Assembly (NCBI GenBank): GCA_937872465.1
Contig: CALMSR010000040.1
Location: 78,279 to 142,278 of the forward strand
DNA: 64,000 nucleotides
DNA from: an uncultured Rhodobacteraceae bacterium
GTDB lineage: Bacteria; Pseudomonadota; Alphaproteobacteria; Rhodobacterales; Rhodobacteraceae
Direction: 5' to 3'
A model generated the notes under the pieces. That model made no database searches and was not told the origin of the DNA. It saw only the letters and a program-made list of their open reading frames with translations. This document shows positions 1 through 64,000 of the stretch, in pieces; the stretch's first letter is position 1; each line of letters opens with the position of its first letter. Made by a program: the position numbers and the translations under genes.

Positions 1-430
1 CCCGAGTCGCCGCCGCCGTCCGAGTCGCCGCCGTCGTTCCCGCTGCCGCTGTCAGAATCGCCGCCACTGTCAGAGCCGCCGCCGGCGTTCCCGCCACCGC
101 CATCGGAGCTGCCACCGTCGTCGTTCCCGCCGCCGCCATCGGAGCCGCCACCGTCGCTCCCGCCGCCGCCGCCATCGGAGCCGCCACCATCGCTCCCGCC
201 GCCATCGGAACCGTCGCCGCCGTTTCCGCCGCCGCCGTCGGAGCTGCCCCCGCCGTCGTTGCCGCCGCCGCTGTCGTTCCCGCCGCTGTCGTCGTTCCCG
301 GCGCTGCCGCCGGAACCGGCGCCGGTGTCGCCGCCTCCCCTGTCGTCGGCGGCGTTGTCGGTGCCTCCGCGATCGTTGCCCTGGCCGCCGTCGCTCCCGC
401 CGCCGGATCCGCCGCCCGGTGCGGCGCCGC
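1..430. repeat. Low-complexity imperfect tandem repeats (ccgccgccatcggag-like) encoding SDGGG/NDGGG units
   Basis: Repeated ccgccgcc/atcggag/gtcgttcccg motifs visible in the first ~430 bp. Confidence 0.8.
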
Positions 431-962
431 CGCTTTCGCCGGATGCCGAGGCCGTGCCGCCGCTGCCGCGACCGGCGTCACGCCCGTTGCGGCTGGCGCC
501 CTGGCCCTGCCGGCCGGAGTCGCTCGCCGCATTTTGCCTGCCATTGCCGCCTCCGACTTCATGCCCGACGGCATCCTCGCTCTCTTCCGCTCCGCTCCTG
601 GTCTTGCCCGCCGTTTTCGGGCCGGGGGCGGGGTTTCTCTTCGCCGGCGCCACCGCTGGATCGCGCCGCAGCAGGCGCCCGAGTCCCTTCAGCCCGGTCG
701 CATCCGGTGTCGTCGCATCCTGCACCAGATCGCGGCGAATCTCGCCGGTGACACGGTCGAAGACGATCTCGCGCCGCAGGTCGCCGTTCTCGGCCTCGAT
801 CCTGATGCGGCCGAGCCAGGTCCGCCGCACCTCGACGATCCGGTATCCCTCGGCCTGGAGCTCGGTCGCGATTTCCTGCAGCGGTTCGGCGACGGCCTCC
901 GGGGCCGTGGCGAGCGCGGTGGCGAGGGCAAGGAGGCTCCCAAAGAGAATCCGGCGCGGCAT
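1..962 (-). CDS. Secreted protein, 3' end beyond window: signal peptide, small PepSY-like N-domain, long Gly/Ser/Asp/Asn low-complexity tail
   Basis: Not in the ORF track because it runs off the window. My translation from ATG at 962: MPRRILFGSLLALATALATAPEAVAEPLQEIATELQAEGYRIVEVRRTWLGRIRIEAENGDLRREIVFDRVTGEIRRD..., then ...SDGGGSDGGGSDGGGGGSDGGG..., open to position 1. Confidence 0.8.
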   Translation of the reverse strand, partial: MPRRILFGSLLALATALATAPEAVAEPLQEIATELQAEGYRIVEVRRTWLGRIRIEAENGDLRREIVFDRVTGEIRRDLVQDATTPDATGLKGLGRLLRRDPAVAPAKRNPAPGPKTAGKTRSGAEESEDAVGHEVGGGNGRQNAASDSGRQGQGASRNGRDAGRGSGGTASASGESGGAAPGGGSGGGSDGGQGNDRGGTDNAADDRGGGDTGAGSGGSAGNDDSGGNDSGGGNDGGGSSDGGGGNGGDGSDGGGSDGGGSDGGGGGSDGGGSDGGGGNDDGGSSDGGGGNAGGGSDSGGDSDSGSGNDGGDSDGGGDS

Positions 963-1278
963 GGTTCGTTCCGATCACCCTAGCACGCGGACGGCCCCGC
1001 CCGGAATAGTCCGGGCGAGGCCACCGCAACTCGTAAACCGCGGCCGACCCTGGCTTTCGGCCCGGGTCGGCCGCATACCCCTCAATCGATATACCCCTTA
1101 CTCGTCGGAAACGGACCGGCCCGCCCCGGCGCCCACGCGCGCCATCCGCAAGGATCGGCACCACACGCTCGCAGGACCGACTAGACACGCCCGCCCTCGC
1201 CTTGGCGATTGGCCGGAGGTTCAGTTTCCGCGCATTCTGCGCCGCGCATAGCCCCCTAAACCAAAGGCATAGGCCCGA

Positions 1279-2499
<1,221 letters not shown>

Positions 2500-2593
2500 G
2501 GGGGAGCTCCCGTGGGATTTCCCGGGCATCCTTAAGCCGCGGGCGCGGGCCTGTCGATCACACTTCTCGCGGCGCGCCGCGGCTGGCGGGCGG

Positions 2594-3244
2594 TCAGGCG
2601 GGCGCCGGCACCGCCGCCTTGGCGGCGCGTACGAAGGCGGCGATCCGGTCGCGGTCCTTGTAGCCCGGCGCATATTCCACGCCGGAGGAGACATCGACCT
2701 GCCCTGCCCCGGTCAGGCGCACCGCCTCGGCGACGTTCTCGGGCGTCAGGCCGCCCGCCAGCATCCAGGGCACCTGCCAGGTCATACCCTGGAGCAGATG
2801 CCAGTCGAAGGCGACCCCGTTGCCGCCGGGCCGCTCCGCGCCCGGCATCGGCCGGGCATCGACGAGGATCTGGTCGGCGATCCGCGCGTATTCCCGGACC
2901 GCGTCGAGATCGCCTTGGTCGGCGAGCGCCACCGCCTTCATGACCGGCAGGCCGAAGCGCTGCCGGATCTCGGCGACGCGCTCGGGGCTCTCAGTGCCAT
3001 GGAGCTGCAGCATGTCGATGGCGACCTCCTCGAGCAGCGCCTCGAGCAGCGCGTCCTCGGCATCGACGGTCAGGGCGACCCGGAGCAGGCCGTCGGGCGT
3101 CCCTTCGGCGATCCATTTCGCATCCGCGAGCGAAAGGCAGCGCGGCGATTTCGGGAAGAACACCAGCCCGACGTAATCGGCGCCGGATCGCGCCGCCGCC
3201 GCCACTTCGGCTCGCGAGCGCAGGCCGCAGATCTTGACCCTCAT
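2594..3244 (-). CDS. trpF: Phosphoribosylanthranilate isomerase
   Basis: [35 protein letters not shown]. Confidence 0.96.
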
Positions 3245-3258
3245 GGCCGCCCGGCCGC

Positions 3259-3600
3259 TCAGTTGCCCAGGAGCGCCAGAACGTCGTCCTTCGGCCGGTT
3301 GGTCTCGCGGCGCAGCCCCTCCACCTCGCGGTTGAGCTTCGCGGCCTCGCGCGCCTTGACCGCTGCGCGACGACGATGCTTGTGCTCGCGGAGATATTCC
3401 AGCAGGTAGCCCAGCACCATTCCGGTCACGATCGACAGGAGGCCGACGACGAAGAGCGGCAGCTCCAGCATCGCGCCCGGGCTCAGCCGGTCGAGGCCCT
3501 CGGGCAGGAGGCGCACCGTCACCGGGTCGCGATTCGCCAGCGCGAGCACCACGATCCCGAGCAGGATCAGACCGAGCAGAATAGACTTGATGACGCGCAT
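3259..3600 (-). CDS. lapA: LapA-family (lipopolysaccharide assembly protein A domain) membrane protein
   Basis: MRVIKSILLGLILLGIVVLALANRDPVTVRLL; two TM helices and a basic coiled tail; usual position after ihfB. Confidence 0.8.
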   Translation of the reverse strand: MRVIKSILLGLILLGIVVLALANRDPVTVRLLPEGLDRLSPGAMLELPLFVVGLLSIVTGMVLGYLLEYLREHKHRRRAAVKAREAAKLNREVEGLRRETNRPKDDVLALLGN

Positions 3601-3626
3601 GAACGCCCCCCGTGGACCGCTGAACT

Positions 3627-3908
3627 CTAGCCCTGATTCAGCCGGTCGCGCAACAGCTTGCCGGTCTTGAAGAAGGGAACGTGCTTCTCCTCGACCTCGA
3701 CGGTTTCGCCGGTGCGCGGGTTGCGCCCCAGCCGCGCCTCGCGCTGCTTGACCGAGAAGGCCCCGAAGCCGCGCAGCTCCACCCGGTTCCCGTTGGCCAT
3801 GGCCTCGATGATCTCGTCGAAGACCGTCGCGACGATCCGTTCCACGTCGCGCTGGAAGAGATGGGGGTTCTCCTCCGCGATCTTTTGCACAAGTTCCGAT
3901 TTGATCAT
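3627..3908 (-). CDS. ihfB: Integration host factor beta subunit
   Basis: [17 protein letters not shown]...[27 protein letters not shown]...VPFFKTGK, 93 aa. Confidence 0.97.
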
Positions 3909-3991
3909 CGCCGCCCCCGAAGCCTGCGTTCTGGCATCCACGGAAGGGAACCCGCCGCCGGTCTCCCGCCCCGGTGACATTCTTGCACCAA

Positions 3992-4906
3992 TTACCGCGT
4001 GAGGGAATAGAGCTTGGGACCCTGTCCGCGGGATATTTCCCCGAGAATCCCGCCGGTTGCCGCAATCTTGCCCAGGAACCGTGTCACACTCGGCTCGTCG
4101 TGCTCCACCGTCCAATCGCGCACAGGGAGATCGGCGACGCCACCATCGCGCGATTCGAGCCAGTCGAGCGCGGCCGCCTCGCCGCCGATCTCGTCGACCA
4201 GACCGTTCTCGAGCGCGGCGCGCCCGGTAAAGACGGCGCCGGTCGCGACATTGGCGAGGGCATTCCCCGAAAGCCCCCGCCGCGTGCCGACCAGATCGCG
4301 GAACCAGACGAAGCCGTCGGCCACCAGCGCCTCCTCGAGCGCGCGCGCCGCCGGATTCGTCGGCCGGAACGGCGAGGGCTCGGCCTTGAGCTCGGAGGAG
4401 CGGACGGTCTCGAGGCCGATGTTCAGATACTCCATGACCCCCGTGAGGTCGGGATATTCCATGATCACGCCGATGGAGCCGGTCAGGGTATTGCCGCGGC
4501 TCACGATATGGTCGGCGGCGATCGCGGCGATGTAGCCGCCCGAGGCGGCCACCTCCCCCAGGACCGCGACCACCGGCTTCTTCTCGGCGATCACGCGGAT
4601 CGATTCGAAGAGCGCCTCCGACCCGGCCGTGCTGCCGCCCGGCGAGTTGATCCGCAGCAGGAGCGCGCGCACGCTGTCGGTCTCGGCGATCTCGGCCAGG
4701 AGCTCGTCGCGGTCGGGATCGTCGCCGATCATCCCGGAGACCTCGAACCGCGCCACATGCTCGCGCGGCACGTCGAGGGAATCGGAGAAGGTCAGGCCGC
4801 CGATGACCAGCGCCAGCACCGCCGCGACGAGAAAGCCGCGCCAGAAGGCCGAACGGCGCCATTTGCGGCGCCGTTCCTCGTAGAAGTCCCGTTCGAGGAC
4901 GTCCAT
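3992..4906 (-). CDS. sppA: Signal peptide peptidase SppA (S49)
   Basis: [22 protein letters not shown] motifs and an N-terminal TM anchor. Confidence 0.93.
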
Positions 4907-4910
4907 GACC

Positions 4911-6596
4911 TCAGTCGTTTTCGCGCTTCTTCAGCGCGGCGCCGAGGATGTCGCCGAGCGAGGCGCCGGAGTCCGACGAGCCGTATTGTTCCACGGCCTC
5001 CTTCTCCTCGGCGATCTCGCGGGCCTTGATCGACAGGCCGAGCTTGCGCGTCTTGCTGTCGATATTGGTGACCCGCGCGTCCACATGGTCGCCCCGGGTG
5101 AAGCGCTCGGGGCGCTGCTCGGCGCGGTCCCGGCTGAGGTCGGAGCGGCGGATGAAGCTCTTCATGCCGTCGTATTCGACCTCGATGCCGCCGTCCTCGA
5201 TCGAGGTGACGGTGACCGTGACGATGTCGCCGCGCTTCACGCCCGCGACCGCATCGGCGAAGGGATCGCCCTCGACCGCCTTGATCGACAGCGAGATCCG
5301 CTCCTTCTCCACGTCGACGTCGGTGACGACCGCCTTGACCACGTCGCCCTTGCGGTAGTCCTGGATCGCGTCCTCGCCGGAGCGGTTCCAGTCCAGGTCG
5401 CTCAGGTGCACCATGCCGTCGATGTCGCCCTCGAGGCCGACGAAGAGCCCGAACTCGGTGATGTTCTTGATCTCGCCCTCGACCTGGGTACCGTTCGGAT
5501 GGGTCGCGGCGAAGGTCTCCCACGGGTTGCCCTGGGCCTGCTTCAGGCCGAGCGACACGCGGCGCTTCTGGCTGTCGATCTCGAGCACCACCACATCGAC
5601 CTCCTGGGAGGTGGAGACGATCTTGCCGGGATGCACGTTCTTCTTGGTCCAGGACATCTCCGAGACATGCACCAGCCCCTCGATGCCGGGCTCCAGCTCC
5701 ACGAAGGCGCCGTAGTCGGTGATGTTGGTGACGCGGCCGGTGTGCTTGGAGCCGATCGGGAACTTGTCCTCGACCGTGTCCCAGGGATCGGCCTGAAGCT
5801 GCTTGACGCCCAGCGAGATGCGCTGGGTCTCCTTGTTGATCTTGATGATCTGCACCTTCAGCGTCTCGCCGATGGTGACGATCTCGGAGGGATGGTTTAC
5901 CCGCCGCCAGGCCATGTCGGTGACGTGAAGCAGGCCGTCGACACCGCCCAGATCGACGAAGGCGCCGTATTCGGTGATGTTCTTGACGACACCGTCCACC
6001 GCCTCGCCCTCGGTCAGGCGCGCCACGATCTCCGCGCGCTGCTCGGCGCGGCTCTCCTCCAGCACCGCGCGGCGGGAGACGACGATATTGCCGCGGCGGC
6101 GGTCCATCTTCAGGATCTGGAAGGGCTGGGGCATGTGCATCAGCGGCCCGGCGTCGCGCACGGGGCGCACGTCGACCTGGCTGCCCGGAAGGAAGGCCAC
6201 GGCGCCGCCGAGATCGACGGTGAAGCCGCCCTTGACGCGGCCGAAGATCGCGCCCTCGACGCGCTCCTCCTTGCCGAAGGCCTTTTCGAGCCGGTCCCAG
6301 GCCTCTTCGCGGCGGGCCTTCTCGCGGCTGATGACCGCCTCGCCGCGGGCGTTCTCGACCCTGTCGAGATAGACCTCCACGACGTCGCCGACCTTGATCT
6401 CGGGCGCCTTGCCGGGAGCGGCGAATTCCTTGAGATCGACGCGGCCTTCCATCTTGTAGCCGACGTCGATGATGGCCTGTCCGGCCTCGATCGCGAGCAC
6501 GGTGCCCTTGACGACCGACCCCTCGTCGGGGGTTTCGAGCTCGAAGCTCTCGTTGAGCAGGGCCTCGAAATCTTCCATGGTTGCCGCAGCTGGCAT
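4911..6596 (-). CDS. rpsA: 30S ribosomal protein S1
   Basis: Six S1 repeats (YGAFVDLGGVDGLLHVTD, YGAFVELEPGIEGLVHVSEM). Confidence 0.98.
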   Translation of the reverse strand: MPAAATMEDFEALLNESFELETPDEGSVVKGTVLAIEAGQAIIDVGYKMEGRVDLKEFAAPGKAPEIKVGDVVEVYLDRVENARGEAVISREKARREEAWDRLEKAFGKEERVEGAIFGRVKGGFTVDLGGAVAFLPGSQVDVRPVRDAGPLMHMPQPFQILKMDRRRGNIVVSRRAVLEESRAEQRAEIVARLTEGEAVDGVVKNITEYGAFVDLGGVDGLLHVTDMAWRRVNHPSEIVTIGETLKVQIIKINKETQRISLGVKQLQADPWDTVEDKFPIGSKHTGRVTNITDYGAFVELEPGIEGLVHVSEMSWTKKNVHPGKIVSTSQEVDVVVLEIDSQKRRVSLGLKQAQGNPWETFAATHPNGTQVEGEIKNITEFGLFVGLEGDIDGMVHLSDLDWNRSGEDAIQDYRKGDVVKAVVTDVDVEKERISLSIKAVEGDPFADAVAGVKRGDIVTVTVTSIEDGGIEVEYDGMKSFIRRSDLSRDRAEQRPERFTRGDHVDARVTNIDSKTRKLGLSIKAREIAEEKEAVEQYGSSDSGASLGDILGAALKKREND

Positions 6597-6620
6597 GCAT
6601 TTCTCCAGGTTCGTGTTTCT

Positions 6621-6645
6621 GGCCGGGCGGTTGGCTCCGCCGGTC
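6621..6645 (-). promoter_or_regulatory. Bulged hairpin in the rpsA leader (possible autoregulatory element)
   Basis: Minus strand gaccggcggagccaaccgcccggcc can fold. Its function is inferred only. Confidence 0.3.
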
Positions 6646-6695
6646 TATGGGCTGGGCCGCAGCGGCCCGAAAAACCAACGATCAGCGCGGGGCTC

Positions 6696-7328
6696 TCACG
6701 CCCCACCCTGCGGTAGCCGGCTCTTCACATGGGCGATCGCTGCAGCGACGGCCGCGTCTATAGACAGATCCGTGGTATCGAGCAAGAGCGCATCGGCGGC
6801 CGCCGCCATCGGCGCCGCGTCCCGGCCCGCGTCCCGCGCGTCGCGGGCGCGGATCTCCGCCAGCACCTGCCCGAGGCTCTGGCGCCCGTCCATCTCGGCG
6901 GCGCGCCGCCGGGCGCGGACCTCGTCGCTGGCGGTGACGAAGAGCTTGGCCTCGGCATTGGGCGCGATCACCGTGCCGATGTCGCGCCCGTCGAGCACCG
7001 CCCCGCCCTCCCGGCGCGCGAAGCGCTTCTGGAAGTCGAGCAATGCCGCGCGCACCTCCGGCAGCGCCGCGACCTTGGAGGCCGCCGCCGAGGCGCGGGC
7101 GCTGCGCAGGGCCGGCCGCTCCAGGTCGTCCGGCTCCAGGCGCCGGGCGATCTCGGCCGCCCAATGCGGGTCGATCACCCCGCGCCCGTCCTCGAGCGCC
7201 TGCACGCCCACCGCCCGGTAGAGCAGCCCGGTATCGAGATAGGCGAGGCCCAGTTCCGCGGCCACCGCCCGCCCGATCGTGCCCTTGCCGGCCGCCGCCG
7301 GCCCGTCGATCGCCACCGTGAACTTCAT
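6696..7328 (-). CDS. cmk: Cytidylate kinase
   Basis: [44 protein letters not shown]. Confidence 0.95.
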
Positions 7329-7377
7329 CGCGACACACTCCATGGCTGCGGCCGTCGATCGGGCGCCCGTTCCGCCG

Positions 7378-7783
7378 TCACGCCGTCATCTCCGGATCGC
7401 CCGCTTCGGCCTGCGGCAGCCCGTCGGCGATCTCGTAATGATCGCCCTTGCCCGCCACGTGGATGTGCCCCTCGAGGCGCAGTCCCGTGGGCAGATCGAG
7501 GGTTCCGGCGAAGATGGAAATCCATCCCGAGCCCGGCTGCTCCCAGAAGAGGTTCGAGCCGCAGCGCGCGCGAAAAGCCGCGCCAGGCCTCCGGGCTCGA
7601 GGCAAACCAAGTCACGTCGCCGGCGATCGCCACATCGTCCCGCCGCGCCGCGGTCGCCGCGACATGGTGGCCCGAGCTCCGCCGGCACTGCCGGCAATGG
7701 CAGGCCACCACGCCGCGGAGCGGTCCGGTCACGCGGTAGCGCACCGCGCCGCAGAGGCAGCCGCCGGACCGGGCCGTGCTCAC
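7378..7783 (-). pseudogene. GFA/CENP-V family Zn-binding protein with a +1 frameshift (real or sequencing error)
   Basis: GGCLCGAVRY...CHCRQCRR in one frame, CGSNLFW...FAGTLD in another. Removing the G at 7572 restores RGFCARCGSNLF and a 134-aa ORF overlapping the aroA stop (GTGA). Confidence 0.85.
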
Positions 7784-9120
7784 GCGGCGATGTCCGCGCC
7801 GAGCCGGCGCATCAGCGCCAAGAAGCCCGGGAAGCTCGTCGCGATCGGCGCGCTGTCGTCGACCCGGATCGGCGCCTGCGCGGCGAGGCCGAGGCAGAGG
7901 AAGGACATGGCGATGCGATGGTCGAGCCGGCTGGAGACGGTCGTGCCCCCGGCGACGCCGCGGGGTCCGCGGCCGTGCACGATGAGGTAATCCGTACCCT
8001 CCTCGATCCGGATGCCGCAGGCCTCGAGCCCGCGCGCCATGGCGTCGATGCGGTCGCATTCCTTGACCCGCAGCTCCCGGATGCCGCGCATCACCGTCGG
8101 CCCGTCCGCGAGCGCGGCTAGGGCGGCGAGGATCGGGTATTCGTCGATCATCGAGACCGCGCGCTCGGGCGGCACCTCGATGCCGGTGAGTTCGGAGAAG
8201 CGCACGCGCAGGTCGGCCATGGGCTCGCCGCCCTCCTCGCGGCGGTTGGCGAAATCGATGCGCGCGCCCATCTCGACGAGCGTCTCGTAGAGCCCGGCGC
8301 GCGTGGGGTTCAGCCCGATGCCCGGAACGGTGATGTCGGAGCCCTCGACCATCAGCGCCGCCGCCACCGGGAAGGCGGCGGAGCTGGGGTCGCGCGGCAC
8401 CGAGATCGCGCGGCCCTGGAGCTCCGGCTGGCCGGTCAGGGTGATGACCCTTCCCTCGGTGCTGGTCTCCACCGCGACCGTCGCGCCGAAGCCCGCCAGC
8501 ATGCGCTCGGTGTGGTCGCGGGTCGGCTCGCGCTCGATCACCACCGTCTCGCCCGGCGCGTTCAGCCCGGCGAGCAGCACCGCGGATTTCACCTGCGCCG
8601 AGGGCATCGGCGTGGTGTAGGTGACCGGCACCGGGTTCGCGGCACCGGTGAGCGCGATCGGCAGCCGCCCGCCGCGCCGGCCGCGCGCCTGCGCCCCGAA
8701 GAGCGCGAGCGGGTCGATCACCCTCCCCATGGGGCGCCCGCGCAGGCTGGCGTCGCCGGTGAAGACCGCCGTGAGGTCGCTCGTGGCCATCGCGCCCATG
8801 ATCAGGCGGACGCCGGTGCCGGAATTGCCGCAATCGATCACGTCCTCGGGCTCGTGGAAGCCGCCGACGCCGACGCCCTGCACCAGCCATTCGCCGTCCG
8901 CCAGCCGCTCGACGCCCGCGCCGAAGGCCCGCATGGCGCGGCCGGTGTCGAGCACGTCCTCGCCTTCGAGCAGGCCGAGGATGCGGGTCTCGCCGATGCT
9001 GAGCGCCCCGAGGATCAGCGCGCGGTGCGAGACCGACTTGTCGCCGGGCACCTCCGCCATGCCCCTGAGCGGCCCGGCCGCCCGGGATTCCATCGGCATG
9101 GGTTCGCCGCCGTGGGACAT
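7780..9120 (-). CDS. aroA: 3-phosphoshikimate 1-carboxyvinyltransferase (EPSP synthase)
   Basis: [47 protein letters not shown]. Confidence 0.97.
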
Positions 9121-9254
9121 CGCTTCGCCTCCTCGTTCCGTCGCGGTCTCTTAGGCGATCGGCGCGGGGCGGTCCACTGGCGGCGGCAAGAGCCTCCCCC
9201 GGCGCCCCGGATGTGCTAGGCTGGGCCGCGGCAACCGGTCTCAAGGGGAACGAC

Positions 9255-9545
9255 ATGGGCTATCTGACGATCACCACCTGGGAACTCTCGGACGGCGCGG
9301 ATTGGGAGACCAACCTGCGCAGCGTGCGCGAGCAGCGGCTCCCGGCGCTGAAGGCGATGGGGGCGACCAGGGTCACGCTTGTCCGCACCAGCAGCCGCAC
9401 CACCGCCGCGATCTCGGAATGGCCCGACGAGCAGACCCGGGACGACGCGATGCATCTCATCGCCGAGGTGCGGCGCAAGGTGCAGGCGGTGGACGGCTTC
9501 CGCCTGACCGGCGAGATGAAGGGCACGGTGGTGGCGGAGGTGTGA
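9255..9545 (+). CDS. Small hypothetical protein, probable dimeric alpha/beta-barrel fold
   Basis: 96-aa ORF MGYLTITTWEL..., upstream AAGGGGA RBS. The fold is inferred from its beta-alpha-beta-beta-alpha-beta pattern. Confidence 0.6.
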   Translation: MGYLTITTWELSDGADWETNLRSVREQRLPALKAMGATRVTLVRTSSRTTAAISEWPDEQTRDDAMHLIAEVRRKVQAVDGFRLTGEMKGTVVAEV

Positions 9546-9569
9546 GGACGGGCGGCGGCCGCGCGCCCC

Positions 9570-10049
9570 ATGGCCGGCCTGATGCTCCAGGGGGCGCTGC
9601 TGGGGCTCGGCGCCACCCTTCTCTTCGATCTCTGGCAAGCGGGGCTGGCGCGGGCGACCGGCCAGCCGCCGCCGAACTGGGCGCCGGTCGGGCGCTGGTT
9701 CCGGCATCTCGCCCGAGGCAGGGTGTTCCACGCGGATATCGGCGCGGCCGAGCCCTGGCGGCACGAGCGCGCGCTCGGCTGGGCCGGGCATTACGCGGTC
9801 GGGCTGGTCTACGGGGTCGCCTTCGCGCTGATCGTCGGCCCCGGCTGGCTGGCGGCGCCGCGCCTGCTGCCGGCCTGGATCTTCGGGATCGCCACCCTCG
9901 CCTTCGGCTGGTTCCTGCTCCAGCCCGGGCTCGGGCTGGGCTGGGCGGCCTCGAAGGCCCCGAACCCGGCGAAGCTGCGGATCCTGAACCTCGCCGGGCA
10001 TACGGTCTTCGGGCTGGGGCTCTGGCTGACCGGGCTGGTGATCGCATAG
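9570..10049 (+). CDS. DUF2938-like membrane protein
   Basis: GATLLFDLW...NWAPVGRWF...LGWAGHYAVG...FLLQPGLGLG..ASKAPNP...LAGHTVFGLGL. Confidence 0.8.
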   Translation: MAGLMLQGALLGLGATLLFDLWQAGLARATGQPPPNWAPVGRWFRHLARGRVFHADIGAAEPWRHERALGWAGHYAVGLVYGVAFALIVGPGWLAAPRLLPAWIFGIATLAFGWFLLQPGLGLGWAASKAPNPAKLRILNLAGHTVFGLGLWLTGLVIA

Positions 10050-10215
10050 GTGCGCGCGCGCACGAAGGGCCATGCCATTGAAACGGATTGATTTTCCCGG
10101 ATCCGTTAACCCGATTTCAACCGGTGCGCGCGCCGCGGCCGGAGCGGGCCGCCGGATGCTTGCGCCGCGGGCCGGAGGGGCGGATACTTGCGGCACAACA
10201 GGGGAGGAGACGGCC

Positions 10216-10548
10216 ATGGCGCTCTTCGAGAAGATGAATGCCGCGATCGCGATGAAGGACGCGGAGGCCTATCTCGCGCTCTATGCCGACGACGCGGTCT
10301 TCGTGCGGCACCAGACCGGCACGGAGATGGACAAGGCGCAGTTCGGCGAGATGATCCGCAGGATGGTGGCCGACGAGCGCATGGTGATGGGCGCGCGGCG
10401 CTGCCTCTACGAGAACGGCGACATCCTGGTGGTGCATTCGGTCAACGACTATCCCGACGGCACAAGGGAGGCGGTGCTGATGGCCTGCATGCTGAAGGAC
10501 GGCAAGATCGCCCGCGTCGAGACCGGGGCGACTCCGCTGGCGAGATAG
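10216..10548 (+). CDS. NTF2/SnoaL-like small protein
   Basis: 110 aa, EAYLALYADDAVF, RCLYENGDILVVH, KDGKIARVETG; GGAGGAG RBS. Confidence 0.75.
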   Translation: MALFEKMNAAIAMKDAEAYLALYADDAVFVRHQTGTEMDKAQFGEMIRRMVADERMVMGARRCLYENGDILVVHSVNDYPDGTREAVLMACMLKDGKIARVETGATPLAR

Positions 10549-10729
10549 TCCTCGGCGCCGCCGCCGGCCTGCTCGGCCTCAAAGTCTAGCGGGATCAAGG
10601 GTTAACGTGGCTTCGTCGTGGCTTGAACCGGGCTGGAAGGCGGCTGGGATGCGGCAAGCCATCTTTTCATGAGTCCCTAACGGTTAACGCGGAACGGGGC
10701 CGGCGCGTCGGCGCGATGCGGTCGGCGGG

Positions 10730-11263
10730 TCACGGCGCGGGCTGGGAAACGTCGTAGAGGCGGGTTGGGTCGTAGCCGTTCCGGGCCAGCACGGCCTCGG
10801 CTTCGGCGCGGCGGGCGGGGGAGATGGTGGGGGTGCGGGCGAGGATCCAGCCGGCGCGGCCGGAGGGCACGGCGACGACCGCCGTGCGGTAGTCCGCGTC
10901 GACCCAGAGCACCCAGTAGTCGGCGGCGACGAAGGGCACGCCGGAGAAGCGCACCTTCAGCTCGCCCGGGGCGACGACGGTCGCGGTGCCGGATATCTGT
11001 TCCTCCGGACCGTCGGGGGCGCCCTGGCGGCAGGTGTTGCGCAGGCTGATGGTCCCGGCGTCGATGCGGCCGTAGTCGGCGGTGGTGGCGGTGCAGCCCT
11101 GCTCGAAGGACACCGGGTAGCGGGCGATCTCGTACCAGCGGCCGAGATAGCGCTCGGGCTCAAAATCGCGCTGCGCGGCGATGCCGACGCCGGGGTCGCG
11201 GTAGCTCGGGCCGACGCAGGCGGCGAGGGCGACGCTGGCGGCGAGGGGGGCGAGGCGGCGCAT
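10730..11263 (-). CDS. Bacterial lipocalin (Blc-like) lipoprotein
   Basis: Lipobox LAAC, RYLGRWYEIARYP, DYWVLWVDADY, GWILARTP. Confidence 0.9.
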   Translation of the reverse strand: MRRLAPLAASVALAACVGPSYRDPGVGIAAQRDFEPERYLGRWYEIARYPVSFEQGCTATTADYGRIDAGTISLRNTCRQGAPDGPEEQISGTATVVAPGELKVRFSGVPFVAADYWVLWVDADYRTAVVAVPSGRAGWILARTPTISPARRAEAEAVLARNGYDPTRLYDVSQPAP

Positions 11264-11647
11264 GGGGTTCCCGGTCGAAGGCTGCCCAGCCGCTTTAGCC
11301 GAGCCCGGCGGGCGGCGCCATGCCCCTGCGCCGGTCCGCCACGTCACCGGCGCAGGGCGCGTTCGGTCGTCTCGCAGATTAGGGGCAGGTCAGGGGATGC
11401 CGCGCTCGGCATCGCGGGCCTTGACGGCACAGGTCAGCGGCTGCGGGGTGCCGTGTTGACGCGCGCGGTCTTGGACTCCGCTGGAGTAAGCTGAATATCT
11501 TCGGGCGGCGCGGCACTCTAGGCGTTTGATGAGGTCCAGTTCGGCCTTCGAGTTGGGCCGGAAGGGCGGCTCGGTCAGGAGGCTTCGGCCCCCAGGTGGC
11601 GCCTGCTGTGCGCGCTTTCGGATGCGCGTTTGAAAACCGTTGCCTCG

Positions 11648-12460
11648 TCAGCGGAGCGCGTTCTCACGCAAATCGAACTGCTTGTATGAGATCGGCACAG
11701 CGAACCTCTCCTGCAGGATGCGCAAGTACCGACCTGCGACCTCCGTCAGCGGAAGGTGAGACACGATGATGAGCTCGTCCGCCCGCTCCTCCGAAGGCCA
11801 GAAAGCGTACTCAAGGAGCTGTGGGAGTGCCTGACGGATGTTCGTCCTGACCGCGGCGTTTGTCTTGATTTCATAAAAGATGGTCTTGCCACTGTCCCGC
11901 GTGACCAAATCAATAAGTGTCCCGCTACCCGTGGACTGTTCTGTCCCAACGCTCTTCGCGCCAAGTTTGGCCTTGAGGTATTTGTAGAGCTTGTTCTGAA
12001 TCTCGTTGTGTAGGCGGTCCGCAATGGATTCAGGCGATGCGGACCTCTCGATCGGATCCACGGCGCGCTCTGTATGCCCCGGCTTGAATTGGAACTTGCT
12101 GGTGGCGGCACCTTCAGCGCAATCGTGGAAGAACTGCAGATCCTTCGTGTATGGTGCGTCCAATGCTTTCAGAATGGAGATTAACTGCTTCGGCTCAGTA
12201 ATTTGCCATGCCTGACCGTGCTTGTTGCGTATCGTTGAAGGGCCTGCCAAACGCTCTAGCGACGGTACAAGCGACTTCGGCGGCCCTAGTTGGAATCGGT
12301 CCAGATGCGGCGCGAGCCAAATCATTCCATTAGAAACTCCTTCCTTGATGATGCTATACTCTTTGCGTACGTAATCTTTTGGGCTCTTGTGTAATCTCAA
12401 AGTCGAAAAACGCTTAAGAACTTCTTCAAGTTCCGTCTCTAGCCACGCGCTGTAATCCAT
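11648..12460 (-). CDS. Orphan PD-(D/E)xK superfamily nuclease (restriction-endonuclease-like), lower GC than flanks
   Basis: C-terminal LHNEIQNKL...GTEQ...IDLVTRDSGKTIFYEIKT...RQALPQLLEYAF gives a D...ExK core plus a QxxxY motif. Start MDYSAWLET at 12460. Visibly AT-richer codons. Confidence 0.75.
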   Translation of the reverse strand: MDYSAWLETELEEVLKRFSTLRLHKSPKDYVRKEYSIIKEGVSNGMIWLAPHLDRFQLGPPKSLVPSLERLAGPSTIRNKHGQAWQITEPKQLISILKALDAPYTKDLQFFHDCAEGAATSKFQFKPGHTERAVDPIERSASPESIADRLHNEIQNKLYKYLKAKLGAKSVGTEQSTGSGTLIDLVTRDSGKTIFYEIKTNAAVRTNIRQALPQLLEYAFWPSEERADELIIVSHLPLTEVAGRYLRILQERFAVPISYKQFDLRENALR

Positions 12461-12462
12461 AA

Positions 12463-12645
12463 CTACCTCGCGAACTTCTTGTACTTGATCCGCTTCGGCT
12501 CCACCGCATCGGGGCCGAGGCGGCGGATCTTGTCGGCCTCGTAGTCCTCGAAGTTGCCTTCGAACCACTCGACGTGGCCCTCGCCCTCGAAGGCGAGCAT
12601 GTGGGTGCAGATGCGGTCGAGGAAGAAGCGGTCGTGGCTGATCAC
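12463..12645 (-). repeat. Diverged copy of the ettA 3' end (last 60 codons plus stop)
   Basis: Colinear with 13180-13362. Manual alignment gives 11 mismatches in 183 bp: 9 synonymous or stop-codon changes and 2 conservative (A>G, D>E). Confidence 0.95.
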
Positions 12646-12659
12646 TGCGACTAACCCCG

Positions 12660-12884
12660 TCACTCCAGCCGCTCCGCGATCCACATCTTGATCAGCGCCT
12701 GGCGGGTGATGCCGAGGTGGGCGGCGCGGGCGTCGAGGCCCTCGACCATCCAGGCGGGAAAGTCGACGTTCACGCGGCGGGCGGCGAGGCCGGGGCGGGT
12801 GGCGCGGTCGAAGTCGAGGTGGGGGGCGATATCCTCGCCGGCGTCGAACGCGCGGTCGAATTCCTCAGCGGAAACCTTCTTCAT
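12660..12884 (-). CDS. Type II antitoxin, BrnA/CopG (ribbon-helix-helix) type
   Basis: EEFDRAFDAGEDI...RRVNVDFPAWMVEGLDARAAHLGITRQALIKMWIAERL; overlaps the toxin gene. Confidence 0.85.
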   Translation of the reverse strand: MKKVSAEEFDRAFDAGEDIAPHLDFDRATRPGLAARRVNVDFPAWMVEGLDARAAHLGITRQALIKMWIAERLE

Positions 12885-13131
12885 AGCGGGCCACCTCCTC
12901 CTTGCGGGCCCGGCGGGCGGAGATCAGTCGGAGGCGGTCGTCGCGCCGGGTGAAGACGACCGTCCAGTGCCGGGCGCCGATCCTGCCGATGAGCACCCAC
13001 CGCGCCTCGCCGCGGGTGCGGGCCGGAACCTCGAGGCAGCGCGGATCCGACCAGACGGCCTGCGCCTCCTCGAAATCGAGGCCGTGCTTCTCCAGGTTGG
13101 CGGCGCTCTTGGCCGGATCGAACTCGAACAC
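12865..13131 (-). CDS. brnT: BrnT family toxin (DUF497 ribonuclease)
   Basis: FEFDPAKSAANLEKHGLDFEEA...RWVLIG...VVFTRRDDRLRLISARRARKEE. Confidence 0.9.
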   Translation of the reverse strand: MFEFDPAKSAANLEKHGLDFEEAQAVWSDPRCLEVPARTRGEARWVLIGRIGARHWTVVFTRRDDRLRLISARRARKEEVARYEEGFR

Positions 13132-13134
13132 TGC

Positions 13135-13163
13135 AATATGGTATGCGGCCGGGGTCGGCGCAA
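13135..13163 (-). promoter_or_regulatory. Sigma70-type promoter of the TA operon, probably leaderless
   Basis: Minus strand TTGCGC-N17-CATATT ending 3 nt before the GTG start. Confidence 0.5.
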
Positions 13164-13179
13164 TATCTTTTCTATACCA

Positions 13180-14835
<1,656 letters not shown>

Positions 14836-14902
14836 GGGATCGTCCTTCGGGGATGCGAGAAATCGCCCTTCACCTACGGGCAGGGGAGGCGCTCCGCAAG
14901 GC

Positions 14903-15538
14903 TCAGGAGGCCAGTCCGGGGAAGAGCGCGCTCAGGCCCTCGACGGTCATCTGCACGGCAATGGCCAGAAGGATCATGCCCATGATCCGGGTCATGATGA
15001 CGCGGAGGGTCTCGGAAAGATGCCGGCCGATGTTGCTGGCATAGCGCAGGGCGACAGCGAGCAGGAGGACCACGGCGACGACGACGAGCGCGTAGCCGAT
15101 GTAGTGCCGCGGGGAATCGGCCTGGTGCAGGAAGACCAGGAGCGCGCTCATGGTGCCGGGGCCGACCAGGATCGGAAAGGCCATCGGGTAGAAGGCGACG
15201 TTCTGCACCTGCGCCTGCTGGAGGCGCTCGTCGGAGGTGCCGCTGTGCGATGTACTATGCTCGCCGTTCAGCATGTTCCAGCCGATGCCGGCGAGCACGA
15301 TGCCGCCGGCAGTGCGGAAGGAATTGATGTCGATTCCGAACAGGTCGAGGATCTGCTGGCCGAGCAGCACGACGACGAGGCAGAGCACCGCGACATTCAG
15401 CACCACCTGGCGGGCGACCCGGCGCTGCCCGGCCGGGTCGAGGCCGCTGGTGAGGCTGAGGAAGATCGGCAGGTTGGTCAGCGGGTTCATGATCGCGAAG
15501 AGCGCCCCGAAGAACTTGATCGCGAATAGCTGGTCCAT
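14903..15538 (-). CDS. MarC family membrane protein
   Basis: FAIMNPLTNLPIF, VAFYPMAFPILVGPG, TRIMGMILLAIAVQ. Confidence 0.9.
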   Translation of the reverse strand: MDQLFAIKFFGALFAIMNPLTNLPIFLSLTSGLDPAGQRRVARQVVLNVAVLCLVVVLLGQQILDLFGIDINSFRTAGGIVLAGIGWNMLNGEHSTSHSGTSDERLQQAQVQNVAFYPMAFPILVGPGTMSALLVFLHQADSPRHYIGYALVVVAVVLLLAVALRYASNIGRHLSETLRVIMTRIMGMILLAIAVQMTVEGLSALFPGLAS

Positions 15539-15639
15539 GGCTGTCCCTCACGGCCGGGCGTGACACATTCCCCTTCACGCCGACCGTCATACCCGGGGCG
15601 GGAGGGGGCGTGCAATGCAACGCGGCGGGTGAGCCGAGG

Positions 15640-16572
15640 TCAGTTCGCCGCCGAGGCCAGCACGACGGGATAGATGCCGACGCAGCGGTTGAGCGGCTCG
15701 GAGATCCCGTCGGAGGTGGCGACGGGGGCCATTTCGGGGGTCTCGCCCATGGGGTCGATCTCGATGCGCTCGCGCGGCAGGCCGGCGTCGATCAGCACCT
15801 GCGCCACCGCCTCGGCGCGCGCCTCCGAGAGCCGGCGGTTCGCATCCGGGTTGCCGACGCGGTCGGTGTGGCCGGCGATGCGGATCCGGTCGAGGTTCAT
15901 GGCGGCGAGGGTGCGGGCGGCGGCGACGGCGCGTTCCTCGCCGCCGGGGGTGAGCTTTGCGCTGGCGACCTCGAAATGCACCTCCGTCAGCGGGCGGTCG
16001 GCGGGCACCGGCGGCGGCGCGTCGGGCTCGGCCTTGGCCGCGGCGAGCTCCTGCTCGAAGAGCGCGATGCCGCCGGCGAGCGTGGCGGGCATCGCGGCGG
16101 GCGTCACCGGCAGGCCGGGCTGTGCCTCCGCCCCGTCGGGCGCGACCAGCGCCACGAGTTCGGCCTTTGCATCAGGTTCGTCCTGCAAGAAGCTGAGACG
16201 GTTGCGAAGTTCCTCGATTGTGGCATCGCGTTCGCTGACCGTCGCGGTCAGTTTCTCGATGGTCGCGTCGCGCTCGCCGACCGTCGCGGTCAGGGTCTCG
16301 ACCGCGGCTTCGGCGCGCTCGACGGCGGCGGTGATGGTCTCGAGCGCCGCGTCGCGCTCGGCGAGCATCGCGGTCAATTCCTCGATGCTGACGGTGCCTT
16401 CGGCGCCGGCCGGCAGCGCGTCCTCTTCGGGGGCGGCGGGGTTTTCCGAGGGGGCGGCCGCGATCGGGGGGCCGGTTTGGGGCCCCGCGGGCGGGCCGCC
16501 GCGCAGTACGTCCCCGGCGACGACCGCCGCACCGGCAAGCAGGCTCGCGATGGCTACTTGTTTTGCGCGCAT
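15640..16572 (-). CDS. OmpA/MotB C-terminal domain protein with N-terminal anchor and coiled-coil repeats
   Basis: VHFEVASAKL...IAGHTDRVG...NRRLSEARAEAV...LNRCV; internal (L/I)TATV.ERDATIE.L repeats. Confidence 0.85.
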   Translation of the reverse strand: MRAKQVAIASLLAGAAVVAGDVLRGGPPAGPQTGPPIAAAPSENPAAPEEDALPAGAEGTVSIEELTAMLAERDAALETITAAVERAEAAVETLTATVGERDATIEKLTATVSERDATIEELRNRLSFLQDEPDAKAELVALVAPDGAEAQPGLPVTPAAMPATLAGGIALFEQELAAAKAEPDAPPPVPADRPLTEVHFEVASAKLTPGGEERAVAAARTLAAMNLDRIRIAGHTDRVGNPDANRRLSEARAEAVAQVLIDAGLPRERIEIDPMGETPEMAPVATSDGISEPLNRCVGIYPVVLASAAN

Positions 16573-16616
16573 GAACCGTCCTTCCGGACTAAGGCGACCG
16601 CAGCCGGGACAAATCG

Positions 16617-16631
16617 TTAACAAAAGGTTAA
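16617..16631 (-). promoter_or_regulatory. CtrA binding box
   Basis: Minus strand TTAA-CCTTTTG-TTAAC, ~45 bp upstream of the OmpA-domain gene start (16572). Confidence 0.75.
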
Positions 16632-16797
16632 TACTTTCGCGGCCGCGCGAGCAAGCGATTTGCAGTGTCCCGGCGCGATGCTGGCTTTCGTGCAACACTG
16701 TTCTTCGCCGGCCCCGGGTTGCCCGCCGCCCGCGCCCGACCGGGAACGGGAGCCGGGCGGGGGCATGGATTGACAGCGTCGGCGCCCTGCCTTCCGA

Positions 16798-17433
16798 ATG
16801 CCATGGTCCCGTCCCGAGGAGATCGCCTGCGTGCTTCCGTCCGGCCCCGTCGCCCTGCCCGGCCAGCGCATCGGCCTGCTCGGCGGCTCGTTTGACCCGC
16901 CCCATGCCGGCCATGTCCATGTCACGCGCTGGGCGCTCCGGGCCTTCCGGCTGGACCGCGTCTGGTGGCTGGTGAGCCCGGGCAATCCGCTGAAGCCGAC
17001 CGCCCCCGCCGAGATGGGCCGCCGGATCGCGGCGGCGCGGGAGATCGTGACGCATCCGCGTGTCGCGGTGACCGCCATCGAGGCGCGGCTGGGAACGCGC
17101 TACACCGCCGAGACGCTGGCCGCGCTCGGCATGCGCTATCGCGGGGTCCATTTCGTCTGGCTGATGGGCGCCGACAATCTCGCCGGGTTCCACCGCTGGG
17201 ACCGCTGGGACGAGATCATGGCGCGTGTCCCGGTCGGCGTGCTGGCGCGGCCGGGCGAGCAGTTGCGCGCCGGCCTCTCGCCGGCGGCGCGGCGCTACGG
17301 CCGCTGGCGGCTGCCGGCGGCGCAGGCGGGCGGGCTGGCGCTCGCCGATCCGCCCTGCTGGACCCTGCTCACCGGGCGGATGCTGGATCTCTCGTCGAGC
17401 GAATTGCGCGCGCTCGGCTCCTGGCGGCGATAG
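16798..17433 (+). CDS. nadD: Nicotinate-nucleotide adenylyltransferase
   Basis: [43 protein letters not shown]. True start may be GTG at 16831. Confidence 0.92.
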
Positions 17434-17559
17434 CCGGGCCGGGGGCCGGCGATGCGGCGTGCCGGATCGGGGTTGGTCGCTACGGACCGGCGCCGGGACC
17501 TCCGCGGCGGCACCACGGGTCTCGCCCGTGCTTCCCGAAGGGCTCGCCTGGAGCCGGCA

Positions 17560-18003
17560 TCAATTGTCCCTGGGCAGGCGGCGGTGGCGGGCGGCGCTGC
17601 CGCGCTCGATCGCCGCGGCGTGGAGCCGGTCGATCCCGAGCTCGTGGCGCAGCTCGAGCAGGAACTGCAGCTCCGCCTGGAAGGCGTGGCCGTCGGCGGC
17701 GGCCACGTCGCAGGCCAGCGCATAGGCGGTCTCGGCGATCGCCTCGGGCAGCGCGTCGCGCACGAGACCGAAGAGCGCGTCGAGCCCGTCCTCCTCGGTG
17801 AAGAGGTCGAAGACCGTCTGGCTGACGGTGCGCACCCGGTCGAGGTCGTAGCCCTCGAAGACCGGCAGCGTGTCGACCATGCGGCTGATCGAGAGCAGCT
17901 CGCGCGTGGTGATGTTCTCGTCGGAGGCGGAGACCGCCACCATGACCGCGATCAGCGCATCCTGGGTCGAGAACGAGGCCGGCGTGTATTCGGAGGCGGG
18001 CAT
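17560..18003 (-). CDS. TerB-like (tellurite resistance B family) protein
   Basis: QDALIAVMVAVSASDENI...ETAYALACDVAAADG...LHAAAIERG; divergent from lysS. Confidence 0.8.
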   Translation of the reverse strand: MPASEYTPASFSTQDALIAVMVAVSASDENITTRELLSISRMVDTLPVFEGYDLDRVRTVSQTVFDLFTEEDGLDALFGLVRDALPEAIAETAYALACDVAAADGHAFQAELQFLLELRHELGIDRLHAAAIERGSAARHRRLPRDN

Positions 18004-18117
18004 GGGATGGTCCTGACTGGCCGGGGGCGCTTGCCATGGTTGTATTGACCGGCAGGCGGTCGGGCAATAGGAAGCGGGCCGTCGGGGCGGCCGGCACGGG
18101 CGGGGGGCGGATTCGCC

Positions 18118-19716
18118 ATGGACGAGACGCGGAGCGCGGCGCGGGAGGCCAGGGCCTGGCCCTTCGAGGAAGCCCGGCGGCTGGTCCGGCGCTATGCGGA
18201 GGCGCCGCCGGAGAAGGGCTACGTGCTCTTCGAGACCGGCTACGGGCCTTCGGGCCTGCCGCATATCGGCACCTTCGGCGAGGTGGCGCGCACGACCATG
18301 GTGCGGCGCGCCTTCGAGGCGCTGTCGGACATCCCCACGCGGCTGATCTGCTTCTCCGACGACATGGACGGGCTCCGGAAGGTTCCCGGCAACGTGCCGA
18401 TGCAGGAGGCGCTGAAGGCCGACCTGAACCTGCCGCTGACGCGGGTGCGCGACCCCTTCGGCACCCATGCGAGCTTCGGCGCCCACAACAACGCGCGGCT
18501 CTGCGCCTTCCTCGACGCCTTCGGCTTCGACTACGAATTCGCCAGCGCCACCGAATATTATCGCGCGGGCCGTTTCGACGCGATGCTGCTGCGGGTGCTG
18601 GAGCGCTTCGACGCGGTGATGGAGATCATGCTGCCGAGCCTCGGGGCGGACCGCCAGGCCACCTATTCGCCCTTCATGCCGATCAGCCCCAGGACCGGCC
18701 ATGTGCTCCAGGTGCCGACGCTCGAGCGCCATGTGGAGCGGGGCACCATCGTCTATGCCGAGCCCGACGGGGAGCGGGTCGAGGTGCCGGTGACCGGCGG
18801 CCATGTCAAGCTGCAGTGGAAGCCCGACTGGGCGATGCGCTGGGCCGCGCTCGGGGTCGATTACGAGATGTTCGGCAAGGACCTGATCCCGAGCGCGGAG
18901 CTCGGGGCACGGATCTGCCGCGCGCTCGGCTGCCCGCCGCCGGAGCTCTTCAACTACGAGCATTTCAACGACGAGAAGGGCCAGAAGATCTCCAAGTCCA
19001 GGGGCAACGGCCTGTCGATGGAGGAATGGCTCACCTATGCCAGTCCCGAGAGCCTGAGCCTCTTCATGTATGCCAAGCCGAAGACGGCGAAGCGGCTGCA
19101 TTTCGACGTGATCCCCAAGGCGATGGACGAGTATCACCAGCATCTGCGGGCGTTCCCGGGCCAGGATGCCGCCCAGCGGCTGGCCAATCCCGTCTGGCAC
19201 ATCCATCAGGGCGCGGCGCCCGCCTCCGACATGGTGGTGCCCTATTCGATGCTGCTCAATCTCGCGAGCGCGGCGAATGCCCATGACGAGAACGCGCTCT
19301 GGGGATTCATCCGCCGCTATGCCCCCGAGGCCGGGCCGGAGACCCATCCGGGGCTCGACGCCGCCGCCGGCTACGCGCTGCGGTATTTCGAGGATTTCGT
19401 GCGCCCGGCCAAGACCTACCGTCTCGCCGACGCGCGCGAGCGCGCGGCGCTCGGGGATCTGCGCGACCGGCTGGCGGCCTGGTCCGGGCCGGCCGATCCG
19501 GAGGCCTTGCAGGCGATGGTCTTCGCGGTGGGCAAGGAGCATGGCTTCGAGCCGCTGCGCGCCTGGTTCGCCGCGCTCTACGAGGTGCTGCTCGGCGAGG
19601 CCCAGGGGCCGCGGTTCGGCGGCTTCATCGCGCTCTTCGGCATTCCCGAGACCATCGCGCTGATCGATGCGGCGCTGGCGGGAAGCCTGGTGGCGGGGGC
19701 CGCGCCGGGCGGCTGA
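18118..19716 (+). CDS. lysS: Class I lysyl-tRNA synthetase
   Basis: [43 protein letters not shown]. Confidence 0.97.
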
Positions 19717-19731
19717 CGCGCCCCGGAATGG

Positions 19732-19747
19732 TTAACGATCCGTTAAC
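19732..19747 (+). promoter_or_regulatory. CtrA binding box
   Basis: TTAA-CGATCCG-TTAAC, ~45 bp upstream of ATG 19792. Confidence 0.75.
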
Positions 19748-19791
19748 CCCCGGCTGCTATGGGCGGAAAACCGCCGCAGCAAGGACGCGCC

Positions 19792-20382
19792 ATGAAGACC
19801 GAGCCGGACGAGGATCCCGACCTGATGCCCCCCGCCTTCGCCGAGGGGCTGGACGACTGGGCGCGCGGCGACGGCACGCCCGAGAGCCCGACCTACGACC
19901 GGATCGATTCCGCGCGCATCGCGCTGAACGACCGCGATTTCGGCGCCTGCATGGAGCTGCGCAAGACCGAGTCCCTGCAGCGGCTGCGCTACATGGGCGA
20001 ATTGCCGATCCGTCTGGGGAGCTATGTCGAGATCTCCGCGCGCATCAAGGCGCTGCGCGGGCCGCTGCCCATGGTCCGGATCGCGACCTGGCCCGGCGGG
20101 GCCGGGGGCCAGGGCATCGCCGATCTCCCGTCCACGGGGCCTTTGCTGCGCATCGAGGCGCATGAGGTGCCGGTCGGGCTGCGCCTGGTGATCGGCCCCG
20201 AGGCCGGGCCGGGGGTGGATCTGGTCTGGGACGAGCGCGCGCTCTATGCCCATGTCGGGCTCGACCTGGTCGGCCCCGACGGGGGCGTCGTCCGCATCGG
20301 GGACATCGCCGTGCGCGACGTGACCCGCGGCCATGGTCCCGGTCACCGCGCGCTGCCGGGCTTCGCCCCCGCCCCGATCTGA
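19792..20382 (+). CDS. Stand-alone domain resembling the N-terminal module of large Rhodobacteraceae GH28-related/beta-helix proteins
   Basis: LMPPAFAEGL..W.RGDGTP...DFGACMEL.KT...LRYMGE.P...GVDLVW...Y.HVGLDL.GP.GGVVRI.DI...DVT. Recognised from memory; AAGGA RBS. Confidence 0.55.
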   Translation: MKTEPDEDPDLMPPAFAEGLDDWARGDGTPESPTYDRIDSARIALNDRDFGACMELRKTESLQRLRYMGELPIRLGSYVEISARIKALRGPLPMVRIATWPGGAGGQGIADLPSTGPLLRIEAHEVPVGLRLVIGPEAGPGVDLVWDERALYAHVGLDLVGPDGGVVRIGDIAVRDVTRGHGPGHRALPGFAPAPI

Positions 20383-20389
20383 GCGCGGG

Positions 20390-21268
20390 TCAGTCCGGGT
20401 CCTCGGGAACCGCTTCGGCGAACCAGTCGAGCGCCAGCGCCGCCCAACCCGGCGGCACGGAATGGCCGCCAGCATGGAGCGCCAGCTGCAGCGCCGAGCC
20501 CGGCGTGCAGCGCGTCCACCAGCGCCGCCAGAACGGGCCGTCGGTGTCGTAGGCGTCGGCGCGCAGCCCGGTGCAGCCATTGGCGTCGCGCAGGATCTCC
20601 AGCCCGTGGAACAGGTCGCCCTGCAGGATCGCGCCGCCGCGCAGGGGGCGTCCCTCGAGCGGCACGGTCTCGTCGCGCCAGCCGTGGGTATGCAGCAGCC
20701 GCACCGGGCCGGCGCAGGCGCCCATTTCCGGATGCGGCCGCCAGAAGGCGCCGGCGACCGGGGCATAGGCGGCCGCGAGCCCGGGATCGGCGCAGGCGAG
20801 ATACCAGACGAGCGAGCCGCCGACGGAGAAGCCCGAGAGCAGGACGCGGTCGCGGTCGATGTCGAAGCGCCGGGCCGCATCGGCGAGGATCTCGCGGGTG
20901 AAGGCCGCCTCGTCGCGCTGCCGGGGCCGCGAGGGATGGAAGGACCAGCCGGGGCCGAAACTCGAGCCCGGCCGCACCAGCCCGTCGGGCGCGATGACGG
21001 CCCATCCCCGCGCGAGGAATTCCGCAACCATGGCGCCGTTGCGCAGCGTTGCCGCCCCCGACCCGCCGGCGCCGTGGAAGAAGACGAGCGCCGGGAACCC
21101 GTCCGTGGACGGCGCGCCGCCGGGAAGCGCGACGCGATAGGTCCCGAGCGGAACCGCGCAGGCGGGGCCCCCGACACCGCAGACGGGCTGCGCCGGCGCG
21201 CGCCCGGCGCCCGCCAGGGCGATGGCGAGGGCGAGCGGGACGGCGGCGAAGGCAAGGCGAAGGACCAT
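20390..21268 (-). CDS. Secreted PHB-depolymerase/LpqC-like alpha/beta esterase
   Basis: Signal peptide, FFHGAGGS, GFSVGG nucleophile elbow, LHTHGWRD, GGH. Confidence 0.8.
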   Translation of the reverse strand: MVLRLAFAAVPLALAIALAGAGRAPAQPVCGVGGPACAVPLGTYRVALPGGAPSTDGFPALVFFHGAGGSGAATLRNGAMVAEFLARGWAVIAPDGLVRPGSSFGPGWSFHPSRPRQRDEAAFTREILADAARRFDIDRDRVLLSGFSVGGSLVWYLACADPGLAAAYAPVAGAFWRPHPEMGACAGPVRLLHTHGWRDETVPLEGRPLRGGAILQGDLFHGLEILRDANGCTGLRADAYDTDGPFWRRWWTRCTPGSALQLALHAGGHSVPPGWAALALDWFAEAVPEDPD

Positions 21269-21407
21269 GGAGCGACTCCCGGCGCACAAGGGGGGAGAGG
21301 CTGCGACGAAGCGCGCCGGCGGGTCAACCGGGCGCCGGCGAGGCGGCCGTCTCGGGACGTCTGGCAATGGCGGGGCGACCTGATACTCTGGCGCCAGGAG
21401 GTGCCCC

Positions 21408-21734
21408 ATGCCGACCATTTCACGCGACCCGAACTTTCAGACCGTCATCACCACCTTCGAGATGACCCCCGGCACCTGTCAGGATCTTCTCGATCTGCTG
21501 CGGGAGGCCTACGAGACCTACATCCGCCACCAGCCCGGCTTTCTCTCGGCCGCCCTGCACGTCAACGATGCCCAGACCCGCATCGCGAATTATTCGCAGT
21601 GGCGGCGGCGGGAGGATTTCCTCGCGATGCTGCGCTCCGAGGAGATGCGGGTGCGCAACCGCCAGATCAACACGCTCTGCCGCAGCTTCGAGCCGGTGAT
21701 GTACGAGGTCGCCGAGACCTTCGACCGGGAATAG
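21408..21734 (+). CDS. Antibiotic biosynthesis monooxygenase (ABM) family protein
   Basis: VITTFEMTPG...HQPGFLSAALH...IANYSQW. Confidence 0.8.
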   Translation: MPTISRDPNFQTVITTFEMTPGTCQDLLDLLREAYETYIRHQPGFLSAALHVNDAQTRIANYSQWRRREDFLAMLRSEEMRVRNRQINTLCRSFEPVMYEVAETFDRE

Positions 21735-21770
21735 CCGGGCGCCGGCGCGGCACGGGAGCAGGAGGCCGCG

Positions 21771-22817
21771 CTACGCCTGCACCTTCCGGTTGGCTTCGAG
21801 CCTTGCATCGACGGTCCTGACCACCTCGTCGACGGTGGCATTGCGCAGGTCCAGCCGCGCGCCGATCTGCCGGACCAGGCGGTCGACGCGCTCGATGGCG
21901 GTGGCGCCGCCGGCGATGGCGCGGGCCGCCGAGGAGGGTCTGACGAGGGCCTGGGCGGCCGCGGCGTATTTCTCGAAAGGCACCTGGTCCGCGGCCTCCG
22001 CGCCCAGACGGCGCGCCAGGGCGTCGACCCAGTCGTAGACGCCGCGCGAGACCTCCGGATCGCCGAGCACCGCATCGCGGATCGAGCGCACGCCATCGGG
22101 AAGGATGCAGCGGTAGTTGCCGGTCAGCAGCATGCTCCATTTCGCCATGGGGACGAAGAGGCTCTCGAAGACGCGGAGCTTCACCGGCACGTCCTCGCCG
22201 TCGAGGCGCACCGCCAGGATGTCGTCCTCGAGCCGACGAAGCAGGGCGGTGTGTCGCGGATCGGCGAAGACCGCCGCCTTGAAATTGGTGGCCAGGCCGA
22301 CCTGGAGCAGGTTCTTCGGCTCGTCCGGCGGCCGGAACGCCTGGGGATCGGGGCTGCAGAGCGTCACCGCGTCGGGCGGGAAGCCCTCCCAGACAGAGGC
22401 GTCGTTGTAGCAGCCGTCGAGATCGGCCACAGGCAGCCCGGGGATCCGCCGCAGATAGGGCGGCGGCGGCATGTTCATGATCGAGAGGCAGGGCCGGCCG
22501 CTCGCGGCGACCCGCGCCACCAGCTCGCGGACCGCCGGCGCCGAATATTGCGGCTCCTGCATCGCGAGGCCGACGAGGTCGTATTCCTCCGGGCGCGCGG
22601 CCTCGGGCGTCACCGCGTCCAGCCTGCCCGGCTGGCCCGCCGAGCGGATCTCGCGCAATCCGGCGCCGTCGCGGAGCGCCATGCGCAGGATCGTGCCTTC
22701 GGAATTGATCAGCTCGGCGGTCGGCGCGCGGCAGACCAGCGTGGCATCGTGGCCCGCCATCAGGAGCTTCGTGGAGAGCAGCGAGCCGTAGGACGCGCCC
22801 AGGATCAGCATCTTCAT
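21771..22817 (-). CDS. Divergent ketopantoate-reductase (PanE/ApbA)-like NAD(P)-dependent oxidoreductase
   Basis: N-terminal Rossmann variant LILGASYGSLL, DLVGLAMQEPQY, SIMN, KWSMLLTGN, C-terminal helical domain. Confidence 0.6.
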   Translation of the reverse strand: MKMLILGASYGSLLSTKLLMAGHDATLVCRAPTAELINSEGTILRMALRDGAGLREIRSAGQPGRLDAVTPEAARPEEYDLVGLAMQEPQYSAPAVRELVARVAASGRPCLSIMNMPPPPYLRRIPGLPVADLDGCYNDASVWEGFPPDAVTLCSPDPQAFRPPDEPKNLLQVGLATNFKAAVFADPRHTALLRRLEDDILAVRLDGEDVPVKLRVFESLFVPMAKWSMLLTGNYRCILPDGVRSIRDAVLGDPEVSRGVYDWVDALARRLGAEAADQVPFEKYAAAAQALVRPSSAARAIAGGATAIERVDRLVRQIGARLDLRNATVDEVVRTVDARLEANRKVQA

Positions 22818-22904
22818 CGGCAGGCCCTCTCTCCGAGACGGAACGTTCCGCGATGAATTCGCCGCCGGGCCCCCGCACGGGGTCCGGCGGTCCGGCCGGC
22901 CCCG

Positions 22905-25697
22905 CTATTCCGCCGCAACCACCTCCCGCGGCGGCGCCGGCGTGACCCGGCAGGCGGAGAACTTGAACTCCGGGATCTTGCCGAAGGGGTCGAGCTGCGG
23001 GTTGGTCAGGATGTTGGCCGCCGCCTCGACATAGGCGAAGGGGACGAAGACCATGTCCTCGGCGACCGCGCGGTCCGCCCGCGCCATGATCTCGATCACG
23101 CCGCGGCGGGTGGCGATGCGGATCATCGCGCCGGGCGCGACGCCGAGCCGGCGCAGGGTCTTCGGGTTCAGGGTCGCGTTCGCCTCCGGCTCGGCCCAGT
23201 CGAGCACCGCGGCGCGGCGCGTCATCGAGCCGGTATGCCAGTGCTCGAGCTGGCGGCCGGTCAGGAGGATCATCGGATAATCCGCATCCGGCGTCTCGGC
23301 CGGCGCCGTCACCTTTGCCGGGGTGAAGCGCGCCCGGCCCTCCTTGCGCGGGAAGCCGTCGCCGAAGACGATCGGCTGGCCGGGATCCTCGGGCGAGAGC
23401 GAGGGATAGGTCACCGCGGTCTTCTCCAGCCGCTCCCAGGTGATGTTGTCGAAGGAGGGCATGTTGAGCTTCATCTCCGCGAAGACCTCGCGGGGATGGG
23501 TGTAGCGCCAGTCGAGGCCGAGGCGGCGGGCCAGGTCGGTGGTGATGCGCCAGTCCTCGCGCGCCTCGCCCGGCGGCGGCACCGCCGGCCGGCCCATCTG
23601 CACCTGCCGGTTGGTATTGGTGACGGTCCCGGTCTTCTCCGGCCAGGCGGAGGAGGGCAGGATGACGTCGGCGTAATTCGCGGTCTCGGTCAGGAATATG
23701 TCCTGGACGACGAGGAACTCGAGCCTGGCCAGCGCGTCGCGGGCGTGTTCCACGTCCGGGTCGGACATCGCCGGGTTCTCTCCGAGGATATACATGCCGC
23801 GGATCTTGTCGTCGTGGATCGCGTCCATGATCTCGACCACGGTCAGGCCGCGCTTGTTGGAGAAATCCCCCGACCCCCAGACCGCGGTGAAGGCCGAGCG
23901 CACGCCGTCGTCCTCGACCGGCTGGTAGTCGGGCAGGAACATCGGGATCAGCCCGGCGTCGGAGGCACCCTGGACGTTGTTCTGGCCGCGCAGCGGGTGC
24001 AGGCCGGTGCCGGGGCGGCCCACATGACCGGTCATCAGCGCGAGGCTGATCAGGCAGCGCGAATTGTCCGTGCCGTGGATATGCTGCGAGATGCCCATGC
24101 CCCAGAAGATCATCCCCGCCCGCGCGGTGGCGAAGTCGCGGGCGACGGCGCGCAGCACCGCCGCCTCGATGCCGCAGAGCGGGGCCATCCGCTCGGGGGT
24201 GAACTCGGCGAGATGCGCCTTCATGGCCTCCCAGTTCTCGGTGAAGCCGGCGATGTACTGCTCGTCGTAGAGCCGCTCCTCGACGATGACGTTCATGATC
24301 GCGTTCAGCATCGCCACGTCGGTGCCCGGGCGGAACTGCAGCCGGTGGGTGGCGTAGCGCTTGAGGCCCACCCCGCGCGGATCCATCACGATCAGCTTGC
24401 CGCCGCGCTTGGCAAATTGCTTGAAATAGGTGGCGGCGACCGGGTGGTTCTCGATCGGATTGGCGCCGATCACGATCGCCACGTCCGCATGCTCGATCTC
24501 GTTGAAGGTCGCCGTCACCGCGCCGGAGCCGACGTTCTCGAGCAGCGCGGCCACCGAGGAGGCGTGGCAGAGCCGGGTGCAATGGTCGACGTTGTTGTGG
24601 CCGAAGCCCTGCCGGATCAGCTTCTGGAAGAGATAGGCCTCCTCGTTGGAGCATTTGGCCGAGCCGAAGCCCGCCACGAGCGTGCCCGCCTCGTCGCGCA
24701 GCCTGGCGAGGCCGGCGGCGGCGGCGTCCAGCGCCTCGTCCCAGCTCGCCTCGCGGAAATGCGTGAGGGGGTTGCCGGGATCGACGTTCAGTCCCTTGGG
24801 CGGCGCGTCCTCGCGGCGGATCAGCGGCTTCTGCAGCCGGTGGGGATGGGCGATGTAGTCGAAGCCGAAGCGGCCCTTGACGCAGAGGCGGTTCTGGTTG
24901 GAGGGCCCGTCGATGCCTTCGACCCAGGCGATGCGGTCGTCCTTGATCTTGAAGGAGAGCTGGCAGCCGACGCCGCAATAGGGGCAGACCGAGTCCACCT
25001 CCCGGTCGAACGCCTGGCCGTCGCCGCGGCCCGCCGCGTCGAGCACCGTCGCCGGCATCAGCGCGCCGGTCGGGCAGGCCTGCACGCATTCGCCGCAGGC
25101 CACGCAGGTGGAGGCGCCCATGGGATCGTCGAAATCGAAGACGACCTTGGCGTCATGGCCGCGCCCGGCCATGCCGATCACGTCGTTGACCTGGACCTCG
25201 CGGCAGGCGCGGACGCAGAGGTTGCAGTGGATGCAGGCGTCGAGATTGACGCGCATCGCCAGATGGCTCGGGTCGGGCGGCGGCACGCTCTCCGCGTCCC
25301 GGCGCGGGAAGCGGCTCGCCTCGATGCCCTGGGCATCGGCCATCGCCCAGAAATGCGAGGAGCGGTCGTGGGCGTCCGCGCGTTCGGGCTGGTCGGCGGC
25401 GAGCAGTTCCACGACCATGGCGCGGGCCTTGCGGGCGCGCTCGCTCCCAGTCCGGACCACCATGCCCTCGACCGGCGTGCGGATGCAGGAAGCCGCGAGC
25501 ACGCGGTCGCCCTCGATCTCCACCATGCAGGCGCGGCAATTGCCGTCGGGCCGGTAGCCCGGCGCCGGCTTGTGGCAGAGATGCGGGATGCGCAGGCCGC
25601 GGCCGTTGGCGACCTCCCAGATGGTCTGGCCGGGCTCGGCGGTGACTTCCTCGCCGTCGAGGGTGAAGGTGACGGTCTGCGGGTTGCGGTCGAGCAT
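22905..25697 (-). CDS. fdhF: NAD-dependent formate dehydrogenase alpha subunit (Mo/W-bisPGD, Fe-S)
   Basis: 2Fe-2S/4Fe-4S motifs (GNCRACMVE, CIHCNLCVRAC, CPYCGVGC), DHCTRLCHASS, RGQNNVQGA. Start MLDRNPQTV. Confidence 0.93.
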   Translation of the reverse strand: MLDRNPQTVTFTLDGEEVTAEPGQTIWEVANGRGLRIPHLCHKPAPGYRPDGNCRACMVEIEGDRVLAASCIRTPVEGMVVRTGSERARKARAMVVELLAADQPERADAHDRSSHFWAMADAQGIEASRFPRRDAESVPPPDPSHLAMRVNLDACIHCNLCVRACREVQVNDVIGMAGRGHDAKVVFDFDDPMGASTCVACGECVQACPTGALMPATVLDAAGRGDGQAFDREVDSVCPYCGVGCQLSFKIKDDRIAWVEGIDGPSNQNRLCVKGRFGFDYIAHPHRLQKPLIRREDAPPKGLNVDPGNPLTHFREASWDEALDAAAAGLARLRDEAGTLVAGFGSAKCSNEEAYLFQKLIRQGFGHNNVDHCTRLCHASSVAALLENVGSGAVTATFNEIEHADVAIVIGANPIENHPVAATYFKQFAKRGGKLIVMDPRGVGLKRYATHRLQFRPGTDVAMLNAIMNVIVEERLYDEQYIAGFTENWEAMKAHLAEFTPERMAPLCGIEAAVLRAVARDFATARAGMIFWGMGISQHIHGTDNSRCLISLALMTGHVGRPGTGLHPLRGQNNVQGASDAGLIPMFLPDYQPVEDDGVRSAFTAVWGSGDFSNKRGLTVVEIMDAIHDDKIRGMYILGENPAMSDPDVEHARDALARLEFLVVQDIFLTETANYADVILPSSAWPEKTGTVTNTNRQVQMGRPAVPPPGEAREDWRITTDLARRLGLDWRYTHPREVFAEMKLNMPSFDNITWERLEKTAVTYPSLSPEDPGQPIVFGDGFPRKEGRARFTPAKVTAPAETPDADYPMILLTGRQLEHWHTGSMTRRAAVLDWAEPEANATLNPKTLRRLGVAPGAMIRIATRRGVIEIMARADRAVAEDMVFVPFAYVEAAANILTNPQLDPFGKIPEFKFSACRVTPAPPREVVAAE

Positions 25698-27457
25698 CAC
25701 TGCAATCCTCCCTCGGGCGATTGGGCGCCCCCGCCCTGGCCGGGCGGCTCGGCCGCCTGCCCTGCCCCGATCTCCTCGGCGAAATGCCGGATGACCATGC
25801 GGATCGGATTGGGCGCCGCCTGTCCCAGGCCGCAGATCGAGGCGTCCACCATGACGCTGCCGAGCTCCTCCAGCAGGTCGGTGTCCCAGCGCTCCGCTTC
25901 CATCAGCCGGACGGCCTTGCCGCAGCCGACGCGGCAGGGCGTGCATTGCCCGCAGCTCTCGTCCTCGAAGAAGCGCAGCATGTTGAGCGCGGCCGCGCGG
26001 GCGCTGTCGCGGTCCGAGAGGATCACCACGGCGGCGGAGCCGATGAAGGTGCCGAAGGGCTGGAGCGTGTCGAAATCCATCGGGATGTCGGCCATGGAGG
26101 CGGGCAGCAGGCCCGCGGAGGGGCCGCCGGGCTGGTAGGCCTTGAAGACATGGCCTTCGAGCATGCCGCCCGCGGCCGCGATGATGTCGGTGATCGTCGA
26201 GCCCGCCGGCAGCAGATGCACGCCGGGGTTCCGCACGCGCCCCGAGACCGAATAGGAGCGCAGGCCCTTGCGCCCGTTCTTTTCGACCCCGTTCAGGATC
26301 TCCGGGCCTTCCCGGCAGACCCGGGCCACCCAGTGGAGGGTCTCGACATTATGCACGAGCGTGGGGCGGTCGAAGAGGCCGACCTGCGCCACGAAGGGCG
26401 GCCGGTGGCGCGGCATGCCGCGCTTGCCCTCGATCGATTCGAGCATCGCGCTTTCCTCGCCGCAGATATAGGCCCCGGCGCCGCGCCGGAGATCCACGTA
26501 TCCCGGCGCCACCAGCCCGGCCGACTCGAGCGCGGCGATCTCGCGGGCGAGGATCTCGAGCACCGCCGGGTATTCGTCGCGCATGTAGATGTAGCAGCGC
26601 TCCGCCTCCACGGCCCAGGCGGCGATCAGCATGCCTTCGAGGAAGAGATGCGGCGTCCGTTCCAGGTAGTGGCGGTCCTTGAAGGTGCCCGGCTCGCCCT
26701 CGTCGCCGTTCACCGCGAGGTAGCGCGGCCCGGCCTCGGCCCGGACGAAGGACCATTTGCGCCCCGAGGGGAAGCCCGCGCCGCCGAGCCCGCGCAGCCC
26801 CGAGGCGAGCACCCGCTCCTGCACCGCGTCGGGTGTCGCCCCCCCCGCCCGATAGGCTTCGAGCGTCCCGTAGCCACCGGCCGCGCGATAGGCGGCGAGA
26901 TCCTCGTAATCCGGGATGCGGGCATGGGTCGCCTGCGCCGCGATCGCCGCCTGCACCTTCTGGGGCGTGGCGAAGTCGATGTGATCGTGCCCGATCTCCA
27001 GCACCGGCGCCGTGTCGCAGCGCCCCATGCAGGGCGCGCGCAGCACGCGGACCCGTTCCGGGTCGAGCCCCGCCTTCAGGGCCGCGAGCAGCTGCTGCGC
27101 ACCGGCGAGCTCGCAGGAGAGGCTGTCGCAGACGCGGATCGTGAGATCGGGCGGCGGCGCCTCGCCCTCGCGGATCACGTCGAAATGGGCGTAGAAGGTG
27201 GCGACCTCGTAGACCTCGGCCTGCGCCATGCGCATCTCCTCGGCCAGGGCGCGCAGATGCCGCGCCGAGAGGCAGCGGTATTCGTCCTGGATCAGATGCA
27301 GGTGCTCGATCAGGAGATCGCGCCGCCGCGGCCGGTCGCCGAGCAGTGCTTGGACTTCGGCGAGCGCCGCATCGTCGAATTGCCGCCCCTTCGGGGTGGT
27401 CCGGCCCTTGCCCCTGCCGGATTTCCAGACACCGGGCCGCGGTGATTGCACGTTCAT
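25697..27457 (-). CDS. Formate dehydrogenase beta subunit (fused NuoE-like 2Fe-2S plus NuoF-like FMN/NADH domain)
   Basis: VCDSLSC...PCMGRC, GLRGLGGAGFP, NGDEGEPG, GAGAYICGEE, ESCGQCTPCR. Start MNVQSPRPG. Confidence 0.92.
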   Translation of the reverse strand: MNVQSPRPGVWKSGRGKGRTTPKGRQFDDAALAEVQALLGDRPRRRDLLIEHLHLIQDEYRCLSARHLRALAEEMRMAQAEVYEVATFYAHFDVIREGEAPPPDLTIRVCDSLSCELAGAQQLLAALKAGLDPERVRVLRAPCMGRCDTAPVLEIGHDHIDFATPQKVQAAIAAQATHARIPDYEDLAAYRAAGGYGTLEAYRAGGATPDAVQERVLASGLRGLGGAGFPSGRKWSFVRAEAGPRYLAVNGDEGEPGTFKDRHYLERTPHLFLEGMLIAAWAVEAERCYIYMRDEYPAVLEILAREIAALESAGLVAPGYVDLRRGAGAYICGEESAMLESIEGKRGMPRHRPPFVAQVGLFDRPTLVHNVETLHWVARVCREGPEILNGVEKNGRKGLRSYSVSGRVRNPGVHLLPAGSTITDIIAAAGGMLEGHVFKAYQPGGPSAGLLPASMADIPMDFDTLQPFGTFIGSAAVVILSDRDSARAAALNMLRFFEDESCGQCTPCRVGCGKAVRLMEAERWDTDLLEELGSVMVDASICGLGQAAPNPIRMVIRHFAEEIGAGQAAEPPGQGGGAQSPEGGLQ

Positions 27458-27543
27458 TTCCACCCTCCAGAGGCACGAAGCCCTTCTGTCAGAATTCAGC
27501 GATAATTTCCAATCGCATCTTCGAAAGGTTCGATCCGTTTTCG

Positions 27544-28431
27544 TTATGACAGGCTGCGGATGGCATCGCGCAGCGCCGCGATCGCCGGCAGGACCGGTTG
27601 CTGGAGGTGGGTCACCAGTCCGATGGAATGGGCGACCACGGGGTCGGTCAGCTCGAGGCGGATCGAATCCCTGCCCGCGAAGACATTTTCCGAGAGCCAG
27701 CGGGGCGCGATCATCGCCGCCGTGCCGCTGGCGACCTGCGCCAGCGCGGCGGTGAAATCGTCGGTCTCCATCACCGGGCTGGGGTTGAGGCCGACGGCCT
27801 CGAAGGCCGCGTCGATCAGCTGGCGGTTGCGCATGTCGCGGGTCAGCAGGCAGAGCGGCAGCGCCGCCGCCTCGGCCCAGGTCGCATGGCCCGCCGCGCG
27901 CGGCGCGAGCGCCTTCGACGCCACCAGCACGTAGGTCTCCTCGTAGATCGGCTCCAGCAGCAGCTTGTCGCCGATGTTCTCGGCCCCGACATAGGTCAGG
28001 CCGGCATCGAGCGAATAATCGTCTAGGCCCAGCCCGATCTTCGAGGACGTCAGGGAACGGATCTCGATCGCCAGGTCCGGATGGACCTCGCGCAGGCGCC
28101 CGGAGAGCAGCGCCGCATAGGGAAGCGCCGTCGGCACCGCGCCGATCACCAGCTTGCCGCCCAGCGCGCCCTTGCTCATCTCCATTTCCTGCCGCATGCC
28201 CTCGACATCCGCGAGGATCTTGCGGCACCATTTCAGCAGGACCTCGCCCTCGCGGGAAAAGCCCTGGAACTTGTTGCCCCGTCGCACGAGCGGCAGGCCG
28301 AAGCTCGCCTCGATCTTGCGGATCCGCGCCGAGAAGGCCGGCTGGGATATTCCCGAGGCTTCCGCGGCGCGCGCGAAATGCCGGTGCCGGGCCAGGGCCG
28401 CCAGCAGCTTCATGTCCTTGATCTCGAGCAT
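27544..28431 (-). CDS. LysR family regulator (probable fdh regulator)
   Basis: HFARAAEASGISQPAFSARIRKIE...LVRRG; substrate-binding domain; directly upstream of the fdh genes. Confidence 0.92.
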   Translation of the reverse strand: MLEIKDMKLLAALARHRHFARAAEASGISQPAFSARIRKIEASFGLPLVRRGNKFQGFSREGEVLLKWCRKILADVEGMRQEMEMSKGALGGKLVIGAVPTALPYAALLSGRLREVHPDLAIEIRSLTSSKIGLGLDDYSLDAGLTYVGAENIGDKLLLEPIYEETYVLVASKALAPRAAGHATWAEAAALPLCLLTRDMRNRQLIDAAFEAVGLNPSPVMETDDFTAALAQVASGTAAMIAPRWLSENVFAGRDSIRLELTDPVVAHSIGLVTHLQQPVLPAIAALRDAIRSLS

Positions 28432-28643
28432 CGGGAGAGGCCCGCATCCGTTGCGACGGTCCGCGCCCCCGATTGTAGAGAGCATGGGCGCCGGAGCAAG
28501 GCGGGATGGTCTTCGGCGCAGGACTATCACCTCCGGGAGCCGATTCCCGCTTCTTCGACGGTACCGCCTCACGACGAGGGCAGCGCCCGACCCGAGCGGG
28601 CGTGCCGGCACATGCGATTCTCCTGGTCCCCGGCGGCGATCGT

Positions 28644-30431
28644 TCACTGCGGCGCCGCCCGCGCGCCCCAGGCACCGAGCGTCAGCCGCCGTTCGGCCTC
28701 GACGTCCAGCCGCGGCGGATCGGCCGCGTCCAGCGGCCCGTCCCATCCCAGGGCCGCGAGGCAGCGCGCCTCGAAGCCGCCCACCGCGGCGCACGGGGCA
28801 TCGGCGGGGGCGCGGTAGATCCAATTGCCGTTTCGCGTCGCGCCGTAGACCGCCGCGGTGGCGTGATCGGCCAGGATCACCTCGGGGATGCGCCTCAGGC
28901 AGGCGGCGAGGAAGGCGAAGCTGTCCTCCGGATCCTCGGGGAGGACCTCCTCGGGCCTCGTGGCGGCGACGTTGACGTTGCGGAACCGGTCGATGTCGTT
29001 CAGCCGCGCGAGGTCGAGGATCGTCATCTGGCCGTTGCGGCCGAAGGCGATGGTGCGCGGCCGCTCGCCAAGGGCCACGCTGTTGTCGAGGAACTCGAAA
29101 TGCATGGTCTTGCTCGCCGAGAGCACCGTCGGGAAGAACAGGTTCGGCATGCCGGAATAGGCTTCGATATTGTGGTAGAGCAGGTCGTCCACGGCCTTGA
29201 ACCGCCCGGTCTGGAGCCCCCGCTTCCAGGAGCGCTCGACGGTATCCGCCGGCGGGGTGATGACGAAGAACAGGAACACCGTGTCGCTGAAGCGCGTCAG
29301 CAGCTGGCTCGTCTTGCTGCTGTCCCGGGAGGTGTCGAAACTGTCGAAGCGGAACCGGTCGATGAGCACATGCGGCAGCGCCTGGCCGAGCGCCTTGGCC
29401 TCCATGTGGCGATCGAGCTTGCGGTCGATGATCTCCAGCTCCTGGCCGGTGAGCATCGCGGCGTATTTGTAGTCCTCGCCGAGGCTCTGGTAATCGAGGA
29501 GGTGCTTGCGCCAGTAGTCGGGGCTTATCAGCGCGAAATTCTCCCAGGGAACGCCGAGCTTCCCGGCGAGCGCGCGCTGCGCCGGCCGGATGGTGCTCTT
29601 GCCGGCCGCCGAGGAGCCCTTCACGTTGAGGAAGATGGATTTCGCCTGGACGGGCAGGAAGCGGTAGCCCTCGCGCGCCGCCGCCTTCCGGATGATCGGC
29701 TCGATCCATTCGCCGACCTGCCGGCTGCCCTGGCCGTTCAACACCATGTTGAGCGCGAAGCGCGCCACCATGTCGCGGTCGGCGAGCAGGCGGCCGTGGC
29801 GTCCGACGATCCCGCCCACCACCGTCGCGAGGCTCTCCAGGCAGGCCCGATCGAGGTCGTCCTTGGTCCGCGGCGCGGTTTCGCGCCATGCCTCGAGGGC
29901 GGCGAATTCGGGAGGCTGGCGGCGGGCAGGCGCCGGCGGGGGCGCCGCCGCCCTGGCGCCGAAGAGCGTGCCGAGGAGCCCGCGGCGCGCGGGTGGGGCC
30001 TCGGGCGGGGCCGGTGGCGCGGGCGCGAAGACATCGGCCTCGAGGATCGCGCGAATGCGGGCGTCGGCCTCCTTACGGAAGGCCTCGAACCGCCGCCGCA
30101 GGCCCTCCATCTCGGGCGCGACATGGACCTCCTCGATGCGGGCCACGATGCCGCGCAGGCTGATGCCGAGATCCTCGTAGTTCGGGCCGTCGGGAACCGT
30201 GAGATCCGCGGTGACGCGGACGAGCAGCTCGTGGGTGACGAGCCGCTCGAGTCGCGTCGCGACCATGTCGCGCGGCTTGAGGCCGCAATATTCCGCCGCC
30301 TCGCGCGCCTCGGCATAGCCGACGGTGGAATTCTCGGGCCGGTAGAGCGTCGCCCGGGGCTGGAGCCGCGGCGGGATCTCGGAATCGAGGCCCGGGTGCC
30401 AGGCGTCGAATGTCGCGATGCGGTCGTCCAT
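28644..30431 (-). CDS. Uncharacterised 595-aa P-loop NTPase/kinase, zeta-toxin-like
   Basis: Walker A GSSAAGKS (29595-29618), then LISPDYWRK and HVLIDRFRFDSF; large unknown N-terminal region. Confidence 0.7.
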   Translation of the reverse strand: MDDRIATFDAWHPGLDSEIPPRLQPRATLYRPENSTVGYAEAREAAEYCGLKPRDMVATRLERLVTHELLVRVTADLTVPDGPNYEDLGISLRGIVARIEEVHVAPEMEGLRRRFEAFRKEADARIRAILEADVFAPAPPAPPEAPPARRGLLGTLFGARAAAPPPAPARRQPPEFAALEAWRETAPRTKDDLDRACLESLATVVGGIVGRHGRLLADRDMVARFALNMVLNGQGSRQVGEWIEPIIRKAAAREGYRFLPVQAKSIFLNVKGSSAAGKSTIRPAQRALAGKLGVPWENFALISPDYWRKHLLDYQSLGEDYKYAAMLTGQELEIIDRKLDRHMEAKALGQALPHVLIDRFRFDSFDTSRDSSKTSQLLTRFSDTVFLFFVITPPADTVERSWKRGLQTGRFKAVDDLLYHNIEAYSGMPNLFFPTVLSASKTMHFEFLDNSVALGERPRTIAFGRNGQMTILDLARLNDIDRFRNVNVAATRPEEVLPEDPEDSFAFLAACLRRIPEVILADHATAAVYGATRNGNWIYRAPADAPCAAVGGFEARCLAALGWDGPLDAADPPRLDVEAERRLTLGAWGARAAPQ

Positions 30432-30698
30432 GGCAGCTCCCGCCGGCCCCGACGCCCGTGACGGGCCGCGCGCCCGATGCCGTCGTGCTCGGGAGCAATG
30501 GCGGGGGCCGGATCCCTTGATAGGCAGCGGGACGCCATCCCACAAGGCCCGCACGGCGCGGGTCGGCGGCGGGCGACCGGGATCCCGAATGCCCGGCACG
30601 AGGGCGCCGCAGCAGCACGAGAGCAGCGACCGTCCGGGGCGGCGCCTGTGCATTCCTCTCGGCACGGTCTGGATCGCAGGATCGCGGCCGCGGACGGG

Positions 30699-31970
30699 TC
30701 AGGCGATGCCGCCGCGGATCCCGGCGGTCCCGGCGTATTCGCGCAGCCGGACCGGGCGGCCGGAATCCGCGCTCTCGAGCGCGGCGATGCCGCAGAGGAC
30801 CGAGATCGCGCCGGCGCGGGAGCCGGCGCGCTGGCCGAGCGGGTCGGTGGCGCCGGGCCTGAACAGCATGTCGCGCAGCCGGTCGTCGCCGCCGTAGTGG
30901 CCGCCGGAGAAATGCGGCACGGCGATGCGCTCCACCGCCTCGCGATCGCCGGGGAAGCTGCGCACGAGCAGGATCTCGTCGTGGTCGGGCTTGTCCCAGG
31001 GCTGCCTCTCGTATTGGCGCAGCTCGATGCGCCCGCGCGTTCCGTTGAAGGCGATGTGGTGGCCCTCGACCGGCATCGCGGTGTTGAGCGAATAGGAGAC
31101 ATGCACGCCGTTCGCGTAGCGGATGGCGGCGACCATGGTGTCGGGGACGTCGATGTCCTCGCGAAAGACGCAGGCGTCGCGGAAATAGCCATCGACGCCA
31201 TGCGGATCCTCGTAGAGCGCGTCGAGGAACGGGTCGGCGCCGATGTCGAGATGGAAGCGGCATCGGGCGGCATGGGGACAGCCCTTGCAGCGGGTGCCGC
31301 GGAAGGGGCCGTTGCCTCCGTAGACCTTCAGCGCGGCGAAGGTCGTGACCGCCTCGGGATCGGACTCGAGGTACCAGTTCAGCACGTCGAAGTGATGCGT
31401 CGCCTTGTGGACGAAGAGGCTGCCCGAACGCGCGCGGAAGGCGTGCCAGCGGCGGAAGTAGTCCGCGCCGTGGCTGGTATCGAGATACCAGTGGAAATCG
31501 ACCGAGAGCAGCCTGCCGATCTCGCCGGACGCGAGCAGTTCCCGGATCCGCGCCGGGGTCGGGGCGAAGCGGTAGTTGAAGGTGACGTCGACCCGCCGGC
31601 CGCTCCGGCGCTCGGCCTCGAGGATGCGCGCGATCTTCTCGGGCGTGGTGGCCAAGGGCTTTTCGGCGATGACGTCGGCGCCGGCGTCGAGGGCGCGGAC
31701 GATGATCGTGTCGTGGGTGTCGTCGGGGGTGCAGACGATCACGAGATCGGGGCGCACGCCGCGGAGCATCGCGTCGAGATCGGTGAGGATCGGCGCGTCG
31801 GAGCCGATCATGGCGCGGGCGCGCTCGGCGCGCAGCGGGTTGGTGTCGACGATGGCGACCAGATCCACATGGTCGGACCAGCCCTTGAGCAGGTCCCTGC
31901 CCCACATGGTCGTGCCGCGGTTTCCGGTGCCGACGAGGGCGTAGCGTCGCTTGCTGGGCACGGGGGTCAC
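30699..31970 (-). CDS. Gfo/Idh/MocA family oxidoreductase
   Basis: YALVGTGNRG, AEKP, FNYRF, LFVHKATHHFD, HYGGD. Confidence 0.88.
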   Translation of the reverse strand: MTPVPSKRRYALVGTGNRGTTMWGRDLLKGWSDHVDLVAIVDTNPLRAERARAMIGSDAPILTDLDAMLRGVRPDLVIVCTPDDTHDTIIVRALDAGADVIAEKPLATTPEKIARILEAERRSGRRVDVTFNYRFAPTPARIRELLASGEIGRLLSVDFHWYLDTSHGADYFRRWHAFRARSGSLFVHKATHHFDVLNWYLESDPEAVTTFAALKVYGGNGPFRGTRCKGCPHAARCRFHLDIGADPFLDALYEDPHGVDGYFRDACVFREDIDVPDTMVAAIRYANGVHVSYSLNTAMPVEGHHIAFNGTRGRIELRQYERQPWDKPDHDEILLVRSFPGDREAVERIAVPHFSGGHYGGDDRLRDMLFRPGATDPLGQRAGSRAGAISVLCGIAALESADSGRPVRLREYAGTAGIRGGIA

Positions 31971-32078
31971 CTGTCCCGGGGCCGTGCCGGCGCGCCGGAG
32001 ACGCGCCCGGGCCGTGCGGCCGATCCGTGCCGGAGGATACCAAATACTCGGAGCGCTCGCGACACGGGAGGCCGGCGC

Positions 32079-32906
32079 TCAGCAGACCGTCCGGAACCGC
32101 TCGACGCAGGTGGCGAGCACCTCGTCGCCGGGGCGGCTCCACCAATGGTCGGAGAAGATCTCGACCTCCTGGGCACCGTGGAAGCCGGCGGCCTCGATCA
32201 TGGCCCGGAAGGCCGGCAGGTCGATGACGCCGTCGCCCATCATGCCGCGGTCGTTGAGTATATCCCGGGTGGGCACCAGCCAGTCGCAGATGTGGTGGGC
32301 GAGGATCGCGCCCATGCGCCCGGCGCGGGCGATCTGGTTGGCGAGGCCGGGCTCCCACCAGACGTGGTAGACGTCGATGGCCGCGCCGATCCCCGCGCCG
32401 CCCACCGCCTCGGCCATGTCGAGCGCCTGTTCGAGCGAGTTCACGCAGGAGCGGTCGGCGGCGTACATCGGGTGCAGCGGCTCGATGGCGATCGGCACGC
32501 CGGCGGCGCGGGCATGGGGCATCAGGGCGGCGAGGCCGTCGGCCACCATCCTGCGCGCCTCGGGGAGATCCTTCGAGCCGGCGGGCAGGCCGCCGCAGAC
32601 CATGACGAGGCAGTCGGCGCCAAGCTCCGCCGCCTCGTCGACGGCGCGGCGGTTGTCGTCGAGCGCCCGGGCGCGTCCCTCGGCGTCGGGCGCCGGGAAG
32701 AAGCCGCCGCGGCAGAGACCGGTGAGCTTCAGGCCGTTGGCGCGGACGATGCGGGCGGCCTCCGCGAGGCCGGTATCCGCGATCTGGTCGCGCCAGGGGC
32801 AGATGGTGGTGATGCCGTGGCGCAGGCAGGCATCGACGGCCTCGGCGAAGCTCCATTGCTTGCGCAGGGTGGCGAGGTTGATCGAGAGGCCGTCGAGATC
32901 CGCCAT
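32079..32906 (-). CDS. Sugar phosphate isomerase/epimerase (xylose-isomerase-like TIM barrel)
   Basis: AIEPLHPMY, IDVYHVWW, HHICDW, GMMGDGVID, EVEIFS metal-binding motifs. Confidence 0.88.
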   Translation of the reverse strand: MADLDGLSINLATLRKQWSFAEAVDACLRHGITTICPWRDQIADTGLAEAARIVRANGLKLTGLCRGGFFPAPDAEGRARALDDNRRAVDEAAELGADCLVMVCGGLPAGSKDLPEARRMVADGLAALMPHARAAGVPIAIEPLHPMYAADRSCVNSLEQALDMAEAVGGAGIGAAIDVYHVWWEPGLANQIARAGRMGAILAHHICDWLVPTRDILNDRGMMGDGVIDLPAFRAMIEAAGFHGAQEVEIFSDHWWSRPGDEVLATCVERFRTVC

Positions 32907-34069
32907 TACGCCACCCCGTGCACGGCGAGCACGCGCTTCATCCGCGCCACCGCCGCGTCCGAGTCGGCGAGGACGCGCGCCCGGTCGGCGAGGCGGAAAA
33001 GCTCCGCGAGATGCTGGAGCGAGCGGGCGCCCTGCTGGCCGCCGATCATGACGAAATGGTCCTGGAGCCCGTTGAGATAGGCGAGAAAGACCACGCCGGT
33101 CTTGTAGAAGCGGGTCGGCGCCGCGAAGATGTGGCGCGAGAGTGGGACGGTGGGTTCCAGCAGGTCGAAGAATTCGTTGTCGCTGCCGCGGCCGAGGGCC
33201 TCGAGCGCCGCCGAGGCGACCGGGGCGATGGCGTCGAAGATGCCGAGCAGGGCGTCGGAATGCCCCGCCTCGTCGCCGGCGATCAGTTCGGCATAGTTGA
33301 AGTCGTCGCCGGTATACATGCGCACGCCCTCCGGCAGGCGGCGGCGCATGGCGATCTCCTTCTCCTTCGAGAGCAGCGAGATCTTGACGCCGTCGACCCT
33401 GGCGGCATTGGCCGCGATCGCCTCGAGGCAGGTCTCCATCGCCGCCATATGATCGGCATGGCCCCAGTAGCCGGCGAGCGCGGGGTCGAACATCTCGCCG
33501 AGCCAGTGGATGATCACCGGCCGGCGCACCTCGGACAGGATGCGGTCATAGACGCGCAGGTAGTCGTCGGGCCCCTTCGCGGCGGCGGCGAGAGCGCGGC
33601 TCGCCATCAGGATCACCCGGCCGCCGGCGTCCTCGACCATGGCGACCTGCTCCTCATAGGCGCGCAGCACGTCGTCGATGGTGACCTCCGGGCCGGGCGC
33701 GAGGTGGTCGGTGCCGGCGCCGCAGGCGATCAGCGCGCCGTCGCGGCTGCGCGCCTCGGCCAGCGACCGGCGGATCAGCTCCTGGGCCTCGGGCCAGCCG
33801 AGCCCCATGCCGCGCTGGGCGGTGTCCATCGCCTCGGCGACGCCGAGACCGAGATCCCAGAGCCGGTGGCGGAAGGCGAGCGTGCGGTCCCAGTCGATCG
33901 CCGGGGTCAGCCAGGGATCGTTGTCGGCCAGCGGGTCGGCCACCACATGGGCCGCGCCATAGGCGATGCGCGGGAAGGACGCCGCCTCGCGCCGGGCGAG
34001 CGGGACCGGGGCGCCCGTGAGCTCGTAGGGGAGGATGGCGCCGTCTTGCGGCAGGTCGATGCTGGCCAT
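32906..34069 (-). CDS. DUF993 family protein (DHDPS-like TIM barrel)
   Basis: AAHVVADP, AEAMDTAQRGMG, HWLGEMFDP, KISLL, YTGDDFNY, HSDALLGIFD. Confidence 0.85.
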   Translation of the reverse strand: MASIDLPQDGAILPYELTGAPVPLARREAASFPRIAYGAAHVVADPLADNDPWLTPAIDWDRTLAFRHRLWDLGLGVAEAMDTAQRGMGLGWPEAQELIRRSLAEARSRDGALIACGAGTDHLAPGPEVTIDDVLRAYEEQVAMVEDAGGRVILMASRALAAAAKGPDDYLRVYDRILSEVRRPVIIHWLGEMFDPALAGYWGHADHMAAMETCLEAIAANAARVDGVKISLLSKEKEIAMRRRLPEGVRMYTGDDFNYAELIAGDEAGHSDALLGIFDAIAPVASAALEALGRGSDNEFFDLLEPTVPLSRHIFAAPTRFYKTGVVFLAYLNGLQDHFVMIGGQQGARSLQHLAELFRLADRARVLADSDAAVARMKRVLAVHGVA

Positions 34070-34072
34070 GGC

Positions 34073-35221
34073 TCAATACTCCAGCGCCGGCACGTCGAGC
34101 CAGCGGCGCTCGGCCCAGGACCTGCGGCCGAGCTCGGCGAGCTGCACGCCCCTGGCGCCGGCCTCGAGGCCGTAGGGCCAGGGCCCGTCCTCGGCGACGT
34201 GGCGCAGGAACATCTCCCATTGCGCCTTGAAGCCGTTGTCGTAGGCGGCCGTGTCCGGCACCTCCTCCCACTGGTCGTAGAAGTTCATGGTCTGCGGCTG
34301 GTCGGGGTTCCAGACCGGCTTGGGCGTGTTGACCCGGTGCTGCGTCCAGCACTTCGTGAGGCCCGCGACCGCCGAGCCGTGGGTGCCGTCGACCTGGAAG
34401 GTCACGAGGTCGTCGCGCCGGACGCGCACGGCCCAGGAGGAGTTGAACTGGGCGATGACGCCGTTCTCGAGCTCGAAGGTGGCATAGGCGGCGTCGTCGG
34501 CGTCGGCCCTGTAGGGCTTGCCGCTCTCGTCGATGCGCTCGGGGATATGGGTGGCGCCGAGGCAGGAGACCGCCTTGATCTCGCCGAACAGGCCGTCGAT
34601 CACGTAGCGCCAGTGGCAGAGCATGTCGAGGATGATGCCGCCGCCGTCGCCCTTGCGGTAGTTCCAGGACGGGCGCTGCGGGTCGACGCCCCAGTCGCCC
34701 TCGAAGACCCAGTAGCCGAATTCGCAGCGCACCGAGAGCATGCGGCCGAAGAAACCCGCATCGCGCAGGATGCGGAGCTTCCTGAGGCCCGGCAGGAAGA
34801 GCTTGTCCTGCACCACGCCGTGCTTGAGGCCGGAGGCGCGGGCCTTGCCGGCCAGCGCCAAGGCCACGGCGAGGTCGTCGGAGATCGGCTTCTCGCTGTA
34901 GATGTGCTTGCCGGCGTCGAGCGCCTTCGTGAGCAGGTCGGCGCGCATCAGGGTTGTGCCGGCGTCGAAGAAGATCGTGTCGTCGGGATCGGCGAGCGCG
35001 GCATCGAGGTCGGAGGACCAGCGCTCGATGCCGTGGCGGCGGGCCAGCGCCTCGATCTTCCCGGGATCGCGGCCGACGATGATCGGGTCGACCTGGAGCC
35101 GCCGGCCGGAGGCCAACTCGATGCCGCCCTGGTCCCGGATCGCCAGGATCGAGCGCACCAGATGCTGGTTGTAGCCCATGCGCCCGGTGACGCCGTGCAT
35201 GATGATGCCGATGCGGTCCAT
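34073..35221 (-). CDS. Gfo/Idh/MocA family oxidoreductase
   Basis: IIMHGVTGRMG, HIYSEKP, QDKLFLPG, GGIILDMLCHWRY. Confidence 0.9.
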   Translation of the reverse strand: MDRIGIIMHGVTGRMGYNQHLVRSILAIRDQGGIELASGRRLQVDPIIVGRDPGKIEALARRHGIERWSSDLDAALADPDDTIFFDAGTTLMRADLLTKALDAGKHIYSEKPISDDLAVALALAGKARASGLKHGVVQDKLFLPGLRKLRILRDAGFFGRMLSVRCEFGYWVFEGDWGVDPQRPSWNYRKGDGGGIILDMLCHWRYVIDGLFGEIKAVSCLGATHIPERIDESGKPYRADADDAAYATFELENGVIAQFNSSWAVRVRRDDLVTFQVDGTHGSAVAGLTKCWTQHRVNTPKPVWNPDQPQTMNFYDQWEEVPDTAAYDNGFKAQWEMFLRHVAEDGPWPYGLEAGARGVQLAELGRRSWAERRWLDVPALEY

Positions 35222-35249
35222 GTCGTCCCTCCCTCGCGCGATTCGATGT

Positions 35250-35265
35250 GTAACCGTTTAGTTAC
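35250..35265. promoter_or_regulatory. Probable TetR operator
   Basis: Inverted repeat GTAAC-N6-GTTAC in an AT-rich patch ~30 bp upstream of the Gfo operon; minus-strand TTGACA at 35289-35294. Confidence 0.5.
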
Positions 35266-35301
35266 CAACTGGCAGGAGACGGGCGGCTTGTCAACAGGCA
35301 G

Positions 35302-35982
35302 CTAGCCGGGCGCGGCGCGGACCGAGGCGAGCACCACGTGGACCACGTGCTTCTCCCAGGCCGCCAGCTGGGCTTCCTCGCCGAGGGCGCGGTCGAAGAT
35401 CACCGAGAGCGTGTACTGGTTCGACAGGTAGAAGACCGCGAGCGAGGCGATGGTCAGGTAGACATGCAGCGGGTCGAGCCCGGTGGCGAAGACGCCGCTG
35501 CGCGCGCCGCGGTCGAGCACCGAGGCGAGCTGGTCGACAAGATGGGCATGCATCTTGCGGATGCGCCTGGAGCCCTTGAGGAAGCGGGCGCGCAGCAGGT
35601 TCTCGGTATTGAGCAGGCTGATGAGCTCGGGATGGGCGACGAAATAGCGCCAGGTGAAGAGCGCGAGCTCGCGCAGTCCCTCCTCCGGGTCGCGGCGGCC
35701 GAGGTCGAGGGTCATCTCCGCGTCGCGGATGCGGCCGTAGGCCTCTTCGAGCACGACGAGGTAGAGCGCCTCCTTGTCACCGAAGTAGTGGTAGAGCATG
35801 CGCTTGTTGGTCCCCGCGCGCGCAGCGATCGAATCGACCCGCGCGCCGCCGAAGCCCTTCTCGGCGAATTCCCGCGTCGCGGCGTCCAGGATCGCGGCGC
35901 TGGTGCGCTCCGGGTCGCGAAGGGCCGGCCGCGTTTCGGCGGGGCCGTCCTTCGGCCGGTCGGACGGATCATCGGCTTGCAT
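35302..35982 (-). CDS. TetR family regulator (RutR/NicS-like)
   Basis: AILDAATREFAEKGFGGARVDSIAARAGTNKRMLYHYFGDKEALY. Confidence 0.9.
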   Translation of the reverse strand: MQADDPSDRPKDGPAETRPALRDPERTSAAILDAATREFAEKGFGGARVDSIAARAGTNKRMLYHYFGDKEALYLVVLEEAYGRIRDAEMTLDLGRRDPEEGLRELALFTWRYFVAHPELISLLNTENLLRARFLKGSRRIRKMHAHLVDQLASVLDRGARSGVFATGLDPLHVYLTIASLAVFYLSNQYTLSVIFDRALGEEAQLAAWEKHVVHVVLASVRAAPG

Positions 35983-36242
35983 CGGGGCTCCTGCGTCGCG
36001 GCACGGGGCGAGCGGCTGCGGCTGACGCCCGCGGTCGGGCATTGCTGTCGAGCGACTGCTAAACGGCGGGCAAGGTGCTTGACAAGCGTGATGTCCCGGC
36101 GGTGCCGAATGACCGGGATGCGCCCTTGGGAGGATCTCGCCTCCCTCTCTCTCTGTCGCTGATGAACTGCACCGAAGCCCCCACGGGGTTCCGCATCCTG
36201 CGTCAGGTGCAGAGCGAGCCGAGTCTCCCGTCAGAGCCCGGA

Positions 36243-36270
36243 TCGCGCGATGCGCGCGCGCATCGCGCGA
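36243..36270. repeat. Perfect 28-bp CG-rich palindrome abutting the IS
   Basis: TCGCGCGATGCGCGCGCGCATCGCGCGA is its own reverse complement. Confidence 0.9.
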
Positions 36271-36336
36271 CTGACGTGACCCCTTGTTTCTCCTCCAAGG
36301 GCTGCTGGAATCCGGACCACAGGAGAGGGACCGGAG

Positions 36337-36602
36337 ATGAAGCGAAGCAGGTTCACCGAAGAGCAGATCATCGGGGTGCTGCGCGAGCAGGAGGCGGCGC
36401 GGCGGTCGCCGAGCTCTGCCGCAAGCACGGGATATCGTCGGCGACATTCTACGCCTGGAAGGCCAAGTTCGGCGGAATGGATGTGTCCGAGGCGAAGCGG
36501 CTGAAGGCGCTCGAGGCGGAGCACGCGAAGCTGAAGCGGCTCTACGCCGACGCGATGCTCGACAACGCCGGGCTGAAGGAGCTGCTGACAAAAAAATGGT
36601 GA
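36337..36602 (+). pseudogene. IS3 OrfA (HTH) with 1-bp deletion near 36397
   Basis: [20 protein letters not shown] in one frame, [26 protein letters not shown]...LLTKKW in another. Length 266 bp, one short of 267. Confidence 0.85.
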
Positions 36603-37525
36603 CGCCCGCCGCCAGGCGGGAGGCGGTCGCGCATCTCAAGGAGGGCCTCGAGGTGAGCGAGCGGCGGGCGTGCAGCATGATAGGCGCGGACCGGAGCGCG
36701 GTCCGCTATTGCAGCCGACGTCCCGACGATGCCGCGGTGCGCGCGCGGCTGCGGGAGCTGGCGGACCAGCGCCGGCGGTTCGGCTATCGCCGGCTGCATG
36801 TTCTGCTGCGAAGCGAGGGCCATACCTTGAACCGCAAGAAGACCCAGCGGCTCTACCGCGAGGAGGGGCTGGCGGTGCGCCGACGGCGGTCGCGGCGCCG
36901 GATCGCGGTGGCGCGCACGCCGATCCCGAGGCCCGAGGGGCCGAACTGCCGCTGGTCGACCGATTTCGTCCACGACCAGCTGGCCTGCGGGCGCCGGTTC
37001 CGGGTGCTGACGATCATCGACGATGTCACCAAGGAGTGCCTCGCGGCCGTCCCGGACACCTCGCTGACCGGCAAGCGGGTGGTGCGCGAGCTCACCGCGC
37101 TGATCGCGCGTCGCGGGCGACCGGACGTCATCGTCAGCGACAACGGCACCGAGTTCACCTCCTCGGCGGTCCTCGCCTTCACCCAGGCGGCGAAGCTCGA
37201 CTGGCGCTACATCGCCCCGGGCAAGCCGACCCAGAACGCCTTCGCCGAGAGCTTCCAGGGACGGATGCGCGATGAATGCCTCAACGAGCACCTGTTCTTC
37301 TCGATGAACCACGCCCGGGCTGTCCTCGCCGGCTGGGTCGACGACTTCAACACCGCGCGGCCCCACTCGGCGATCGGCTACATGACGCCCGCCGCCTACG
37401 CCGCGACCCTGAACCCGCAACGGGCATCGGCGCTGAGCCACATCGAAAGCTCCGCGCCGATGCCCGTTGCTACCGTCGCGCTCATGCGCAATTCTCAACC
37501 CCGGATTCCAGTGACCCCTGGATGA
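36596..37525 (+). CDS. IS3 OrfB DDE transposase
   Basis: [42 protein letters not shown]. Confidence 0.95.
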
Positions 37526-37607
37526 ACGAAAGGGGTCACGTCACGACCCTTCGATCCCCCGATGGATTTCGGCGACACGCTTGGGACACATGCCTCCGGG
37601 CGATCCG

Positions 37608-39128
37608 TCAGGCACTCGCCTCGCTCGACCCCTTCATCTTCCGCCGGATGACGCCGAAGAGCGGCAGGAGGATCAGGATGATCGCGATCACCGTGATCGT
37701 GCCCGCGATCGGCCGCGTGAAGAAGATCGACGGATCGCCGGAGGACAGGAGCAGCGACTGGCGCAGCGTGGGCTCGGCGATCGGGCCGAGCACGATGGCG
37801 AGCACGGCCGGGGCCAGCGGGTAGTCGAACTTGCGCAGGAAGAACGCGCTCAGCCCGAAGATCAGCATCAGCCAGACGTCGTGCATGTCGTTGGTGGCCG
37901 CATAGCCGCCGACCACCGAGAGCACGAAGATCATCGGTGCGAGGATGGTGAAGGGCATGCGCAGCATCCAGATGAAGAGCGGGATGAAGCTGAGGTTGAT
38001 GACGAGCGCGAAGAAGTTCGACACGTAGAACGAGCCGATCAGCCCCCAGACGAATTCGGGCTGGTCGGTGAAGAGCCGCGGGCCGGGGGTCAGGCCCCAG
38101 ATCACCATGCCGCCGAGCAGGATCGCCGTGGTGGGCGAGCCGGGAATGCCCAGGGTCAGCATGGGCAGCATCGAGCCGGTGGAGGCGGAATTGTTGGCCG
38201 CTTCCGGCGCCGCGACGCCGTCGGGGTTGCCCCTTCCGTAGGAATCCGGGTCGCGGCCGGTCATCTTGGCCACGCCATAGGCCATCAGCGACCCGGGCGT
38301 CGCGCCGGCGGCGGGAAGGATGCCGACGAAGAAGCCGAGGCCCGAGCCGATCGACATGCCCTTCCAGGCCTTGGCGAAGCATTCCCGCGTGTCCGCGACG
38401 ATGCCGGCGAAGGTCATCCGCGCCTCGGTGCTGGTGATCTTTCCGCGCGTGGTGTCGAGCGTCCAGAGCATCTCGCCGATGCCGTAGACGCCGATGGCGA
38501 GCACCAGGAAGTTGATCCCGTGCAGGAAGCCGGAGATGCCGAAGAAGACCAGCCGCGGCGCGCCGGAGATCTGGTCGAAGCCGACCGAGGCGAAGACCAG
38601 GCCGAGGCAGATCGACAGCACGGTCTTGGGGATGTCGTCGCCGCCGAGGCCGACGAAGGTGGCGAAGGCGAGCAGCATCAGCGCGAAGATCTCCGGCGGC
38701 CCGAAGCTGAGCGCGACATGCGCGAGCGGCGGCGCGAAGGCGGTGAAGAGGATGATGGAGACCGTCCCGCCGACGAAGGAGGCGATCGCGGCGGTCACCA
38801 GCGCGAGGCTGGCGCGGCCCTTGAGCGCCAGCGGCCGCCCGTCGAAGGTCGTGGCGACCGCCGTAGAGGCGCCCGGGATGCCGAGGGTGATCGAGCTGAT
38901 CGCGCCGCCGTACATCGCCCCGTAATAGATCGCCGCGAGGAAGATGATCGCCGAGGCCGGCGGCACCAGGAAGGTGATCGGCAAAAGGATCGCCACGCCG
39001 TTCACCGAACCGAGCCCGGGCATCGCGCCGATGAAGAGGCCCAGCGTCACGCCGACCACGATCAGCGCGATGTTCATCGGCTGGATCGCGAGAAACAGGC
39101 CGTGGCTGAGAAGTTCCAGAATTTCCAT
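37608..39128 (-). CDS. tctA: Tripartite tricarboxylate transporter large permease TctA
   Basis: GAMPGLGS, YYGAMYGG, AAPEAANNS, LTLGIPGS, GLTPGP. Confidence 0.93.
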   Translation of the reverse strand: MEILELLSHGLFLAIQPMNIALIVVGVTLGLFIGAMPGLGSVNGVAILLPITFLVPPASAIIFLAAIYYGAMYGGAISSITLGIPGASTAVATTFDGRPLALKGRASLALVTAAIASFVGGTVSIILFTAFAPPLAHVALSFGPPEIFALMLLAFATFVGLGGDDIPKTVLSICLGLVFASVGFDQISGAPRLVFFGISGFLHGINFLVLAIGVYGIGEMLWTLDTTRGKITSTEARMTFAGIVADTRECFAKAWKGMSIGSGLGFFVGILPAAGATPGSLMAYGVAKMTGRDPDSYGRGNPDGVAAPEAANNSASTGSMLPMLTLGIPGSPTTAILLGGMVIWGLTPGPRLFTDQPEFVWGLIGSFYVSNFFALVINLSFIPLFIWMLRMPFTILAPMIFVLSVVGGYAATNDMHDVWLMLIFGLSAFFLRKFDYPLAPAVLAIVLGPIAEPTLRQSLLLSSGDPSIFFTRPIAGTITVIAIILILLPLFGVIRRKMKGSSEASA

Positions 39129-39175
39129 GGTTCAGGACTCCACTCTCGGGTCCGCGGACCGACCGCTGCTCGGGG

Positions 39176-39679
39176 TCAGTAGATGATGTCGTAGAGCACG
39201 TTGAAGACCGGGTCGGTGAAGCTCATCCCCTTGGGCAGGGTGATCCGCATCAGCGCCTCGAAGAAGAAGAAGAACACGATCGGCGTCGCGATCGAGATGG
39301 TCAGTGCCAGCCAGAGCGCGTGGCGTCCGAGGAACCAGAGGTAGTAGAACAGGAACAGCGCCATGGCGCCGTAGATCGAGATGACGTCGATCAGCGCCAC
39401 GAAGACGAAGATGCCGCCGCCGACCTGCAGCAGCATCCTGCGGCCGTCGGCGTCGAGCACCGGCTCGGTGGAGCGGGAAGGCGGAGAGGTCCGCCTTGCC
39501 CAGTTGAAGGCGATCACGATCGTGCAGACGAGCATGATGGCCGAGAGCCAGAACGGCCAGGCTCCGCCTCCCGGACCTTTGCCTGCGACATAGCCGATGT
39601 TCAGATCGGTACTCTTCCACATCATGTAGATGGACAGGGCGGCCAGGACAGCGGCCGTGACGATTTCGCCAAGTCTCAT
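39176..39679 (-). CDS. tctB: Tripartite tricarboxylate transporter small permease TctB
   Basis: Four TM helices, GPGGGAWPFW, located between tctC and tctA. Confidence 0.85.
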   Translation of the reverse strand: MRLGEIVTAAVLAALSIYMMWKSTDLNIGYVAGKGPGGGAWPFWLSAIMLVCTIVIAFNWARRTSPPSRSTEPVLDADGRRMLLQVGGGIFVFVALIDVISIYGAMALFLFYYLWFLGRHALWLALTISIATPIVFFFFFEALMRITLPKGMSFTDPVFNVLYDIIY

Positions 39680-39721
39680 TCTGGCCTCCCAGAAGTACTT
39701 CTGAAAATCGGTTCCGGAGAT

Positions 39722-40690
39722 CTACTCTTCCATGTTGGCGAGCAGTTCCTTGTGTCGCTCGACCTGGAGCTTCCAGTATTCCGCCTGCTCGTCGGGCGCC
39801 ATCCAGAGCGGCGACAGGCTCTCGGAAGCCATGTAGCCCTGCCATTCCTCGGAATCGTAGATCGTCTTGAAGAGGGTCTGGTAGTATTCGGCCGCCTCCG
39901 CGGACTGGCCCGGAGCGCCGACCACGGCGCGCTGGTTGTAGTAGCTGAAGTCCTGGCCCTTCTCCTTGACGGTCGGCACGTCCGGGAAGGCCGGAAGCCG
40001 CTCGTCGGAGAAGGCGACCAGCGGCACCACGTCGCCGGCCTCGTAGAAGCCCTTGGCCTCGGCGGGGTTGTTGACGCTGGCCATGATCTGCTGGCCGGCC
40101 AGATCCTTCGCGACCGCCCCGCCGCCGTCATAGGGGATGTATTTGATGTCGAGCCCGTAGGCGTCCCTGAGGAAGGTGATGACGAGCGAATCCTCCTGGC
40201 CGGTGCCGGTGCCGCCCATGACGTATTCGCCATTGGCCGCCTTCACGGTCTCCAGCCATTGCTCGAAGGTGGTGATGCCGCTGTCCTTGTGGACCCAGAG
40301 CACGAAGGGATCGACGCCCATCATCGCCACCGGCGTGAAGGTCGTGATGTCGACGCCGAGATCGGGCTGGCGCAGCGGCGTGGTGAAGAACGAGTTCAGC
40401 GTGACCAGGATCGTGTGGTCGGGATCGTTCGTGGTGTTGAGCGCGATCAGCGCCTCGGCGCCCGATCCGCCGCCCTTGTTGTTGGGCACCAGCGGCCGGC
40501 TGGTGAGATCATTCTTCTCGGTGACCGATTGCAGGAATCGGGCGATCTGATCCGCGCCGCCGCCGGCGCCGGCCATGATCACGAAGTCGACCGGCTTGGT
40601 CGGCTCCCAGGCCGATGCCGGCGTCACCGCCATCACGCCCAGCGCGACGGCGCCGGCCATGCCGGCCAGGATGTTGAAGTGCTTTGCCAT
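39722..40690 (-). CDS. tctC: Tripartite tricarboxylate transporter substrate-binding protein (Bug/TctC)
   Basis: Signal peptide, WEPTKPVDFVIMAGAGGGAD, NKGGGSG, IPYDGGG, VPTVKE. Start MAKHFNIL. Confidence 0.92.
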   Translation of the reverse strand: MAKHFNILAGMAGAVALGVMAVTPASAWEPTKPVDFVIMAGAGGGADQIARFLQSVTEKNDLTSRPLVPNNKGGGSGAEALIALNTTNDPDHTILVTLNSFFTTPLRQPDLGVDITTFTPVAMMGVDPFVLWVHKDSGITTFEQWLETVKAANGEYVMGGTGTGQEDSLVITFLRDAYGLDIKYIPYDGGGAVAKDLAGQQIMASVNNPAEAKGFYEAGDVVPLVAFSDERLPAFPDVPTVKEKGQDFSYYNQRAVVGAPGQSAEAAEYYQTLFKTIYDSEEWQGYMASESLSPLWMAPDEQAEYWKLQVERHKELLANMEE

Positions 40691-40803
40691 TTGGTCCTCC
40701 CGTTTGGCTCTCTTGTGCTCGCGAGTTGTCTCTCGCCTTGCCTTCGGCCGTTCGTTCCGCGGCCTGAAACCTTCCGTCTTCCGTTCCCTCGTTCCGCGCC
40801 CTT

Positions 40804-41661
40804 TCAGTGGTTGAAGATGACGGGCGTGGTGGCGGTATCGACCACCGTCTGGGTATTGCCCCCGAAGACGGTCTCGCGCTCGTGGCTGTCGCCATAGGCG
40901 CCCATCACCAGCATGTCCGCGCCGGCCGCGGCGCTGGCCTTCAGCAGTTCGCGGCCGGTCTTGCCGCGCGGGTCGAATTTCACGATCGTGGCGGCGATGC
41001 CGTGCAGGCGCAGGAAATCGACCAGATCCTCGGCCGAGGTTCCCGGACCGGAATCCGATCCGCTGGACAGGATCGAGACCGCGTCGGCGGTCCGCAGCAC
41101 GCTGATGCATTGCGACAGCGCCCGCGCCGCCTCCGCGCTGCCGTTCCAGGCGAGCGAGACATGCGCCCCGAGCGTCGCGGGCGGCGTCTCCGCATGCGGG
41201 CACATCAAGACCGGCCGCCCCGAGTGGAAGAGTGCTGCCTTGAGCGTATTGTGGCCGAGGTTGCGGTCCCGGTCGGGCTTGGCCACCGCGATCAGATCCG
41301 CCAGCCGGCCGCGGCGCTTGATGACGTCCACCTGGCGGCCGGCTTCGGCGAGAAACGCCACCGTCGCCGTCCGGCCGATGTTGTCGCCGGAATGGTCGAG
41401 CCTGAGCTTCTCCGCGAGCACCAGCACCTCCTCGCGCATCCCCTCCTCTTCCTGGTCGGCGACCTGGTAGGATTGCCGCACGATCTGATTGCGCAGGAAT
41501 TCCGGGATATGGACGCCATAGGGCATCAGATCCTCGGGGCGCGGCCGGCAATGCGCCACCGTGACATGGGCATCGTAGCGGTGCGCCAGCACCGCTGCGT
41601 GGGCAAGGACGTTGTCGCCCTTGCCGTCGCCTCGAACCGGAACCAGGATCGTGCGGATCAC
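40804..41661 (-). CDS. Universal stress protein (tandem USP domains)
   Basis: IRTILVP, AWNGSAEAARA, DMLVMGAYG...FGGNT. Confidence 0.88.
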   Translation of the reverse strand: MIRTILVPVRGDGKGDNVLAHAAVLAHRYDAHVTVAHCRPRPEDLMPYGVHIPEFLRNQIVRQSYQVADQEEEGMREEVLVLAEKLRLDHSGDNIGRTATVAFLAEAGRQVDVIKRRGRLADLIAVAKPDRDRNLGHNTLKAALFHSGRPVLMCPHAETPPATLGAHVSLAWNGSAEAARALSQCISVLRTADAVSILSSGSDSGPGTSAEDLVDFLRLHGIAATIVKFDPRGKTGRELLKASAAAGADMLVMGAYGDSHERETVFGGNTQTVVDTATTPVIFNH

Positions 41662-41674
41662 AGGCGGTTTCCTC

Positions 41675-43342
41675 CTAGAACAGGCCGTCGATGAGGCCGT
41701 CCTCGTTGATGCGGATGGTCTCCGCCGAGGGTTTGCGCGGCAGGCCGGGCATGGTCATGATCTCGCCGCAGATCACCACCACGAAGCCCGCCCCCGCCGA
41801 CAGCCGGACCTCGCGCACCGGCAGCGAATGGCCGCGCGGCGCGCCGCGGCGATTGGGGTCGGTGGTGAAGGAATACTGCGTCTTGGCCATGCAGACCGGC
41901 AGGTGGCCGTAGCCGTCCGCTTCCCATTGCTTGAGCTGGTCGCGGATCTTCTTGTCGGCCAGCACCTCGTCGGCGCGGTAGATCCGCTTGGCGATGGTCT
42001 CGATCTTCTCGAAGAGGCTCATGTCGTCGGGATAGAGCGGCGCGAACTGCGCCGACCGGCCCTCGACGAGCGAGACGACCTTGCGCGCCAGATCCTCGAT
42101 GCCGGCCGACCCCTTGGCCCAGTGCCTGCAGAGGACCGCCTCCGAGCCCTGGCTCGCCACGTAATCCTTGATCGCCTGGATCTCGGCCTCGGTGTCGGTG
42201 ACGAAGTGGTTGATCCCCACCACCGCGGGCACGCCGAAGCCCTTCACGTTCTCGATGTGCTGGCCGAGGTTGGCGCAGCCCTTCTTCACCGCCTCGACGT
42301 TCTCGGTGCCGAGATCCTCCTTCTTGACGCCGCCGTTCATCTTCATCGCCCGCACCGTGGCGACGATCACCACCGCCTCGGGCTTCAGCCCCGCCTTGCG
42401 GCACTTGATGTCGAAGAACTTCTCCGCGCCGAGATCGGCGCCGAAGCCGGCCTCGGTCACCACGTAATCGGCGAGCTTCAGCGCCGTGGTGGTGGCGACC
42501 ACCGAGTTGCAGCCATGGGCGATGTTGGCGAAGGGGCCGCCGTGCACGAAGGCCGGATTGTTCTCGAGCGTCTGCACCAGGTTCGGCTGCATCGCCTGGG
42601 CGAGCAGCACCGTCATGGCGCCGTCGGCCTTGAGGTCGCGGGCGTAGACCGGCGTGCGGTCGCGGCGATAGGCGACGATGATGTCGCCGAGGCGCTTCTC
42701 CAGATCCTTGAGATCCCGCGCGAGGCAGAGGATCGCCATGACCTCGGAGGCCACGGTGATGTCGAAGCCGGTCTCGCGCGGGAAGCCGTTGGCCACGCCC
42801 CCGAGGTTGCAGACGATCTGGCGCAGGGCGCGATCGTTCATGTCCATCACGCGGCGGTAGGGGATGCGGCGGATGTCAATGTCGAGCTCGTTGCCCCAGT
42901 AGATGTGGTTGTCGAGCATCGCGGCGAGCAGGTTGTGGGCCGAGGTGATCGCGTGGAAGTCGCCGGTGAAATGGAGGTTCATGTCCTCCATGGGCACCAC
43001 CTGGGACATGCCGCCGCCCGCCGCGCCGCCCTTCATGCCGAAGTTCGGCCCGAGCGAGGCCTCGCGGATGCAGATCGCGGCCTTCTTGCCGATGGCATTC
43101 AGCCCGTCGCCGAGGCCGACCGTGGTCGTGGTCTTGCCCTCGCCGGCCGGGGTCGGGTTGATCGCCGTCACCAGCACCAGATGCCCGTCCGGCCGATCCG
43201 CCAGCGACTTGATGAATTCTTCCGAGACCTTGGCCTTGTCGTGGCCGAAGGGCAGGAGATGCTCGTTCGGGATGTCGAGCCTGGCACCGATCTCCTGGAT
43301 CGGCTTCTTCCTGGCCTTGCGGGCGATCTCGATGTCGGACAT
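41675..43342 (-). CDS. fhs: Formate--tetrahydrofolate ligase
   Basis: [57 protein letters not shown]. Confidence 0.97.
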
Positions 43343-43371
43343 TCTTATGCTTCCTTGTGGTAAATCTGTAG

Positions 43372-44289
43372 TCAGTTGCCGAGGCTCTGGTTCGGTTCGA
43401 GCTGCACCAAGGCCGCCCATTCGGTTGCGCTCATCTTCGCCCCGCCCGGGGGGCGGACTCGCTTCATCAGGATGCGGCCGCCGACACATTGCACGGCGAC
43501 GCCGTCCTCCGAGATCCCCATCACCCGTGCCGAGATGCCGTCCCCCGGCACGCGGGCGCAGTCGAAGACGTCGATCTCCGCATCGCCGAGCGTGGTCCAG
43601 GCGCCGGGCGCCGGATTGGCGCCGCGGATCAGGTCGTAGACCTGCTTGACGGGCTTGTTCCAGTCGATCCGGGTGTGCCGGCGGGTGCAGCGGCGCTCGT
43701 AGGTGGCGCGGGCCTCGTCCTGTTCCCGGTGCGGGGGGCTGCCGGAGCGGTAGAGGTCGACCACCCTCAGCACAGAATCGACCGCCGAGGGGTAGATCTT
43801 CTTGAAATAGAGGTCGATCACCGTGTCGTCGGGCGCGATCTCGCATTCCCAGTCGAGCAGGACGTCGCCCTCGTCGAGCCCGTCGGAAGGATAGAACCAG
43901 CAATAGCCCGATTTCGTGCTGCCCATGATTATCGGCCAGTTCACCGCCGACGGGCCGCGATGCAGCGGCAGGAGCGAGGGATGGAAGCAGATCGAGCCCT
44001 GGCTGGGCGCGTCGCGCGCCGCCTCCGGCACGAAGACATTGACGAAGGCCATGATCATCAGGTCGGCCTCGAAGGCCGCGAGCTCGTCGATCGTCGCCTG
44101 CTCCTTGAAATGGGTCGGCTGCAGCACCGGCAGCCCCTTCCCGAGCGCGAAATCCTTGATCGGATCGGCCGGCCGGCCTTCCCGGTCGGGCTCGCAATAG
44201 ACGGCGACCACCTCGTCGGTGCCGGCTTCCAGGAGCCTCGCCAGCACATCCTTGCCGAACGCCTGCTGCCCCATCACGATCAAACGCAT
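43372..44289 (-). CDS. Formyltransferase-family protein resembling the N-terminal hydrolase domain of 10-formyl-THF dehydrogenase (not the housekeeping Fmt)
   Basis: [48 protein letters not shown]; no def neighbour. Confidence 0.8.
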
Positions 44290-44346
44290 CCGCTTTCCCC
44301 TTCTTGCGATCGCCCGGTCTCGCGCCGGGCCGCCGCTCCCCCGCCC

Positions 44347-45621
44347 CTAATCCGCCCCGACCGTCTTCGGCTCGCCCACCGCCCCGGAGCGGTACACCCG
44401 GTCCACCTCCTCGGGCGAATAGCCGAGCACCTCCGCGAGGATCTGCGCCGTGTGTTCGCCCAGCAGCGGCGAGCGCGTCACGTCCACGGGGCTGTCGGAC
44501 ATCTTGATCGGGCAGCCGACGCTGAGATACGGGCCGCGCTCGGGATGCTCGACCTCGACGATGGTGCCGGTGGCGCGAAGCCCCTCGTCCTCGGCGATCT
44601 CCTTCATGCTCAGGATCGGGCCGACGGGGATGTCGAGGGGATTGCAGATGTCCATGACCTCGAACTTGGTCTTGGTCATCGTCCAGTCCTCGATCGCGCC
44701 GAAGATCTGGTTCAGCCGCGGCAGGCGCGCCTTGAGGGTGGCGAAATCGGGGTCGGTCTTCCACTCGGGCTTGCCGATCACGTCGCAGACCTTCTCCCAG
44801 ACCGCGGCCTGGGTGATGAAATAGGTATAGGCGTTCGGGTCGGTCTCCCAGCCCTTGCAGCGCAGGATCCGCCCCGGCTGGCCGCCGCCGGAATCGTTGC
44901 CGGCGCGCGGGGTCGCCTCGCCGAAGGGGATGCCCTCGCCGAACTGCGAATATTCGGTGAGCGGTCCGGCCTCCAGGCGCTGCTGGTCGCGCAGCTTGAC
45001 CCGGCAGAGGTTGATCACCCCGTCCTGCATGGGGGCCAGCACCTTCTGGCCGCGCCCGGAGCGCTCGCGCTGGTAGAGCGCTGCGACGATGCCGAGCGCC
45101 AGATGCAGCCCGGTGCCGGAATCGCCGATCTGCGCCCCGGTGACGAGCGGCGGGCCGTCGAGAAATCCGGTGGTCGAGGCCGAGCCGCCGGCGCATTGCG
45201 CCACGTTCTCATAGACCTTGCAATCCTGGTACTTGCCCGGGCCGAAGCCCTTGACCGAGGCGACGATGATGCGCGGATTGATCTTCTGGATCGTCTCCCA
45301 GGAGAAGCCCATGCGGTCGAGCGCGCCGGGCGCGAAATTCTCCACCAGCACGTCGCAGGTCTCGATCAGCCGGGTGAGCACCTCTTTGCCGGTCTCGTTC
45401 TTGGAGTTGATCTCGATCGAGCGCTTGTTGTGGTTGAGCATGGTGAAATAGAGGCTGTCGGCCCCGGGCTTGTCGACGAGCTGCTTTCGGGTCGCGTCGC
45501 CGACGCCCGGCCGCTCGACCTTGAACACGTCGGCGCCGAGCCAGGCCAGCAGCTGCGTGCAGGTCGGGCCCGACTGCACATGGGTGAAATCGAGAACCTT
45601 GATGCCGTCCAGAGCTTTCAT
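44347..45621 (-). CDS. frc: Formyl-CoA:oxalate CoA-transferase
   Basis: [49 protein letters not shown]. Confidence 0.96.
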
Positions 45622-45664
45622 GTCGTGCTCCCTTCGATGCTTGATGGAATGAAGCAGGTGCCAA

Positions 45665-47410
45665 TCATTTCCTGGAAACGACGCTCTGCGGGTTGAGATT
45701 GCCGATGCGGCCGCTCTCGGTGCCGGCGGCGGGATCGATCACGGCGTTGATCAGGGTCGGCCGGCCGGAATCCATCGCCTCGTTCACGGCGCGGCGAAGC
45801 TCGTCGGGCGAGGTGGCGTTGACGCCGACGCCGCCGAAGGCCTCCATCATCCGGTCGTAGCGCGCGCCCGGGACGAAGACCGTGGTCGCCGCATCGGGGC
45901 CGCCCGAGGGATTGACGTCGGTGCCGCGGTAGATGCCGCCGTTGTTGAACACCACGACGCAGACCGGCAGGCGGTAGCGGCAGATCGTCTCGACCTCCAT
46001 GCCCGAGAAGCCGAAGGCGCTGTCGCCTTCGACCGCCAGCACCGGCTGGCCGGTCTCGATCGCGGCGGCGATGGCGGTGCCCATGCCGACGCCCATCACC
46101 CCCCAGGTGCCGACGTCGAGGCGCTTCCGGGGCCGGTACATGTCGATGATCGAGCGGGCGAAATCGAGCGTGTTGGCGCCTTCGTTGACGAGAATCGCCT
46201 CGGGCCGTTCCTTGATGATCGTGCGCAGCGCGCCCAGCGCCCCGTGGAAGTCCATCGGCACGTTGTTGTTCTGGAGCCGCGGCGCCATCCTGGCGACATT
46301 GGCCTCGCATTTCGCGCGGATCGCCTCGGTCCATTCCGCCGGCGGCCTGGCCCAGCCATCGCCCATCGCGTCGAGCAGCGCCGAGAGGCAGGAGGCGATG
46401 TCCCCGACCAGCGGGCCGGCGACGGGCAGGTTGCTATCCATCTCCTTCGGGTCGATGTCGATCTGGACGAAGGTCTTCGAGCCGGGCGCGCCCCATTGCT
46501 TGCCCTTGCCGTGCGACAGCAGCCAGTTCAGCCTGGCGCCGATCAGCATCACGGTGTCCGCTTCCTTCAGGGCCAGCGACCGCGCCGCGCCGGCGTATTG
46601 CGGATGCGTGTCCGGCAGGAGGCCCTTGGCCATGCTCATCGCGATATAGGGGATACCGGTCTTCTCGACGAAGCCGCGCACCAGATCGTCGGCCTGGGCA
46701 TAGGCCGCGCCCTTGCCGAGGATGATCAGGGGCTTCCTGGCCTTGCCGAGGATGTCGAGCGCCCGCTGGACCGCCGCGGGTGCGGGGAATTGCGCCGGCG
46801 CCGGATCGACCACCTCGACGAGCGAGGCGGCGCCCTCGGCGGCATCGATCGCCTGGCCGAGCAGCTTGGCGGGGAGGTCCAGATAGACGCCGCCCGGACG
46901 GCCGGAGAGCGCGGCGCGGATCGCCCGCGCCACGGCGATTCCGATGTCCTCGGCGTGCAGCACCCGGTACGCGGCCTTGCAGAGCGGCCTGGCGACGGCG
47001 AGCTGGTCCAGCTCCTCGTAGTCGCCCTGCTGGAGATCGACGACCTCACGCTCGGACGAGCCGCTGATCAGGATCATCGGCCAGCAGTTCGTCGTCGCAT
47101 GGGCGAGCGCGGTCAGCCCGTTCAGGAAACCCGGCGCGGAGACCGTGAGGCAGACCCCGGGCCGCCTGGTGAGGTAGCCCGCGATGGCGGCGGCATTCCC
47201 GGCGTTCTGCTCGTGCCGGAAAGAGATGACCCGCATCCCCTCCGCCTGCGCCATGCGGCCCAGGTCGGTGATCGGGATCCCCGGCACGCCGTAGATCGTG
47301 GTGATGCCGTTGAGCTTCAGCGCATCGATCACCAGGTGGAATCCGTCGGTCAGCTGGCCGGCCTCCGGTGCGGTTTCTTCGGTCGAGGGTGCGGTGCCGA
47401 ACGGCGCCAT
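45665..47410 (-). CDS. oxc: Oxalyl-CoA decarboxylase (ThDP)
   Basis: [55 protein letters not shown]...NNGG. Confidence 0.96.
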
Positions 47411-47516
47411 GTCAGTTCTCCTTGCTGCGGCCCGGGCGATTGCCGGCGTGCGCCGGACGATCCGCTCCGGCCGCCGTGGCCCTTTGCTCTCGTGTTCCGT
47501 GCACCGAGGCCGCCAT

Positions 47517-48233
47517 TCAGAGGGAGTCCGCCGTCGACTGGTTGATGCCCTCGAAGCGGGTCCAGGTGCGCCGGACATGATCGTGTAGCCGCATAGTGTG
47601 CTCGCGGACCAGACGCGACGCGCGGTCGGCGTCGCGTCGCTCCAGGGCTTCGATGATTTCCATGTGATCGACCACCGAGCGGCTGGCGCGATTGCCCTCG
47701 CCCATCGCCCGCCGCCGGACCGCATGCATATGCGCAAAGAGCGTATCGGCCGTGGTCTTGAGCAGCTTGCAGCCCGAGAGTTCGAGAATCCGCTGGTGAA
47801 ACCGGATGTTGGCGTCGGAATATTCCTCGAGCTCCGCCCGTTCGGCATCGGCGCTGTGCTTGACCGCGAACCTTCGGAGCTGCCGGAAATCCGCGTCGCT
47901 CGCCGCCTGGGTCGCCATCCGCGCCGCCATGCTCTCCAGCGCCGCCCAGGTCACCACCATCTCGAGAATCTCGTCGCGGGACTTGCGCTGGACGAAGACG
48001 CCCTTGCGCGGGAGAATCACGACGAGGCCCTCCTGCGCCAGCCGGGCCAGCGCCTCGCGAATCGGCGTGCGGGAGACCGCGAGCTGCTCGGCGAGCTTCC
48101 TCTCGTCCAGCCGGAGGTCGACGCCCGGCTGATAGATGTTCATCTTCAGGATGGCTTCGCGCAGGACCCCATAGATGTGGTCCTTCAGAGAGAAATTCTC
48201 CGAGATCGGACTGAGCGCATCCGTCAAGGACAT
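47517..48233 (-). CDS. GntR/FadR family regulator (probable oxalate regulon)
   Basis: [24 protein letters not shown]; FCD domain NIRFH...HMEIIEAL. Confidence 0.9.
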
Positions 48234-48281
48234 CGGGCTTCCCCTCCCCACCGCCCGCAGGATGGCGGACGGGTCGGCATC

Positions 48282-48306
48282 TGGTGTGCCGTAATCTGGC
48301 ATACCA
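48282..48306. promoter_or_regulatory. Possible FadR-type operators
   Basis: TGGTGTGCCG (48282) and TGGCATACCA (48297) resemble the TGGTATACCA palindrome. Confidence 0.4.
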
Positions 48307-48452
48307 TAAACCCGAAACGGCCCCGGTCAACCGGATTCTTCGGCGATGCGCGTTCCGGCCGGTTGACCTGAGTGGCCGTCCGGGTGCACCGATACCGCAT
48401 TCGTCCGTGCCGATAACCGTGCGGCACCGCTGCGGGAAAGGAGAGGCGCCCC

Positions 48453-48995
48453 TTGCTGATCAGAGCCAAGGATTCGGTCCTCGTCGTCATCGACGTCCAG
48501 GAGCGGCTGGTTCCCGCCGTGCAGGCGCCGGCGCGGACCCTGCGCAATACGCAGACCCTGCTCGCGGCCGCCAGGGAATGCTCGGTCCCGGTCATCCTGA
48601 CCGAGCAATATCCCGAGGGCCTGGGATCCACCGTGCCCGAGATCGCCGCAGCCGCAGCCGGCGCGGCGATCATCCCCAAGATGCATTTCTCCTGCATGGA
48701 GGAGGAGGGCTTTGCCGAAGCCTTCCGGGCGCTCGGGCGCAAGCAGGCGGTGCTGGGCGGCATGGAGGCGCATATCTGCGTGGTGCAGACCGCCGCCAGC
48801 CTGCTCGAGGAAGGCTACGACGTCTTCGTGGTGTCGGATGCGACCGCCTCCCGCACATTGGAGAGCGAACGGGCCTGTCTCGCCCGCATGACCGCCTCGG
48901 GCGCCCATGTTGTGACGACGGAGATGGTCGTGTTCGAATGGCTGGGAAAGGCGGGAACGCCGGCCTTCAAGCGGCTTCTGCCCGCCATCCGGTAA
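48453..48995 (+). CDS. Isochorismatase-family cysteine hydrolase
   Basis: VVIDVQERL, TEQYPEGLG, PKMHFSC, EAHICV; TTG start with AGGAGA RBS. Confidence 0.88.
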   Translation: MLIRAKDSVLVVIDVQERLVPAVQAPARTLRNTQTLLAAARECSVPVILTEQYPEGLGSTVPEIAAAAAGAAIIPKMHFSCMEEEGFAEAFRALGRKQAVLGGMEAHICVVQTAASLLEEGYDVFVVSDATASRTLESERACLARMTASGAHVVTTEMVVFEWLGKAGTPAFKRLLPAIR

Positions 48996-49057
48996 TCGCC
49001 GGACCGCGGGCGGGCGCGGCGCAGATGGGACAGGGCAGAGAGGAGGGAGATTCGGGA

Positions 49058-49825
49058 ATGGGCAGCAGGTTATTCGATCTCCAAGGGCGCAGGGCGCTCG
49101 TCACCGGCTCCTCCCGCGGGCTCGGGCGGGCCATGGCCGAGGGGCTGGCCGAGGCCGGCGCGCGGGTCGTGCTGAACGGGGTGAATGCCGCCCGTCTCGC
49201 CGAGGCCGGCGAAGCGTTTCGCGCCGCGGGCCACGATGCCGAGGTGGCGGCCTTCGACGTCTGCGACGAGGCCGCCGTCCGCGCCGCCTTCGAGCGCTTC
49301 GACGCCGAGGGCCGCGCCATCGACATTCTCGTCAACAACGCCGGCATCCAGTTCCGCAAGCCCTTGGTCGAACTCGGGACCGAGGACTGGCGCCGGGTGA
49401 TCGACACCAACCTGACCAGCGCCTTCGTGGTCGGGCGGGAAGCGGCGAAGCGGATGATCGCGCGCGGCGCGGGCAAGATCATCAACATCGGCTCGCTGAC
49501 CAGCGACCTCGCCCGCGCCACGGTCACGCCCTATACGGTGGCGAAGGGCGGCATCAAGATGCTGACCAAGGGCATGGCCGCCGAATGGGGGCCGATGAAC
49601 ATCCAGGCCAATGCGATCGGGCCGGGCTACATGCTGACCGACATGAACGAGGCGCTGGTGAACGACCCGGCCTTCGACGCCTGGGTCAAGGGGCGCACGC
49701 CGGCGCGGCGCTGGGGGCGGCCGGAGGAACTGGTCGGGGCGGCGGTCTTTCTCGCCTCCGCCGCATCGGATTACGTCAACGGGCAGATCATCTATGTCGA
49801 TGGCGGCATGAGCTCGGTGCTCTGA
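49058..49825 (+). CDS. idnO: Gluconate 5-dehydrogenase-like SDR
   Basis: LVTGSSRGLG, NNAGIQFR, YTVAKGG, IGPGYM, DYVNGQIIYVDGG. Confidence 0.8.
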   Translation: MGSRLFDLQGRRALVTGSSRGLGRAMAEGLAEAGARVVLNGVNAARLAEAGEAFRAAGHDAEVAAFDVCDEAAVRAAFERFDAEGRAIDILVNNAGIQFRKPLVELGTEDWRRVIDTNLTSAFVVGREAAKRMIARGAGKIINIGSLTSDLARATVTPYTVAKGGIKMLTKGMAAEWGPMNIQANAIGPGYMLTDMNEALVNDPAFDAWVKGRTPARRWGRPEELVGAAVFLASAASDYVNGQIIYVDGGMSSVL

Positions 49826-49840
49826 AGGGGAGGCAAGGAC

Positions 49841-50860
49841 ATGTATTCGATCGTCGCCCACGGGCCGCGCGACCTGCGGCTGGACGAGGGCGCAACGCCG
49901 GAAGCGCCGGGTCCGGGCGAGGTCGCCGTCGCGCTTCGCATCGGCGGGATCTGCGGCTCCGACCTGCATTATTTCAACCACGGCGGCTTCGGCACCGTGC
50001 GCCTGCGGGAGCCGATGGTGCTCGGCCACGAGGTCGCCGGGACGATCGCAGCGCTCGGCGAGGGCGTCAGCGGGCTCGCGCTCGGCCAGACGGTGGCGGT
50101 CAATCCCTCGCGGCCCTGCGGCGCCTGCGCCAATTGCCGGCGGGGGCGGGCCAACCTCTGCACCGACATGCGCTTCAACGGCAGCGCCATGCGGTTTCCC
50201 CATGTCCAGGGCCTGTTCCGCGAAAGCGTCGTCGTGCCGGCCGCCCAGGCGGTGCCGGTCGAGGCGAGCCCCGACCTCGCCGCGCTCTGCGAGCCTTTTG
50301 CGGTCTGCCTGCATGCGGCGGCGCGGGCGGGATCGCTGCTCGGCGCCCGGGTGCTCGTCTCCGGCAGCGGCCCGATCGGATGCCTGACCGTGCTCGCGGC
50401 GCGGCTGGCGGGCGCCGCGGAGATCGTGGTGACCGACATCGCCGAGCCGCCGCTGGCGGTCGCGCGCGCGCTCGGGGCCACGGCGACGGTCGATGTCGCC
50501 GCATCGCCGGACGGGCTCGACGGGCGCGTCTTCGACGCCGCCTTCGAATGCTCCGGCAACGGCCAGGCGCTCCTCGCCGCGCTGAAGGTCCTGCGCGCCG
50601 GCGGGCGGCTGGTGCTGGTCGGGCTCGGCGGCGAGGTGACGCTGCCCATCGCCGGCCTGGTGCCGAGCGAGACCGAGATCGTCGGCAGCTTCCGCTTCGA
50701 CGGGGAATTCGCCATGGCAGCCGACCTGATCTCGCGCGGGCGCGTCGATCCCTCGCCGCTGATCACCCATACCCTGCCGATGCGGCGGGCAGAGGAGGCC
50801 TTCGTGCTGGCCTCCGACCGCGCGGCGGCGATGAAGGTCCAGATCGCGCTGGGCGCCTGA
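49841..50860 (+). CDS. idnD: L-idonate 5-dehydrogenase-like Zn-dependent dehydrogenase
   Basis: GGICGSDLHYF, LGHE, MRFNGSAMRFPH.QG, GSFRF. Confidence 0.8.
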   Translation: MYSIVAHGPRDLRLDEGATPEAPGPGEVAVALRIGGICGSDLHYFNHGGFGTVRLREPMVLGHEVAGTIAALGEGVSGLALGQTVAVNPSRPCGACANCRRGRANLCTDMRFNGSAMRFPHVQGLFRESVVVPAAQAVPVEASPDLAALCEPFAVCLHAAARAGSLLGARVLVSGSGPIGCLTVLAARLAGAAEIVVTDIAEPPLAVARALGATATVDVAASPDGLDGRVFDAAFECSGNGQALLAALKVLRAGGRLVLVGLGGEVTLPIAGLVPSETEIVGSFRFDGEFAMAADLISRGRVDPSPLITHTLPMRRAEEAFVLASDRAAAMKVQIALGA

Positions 50861-50900
50861 GGCCGCCGGGGCGTCCCGCGGGCAGCGGGGCGCCCGCGGC

Positions 50901-51869
50901 TCAGCGCAGGCGATCGAGCAGGGGCGCGCCGCGGGCGAGGCGGTTCACGTTCTCGGCCATGGCGGCGCGGCGGCGATCGATGGTGCCTTGCGTCCAGCCC
51001 GACATGTGCGGGGTCATCACCAGGTTCGGCAATTCGTGGAACGGCAGGGCGGACGGCAGGGGCGCGGGGGTCGCGCCGTCGGGATAGACGTACCAGGTGT
51101 CGATGACCGCGCCGGCGATGCGCCCGTCGCGGAGCGCGTCGTAGAGCGCCCGCTCGTCGATCACCGGCCCGCGCCCGACGTTCATGACGATGGCCCGGGA
51201 GGGCAGTGCGGCGAGGACCTCGGCACCGATCAGGCCGCGGGTCCCTCCGGTCAGGGGCAGCGTGTTCAGCAGCACATCGAGGCCGGCGGCCATCTCGGCC
51301 AGGCGGTCCAGCGGCCAGGCCCGGGCCGGGCTTGCGGCCGCGACCGGCGAGCGGTTGGCCACCTCGACGCGCATCCCGAAGGCCGCGGCGCGGGCGGCGA
51401 CCGCCCGGCCGATATGGCCGAAGCCGAGGATCCCGAGGGTCTCGCCCCCGATCTCGCCGCGAAGCCCGGCCGGGTTGCCGGCCCAGTGGTGCCAGTCGCC
51501 GCGGCGGAGCTGCCGGTCCGCCGCGGCGAGCGGCACGTGTCGCGCCAGCAGCGCCGCGATGACGTATTCGGCGATAGCGGGCTCGTGCCCGTAGACGTTG
51601 CAGAGCGCGCAGCCGGCGGGGAGCAGCGCGGTGTCCACGGCATCGGTGCCGGCGCCGGCGACCTGGAAGAGCCGCGCCGAGAGCCGGGGCTGCGCCTCGC
51701 TGAGCCGGATGCCGATCACGACCTCGGCCGCGGCATAGGCCTCGGTCTCGCCGGGGGCGTCGAGGCCGTCCGAGAGCAGGGCGATCTCGTGCGGCACATC
51801 CAGCAGATCGGCGAAGCCCGGCGCGAAGCTCGCCGCATTGCTCCCGTGGAACACGATCCGCATGGTCAC
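50901..51869 (-). CDS. D-isomer-specific 2-hydroxyacid dehydrogenase
   Basis: GILGFGHIG, NVGRG, IDTW, MTPHMSG. Confidence 0.88.
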   Translation of the reverse strand: MTMRIVFHGSNAASFAPGFADLLDVPHEIALLSDGLDAPGETEAYAAAEVVIGIRLSEAQPRLSARLFQVAGAGTDAVDTALLPAGCALCNVYGHEPAIAEYVIAALLARHVPLAAADRQLRRGDWHHWAGNPAGLRGEIGGETLGILGFGHIGRAVAARAAAFGMRVEVANRSPVAAASPARAWPLDRLAEMAAGLDVLLNTLPLTGGTRGLIGAEVLAALPSRAIVMNVGRGPVIDERALYDALRDGRIAGAVIDTWYVYPDGATPAPLPSALPFHELPNLVMTPHMSGWTQGTIDRRRAAMAENVNRLARGAPLLDRLR

Positions 51870-51918
51870 TCCGTCGCTGGGACGCCGCCGGTTCCGAGGC
51901 TCCGGAGCGTGATGGCCT

Positions 51919-52593
51919 TCAGTTTCTCATCCCCTTGGCGGCGGCGCCCCGCTCGTCCTCGATGATCGGGCGGATGTCGTCGGCCAAGCGTCCGAGATGG
52001 GTCTCGAGGGCGGCGCGCACGGCGGCGACGTCGCGGACCATGAGCGCTGCGACGATCGCGTCGTGATCGGCGCGGGCGCGGGAGCGGTTGCGCCATTGCC
52101 GGGCGGCGAGGTAGCGGGCGCGCCAGAGCCGGGAGAGGAAGGCGTGATGCGTCTCGGCGAGGGAGTCGTTGTGCGACGCATCGGCGATGGCGGTGTGGAA
52201 GGCCATGTCCACCTCGAAGAGATCGAGCGAATCGCCCGTCTCGTAGAGATCCGTCATCTGGTCGCTGAGGTCGCGGATCCGGGCGAGATCGTCTTCCGTC
52301 GCGCGGCTGCATGCGAGCTCCGCCGAGAGCACCTCGAGGGTCCGCAGGACCAGGAGCTGGTCGGAGAGTTCCTGGAACGTGGGATCCGCGACCCGGGGAC
52401 TCCGCGACGGCGCGAGGACGATCAGCCCTTCGGTGGCCAGGATGCGGATCGCCTCGCGCATGGGTGTCCGGCTGACCCCCAGCCCTTCGGCATTGTCGCG
52501 TTCCTTGACCTTCGCGCCGGGGAGCAGCTCCCCGCGCAGGATGTCGCGTCGAAGCCGAGCGGCGATCTCCGTTGCCAGGTTCGCATCCACCAT
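51919..52593 (-). CDS. GntR/FadR family regulator
   Basis: VKERDNAEGLGVSRTPMREAIRIL, DMAFHTAI, HDAIV. Confidence 0.9.
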   Translation of the reverse strand: MVDANLATEIAARLRRDILRGELLPGAKVKERDNAEGLGVSRTPMREAIRILATEGLIVLAPSRSPRVADPTFQELSDQLLVLRTLEVLSAELACSRATEDDLARIRDLSDQMTDLYETGDSLDLFEVDMAFHTAIADASHNDSLAETHHAFLSRLWRARYLAARQWRNRSRARADHDAIVAALMVRDVAAVRAALETHLGRLADDIRPIIEDERGAAAKGMRN

Positions 52594-52631
52594 CGGGGCG
52601 GCTCCTCGGGCGCGCGATCGGCGCCCCACCA

Positions 52632-52645
52632 TTTGGTATACCAAA
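52632..52645. promoter_or_regulatory. FadR-type GntR operator
   Basis: Perfect palindrome TTTGGTATACCAAA between the divergent gntR and dctP. Confidence 0.75.
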
Positions 52646-52760
52646 ATTGATTGATTGTCGACCCGGGATTCGGTAGCGTCGCGCCGGAAGTGACCTGTCC
52701 GCCGCGGCCTCGGCACGCGACGGCCAATGGCCGAAGGGCCGTAAAGGGAGGAAAATAACG

Positions 52761-53774
52761 ATGAAGTTCAACGCCTTGCTCGCCTCATCGGCGGTTCTGG
52801 CGCTCACCGCCATGCCGTCGCTGGCCCAGGAAACACACCTGCGGATCCAGACGCATTACGGGCCGGAGACGATCTCGGGCAAGAACGCGGCGCAGTTCGT
52901 CGACGACGTCCAGACCATGTCGAACGGCGAGATCACCATCGAGATGTTCTACTCCTCCTCCGTGGTCGCCTCGGTCGAGACCTTCGACGCGGCGGCCAAC
53001 GGAATCCTCGACTGCGACATGACCGGCGGCGCCTATCAGACCGGCAAGGATCCGGCCTTCCAGTTCGTCGGCGACATCATGGGCGGCTACGACACCCCGT
53101 TCCAGCAGCTCGGCTGGCTCTATGCCGGCGGCGGCATGGAGGTCGCGCAGAAGCTCTACAACAAGTACGGCATGGAGCTGATCGGCTGGTGGGTCGTCGG
53201 ACAGGAAGCGCTGGCCTCGACCAAGCCGATCGGGGGCGTTGCCGACATCCAGGAATGGAAGTTCCGCTCGCCTCCGGGCATGGAGACCAAGATCTTCGAG
53301 AAGCTCGGCGCCAAGCCGATCGTGATGGATTTCACCGAGGTCTTCACGGCGCTCGAATCCGGCATCATCGACGGCGCCGATGCCTCGATCCTCGCCAACA
53401 ACCAGGGCATGGGCCTCTACGACATCGCCCGGAACGCCACCTACCCCGGCTTCCACTCGATGCCCTCGGACCATCTCGCCTGCAACAAGGCGGTCTGGGA
53501 CGCGATGCCCGAGAACCACCAGCGCATCATCAAGGTCGCGATGGAGAAGCTGGGCCTGGAGCAGGCGCTGACCTCGGCCAAGGCGAACGCCGAGGCGGCG
53601 ACCGCGCTGAAGGAAGCCGGCGTGAACCTCTGGGACTGGTCGCCGGAGGACCGTGCGGCCTTCCGCGCCGCGGCGATCGAGACCTGGCCCGAATTCGCCA
53701 CCACGCCGGAGGCGATGGAACTGGTGGAAAGCCACACCGCCTATCTGAAATCGATCGGAATCATCCCCGAGTGA
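52761..53774 (+). CDS. dctP: TRAP transporter substrate-binding protein DctP
   Basis: Signal peptide, KFRSPPG, EVFTALESGIIDG, HQRIIK. Confidence 0.92.
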   Translation: MKFNALLASSAVLALTAMPSLAQETHLRIQTHYGPETISGKNAAQFVDDVQTMSNGEITIEMFYSSSVVASVETFDAAANGILDCDMTGGAYQTGKDPAFQFVGDIMGGYDTPFQQLGWLYAGGGMEVAQKLYNKYGMELIGWWVVGQEALASTKPIGGVADIQEWKFRSPPGMETKIFEKLGAKPIVMDFTEVFTALESGIIDGADASILANNQGMGLYDIARNATYPGFHSMPSDHLACNKAVWDAMPENHQRIIKVAMEKLGLEQALTSAKANAEAATALKEAGVNLWDWSPEDRAAFRAAAIETWPEFATTPEAMELVESHTAYLKSIGIIPE

Positions 53775-53806
53775 TCGCGGTGCCGCCGATCACGGCTTGA
53801 GGCAGC

Positions 53807-53836
53807 GGGCGGGCCGTCGCGGCCCGCCCCTTTCTT
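53807..53836 (+). terminator. Hairpin with U-rich tail after dctP
   Basis: GGGCGGGCCG-TCG-CGGCCCGCCC followed by CTTTCTT. Confidence 0.6.
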
Positions 53837-53874
53837 GTCCTTCGAAATTCGGACGCACCGAGGGGAGTGGGCTG

Positions 53875-54693
53875 ATGGAGACTCAGAGCCTCTGGCTGGG
53901 AGCGCTGCGGCGTCCCATGCGTGTCTTGATGATCGTGCTGGTCGCCGCCCTCGTCCTGGTGTGGCTGTGGCTCGCGATCGGGAGCCTGTTCCTGGGCAGC
54001 GGCATCGACATGTCCGCGATCCTCAGGCCCGGCGACAACGTCCTGGTCAAGCTGATGCTCTGGCTGCTGCTCGCCGTGAGCCTCGTCGCCAGCGTCTATC
54101 TCTCCGACACCAAAGGCGCGATCGAGGTCGTGCCCACGGGTCCCATCGACATCCTGTCGCTGATCCTCAGCCGGCTCGCGATGATCGCGATCGTCGTCAT
54201 CGTCGGCGTCATGTTCTACGAGGTCGTCGCGCGCTATCTCTTCGCCAAGCCCACGCTCTGGGCCAACGAGCTGTCGCTCTGGCTCGCCGGCTTCGTCTTC
54301 CTGCTCGCCGGGCTCTACTCGATGCAGCAGCGCAGCCATATCCGCATCTACACCATCTACGACATGATGCCGCGCTGGGCGCAGAAGGCCGCCGACACGT
54401 TCACCGTCGTGCTGATCTGGGCCTTCTTCATCGCGCTGCTCTGGGGCGGCTACGACGAGGTCCGCGACAAGCTCCTGAGGATGGAGACCTTCGGCACCGC
54501 CTGGGATCCGCCCATCCCCTCCACGATCAAGGCCGGCATCGTCCTGATCATCGGGCTGGTCGCGCTGCAGGCGCTGTCGAACCTGATCGCCGACTGGAAC
54601 AAGGCGGCCGAACTGCACACCGCCGCGGACGAGATCGACGAGCACGAGATCGCAAATCTCAAGAAGGCGCTGGGGGCCGACGACAATGGTTGA
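53875..54693 (+). CDS. dctQ: TRAP small permease DctQ with extra N-terminal TM hairpin
   Basis: FYEVVARYLF..PT.WANE, HIRI, WDPPIP; ~90 extra N-terminal residues. Confidence 0.85.
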   Translation: METQSLWLGALRRPMRVLMIVLVAALVLVWLWLAIGSLFLGSGIDMSAILRPGDNVLVKLMLWLLLAVSLVASVYLSDTKGAIEVVPTGPIDILSLILSRLAMIAIVVIVGVMFYEVVARYLFAKPTLWANELSLWLAGFVFLLAGLYSMQQRSHIRIYTIYDMMPRWAQKAADTFTVVLIWAFFIALLWGGYDEVRDKLLRMETFGTAWDPPIPSTIKAGIVLIIGLVALQALSNLIADWNKAAELHTAADEIDEHEIANLKKALGADDNG

Positions 54694-56281
54694 TATCGGA
54701 ACCCTCAGCCTGATCCTGCTGATCGCGATGTTCGTGCTGCTCGCGATCGGCATGCCGCTGGGCTTCGCATCGGCCATTCTCGCCGTGGCCACGCTGGTGA
54801 TGAAGTTCGGCCCGGATCTGCTCTTCGGGGACTTCGGGCGCGGCCCGCTGAACGTGCTCGGCCAGGCGATCTATCGGCAGATGACCAATTACGTGCTCAT
54901 CTCGATTCCGATGTTCATATTCATGGCCGCATTGCTGGAGCGATCCGGCATCGCGCGGGACATGTATTCCTCGCTCAACCTCTGGCTCAGCCGCACGCGC
55001 GGCGGCATCGCGCTGGTCACCTCGATCATGGCGGTGATCATGGCCGCGATGTCGGGGATCATCGGCGGCGAGGTGGTGCTTCTCGGCCTGATCGCCCTGC
55101 CGCAGATGCTGCGGCTCGGCTACAACCGGAAGTTCGCCGTCGGCACCATCTGCGCCTCGGGCAGCCTCGGCACCATGATCCCGCCCTCGATCGTCCTGAT
55201 CTTCTACGGGCTGATCACCGAGACCTCTATCCAGGCCCTCTTCACCGCCGCCTTCCTGCCCGGCCTGATGCTGGCCTCGTTCTATGTCATTTACATCGTG
55301 ATCCGCTCCAACCTCTACCCGGACCAGGCGCCCCTGCCGGCACCGCGGCCGGAGGACCCCTCCACGGGCGAGAAGAGCCTGCTCTTCCTCGACTTCCTGA
55401 CGATCATCGTCGCCATAGGCGCCGCGGCGCTGCTGCTGCGGAACCTGTTCATGACGGTGACCGGGCAGAACCGGGTCCTGGAGAACGTCGATCCGATCCC
55501 GCTCGGCATGGTCTCGGACCTGCCGTGGATCGCCGGGACCCTGGCGCTTGCGCTGGTGCTTATGCTCTTCGTCTTCGGGCGCAGCCGGACCGCGGAAGCC
55601 TGGAGCATCGGCAAGGGTCTCGTCGCGCCGCTGGTCGTGATCGGCGTGGTGCTGGGCTCGATCTACGGCGGCATCACCGGCATCACCGAGGCGGCCGGCA
55701 TGGGCGTGGTCGCGGTCTTCGTGATCTCGCTCTTGCGGCGCGAAATGACGCTCGAGATCATCTGGGACAGCCTGATCCGGACCCTGAAATCCACCGGCAC
55801 GATCATCTGGGTGACGATCGGCGCCGCGGCGCTGGCGGCGGCCTATACGCTCGCGGGCGGGCCGACCTATGTCGCCAATGCCATCATCGGCATGGAGCTT
55901 CCGGCGATGGGGATCATCTTCGTGATGATGCTGATCTTCCTGGTCATGGGGATGTTCATGGACTGGGTTGGCATCGTGCTCCTGATCATGCCGGTGTTCC
56001 TGCCGATCGTGATGAAGCTGCCGCCGGAGCAGATCGGCTGGCTCGGGCATCTCCCGCCCGACAAGGTGGCGATCTGGTTCGGCGTGACCTTCTGCATGAA
56101 CATGCAGGTCAGCTTCCTCTCGCCCCCCTTCGGCCCGGCGGCCTTCTACCTGAAGTCGGTGGCGCCCGACGACATCTCGCTCACGGACATCTTCGCCGGG
56201 TTCATCCCCTTCATCTGCATCCAGCTTCTGGCGCTGGCGGTCCTGCTGATCTACCCGCCCATCGTGACCGTGTTCCTGTAG
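54686..56281 (+). CDS. dctM: TRAP large permease DctM
   Basis: SIPMFIFMA, GSLGTMIPPS, GITEAA, LSPPFG. Confidence 0.92.
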   Translation: MVDIGTLSLILLIAMFVLLAIGMPLGFASAILAVATLVMKFGPDLLFGDFGRGPLNVLGQAIYRQMTNYVLISIPMFIFMAALLERSGIARDMYSSLNLWLSRTRGGIALVTSIMAVIMAAMSGIIGGEVVLLGLIALPQMLRLGYNRKFAVGTICASGSLGTMIPPSIVLIFYGLITETSIQALFTAAFLPGLMLASFYVIYIVIRSNLYPDQAPLPAPRPEDPSTGEKSLLFLDFLTIIVAIGAAALLLRNLFMTVTGQNRVLENVDPIPLGMVSDLPWIAGTLALALVLMLFVFGRSRTAEAWSIGKGLVAPLVVIGVVLGSIYGGITGITEAAGMGVVAVFVISLLRREMTLEIIWDSLIRTLKSTGTIIWVTIGAAALAAAYTLAGGPTYVANAIIGMELPAMGIIFVMMLIFLVMGMFMDWVGIVLLIMPVFLPIVMKLPPEQIGWLGHLPPDKVAIWFGVTFCMNMQVSFLSPPFGPAAFYLKSVAPDDISLTDIFAGFIPFICIQLLALAVLLIYPPIVTVFL

Positions 56282-56318
56282 CCCGGGCGGCAGGTCGGCC
56301 CTCCCGGCCGACTTGGGC

Positions 56319-57512
56319 CTATTCGGCGAGGAATTCCTCGATCAGGCCCGAGCACCGGTCCCAGGCCGGATCGGTTGCGGGAAGGATGTGATTGGTCGTG
56401 TCGAGGACCGCGAAGCGCGCCCCGGGGATGCCCGCCGCGAGCTCCTGCCCCTGGTCGAAGGGCACGCCCGCGTCGTGCCGCGAATGGATGACCAGCGTCG
56501 GCACCGTCACCTTCCCGAGCAGGTCCCGGATATCGACATCGCCATGGGCTTCGAGGATAGCCGCCGCGTTCTCGGCGGAGGTCGTCTTGCGCTGCAGGTC
56601 GGAGAACCAGTGCTGGCTCTCCGCCGGAGCGTCGGGCATGTAGAGGGCGGTGAAGAGCTGCCGCACCGCGGGATTGGTCCCGCCCCAGCCGACGCGGATC
56701 ATCTCGATCGCGGCGTGCCGCAGCACGGAGCCGTCCGGATTGTCCCGGCGCTTCCAGCCGCGGGCATAGCCGCCGAGCAGCACGAGCCGGGTGACCCTTT
56801 CGGGATGCCGCACCGCGTAATGGATGGCCTTCGCGCAACCCTGGGACAGCCCCATCATCGCGAAGCGCTTGAATCCGGCGTGATCCACCACGGTTTCGAG
56901 ATCCTCGATCTGGCGCTCGATACTGAAGTCGGTCACGTCCCATGCGGAGAGCCCCATGCCCCTGCCGTCGTAGCGCAGCAGGGTGTGCCGGCGCGCCAGC
57001 GCCCCGAACATGTGACGCCAGACCGGGCTTTCCCAATCGAAATCCAGGTGATGGAGCCAGTTCGCCGCCTTCACGAGCGGGGGGCCGGAGCCTGCCGTGG
57101 CATAGGCGATACGGGTGCCGTCGGGGCTGCGGCAATAGCGGATCTCCTGCCGGAGCGGGGCATCGGCGCCGGGTGCGCCGCCCGCCCGCGGGGCCTCCGA
57201 GGCGGTTTCCACGAGCGCGCCGACGAAGCGGAAGCCGCGCCCGTGCACGGTCCGAAGGTAGCGCTGTTCGTGGCCGTCGTCGCCGAGCGCCCGCCGCGCC
57301 GCGCTGACGGCGCTCGAGATGGCCGCGTCGGAGATGATGCGGCCCTGCCAGACCGCCTCGACCAATTCGTCCTTCGAGACCACGCGGTCCCGTGCGCCGA
57401 TCAGGTGCAGGATGAGGTCGAGAACCTTCGGCTCGATCCGGACAGGCGTGCCGGAGGCGACCAGCTCGCGCGTCGCACCATCGAGGACGAAGGAGTCGAA
57501 GACGTATCTCAC
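56319..57512 (-). CDS. Winged-helix (OmpR/CadC-type) plus alpha/beta-hydrolase fusion regulator
   Basis: IEPKVLDL..LI..RDRVVSKDEL...VW...RTVHGRGFRF; then DGTRIAY, RYDGRG, GLSQG, NH. Confidence 0.88.
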   Translation of the reverse strand: MRYVFDSFVLDGATRELVASGTPVRIEPKVLDLILHLIGARDRVVSKDELVEAVWQGRIISDAAISSAVSAARRALGDDGHEQRYLRTVHGRGFRFVGALVETASEAPRAGGAPGADAPLRQEIRYCRSPDGTRIAYATAGSGPPLVKAANWLHHLDFDWESPVWRHMFGALARRHTLLRYDGRGMGLSAWDVTDFSIERQIEDLETVVDHAGFKRFAMMGLSQGCAKAIHYAVRHPERVTRLVLLGGYARGWKRRDNPDGSVLRHAAIEMIRVGWGGTNPAVRQLFTALYMPDAPAESQHWFSDLQRKTTSAENAAAILEAHGDVDIRDLLGKVTVPTLVIHSRHDAGVPFDQGQELAAGIPGARFAVLDTTNHILPATDPAWDRCSGLIEEFLAE

Positions 57513-57550
57513 GCCGCGACATTACCGCAGTCCCGGCAGCTTTCACACGG
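57206..57550. repeat. Duplicated wHTH module plus promoter, copy 1 (copy 2 at 59199-59543)
   Basis: Colinear with offset 1993 bp; ~21 mismatches in 307 coding bp by manual alignment. Confidence 0.92.
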
Positions 57551-57654
57551 TTTCAGATCGACCGCGAGCACGCTCGAGACCGCGACGGGGTCCCCGCGCG
57601 CGATCGCCGGTCGCTCGCCGCACCCGGGAACCGGACGGGAACCGGACGGGCCGC

Positions 57655-59505
57655 CTATTCCGGCAAGCCGAGAAGCCGCGCCCCATCCGTGAACCTTTCG
57701 GAGAGCGGTTCGGGCAGCCCCAGCTCATGGAACATGCGGGACCTGAATCCGGGTTCGAGCTGGAACCCCTGCGCAGCCCGCCGCGCGGCGAGTTCGGGCC
57801 GGCCCGCCAGAATCAGGGCGATCGCCTGAAAGAAATGCGCCGTGCTGAAATCCGGCTTCGACCGGGCGGCTGCGGCGAATGACGAAACGGCGTCATCGTA
57901 GCGACCCTCGACGAGCGCGGCTTCGCCGAGGGCGAGATGCGCTTCGAAGGCCAGGGTGTCATAGGGGCTCAGCAGCAGCGCGCGCTGGGCGTGGAGCTTG
58001 GCCGGCTCGGGGCGCCCGGCCAGCCCGTTTCCCTGCGCGGCGAGGAAATGTGCCGTGGCGCTCGCCGGGTTGAGCGATATTCCGCGCTCGATGGCATGCA
58101 GGGCCGCGTCGCTTTCCGTCGTCAGGAGCGTCATCACGAATCCCGAGATCGCGAGCGCCGTCCCGTCGTCGGTGTCGCTGGCGATGATCGCCCGGGCGTG
58201 CATGAGCGCGGCGCTCCGGTCGGATTCGTCGAAGCCGCCGCGGGTGAAGCACAGCTCGTGGCACCATGCGGTCAGTGCCTGCGCGGCGATGTAGTCGGGG
58301 TCGAGCTCGAGCGCCTGCCGCAGGAGGGGAAGGGCCTTCCTCGCCTCGTCCGGCATGCGAGCGGCGATGTGCGGCAATGCCCGCAGATAGAGATCGTAGG
58401 CACCGAGGCTCTCGGTGGGCTTCCGCCGGGACCGTTCGATCTCGGACCGCCGCAGGCTCGGCTCGACCACGGCTGCCACGCGATCGGCGATATGGTCCTG
58501 GAGATCGAAGACATCCTCGAGGGAACTGTCGTACCTGTCGGACCAGAGATGGGTTCCCGATTCGGCGTCGAGCAGGTGCGCGGTGATGCGCACCCGGCTC
58601 CCGGACCGGCGCACCCCGCCCTGCAGGAGATAGCGCACGCCAAGCTCCCGGCCCGCCTGGCGCGGATCCACGGCCCTGTTCTTGTAGGCGAAACCGGAGC
58701 TGTGCGCCGTCACGCGCAACCAGCTGATCCGTGACAGCGCCGCCACGATATCCTCGACCATCCCGTCGGAGAAATATTCCTGGCACGGGTCGTCGCTCAT
58801 GTTCCGAAAGGGCAGGACAGCGAGAGAGGGGCGTTCCCACGGGGATCCTCGCGTCTCCGAAGGGTCGGCCCGCTGTCGCTCCGATCCTTCGGCGCCGGTT
58901 TCGTCGGCCTGCGGCCGGGCACGAACCGAGGCGACGATGCCGTCGCTCATGGACAGGAGTTCGCGCGCCGGCCGGAGGAGGGACCGGCCCTCCGGCGTCA
59001 GCTGCACGAGACTGCCGCTGCCGCGATCGAGCAGGCGGCGGCCGACGAGGGATTCCAGCCGCTCCACCTGCGCCGAGACCGATGCCTGAGGCCGGCCGAC
59101 GAGCTCGGCGGTCTGCGCGACGCTCTCGTTCTCCGCGACCAGCGCGAAGGTGCGCAGCAGGTCGATGTCGAGCGCCGGAGGCGACCCGCCATCGTCGATT
59201 TCCACGAGCGCGCCCACGAAGCGGAAGCCGCGCCCGTGCGCGGTCCTGATGTAGCGCTGTTCGTGGCCGTCGTCGCCGAGCGCCCGCCGCGCCGCGCTGA
59301 CCGCGCTCGAGATGGCCGCGTCGGAGATGATGCGGCCCTGCCAGACCACCTCGACCAGTTCGTCCTTCGAGACCACGCGATCGCGCGCGTCGATCAGGTG
59401 CAGGATGAGGTCGAGAACCTTCGGCTCGATCCGGACAGGCGTGCCGGAGGCGAGCAGTTCGCGGGTCGCGGAATCGATGACGAAGGAGTCGAAGACAAAT
59501 CTCAC
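57655..59505 (-). CDS. Multidomain regulator: wHTH + LysR-type HTH + TolB-like module + TPR
   Basis: N-terminal wHTH; LDIDLLRTF...SVSAQVERLE...LTPEG; PSLAVLPFRNMSDDP.QEYFSDG..EDI; TPR-like C-terminus. Confidence 0.85.
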   Translation of the reverse strand: MRFVFDSFVIDSATRELLASGTPVRIEPKVLDLILHLIDARDRVVSKDELVEVVWQGRIISDAAISSAVSAARRALGDDGHEQRYIRTAHGRGFRFVGALVEIDDGGSPPALDIDLLRTFALVAENESVAQTAELVGRPQASVSAQVERLESLVGRRLLDRGSGSLVQLTPEGRSLLRPARELLSMSDGIVASVRARPQADETGAEGSERQRADPSETRGSPWERPSLAVLPFRNMSDDPCQEYFSDGMVEDIVAALSRISWLRVTAHSSGFAYKNRAVDPRQAGRELGVRYLLQGGVRRSGSRVRITAHLLDAESGTHLWSDRYDSSLEDVFDLQDHIADRVAAVVEPSLRRSEIERSRRKPTESLGAYDLYLRALPHIAARMPDEARKALPLLRQALELDPDYIAAQALTAWCHELCFTRGGFDESDRSAALMHARAIIASDTDDGTALAISGFVMTLLTTESDAALHAIERGISLNPASATAHFLAAQGNGLAGRPEPAKLHAQRALLLSPYDTLAFEAHLALGEAALVEGRYDDAVSSFAAAARSKPDFSTAHFFQAIALILAGRPELAARRAAQGFQLEPGFRSRMFHELGLPEPLSERFTDGARLLGLPE

Positions 59506-59543
59506 ATCGCAACAATACCCCAGTCCTGACCGCTTTCACACGG
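59199..59543. repeat. Duplicated wHTH module plus promoter, copy 2
   Basis: See 57206-57550. Confidence 0.92.
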
Positions 59544-59563
59544 GTCCCGCGCATCGCCGCAGG

Positions 59564-59602
59564 TTCCGCCAGAAATTCCCCAGACATTCCCAACGAAATT
59601 CC
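59564..59602. promoter_or_regulatory. Four phased TTCC direct repeats in the divergent promoter
   Basis: TTCC at 59564, 59576, 59587 and 59599 (spacing 12/11/12), three of them as ATTCC. Confidence 0.55.
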
Positions 59603-59723
59603 AAGGGCACCGGCAAGTTCTTGCCCTGGCGCAGGGTTATTCTGCCTTCACGGATCAAGGTTCAACGCGGGGCGCTGGGCGGAGGATCCGCCCAACCGAC
59701 CGATCAGACATGGAAAGAGCGAG

Positions 59724-60290
59724 ATGAACATCCAGACCGAAGTGAAGACCGCCGACAATGGCGTGGACGTCGAGGCCCTCTACGGAATCAAGAAGGCGCT
59801 GACCGACATGCCGCCCGCGGCGCAGTTCACCTGGCGCGCGAGCTGCGAATGGCTCGGCGGCGTCCACAGCAAATCGACCGTCGAGGGCTTCTTCGGCGCC
59901 GGCGCCGAGCAGTCGCACAAGGCGCCCTACAGCGTCGAGGCGGACCATCCGGGCGTCTTCGCCGCACCCGACAACGCCGCGACGCCGGTCGAGATCGTGC
60001 TCTCGGCGCTGGCGAGCTGCCTCACTGGCGGCGTGGCGGCGATCGCGCAGCACCGAGGCATCCAGCTGCACTCGGTCAAGGCGCAGGTGGAGGGTGACAT
60101 GAACCTCCACGGCATCCTCGGGATCGACGCCGACGTCCGCAACGGCTTCAGCGCGATCCGCGTGACCTTCGAGGTCGAGGCCGATGCGAGCAAGGACGAG
60201 ATCGCGGCGGTGATCGCCCAGTCGCAGAAGCGCTCGGCGGTCTTCGACATCATCACCAACCCCGGCAACGTGAAGGTGGCGCTCGCCTGA
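59724..60290 (+). CDS. OsmC/Ohr-like protein (single active-site Cys subfamily)
   Basis: DHPGVF, ATPVE.VL.ALASCL, LHGILG, RNGFS.I, SQKRSAVFD. Confidence 0.88.
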   Translation: MNIQTEVKTADNGVDVEALYGIKKALTDMPPAAQFTWRASCEWLGGVHSKSTVEGFFGAGAEQSHKAPYSVEADHPGVFAAPDNAATPVEIVLSALASCLTGGVAAIAQHRGIQLHSVKAQVEGDMNLHGILGIDADVRNGFSAIRVTFEVEADASKDEIAAVIAQSQKRSAVFDIITNPGNVKVALA

Positions 60291-60327
60291 CGGCGCGCCT
60301 CCCCCCGACAGAAAAGGACAGAATGCC

Positions 60328-60537
60328 ATGCATGCCGACCTGACCATCACGCAGACCCGTTCGGGCCGCACCCTGATGGATCGCCTGGGAAGCTTCCTGG
60401 CGACCCTGCACTCCCGGCGCAATGCGCGCCGGGACATGGCCCGGCTGTCGCAGATGAGCGAGCAGATGCTGCGCGACATCGGCGTGACCCGCGACGAGCT
60501 GCATCACCTGGCGCAGACGCTCTATCGTCGCGCCTGA
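60328..60537 (+). CDS. DUF1127 (YjiS-like) small protein
   Basis: RRNARRDMARLSQMSEQMLRDIGVTRDE. Confidence 0.85.
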   Translation: MHADLTITQTRSGRTLMDRLGSFLATLHSRRNARRDMARLSQMSEQMLRDIGVTRDELHHLAQTLYRRA

Positions 60538-60635
60538 GCGCCTCCGGCGGCGCGGCCCGTCCGTTCCGCCCACCCCATCCGAATACCCGCCCTTTGCAGC
60601 CGCGGCGTCCCGAGCGCCGCGGCGGGAGCCGATCC

Positions 60636-61871
60636 ATGAAACGCGTCACCACCATCGTCGTCGGAGCAGGCCAGTGCGGCCTCGCCATGAGCCACGCGCT
60701 GCGCCGGCACTCGGTCGATCACCTGGTGCTCGAGCGCGGCCGGATCGCCAACAGCTGGCGCACCGAGCGCTGGGACGGCCTGCGGCTGCTCACGCCGAAC
60801 TGGATGAACGGCCTGGCGGGCCGGCCCTATCGCGGGCCGGATCCGGACAGTTTCATGACCTGCGGAGAATTCGCCGAAGACCTGACGCGCGCGGCGGCGC
60901 TCGATGGCGCGCCAGTGCTGCAGGAGACGCGCGTCCTCGCCCTCGATCCGCTCGGGGGCGGCTATAGGGTCCAGACCGACCAGGGCGCCATCGCCTGCGA
61001 CAGCGTGGTGATCGCCAGCGGCGAATGCGCGCTCCCGCGGATCCCCGGCCTCGCCGGCGACCTGCCGCCGGGCGTGCTCCAGCTGACCCCCCAGAGCTAC
61101 AAGCGGCCCGCCGACGTGCCCGAAGGCGGCGTGCTGGTCGTCGGCGCCGGGGCGAGCGGGCTCCAGATCGCCCGCGAGCTCGCGCTGGCCGGCCGGCGGG
61201 TCACGCTCGCCGTGGGCAATCACCTGCGCCTGCCGCGGCGGTATCGCGGCGCCGACATCCTGTGGTGGATGCACCGCCTGGGCGTGCTCGACCTGCCCCC
61301 TTCCGGGGAGGACGAACTCGATCGGTTGCGGCGCGCGCCCTCCCTGCCGCTTCTGGGCGACCCCTCCCATGCGGATATCGACCTCAACGGCCTCCAGGAT
61401 CTCGGCATCGAAATCGTCGGGCGCCTCGCGGGTCTGACCGAGGGAAAGGCCTGGTTCTCGGGGTCGCTGGCCAATGCCTGCGCCAGCGCCGACCTCAAGC
61501 TCGCCCGGCTGCTCGACCGGATCGACGCCCATGCGGACAGAGCCGGCATCGATGCGCCGCCGGCCTGCCGGTTGCCGGCGACGAGAATTCCCGAGGCGCC
61601 GCGTCTGATGCTGCGGCTCGGCGAAGGCGGCATCGGCACGGTGGTCTGGGCGACCGGATACAGGCCCGACCATCGCTGGGTGAAGCTCCCGGTCTTCGAC
61701 GGCAAGGGACGCATCCGCCACGACGGCGGCGTCGTCGGCGAGGGGATCTACGTGCTCGGCCTGCGGCATCTGCGCAGCGCGCGTTCGACCCATATCGCCG
61801 GAGCGCCCCGCGACGCGCGCGTGCTGGCGCGACACCTGACCGACCGCCTCGGCGGCCGGGCGGCGGCTTGA
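60636..61871 (+). CDS. CzcO/TrkA-like flavoprotein (FMO-like FAD/NAD(P) oxidoreductase)
   Basis: VVGAGQCG, W.TERWDGLRLLTP, VVGAGASG.QI, WATGYR.D, G.YVLGL. Confidence 0.85.
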   Translation: MKRVTTIVVGAGQCGLAMSHALRRHSVDHLVLERGRIANSWRTERWDGLRLLTPNWMNGLAGRPYRGPDPDSFMTCGEFAEDLTRAAALDGAPVLQETRVLALDPLGGGYRVQTDQGAIACDSVVIASGECALPRIPGLAGDLPPGVLQLTPQSYKRPADVPEGGVLVVGAGASGLQIARELALAGRRVTLAVGNHLRLPRRYRGADILWWMHRLGVLDLPPSGEDELDRLRRAPSLPLLGDPSHADIDLNGLQDLGIEIVGRLAGLTEGKAWFSGSLANACASADLKLARLLDRIDAHADRAGIDAPPACRLPATRIPEAPRLMLRLGEGGIGTVVWATGYRPDHRWVKLPVFDGKGRIRHDGGVVGEGIYVLGLRHLRSARSTHIAGAPRDARVLARHLTDRLGGRAAA

Positions 61872-61887
61872 GGCGGGAGACCACGTG

Positions 61888-63105
61888 ATGACACGGAAGC
61901 CCTATGACGCGGTGATCGTCGGCGCCCGGGTGGCCGGCGCGGCCACCGGGCTCGCGCTTGCGGCCGAGGGTGCCAGGGTCCTGATCCTGGACCGGGCGCC
62001 CGAGATCGGGGACACGCTCTCGACCCATGCCCTGATGCGGCCGGCCGTCGAGCTTCTTGCGCGCTGGGGCCTGCTCGACCGGCTGCTCGGCGCGGGCACG
62101 CCGCTGGTCCGCCAAGCGCAGTTCCACTACGGGGCCGAGCGGGTCACGGTTCCGGTCCGGCCGGGCCTTCTGGCCGAGGGGCTGATCGCGCCGCGCCGCT
62201 GGCTGCTCGACCGCGCCATCCTCGATGCCGCGGTCGCGGCCGGGGCCGAGCTCGCCCTCGGGAGCGAGGTCGAAGACTGTCTCCGCGGCGCCGATGGCCG
62301 CGTCGCCGGCGTCTCCCTGCGCGGGCCGGATGGCAGAGGCCACGAGATCCGCGCCAGCCTGGTGATCGGCGCCGACGGTCGTGCCTCGCGGATCGCGGAG
62401 GCCGTCGGCGCGGAGCCTCTCGCCGCGTCGCCCCACCGCGCGGCCACGGTCTACGGCTATTTCCCCGGCATCGAGAACCGGGGCTATCGCCTGTATTTCG
62501 GCGACGGGGTCTCGGCCGGCGCCTTCCCGACCAATGACGGCCTGCATTGCGTCTTCGCCACCTGCCCATCCGCGGCCTATGGGCGGCACTTCGCCGCTGA
62601 TGCGCGGCGCGGCATGGCCGCGATCCTCGCGGGCTTCGATCCCGGCCTCGCCGAGAGCGTCCAGGCGGCTCCCGCCGAGCGGCCGCGCCGCTTCCCCGGC
62701 GCCCCGGGGCATCTGCGCGCGCGGACCGGCCGGGGCTGGGCGCTGGCGGGCGATGCCGCCTTCTTCAAGGATCCCGCCACCGCCCACGGCATCACCGACG
62801 CGCTGATGGATGCGGATGCCCTGTCGCGCGTCCTGATCCGGGACGGGAGGCCCGATGCCTACGGCCGCGCGCGGCAGGCGCAGTCGGTGCCGCTCTTCGC
62901 GGTCACGCAGAGGATCGCCAGCTTCGACTGGGATTTCGACGCGCTCAAGGCGCTCCACGAGACCCTCAGCGCCTGCATGAAATCCGAGAGCGCCGCCGTC
63001 GCAGCCGGCAGTGCGGCGCCATCCCGGCAACCGGAGCCGCGCCGCGCCGCCACGGCAAACGATCACGCCGATCCCCGGCAAACAATGGAGCCCTGCGATG
63101 CCTGA
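61888..63105 (+). CDS. FAD-dependent oxidoreductase (aromatic hydroxylase/geranylgeranyl-reductase-like)
   Basis: IVGARVAG, DTLSTH, IGADG..S, GWAL.GDAAFFKDP..AHGITDA. Confidence 0.85.
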   Translation: MTRKPYDAVIVGARVAGAATGLALAAEGARVLILDRAPEIGDTLSTHALMRPAVELLARWGLLDRLLGAGTPLVRQAQFHYGAERVTVPVRPGLLAEGLIAPRRWLLDRAILDAAVAAGAELALGSEVEDCLRGADGRVAGVSLRGPDGRGHEIRASLVIGADGRASRIAEAVGAEPLAASPHRAATVYGYFPGIENRGYRLYFGDGVSAGAFPTNDGLHCVFATCPSAAYGRHFAADARRGMAAILAGFDPGLAESVQAAPAERPRRFPGAPGHLRARTGRGWALAGDAAFFKDPATAHGITDALMDADALSRVLIRDGRPDAYGRARQAQSVPLFAVTQRIASFDWDFDALKALHETLSACMKSESAAVAAGSAAPSRQPEPRRAATANDHADPRQTMEPCDA

Positions 63106-63157
63106 CCGGATCCCCACGGGCCCTGCTGCGCCCGCGACAGCCGCGCGGACCCAACCC

Positions 63158-64000
63158 ATGGCCCTGCGCTACTGGCTCGTCCTCCTGTCGATCGGGACGG
63201 CCTTCGGCGCCTCCTTCGCCTTCAACGCCGTCCTGCTGCACAGCTACGGGCCGCTGACCGTCTCGACCCTGCGCGTCGCGATCGGCGCCGCGGGATGCTG
63301 GGCCTTCGTGCTCGCGACCGGGCGCCGCGCGACATTCACGGGAAGGGGCTTCGCCGGGATCGCGATCCTCGGCGTCTTCCAGTTCGCCGCGCCCTTCGCG
63401 ATCCTGCCGCTGGCGCAGCAGCACATCACCTCGTCGACCGCCGGCATCGCCAATGCGCTCACGCCGGTCGCCACGGTCCTCGTCGCGCATCTCTCGCGCG
63501 GCGGCGAGCGCGCGACGGCGGGCAAGCTCTGGGGCTGCGCGCTCGGCGTCGCCGGAATCGTCCTCCTGACGATGCGCGGTGCCGAAGCCGGCGGATCCGA
63601 TCCACGCTTCGTGCTGGTCGCGCTGGCGGCACCCTTCTGCTACGGGATCGCGCTGAATTTCGTCCGCCGCTTCGCCGGGCTCGACCCGGTGGTCCTCATC
63701 GCCTGGGCGATGACCGGGGGCGCGCTCGCCATCGCCCCGGTCGCCCTTTCGGTGGAGGGGATCCCGGCGATGCCGGACCTCCGCGCGGCCGCGGCGCTGG
63801 CCACCATCGGAATCGGGCTCACCTCCGCGACCTTCATCGCGATGTATTCGATCCTTCCGGCGGTCGGGGCCACGAACCTGTCGCTCGTGACCTTCGTCGC
63901 GCCGATCTCGGCGACGTTCCTCGGCGTGCTCGCTTTCGGCGAGGCGCTCGGCCTCCATCAGCTGGGCGGCATGGCCCTGATCCTCGCGGGGCTCCTGACC
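63158..64000 (+). CDS. EamA/DMT family transporter, 3' end beyond window
   Basis: Not in the ORF track. My translation: MALRYWLVLLSIGTAFGASFAFNAV..GPLTVSTLRVAIG...ITSSTAGIANALTP...GATNLSLVTFVAPISA... Confidence 0.88.
   Translation, partial: MALRYWLVLLSIGTAFGASFAFNAVLLHSYGPLTVSTLRVAIGAAGCWAFVLATGRRATFTGRGFAGIAILGVFQFAAPFAILPLAQQHITSSTAGIANALTPVATVLVAHLSRGGERATAGKLWGCALGVAGIVLLTMRGAEAGGSDPRFVLVALAAPFCYGIALNFVRRFAGLDPVVLIAWAMTGGALAIAPVALSVEGIPAMPDLRAAAALATIGIGLTSATFIAMYSILPAVGATNLSLVTFVAPISATFLGVLAFGEALGLHQLGGMALILAGLLT

Follow-up and report, generated by a model that had tools for sequence, protein, structure and literature searches.

The locus examined here, part of a 64-kb window (the whole stretch of DNA analysed), raises the question of what is done by the product of a gene, called X below, that lies between frc and fhs in an oxalate operon. 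Activated formate has two biological forms, formyl-CoA and 10-formyl-tetrahydrofolate (10-formyl-THF), and we know of no metabolic enzyme that interconverts them apart from the enzyme-bound HypX reaction. Aerobic oxalate use is a sizeable carbon flux in soil and sea.

Gene organization of the locus

All genes of the cluster are on the minus strand, and those following the GntR regulator gene form a tightly packed operon, oxc-frc-X-fhs-usp-tctCBA. The cluster is headed by the regulator gene (47517..48302; Pfam GntR and FCD), and apart from one site just ahead of this gene (48330-48303) the region shows nothing sigma-70-like. The oxalyl-CoA decarboxylase gene oxc (45665..47410; NF006721, 1002 bits, cutoff 557; TIGR03254, 991 bits, above cutoff) starts with an ATG at 47410 that is preceded by AAGGAG, and is followed after 43 nt by the formyl-CoA:oxalate CoA-transferase gene frc (44347..45621; TIGR03253, 696 bits, cutoff 504; NF003809, 706 bits, above cutoff). 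A further 57 nt separate frc from X (43372..44289), and 29 nt separate X from the formate-tetrahydrofolate ligase gene fhs (41675..43342; NF010030, 927 bits, cutoff 652; PF01268, 892 bits). The co-orientation of oxc, frc, X and fhs described in the original prediction is borne out. The original prediction placed the operon at 41675-47410; these genes were confirmed, but the operon continues through usp, a tandem universal-stress-protein gene (40804..41661; two stretches of Pfam Usp), and through tctC (39722-40690), tctB (39176-39679) and tctA (37608-39128), each identified by the Pfam model of that name. The tctCBA genes (37608..40690) encode a tripartite tricarboxylate-type transporter, which is likely to be an oxalate importer. 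On the coding strand there is no terminator-like site anywhere from oxc to usp; such sites occur only inside tctB and tctA, with one more 3' of tctA at 37549-37533. The gene order is far above chance level and was seen again in approximately 150 species-level genomes.

Relationship of X to other formyltransferases

The 305 aa product of X is a stand-alone protein resembling the N-terminal domain of ALDH1L1, in which both Formyl_trans_N (PF00551; 87.7 bits, cutoff 26.1) and Formyl_trans_C (PF02911; 66.8 bits, cutoff 21.1) pass the Pfam gathering score, and its AF2 model has a pLDDT of 85. The features on which the original prediction was built are all present in the translation, which contains GQQAFG (residues 7-12), ADP (41-43), DGLDEGD (136-142) and ATYE (195-198), together with the two longer motifs at residues 100-118 and 148-157; His103 and Asp139 are 36 residues apart, and Cys101 is two residues ahead of His103 (C101-F-H103), where Fmt has an Asn (INVH). 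Across 81 close relatives His103, Ser105 and Asp139 are invariant. The closest solved relatives in a PDB sequence search are ALDH1L1 N-domains (E 7e-53 to 5e-49), with weaker matches to Fmt (E 1e-38) and ArnA (E 2e-21) and further matches to sugar N-formyltransferases and NRPS formylation domains, and this result upholds the predicted likeness to ALDH1L1 along with the shared motifs. Residues 1-245 of X span the alignment with ALDH1L1, the catalytic subdomain being aligned over its full length to 2BW0 and 1S3I. The ALDH1L1 N-domain (1S3I, 2BW0, 4QPD) shares with X the motifs HPSLLP...SA(I/V)NW, DGLD.GD, PDDTV and ATYE, it has His106, Ser108 and Asp142 at a spacing identical to that of His103, Ser105 and Asp139, and it too lacks an Asn two residues ahead of the His. 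In ALDH1L1, however, carrier and aldehyde-dehydrogenase domains are fused to this domain, whereas X has neither; its open reading frame stops at 305 aa, with fhs 29 nt further on, and X is therefore a homologue of an ALDH1L1 domain and not ALDH1L1 itself.

What the original prediction states about ALDH1L1 agrees with the literature: its N-domain passes the formyl group from 10-formyl-THF onto a 4'-phosphopantetheine thiol (PMC8748788; PMC6802093). The proposed transferase activity is not as novel as the original prediction supposed, since transfer of the formyl group of 10-formyl-THF to CoA, giving formyl-CoA, has been reported for the N-domain of HypX (PMC6802093), with experimental confirmation summarized in PMC12134894; HypX is the sole enzyme reported to shift formyl between these two carriers (PMC6802093, PMC12134894). 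HypX (HoxX; PDB 6J0P), which synthesizes the CO ligand of O2-tolerant [NiFe]-hydrogenases, agrees with X in fold and in its His/Asp pair and is matched by sequence at E 1e-6 and by fold at E 7e-15 (Foldseek), but it is distant, the Foldseek alignments with six HypX entries showing 16-18% identity. It also differs in carrying a fused enoyl-CoA-hydratase-like decarbonylase, in holding CoA as a bound cofactor so that formyl-CoA stays on the enzyme, and in being one-directional and serving cofactor biosynthesis rather than carbon metabolism. X has no second (decarbonylase) domain and no recognizable CoA-nucleotide-binding domain, and no hyp genes were found within the 64-kb window. In the literature searched, no description of the X enzyme was found.

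Conservation of the gene neighbourhood

Of the checks set by the original prediction, the two that can be computed, on grouping with Fmt (see below) and on gene neighbourhood, both came out in its favour. In the neighbourhood survey, homologues of X showed close linkage to frc/oxc in each of three divergent clades (39-47% identity to X) from Alpha-, Beta- and a few Gammaproteobacteria. The frc gene is directly upstream of X at 78/79 clade A and 70/74 clade B loci, and oxc is upstream at 72/74 and 58/62, respectively; in clade D (39% identity to X) frc or oxc is present in 49 of the 51 loci with full flanks, arranged as frc-X in Methylobacterium (27 loci) and as X-tctCBA-oxc-frc in Comamonadaceae (30 loci). 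In the sister clade C (Binataceae), none of 77 loci has this link. Common to clades A, B and D is a sequence signature, Q9, G12 and K13 (GQQxFGK), P119 (NWP) and N225, that neither clade C nor ALDH1L1 nor Fmt shows in the alignment. X has both this signature and the frc/oxc neighbourhood, and so belongs to a group that we propose to call frc/oxc-linked ALDH1L1-like formyltransferases. Cys101, pointed out in the original prediction, does not hold the key to function: the other frc-linked clades carry Gln at this position and the unlinked Binataceae clade carries Cys. Within the tree, the sister grouping of X with P0122 has a bootstrap of only 65%.

The partnership with Fhs is not universal. Although fhs is directly downstream of X at 59/66 clade A and 70/72 clade B loci, seven of the 66 clade A loci are without it, and in clade D no fhs was found within 8 kb. 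Most clade A and B loci have a GntR/FCD homologue upstream of oxc, and in most clade A loci usp is conserved, following fhs or, if fhs is missing, X. Transporter genes of the tct type occur in 55-57/80 clade A and 14-18/80 clade B loci, as well as beside X in Comamonadaceae, and a sucCD paralogue is near many clade A loci. At three loci another ThDP enzyme fills the Oxc slot, the best models including 2-hydroxyacyl-CoA lyase, with all scores below cutoff; this lyase likewise has formyl-CoA-forming chemistry. A few clade B members (L102, L116 and L120) adjoin a gamma-glutamyltransferase gene and an SHMT-like gene instead, and at locus L011 a paralogue adjoins a GlnA-like gene.

Proposed function of X

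Our working hypothesis, to which we assign a probability of roughly 0.55 on the basis of homology and genomic context, is that X is a free-standing, reversible formyl-CoA:tetrahydrofolate formyltransferase of the branch containing the N-domains of ALDH1L1 and HypX, catalysing formyl-CoA + THF <-> 10-formyl-THF + CoA. Catalysis would involve the His103/Ser105/Asp139 triad and a folate pocket common to X and ALDH1L1. Oxc produces formyl-CoA and CO2, and X would thereby link the thioester-bound formyl pool generated by Oxc with the folate-bound pool generated by Fhs. It is from homology and the formyl-CoA context that we infer CoA to be the formyl partner, a free thiol in place of the tethered arm of ALDH1L1. 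Further points in favour of the hypothesis are the signature common to the three linked clades, the other ThDP enzyme in the Oxc slot at three loci, and the folate-related genes around the operon on plasmid pLA6_002 (see below). As a counterpoint, both the ALDH1L1 N-domain and HypX use tethered or permanently bound pantetheine and not free CoA. The loci without fhs, the bootstrap of 65% and the Foldseek result on Fmt (see below) also count against it.

Two physiological directions appear about equally likely. In the first, from formyl-CoA to 10-formyl-THF, formyl-CoA would become a branch point from which oxalate carbon could reach FolD/GlyA and serine-pathway assimilation, bypassing free formate. 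The predicted entry of oxalate carbon into the folate pool is compatible with these data, but the reverse reaction, in which Fhs and X supply formyl-CoA, is at least equally compatible with the operon. In that second direction Fhs, X and Frc would together act as an ATP-driven oxalyl-CoA synthetase with formate as a catalyst, priming the Frc/Oxc cycle and making good thioester lost through hydrolysis of formyl-CoA or reduction of oxalyl-CoA. Frc uses formyl-CoA to activate the next oxalate. The description of the route as 'ATP-free' was misleading, as formyl-CoA diverted to folate is a thioester lost to that activation, so that thioester is spent in either case. On balance neither direction of the transfer saves ATP, so that any selective advantage of X is itself inferred.

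A need for priming has been documented, formyl-CoA is unstable (half-life 1.9 h), and the acetyl-CoA:oxalate CoA-transferase YfdE/UctC, an accessory enzyme encoded beside frc/oxc, gives acyl-CoA if formyl-CoA is short (PMC3720670). YfdE/UctC is possibly a functional analogue of X, which sits after frc at loci where a YfdE-like gene is missing (no YfdE-type 'primer' CoA-transferase was found within 8 kb in 160 loci); its fold, that of a class III CoA-transferase, is unrelated, and it draws on acetyl-CoA, where X would draw on ATP via Fhs and folate. The sucCD paralogue could be an alternative source of CoA thioester at many clade A loci.

The broader proposition, to which we give slightly less than even odds, is that X is a widespread, unrecognized bacterial formyl-CoA:THF enzyme that with Fhs and Frc forms an ATP-driven oxalate-activating loop, and that the ALDH1L1 N-domain derives from bacterial enzymes which already used a pantetheine thiol. 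Such a loop, having formate and folate as catalysts, would explain cycle priming and the net supply of oxalyl-CoA in aerobic oxalotrophs, X would determine how much formyl-CoA is oxidized and how much is assimilated via folate, and pathway maps of aerobic oxalate use would need revision. ALDH1L1 would gain a functional bacterial relative, and synthetic C1 pathways a direct bridge from formyl-CoA to folate.

Alternative functions

An alternative that we regard as unlikely is that X formylates another oxalate-linked acceptor from 10-formyl-THF; this might be an amine metabolite, the pantetheine of a carrier protein, or a side chain within a protein, for instance the active-site aspartate of Frc. 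The versatility of the superfamily, with Fmt, ArnA, sugar N-formyltransferases and NRPS formylation domains all among the matches, would allow this, and the few loci noted above beside gamma-glutamyltransferase, SHMT-like or GlnA-like genes are in keeping with it. However, the operon gaps of 13-57 nt are too small for an acyl-carrier-protein gene, no conserved amine- or sugar-forming gene lies beside X in 240 linked loci, and formyl-CoA is the sole formyl-bearing metabolite common to all contexts.

Less probable again is a 10-formyl-THF hydrolase (deformylase), PurU-like in role, that balances Fhs or frees THF during growth on oxalate. X retains the identical His/Ser/Asp triad, and the isolated ALDH1L1 N-domain, termed the 'hydrolase domain' in PDB titles, hydrolyses 10-formyl-THF in vitro (PMC6802093); in full-length ALDH1L1, however, the formyl group is released from this domain onto the 4'-phosphopantetheine thiol (PMC8748788). 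Since formate is already an abundant product of Frc, a deformylase beside Fhs would form an ATP-wasting futile cycle, and the partner kept across the three clades is frc/oxc, pointing to formyl-CoA, and not fhs. The hydrolase activity of the isolated domain may itself depend on added thiol. PurU proper was rejected, as X has no ACT domain and no match to the PurU model; the PurN model gave only 33 bits.

That X is a second methionyl-tRNA formyltransferase, the name given to it automatically by NCBI and JGI, is contradicted by the data despite a shared two-domain architecture (PF00551 and PF02911), 10-formyl-THF pocket and His and Asp residues, and despite a Foldseek fold match to Fmt as strong as that to ALDH1L1, a comparison that does not separate X from Fmt: X scores 134.6 bits against the TIGR00460 equivalog cutoff of 201.5, has Cys for the catalytic Asn (N-x-H) present in 9/9 Fmt representatives, lacks the tRNA-recognition loop PDRPxGRGxxxxxxPVK, is acidic (net charge -11), is flanked by frc and fhs rather than def, and in the phylogeny falls outside the housekeeping Fmt clade (bootstrap 100%). 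At the site of this loop, which recognizes initiator tRNA, X has a five-residue gap, as does every HPSLLP-type relative. If X is a formyl-CoA:THF formyltransferase, this would correct a systematic misannotation, the 'methionyl-tRNA formyltransferase' label that the gene bears in hundreds of genomes. In strain La 6 the gene is carried by an accessory plasmid, pLA6_002, and its name there, fmt_2, implies that the genome has another fmt at a different place; on this plasmid the operon lies among folD_2, glyA2, an sga-like gene, hprA_2 and a gene for a PanE-like reductase, with ppc, folA and two formate dehydrogenases also in its surroundings.

The formyltransferase gene and its operon

The gene between frc and fhs, here called X (43372–44289, − strand), encodes a 305-aa protein with Formyl_trans_N and Formyl_trans_C domains. 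On the same strand lie the genes for oxalyl-CoA decarboxylase (oxc, 45665–47410; NF006721, 1002 bits), formyl-CoA:oxalate CoA-transferase (frc, 44347–45621; TIGR03253, 696 bits) and formate-tetrahydrofolate ligase (fhs, 41675–43342; NF010030, 927 bits), together with a GntR/FCD regulator (47517–48302; Pfam GntR and FCD), a tandem Usp gene (40804–41661; Pfam Usp) and tctC, tctB and tctA (37608–40690; Pfam TctC, TctB and TctA). The intergenic gaps along oxc, frc, X, fhs and usp are 43, 57, 29 and 13 nt, and a search of the coding strand found no terminator-like sites from oxc to usp; such sites occur only inside tctB and tctA, plus one after tctA at 37549–37533. All of the motifs listed for X in the original prediction were found in the translation, spaced as described, and the operon that it recognized is real, although the unit extends beyond fhs to include usp and tctCBA.

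The window, with a G+C content of about 70%, is chromosomal, since it contains the housekeeping genes rpsA, aroA and lysS. Near-identical DNA is present in activated-sludge metagenomes, the only matching runs being DNA metagenomes from activated sludge and anaerobic digesters, and among genome records a Rhodovulum sp. MAG comes closest, its operon proteins being 96–100% identical. An IS-type integrase gene (rve/rve_3 and HTH_21; 36596–37525, + strand) abuts the end of tctA, and past it the gene content is unlike that of related loci.

Relatives of X and their association with Frc and Oxc

Among solved structures X matches ALDH1L1 best in sequence, through the N-terminal domain of the human, rat and zebrafish proteins (E 7e-53 to 5e-49); Fmt (1e-38 or weaker), ArnA (about 1e-21) and HypX (1e-6) follow far behind. 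The triad His103/Ser105/Asp139, equivalent to His106/Ser108/Asp142 of ALDH1L1, is invariant across 81 close relatives. An exhaustive HMMER search delineated a large bacterial superclade of 300–315-aa proteins of the type GQxxFG...HPSLLP...SAINW, inside which the eukaryotic ALDH1L1 N-domains nest. The AlphaFold (AF2) model of X is confident (pLDDT 85.4), and in the Foldseek ranking ALDH1L1 came first and Fmt second, ahead of ArnA and then HypX; as the first two had similar scores, the substrate cannot be read from the fold alone. Residues of the ALDH1L1 N-domain that touch the pantetheine arm were also sought, but the cryo-EM paper resolves the arm in the C-terminal domain only.

Genomic association with Frc and Oxc is the strongest evidence available. 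Taking 80 loci per clade for four clades within the superclade, we located on them the counterparts of the window's Oxc, Frc, Fhs, Usp and GntR proteins. In clade A (73–96% identity to X; Rhodobacterales, Rhodospirillales, Hyphomicrobiales, Geminicoccales and a few Gammaproteobacteria), Frc lies directly upstream in 78/79 loci, Oxc upstream in 72/74 and Fhs directly downstream in 59/66. The corresponding counts in clade B (about 46% identity; Xanthobacteraceae, Reyranella and Rhodoplanes) are 70/74, 58/62 and 70/72. Clade D, at about 39% identity, has frc or oxc in 49 of the 51 loci with full flanks, arranged as frc-X with an OxlT antiporter and GntR regulator close by in Methylobacterium (27 genomes), and as X-tctCBA, two more genes (one on the opposite strand) and then oxc-frc in Comamonadaceae (30 genomes); fhs was not found within 8 kb of clade D members. 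Clade C (Candidatus Binataceae; about 40% identity) has Frc in 0/77, Oxc in 0/70 and Fhs in 0/71 loci, and nothing in its neighbourhoods resembles any of the three; what is conserved there is a predicted protein of 341 aa and one of 621 aa. Frc/Oxc, the pair that handles formyl-CoA, thus accompanies X in all of the linked clades, and Fhs is a frequent but clade-specific companion. The original prediction had allowed that homologues might prove unlinked to oxc and frc; those of clades A, B and D are linked. The usp gene (40804–41661, − strand in the window) follows fhs, or X where fhs is missing, in most clade A operons and is absent from those of clade B.

Clades A, B and D have in common the residues Q9, G12, K13, P119 and N225, none of which is found in clade C, ALDH1L1 or Fmt. 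The position two residues before the catalytic His, where the original prediction had drawn attention to a Cys, is Cys in clade A, Gln in clades B and D and again Cys in the unlinked clade C. This distribution rules out Cys101 as the mechanistic key and as the feature behind the family's tie to formyl-CoA.

Proposed activity of X

To our knowledge, the oxalate pathway (Frc and Oxc) is the only one that makes free formyl-CoA. From the ALDH1L1-type active site of X and its tight genetic tie to this pathway we infer that X most probably exchanges formyl groups between CoA and tetrahydrofolate (formyl-CoA + THF <-> 10-formyl-THF + CoA), a reading to which we assign a probability of roughly 0.55. 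Such exchange between folate N10 and the CoA thiol has precedent in this fold. The ALDH1L1 N-domain takes the formyl group off 10-formyl-THF, and it departs on a 4'-phosphopantetheine thiol (PMC8748788; PMC6802093), while the N-domain of HypX, which shares its fold, was proposed from its structure to pass formyl from 10-formyl-THF to CoA, yielding formyl-CoA (PMC6802093), with experimental confirmation summarized in PMC12134894. The original prediction was unaware of transfer chemistry of this kind, having overlooked HypX.

In the forward direction formyl-CoA would be a branch point, with the Frc branch supplying energy by way of formate and formate dehydrogenase and the X branch supplying biomass by way of folate and FolD/GlyA; X would also release CoA if oxalate runs out. 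In reverse, Fhs and X would use ATP to join formate to CoA, and Frc would then hand the CoA of the resulting formyl-CoA to oxalate, so that the four operon genes would be enough for net ATP-driven synthesis of oxalyl-CoA with formate acting catalytically. Thioester hydrolysis is more exergonic than that of 10-formyl-THF (textbook values, the latter estimated from the near-equilibrium Fhs reaction), and on this basis we estimate that the standard free energy favours formation of 10-formyl-THF from formyl-CoA by roughly 10 kJ/mol. We also estimate cellular CoA to be millimolar and formyl-CoA micromolar, so the reverse reaction should be feasible where formyl-CoA is scarce. By our count the ATP cost per assimilated carbon (C3) is equal in either direction; energetics thus fails to discriminate between them. 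The ‘ATP-free route’ of the original prediction likewise brings no net saving, because each formyl-CoA taken from Frc leaves one oxalate needing activation by other means. A need for priming is documented: the CoA-transferase YfdE has been proposed as the primer in Escherichia coli, and the half-life of formyl-CoA against hydrolysis is 1.9 h (PMC3720670). A YfdE-like second CoA-transferase was found within 8 kb in none of 160 X-containing loci.

Among other readings, formylation of a different acceptor by X is improbable, no carrier-protein or amine-forming gene being conserved beside it. Slightly less probable still is a plain 10-formyl-THF hydrolase, which together with Fhs would set up a futile cycle and which would leave the universal link to Frc/Oxc unexplained. 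That X is Fmt can be set aside, as its sequence contradicts this.

The fold, triad and thiol-formyl chemistry of X are already known. If the exchange reaction is correct, what would be new is a free-standing metabolic enzyme joining formyl-CoA to the folate pool and kept in oxalate operons across hundreds of species of Proteobacteria. A full-text literature search, of non-exhaustive coverage, matched only HypX papers and found none on this enzyme or on an oxc/frc-linked formyltransferase. Overall, the observation behind the original prediction has held, and its interpretation is partly supported: the hypothesis came through both of its computational tests that could have overturned it, but HypX, the stoichiometry and the reverse direction were missing from it.

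Annotation of X and its orthologues

The public name of X, methionyl-tRNA formyltransferase, is almost certainly wrong. X scores 134.6 bits against the Fmt equivalog model (cutoff 201.5) and 33 bits against PurN, and does not match the PurU models. When aligned with nine genuine Fmt representatives it has Cys in place of the catalytic Asn and lacks the five-residue insertion PDRPxGRGxxxxxxPVK that contacts initiator tRNA; it is also acidic, with a net charge of −11. Neighbour-joining trees leave it outside an Fmt clade with 100% bootstrap support, and not among the housekeeping enzymes where the original prediction had conceded it might fall. Finally, the cultured Paracoccaceae strain La 6 carries the X orthologue on a 180-kb plasmid as ‘fmt_2’ beside ‘fhs_2’, names that imply a second fmt elsewhere in the genome. 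The Lutibaculum baratangense orthologue (P0089) is named ‘Aldehyde dehydrogenase’ in UniRef without having any dehydrogenase domain, an annotation carried over from ALDH1L1.

Wider neighbourhoods and variant loci

The other recurrent neighbours of X loci are all tied to oxalate or C1 metabolism, and include TctCBA or OxlT transporters and subunits of NAD-linked formate dehydrogenase. Many clade A loci (about 40 of 80, e.g. L058:156-3500) have nearby a sucC-sucD paralogue followed by a 353-aa PanE-like protein with weak similarity to ketopantoate reductase (28 bits), transcribed divergently from the gntR-oxc operon. This unit, absent from the window, could encode an ADP-forming CoA ligase and an oxalyl-CoA reductase. 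On plasmid pLA6_002 of the marine strain La 6 (CP031587.1, about 44–91 kb; L241–L243) the operon lies inside a larger island that also carries two formate dehydrogenases, two extra sucCD paralogues, ppc, ppdK, PanE-like, sga-like (serine-glyoxylate aminotransferase) and metF-like (methylene-THF reductase) genes, glyA2, hprA_2, folD_2, folA and folB. The island appears to be a portable oxalate and serine-pathway module, and its gene set looks like one for assimilating oxalate via glyoxylate and a folate-bound C1 unit by the serine pathway, an assignment made by analogy with oxalate metabolism in Methylobacterium.

Three gntR-?-frc-X-fhs operons that are typical in other respects (L043:4885-6624, L136:4692-6470 and L150:4396-6312) have another ThDP enzyme in the Oxc slot. 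It is 25–26% identical to Oxc, and its highest NCBIfam scores are against PRK05858 ‘acetolactate synthase’ (434 bits) and against 2-hydroxyacyl-CoA lyase (346–355 bits). The 2-hydroxyacyl-CoA lyase reaction also gives formyl-CoA, and this enzyme may be an alternative source of it, which is only a hint as every score is below cutoff.

Elsewhere in the window an FdsA-like molybdopterin formate dehydrogenase alpha subunit (1013 aa; 22905–25946, − strand), with 2Fe-2S and 4Fe-4S domains at its N-terminus, is encoded about 16 kb from the oxalate operon. A cluster at 30699–35221 (− strand) comprises two GFO/IDH/MocA oxidoreductases, a xylose-isomerase-like TIM barrel and a DUF993 protein (621 bits), and is preceded by a 673-aa ORF (28644–30665) with no Pfam match. 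Two adjacent ORFs (56319–57512 and 57655–59505, both − strand) each begin with an OmpR-type Trans_reg_C domain, fused in one to an alpha/beta-hydrolase and in the other to a LysR HTH and TPR repeats; these are either unusual architectures or ORF-calling artefacts.

A few clade B members (L102:6259-10381, L116 and L120) lack oxc, frc and fhs in their vicinity. They are flanked by a gamma-glutamyltransferase gene on one side and, on the other, by a divergent gene of SHMT type (290 bits, cutoff 335); L102 also has a BKACE-family enzyme just upstream. One gammaproteobacterial MAG carries, directly after fhs, a second ALDH1L1-like paralogue (L011:5475-6434) that is 42% identical to X, with a GlnA-like gene on the opposite strand some 1.7 kb past it.
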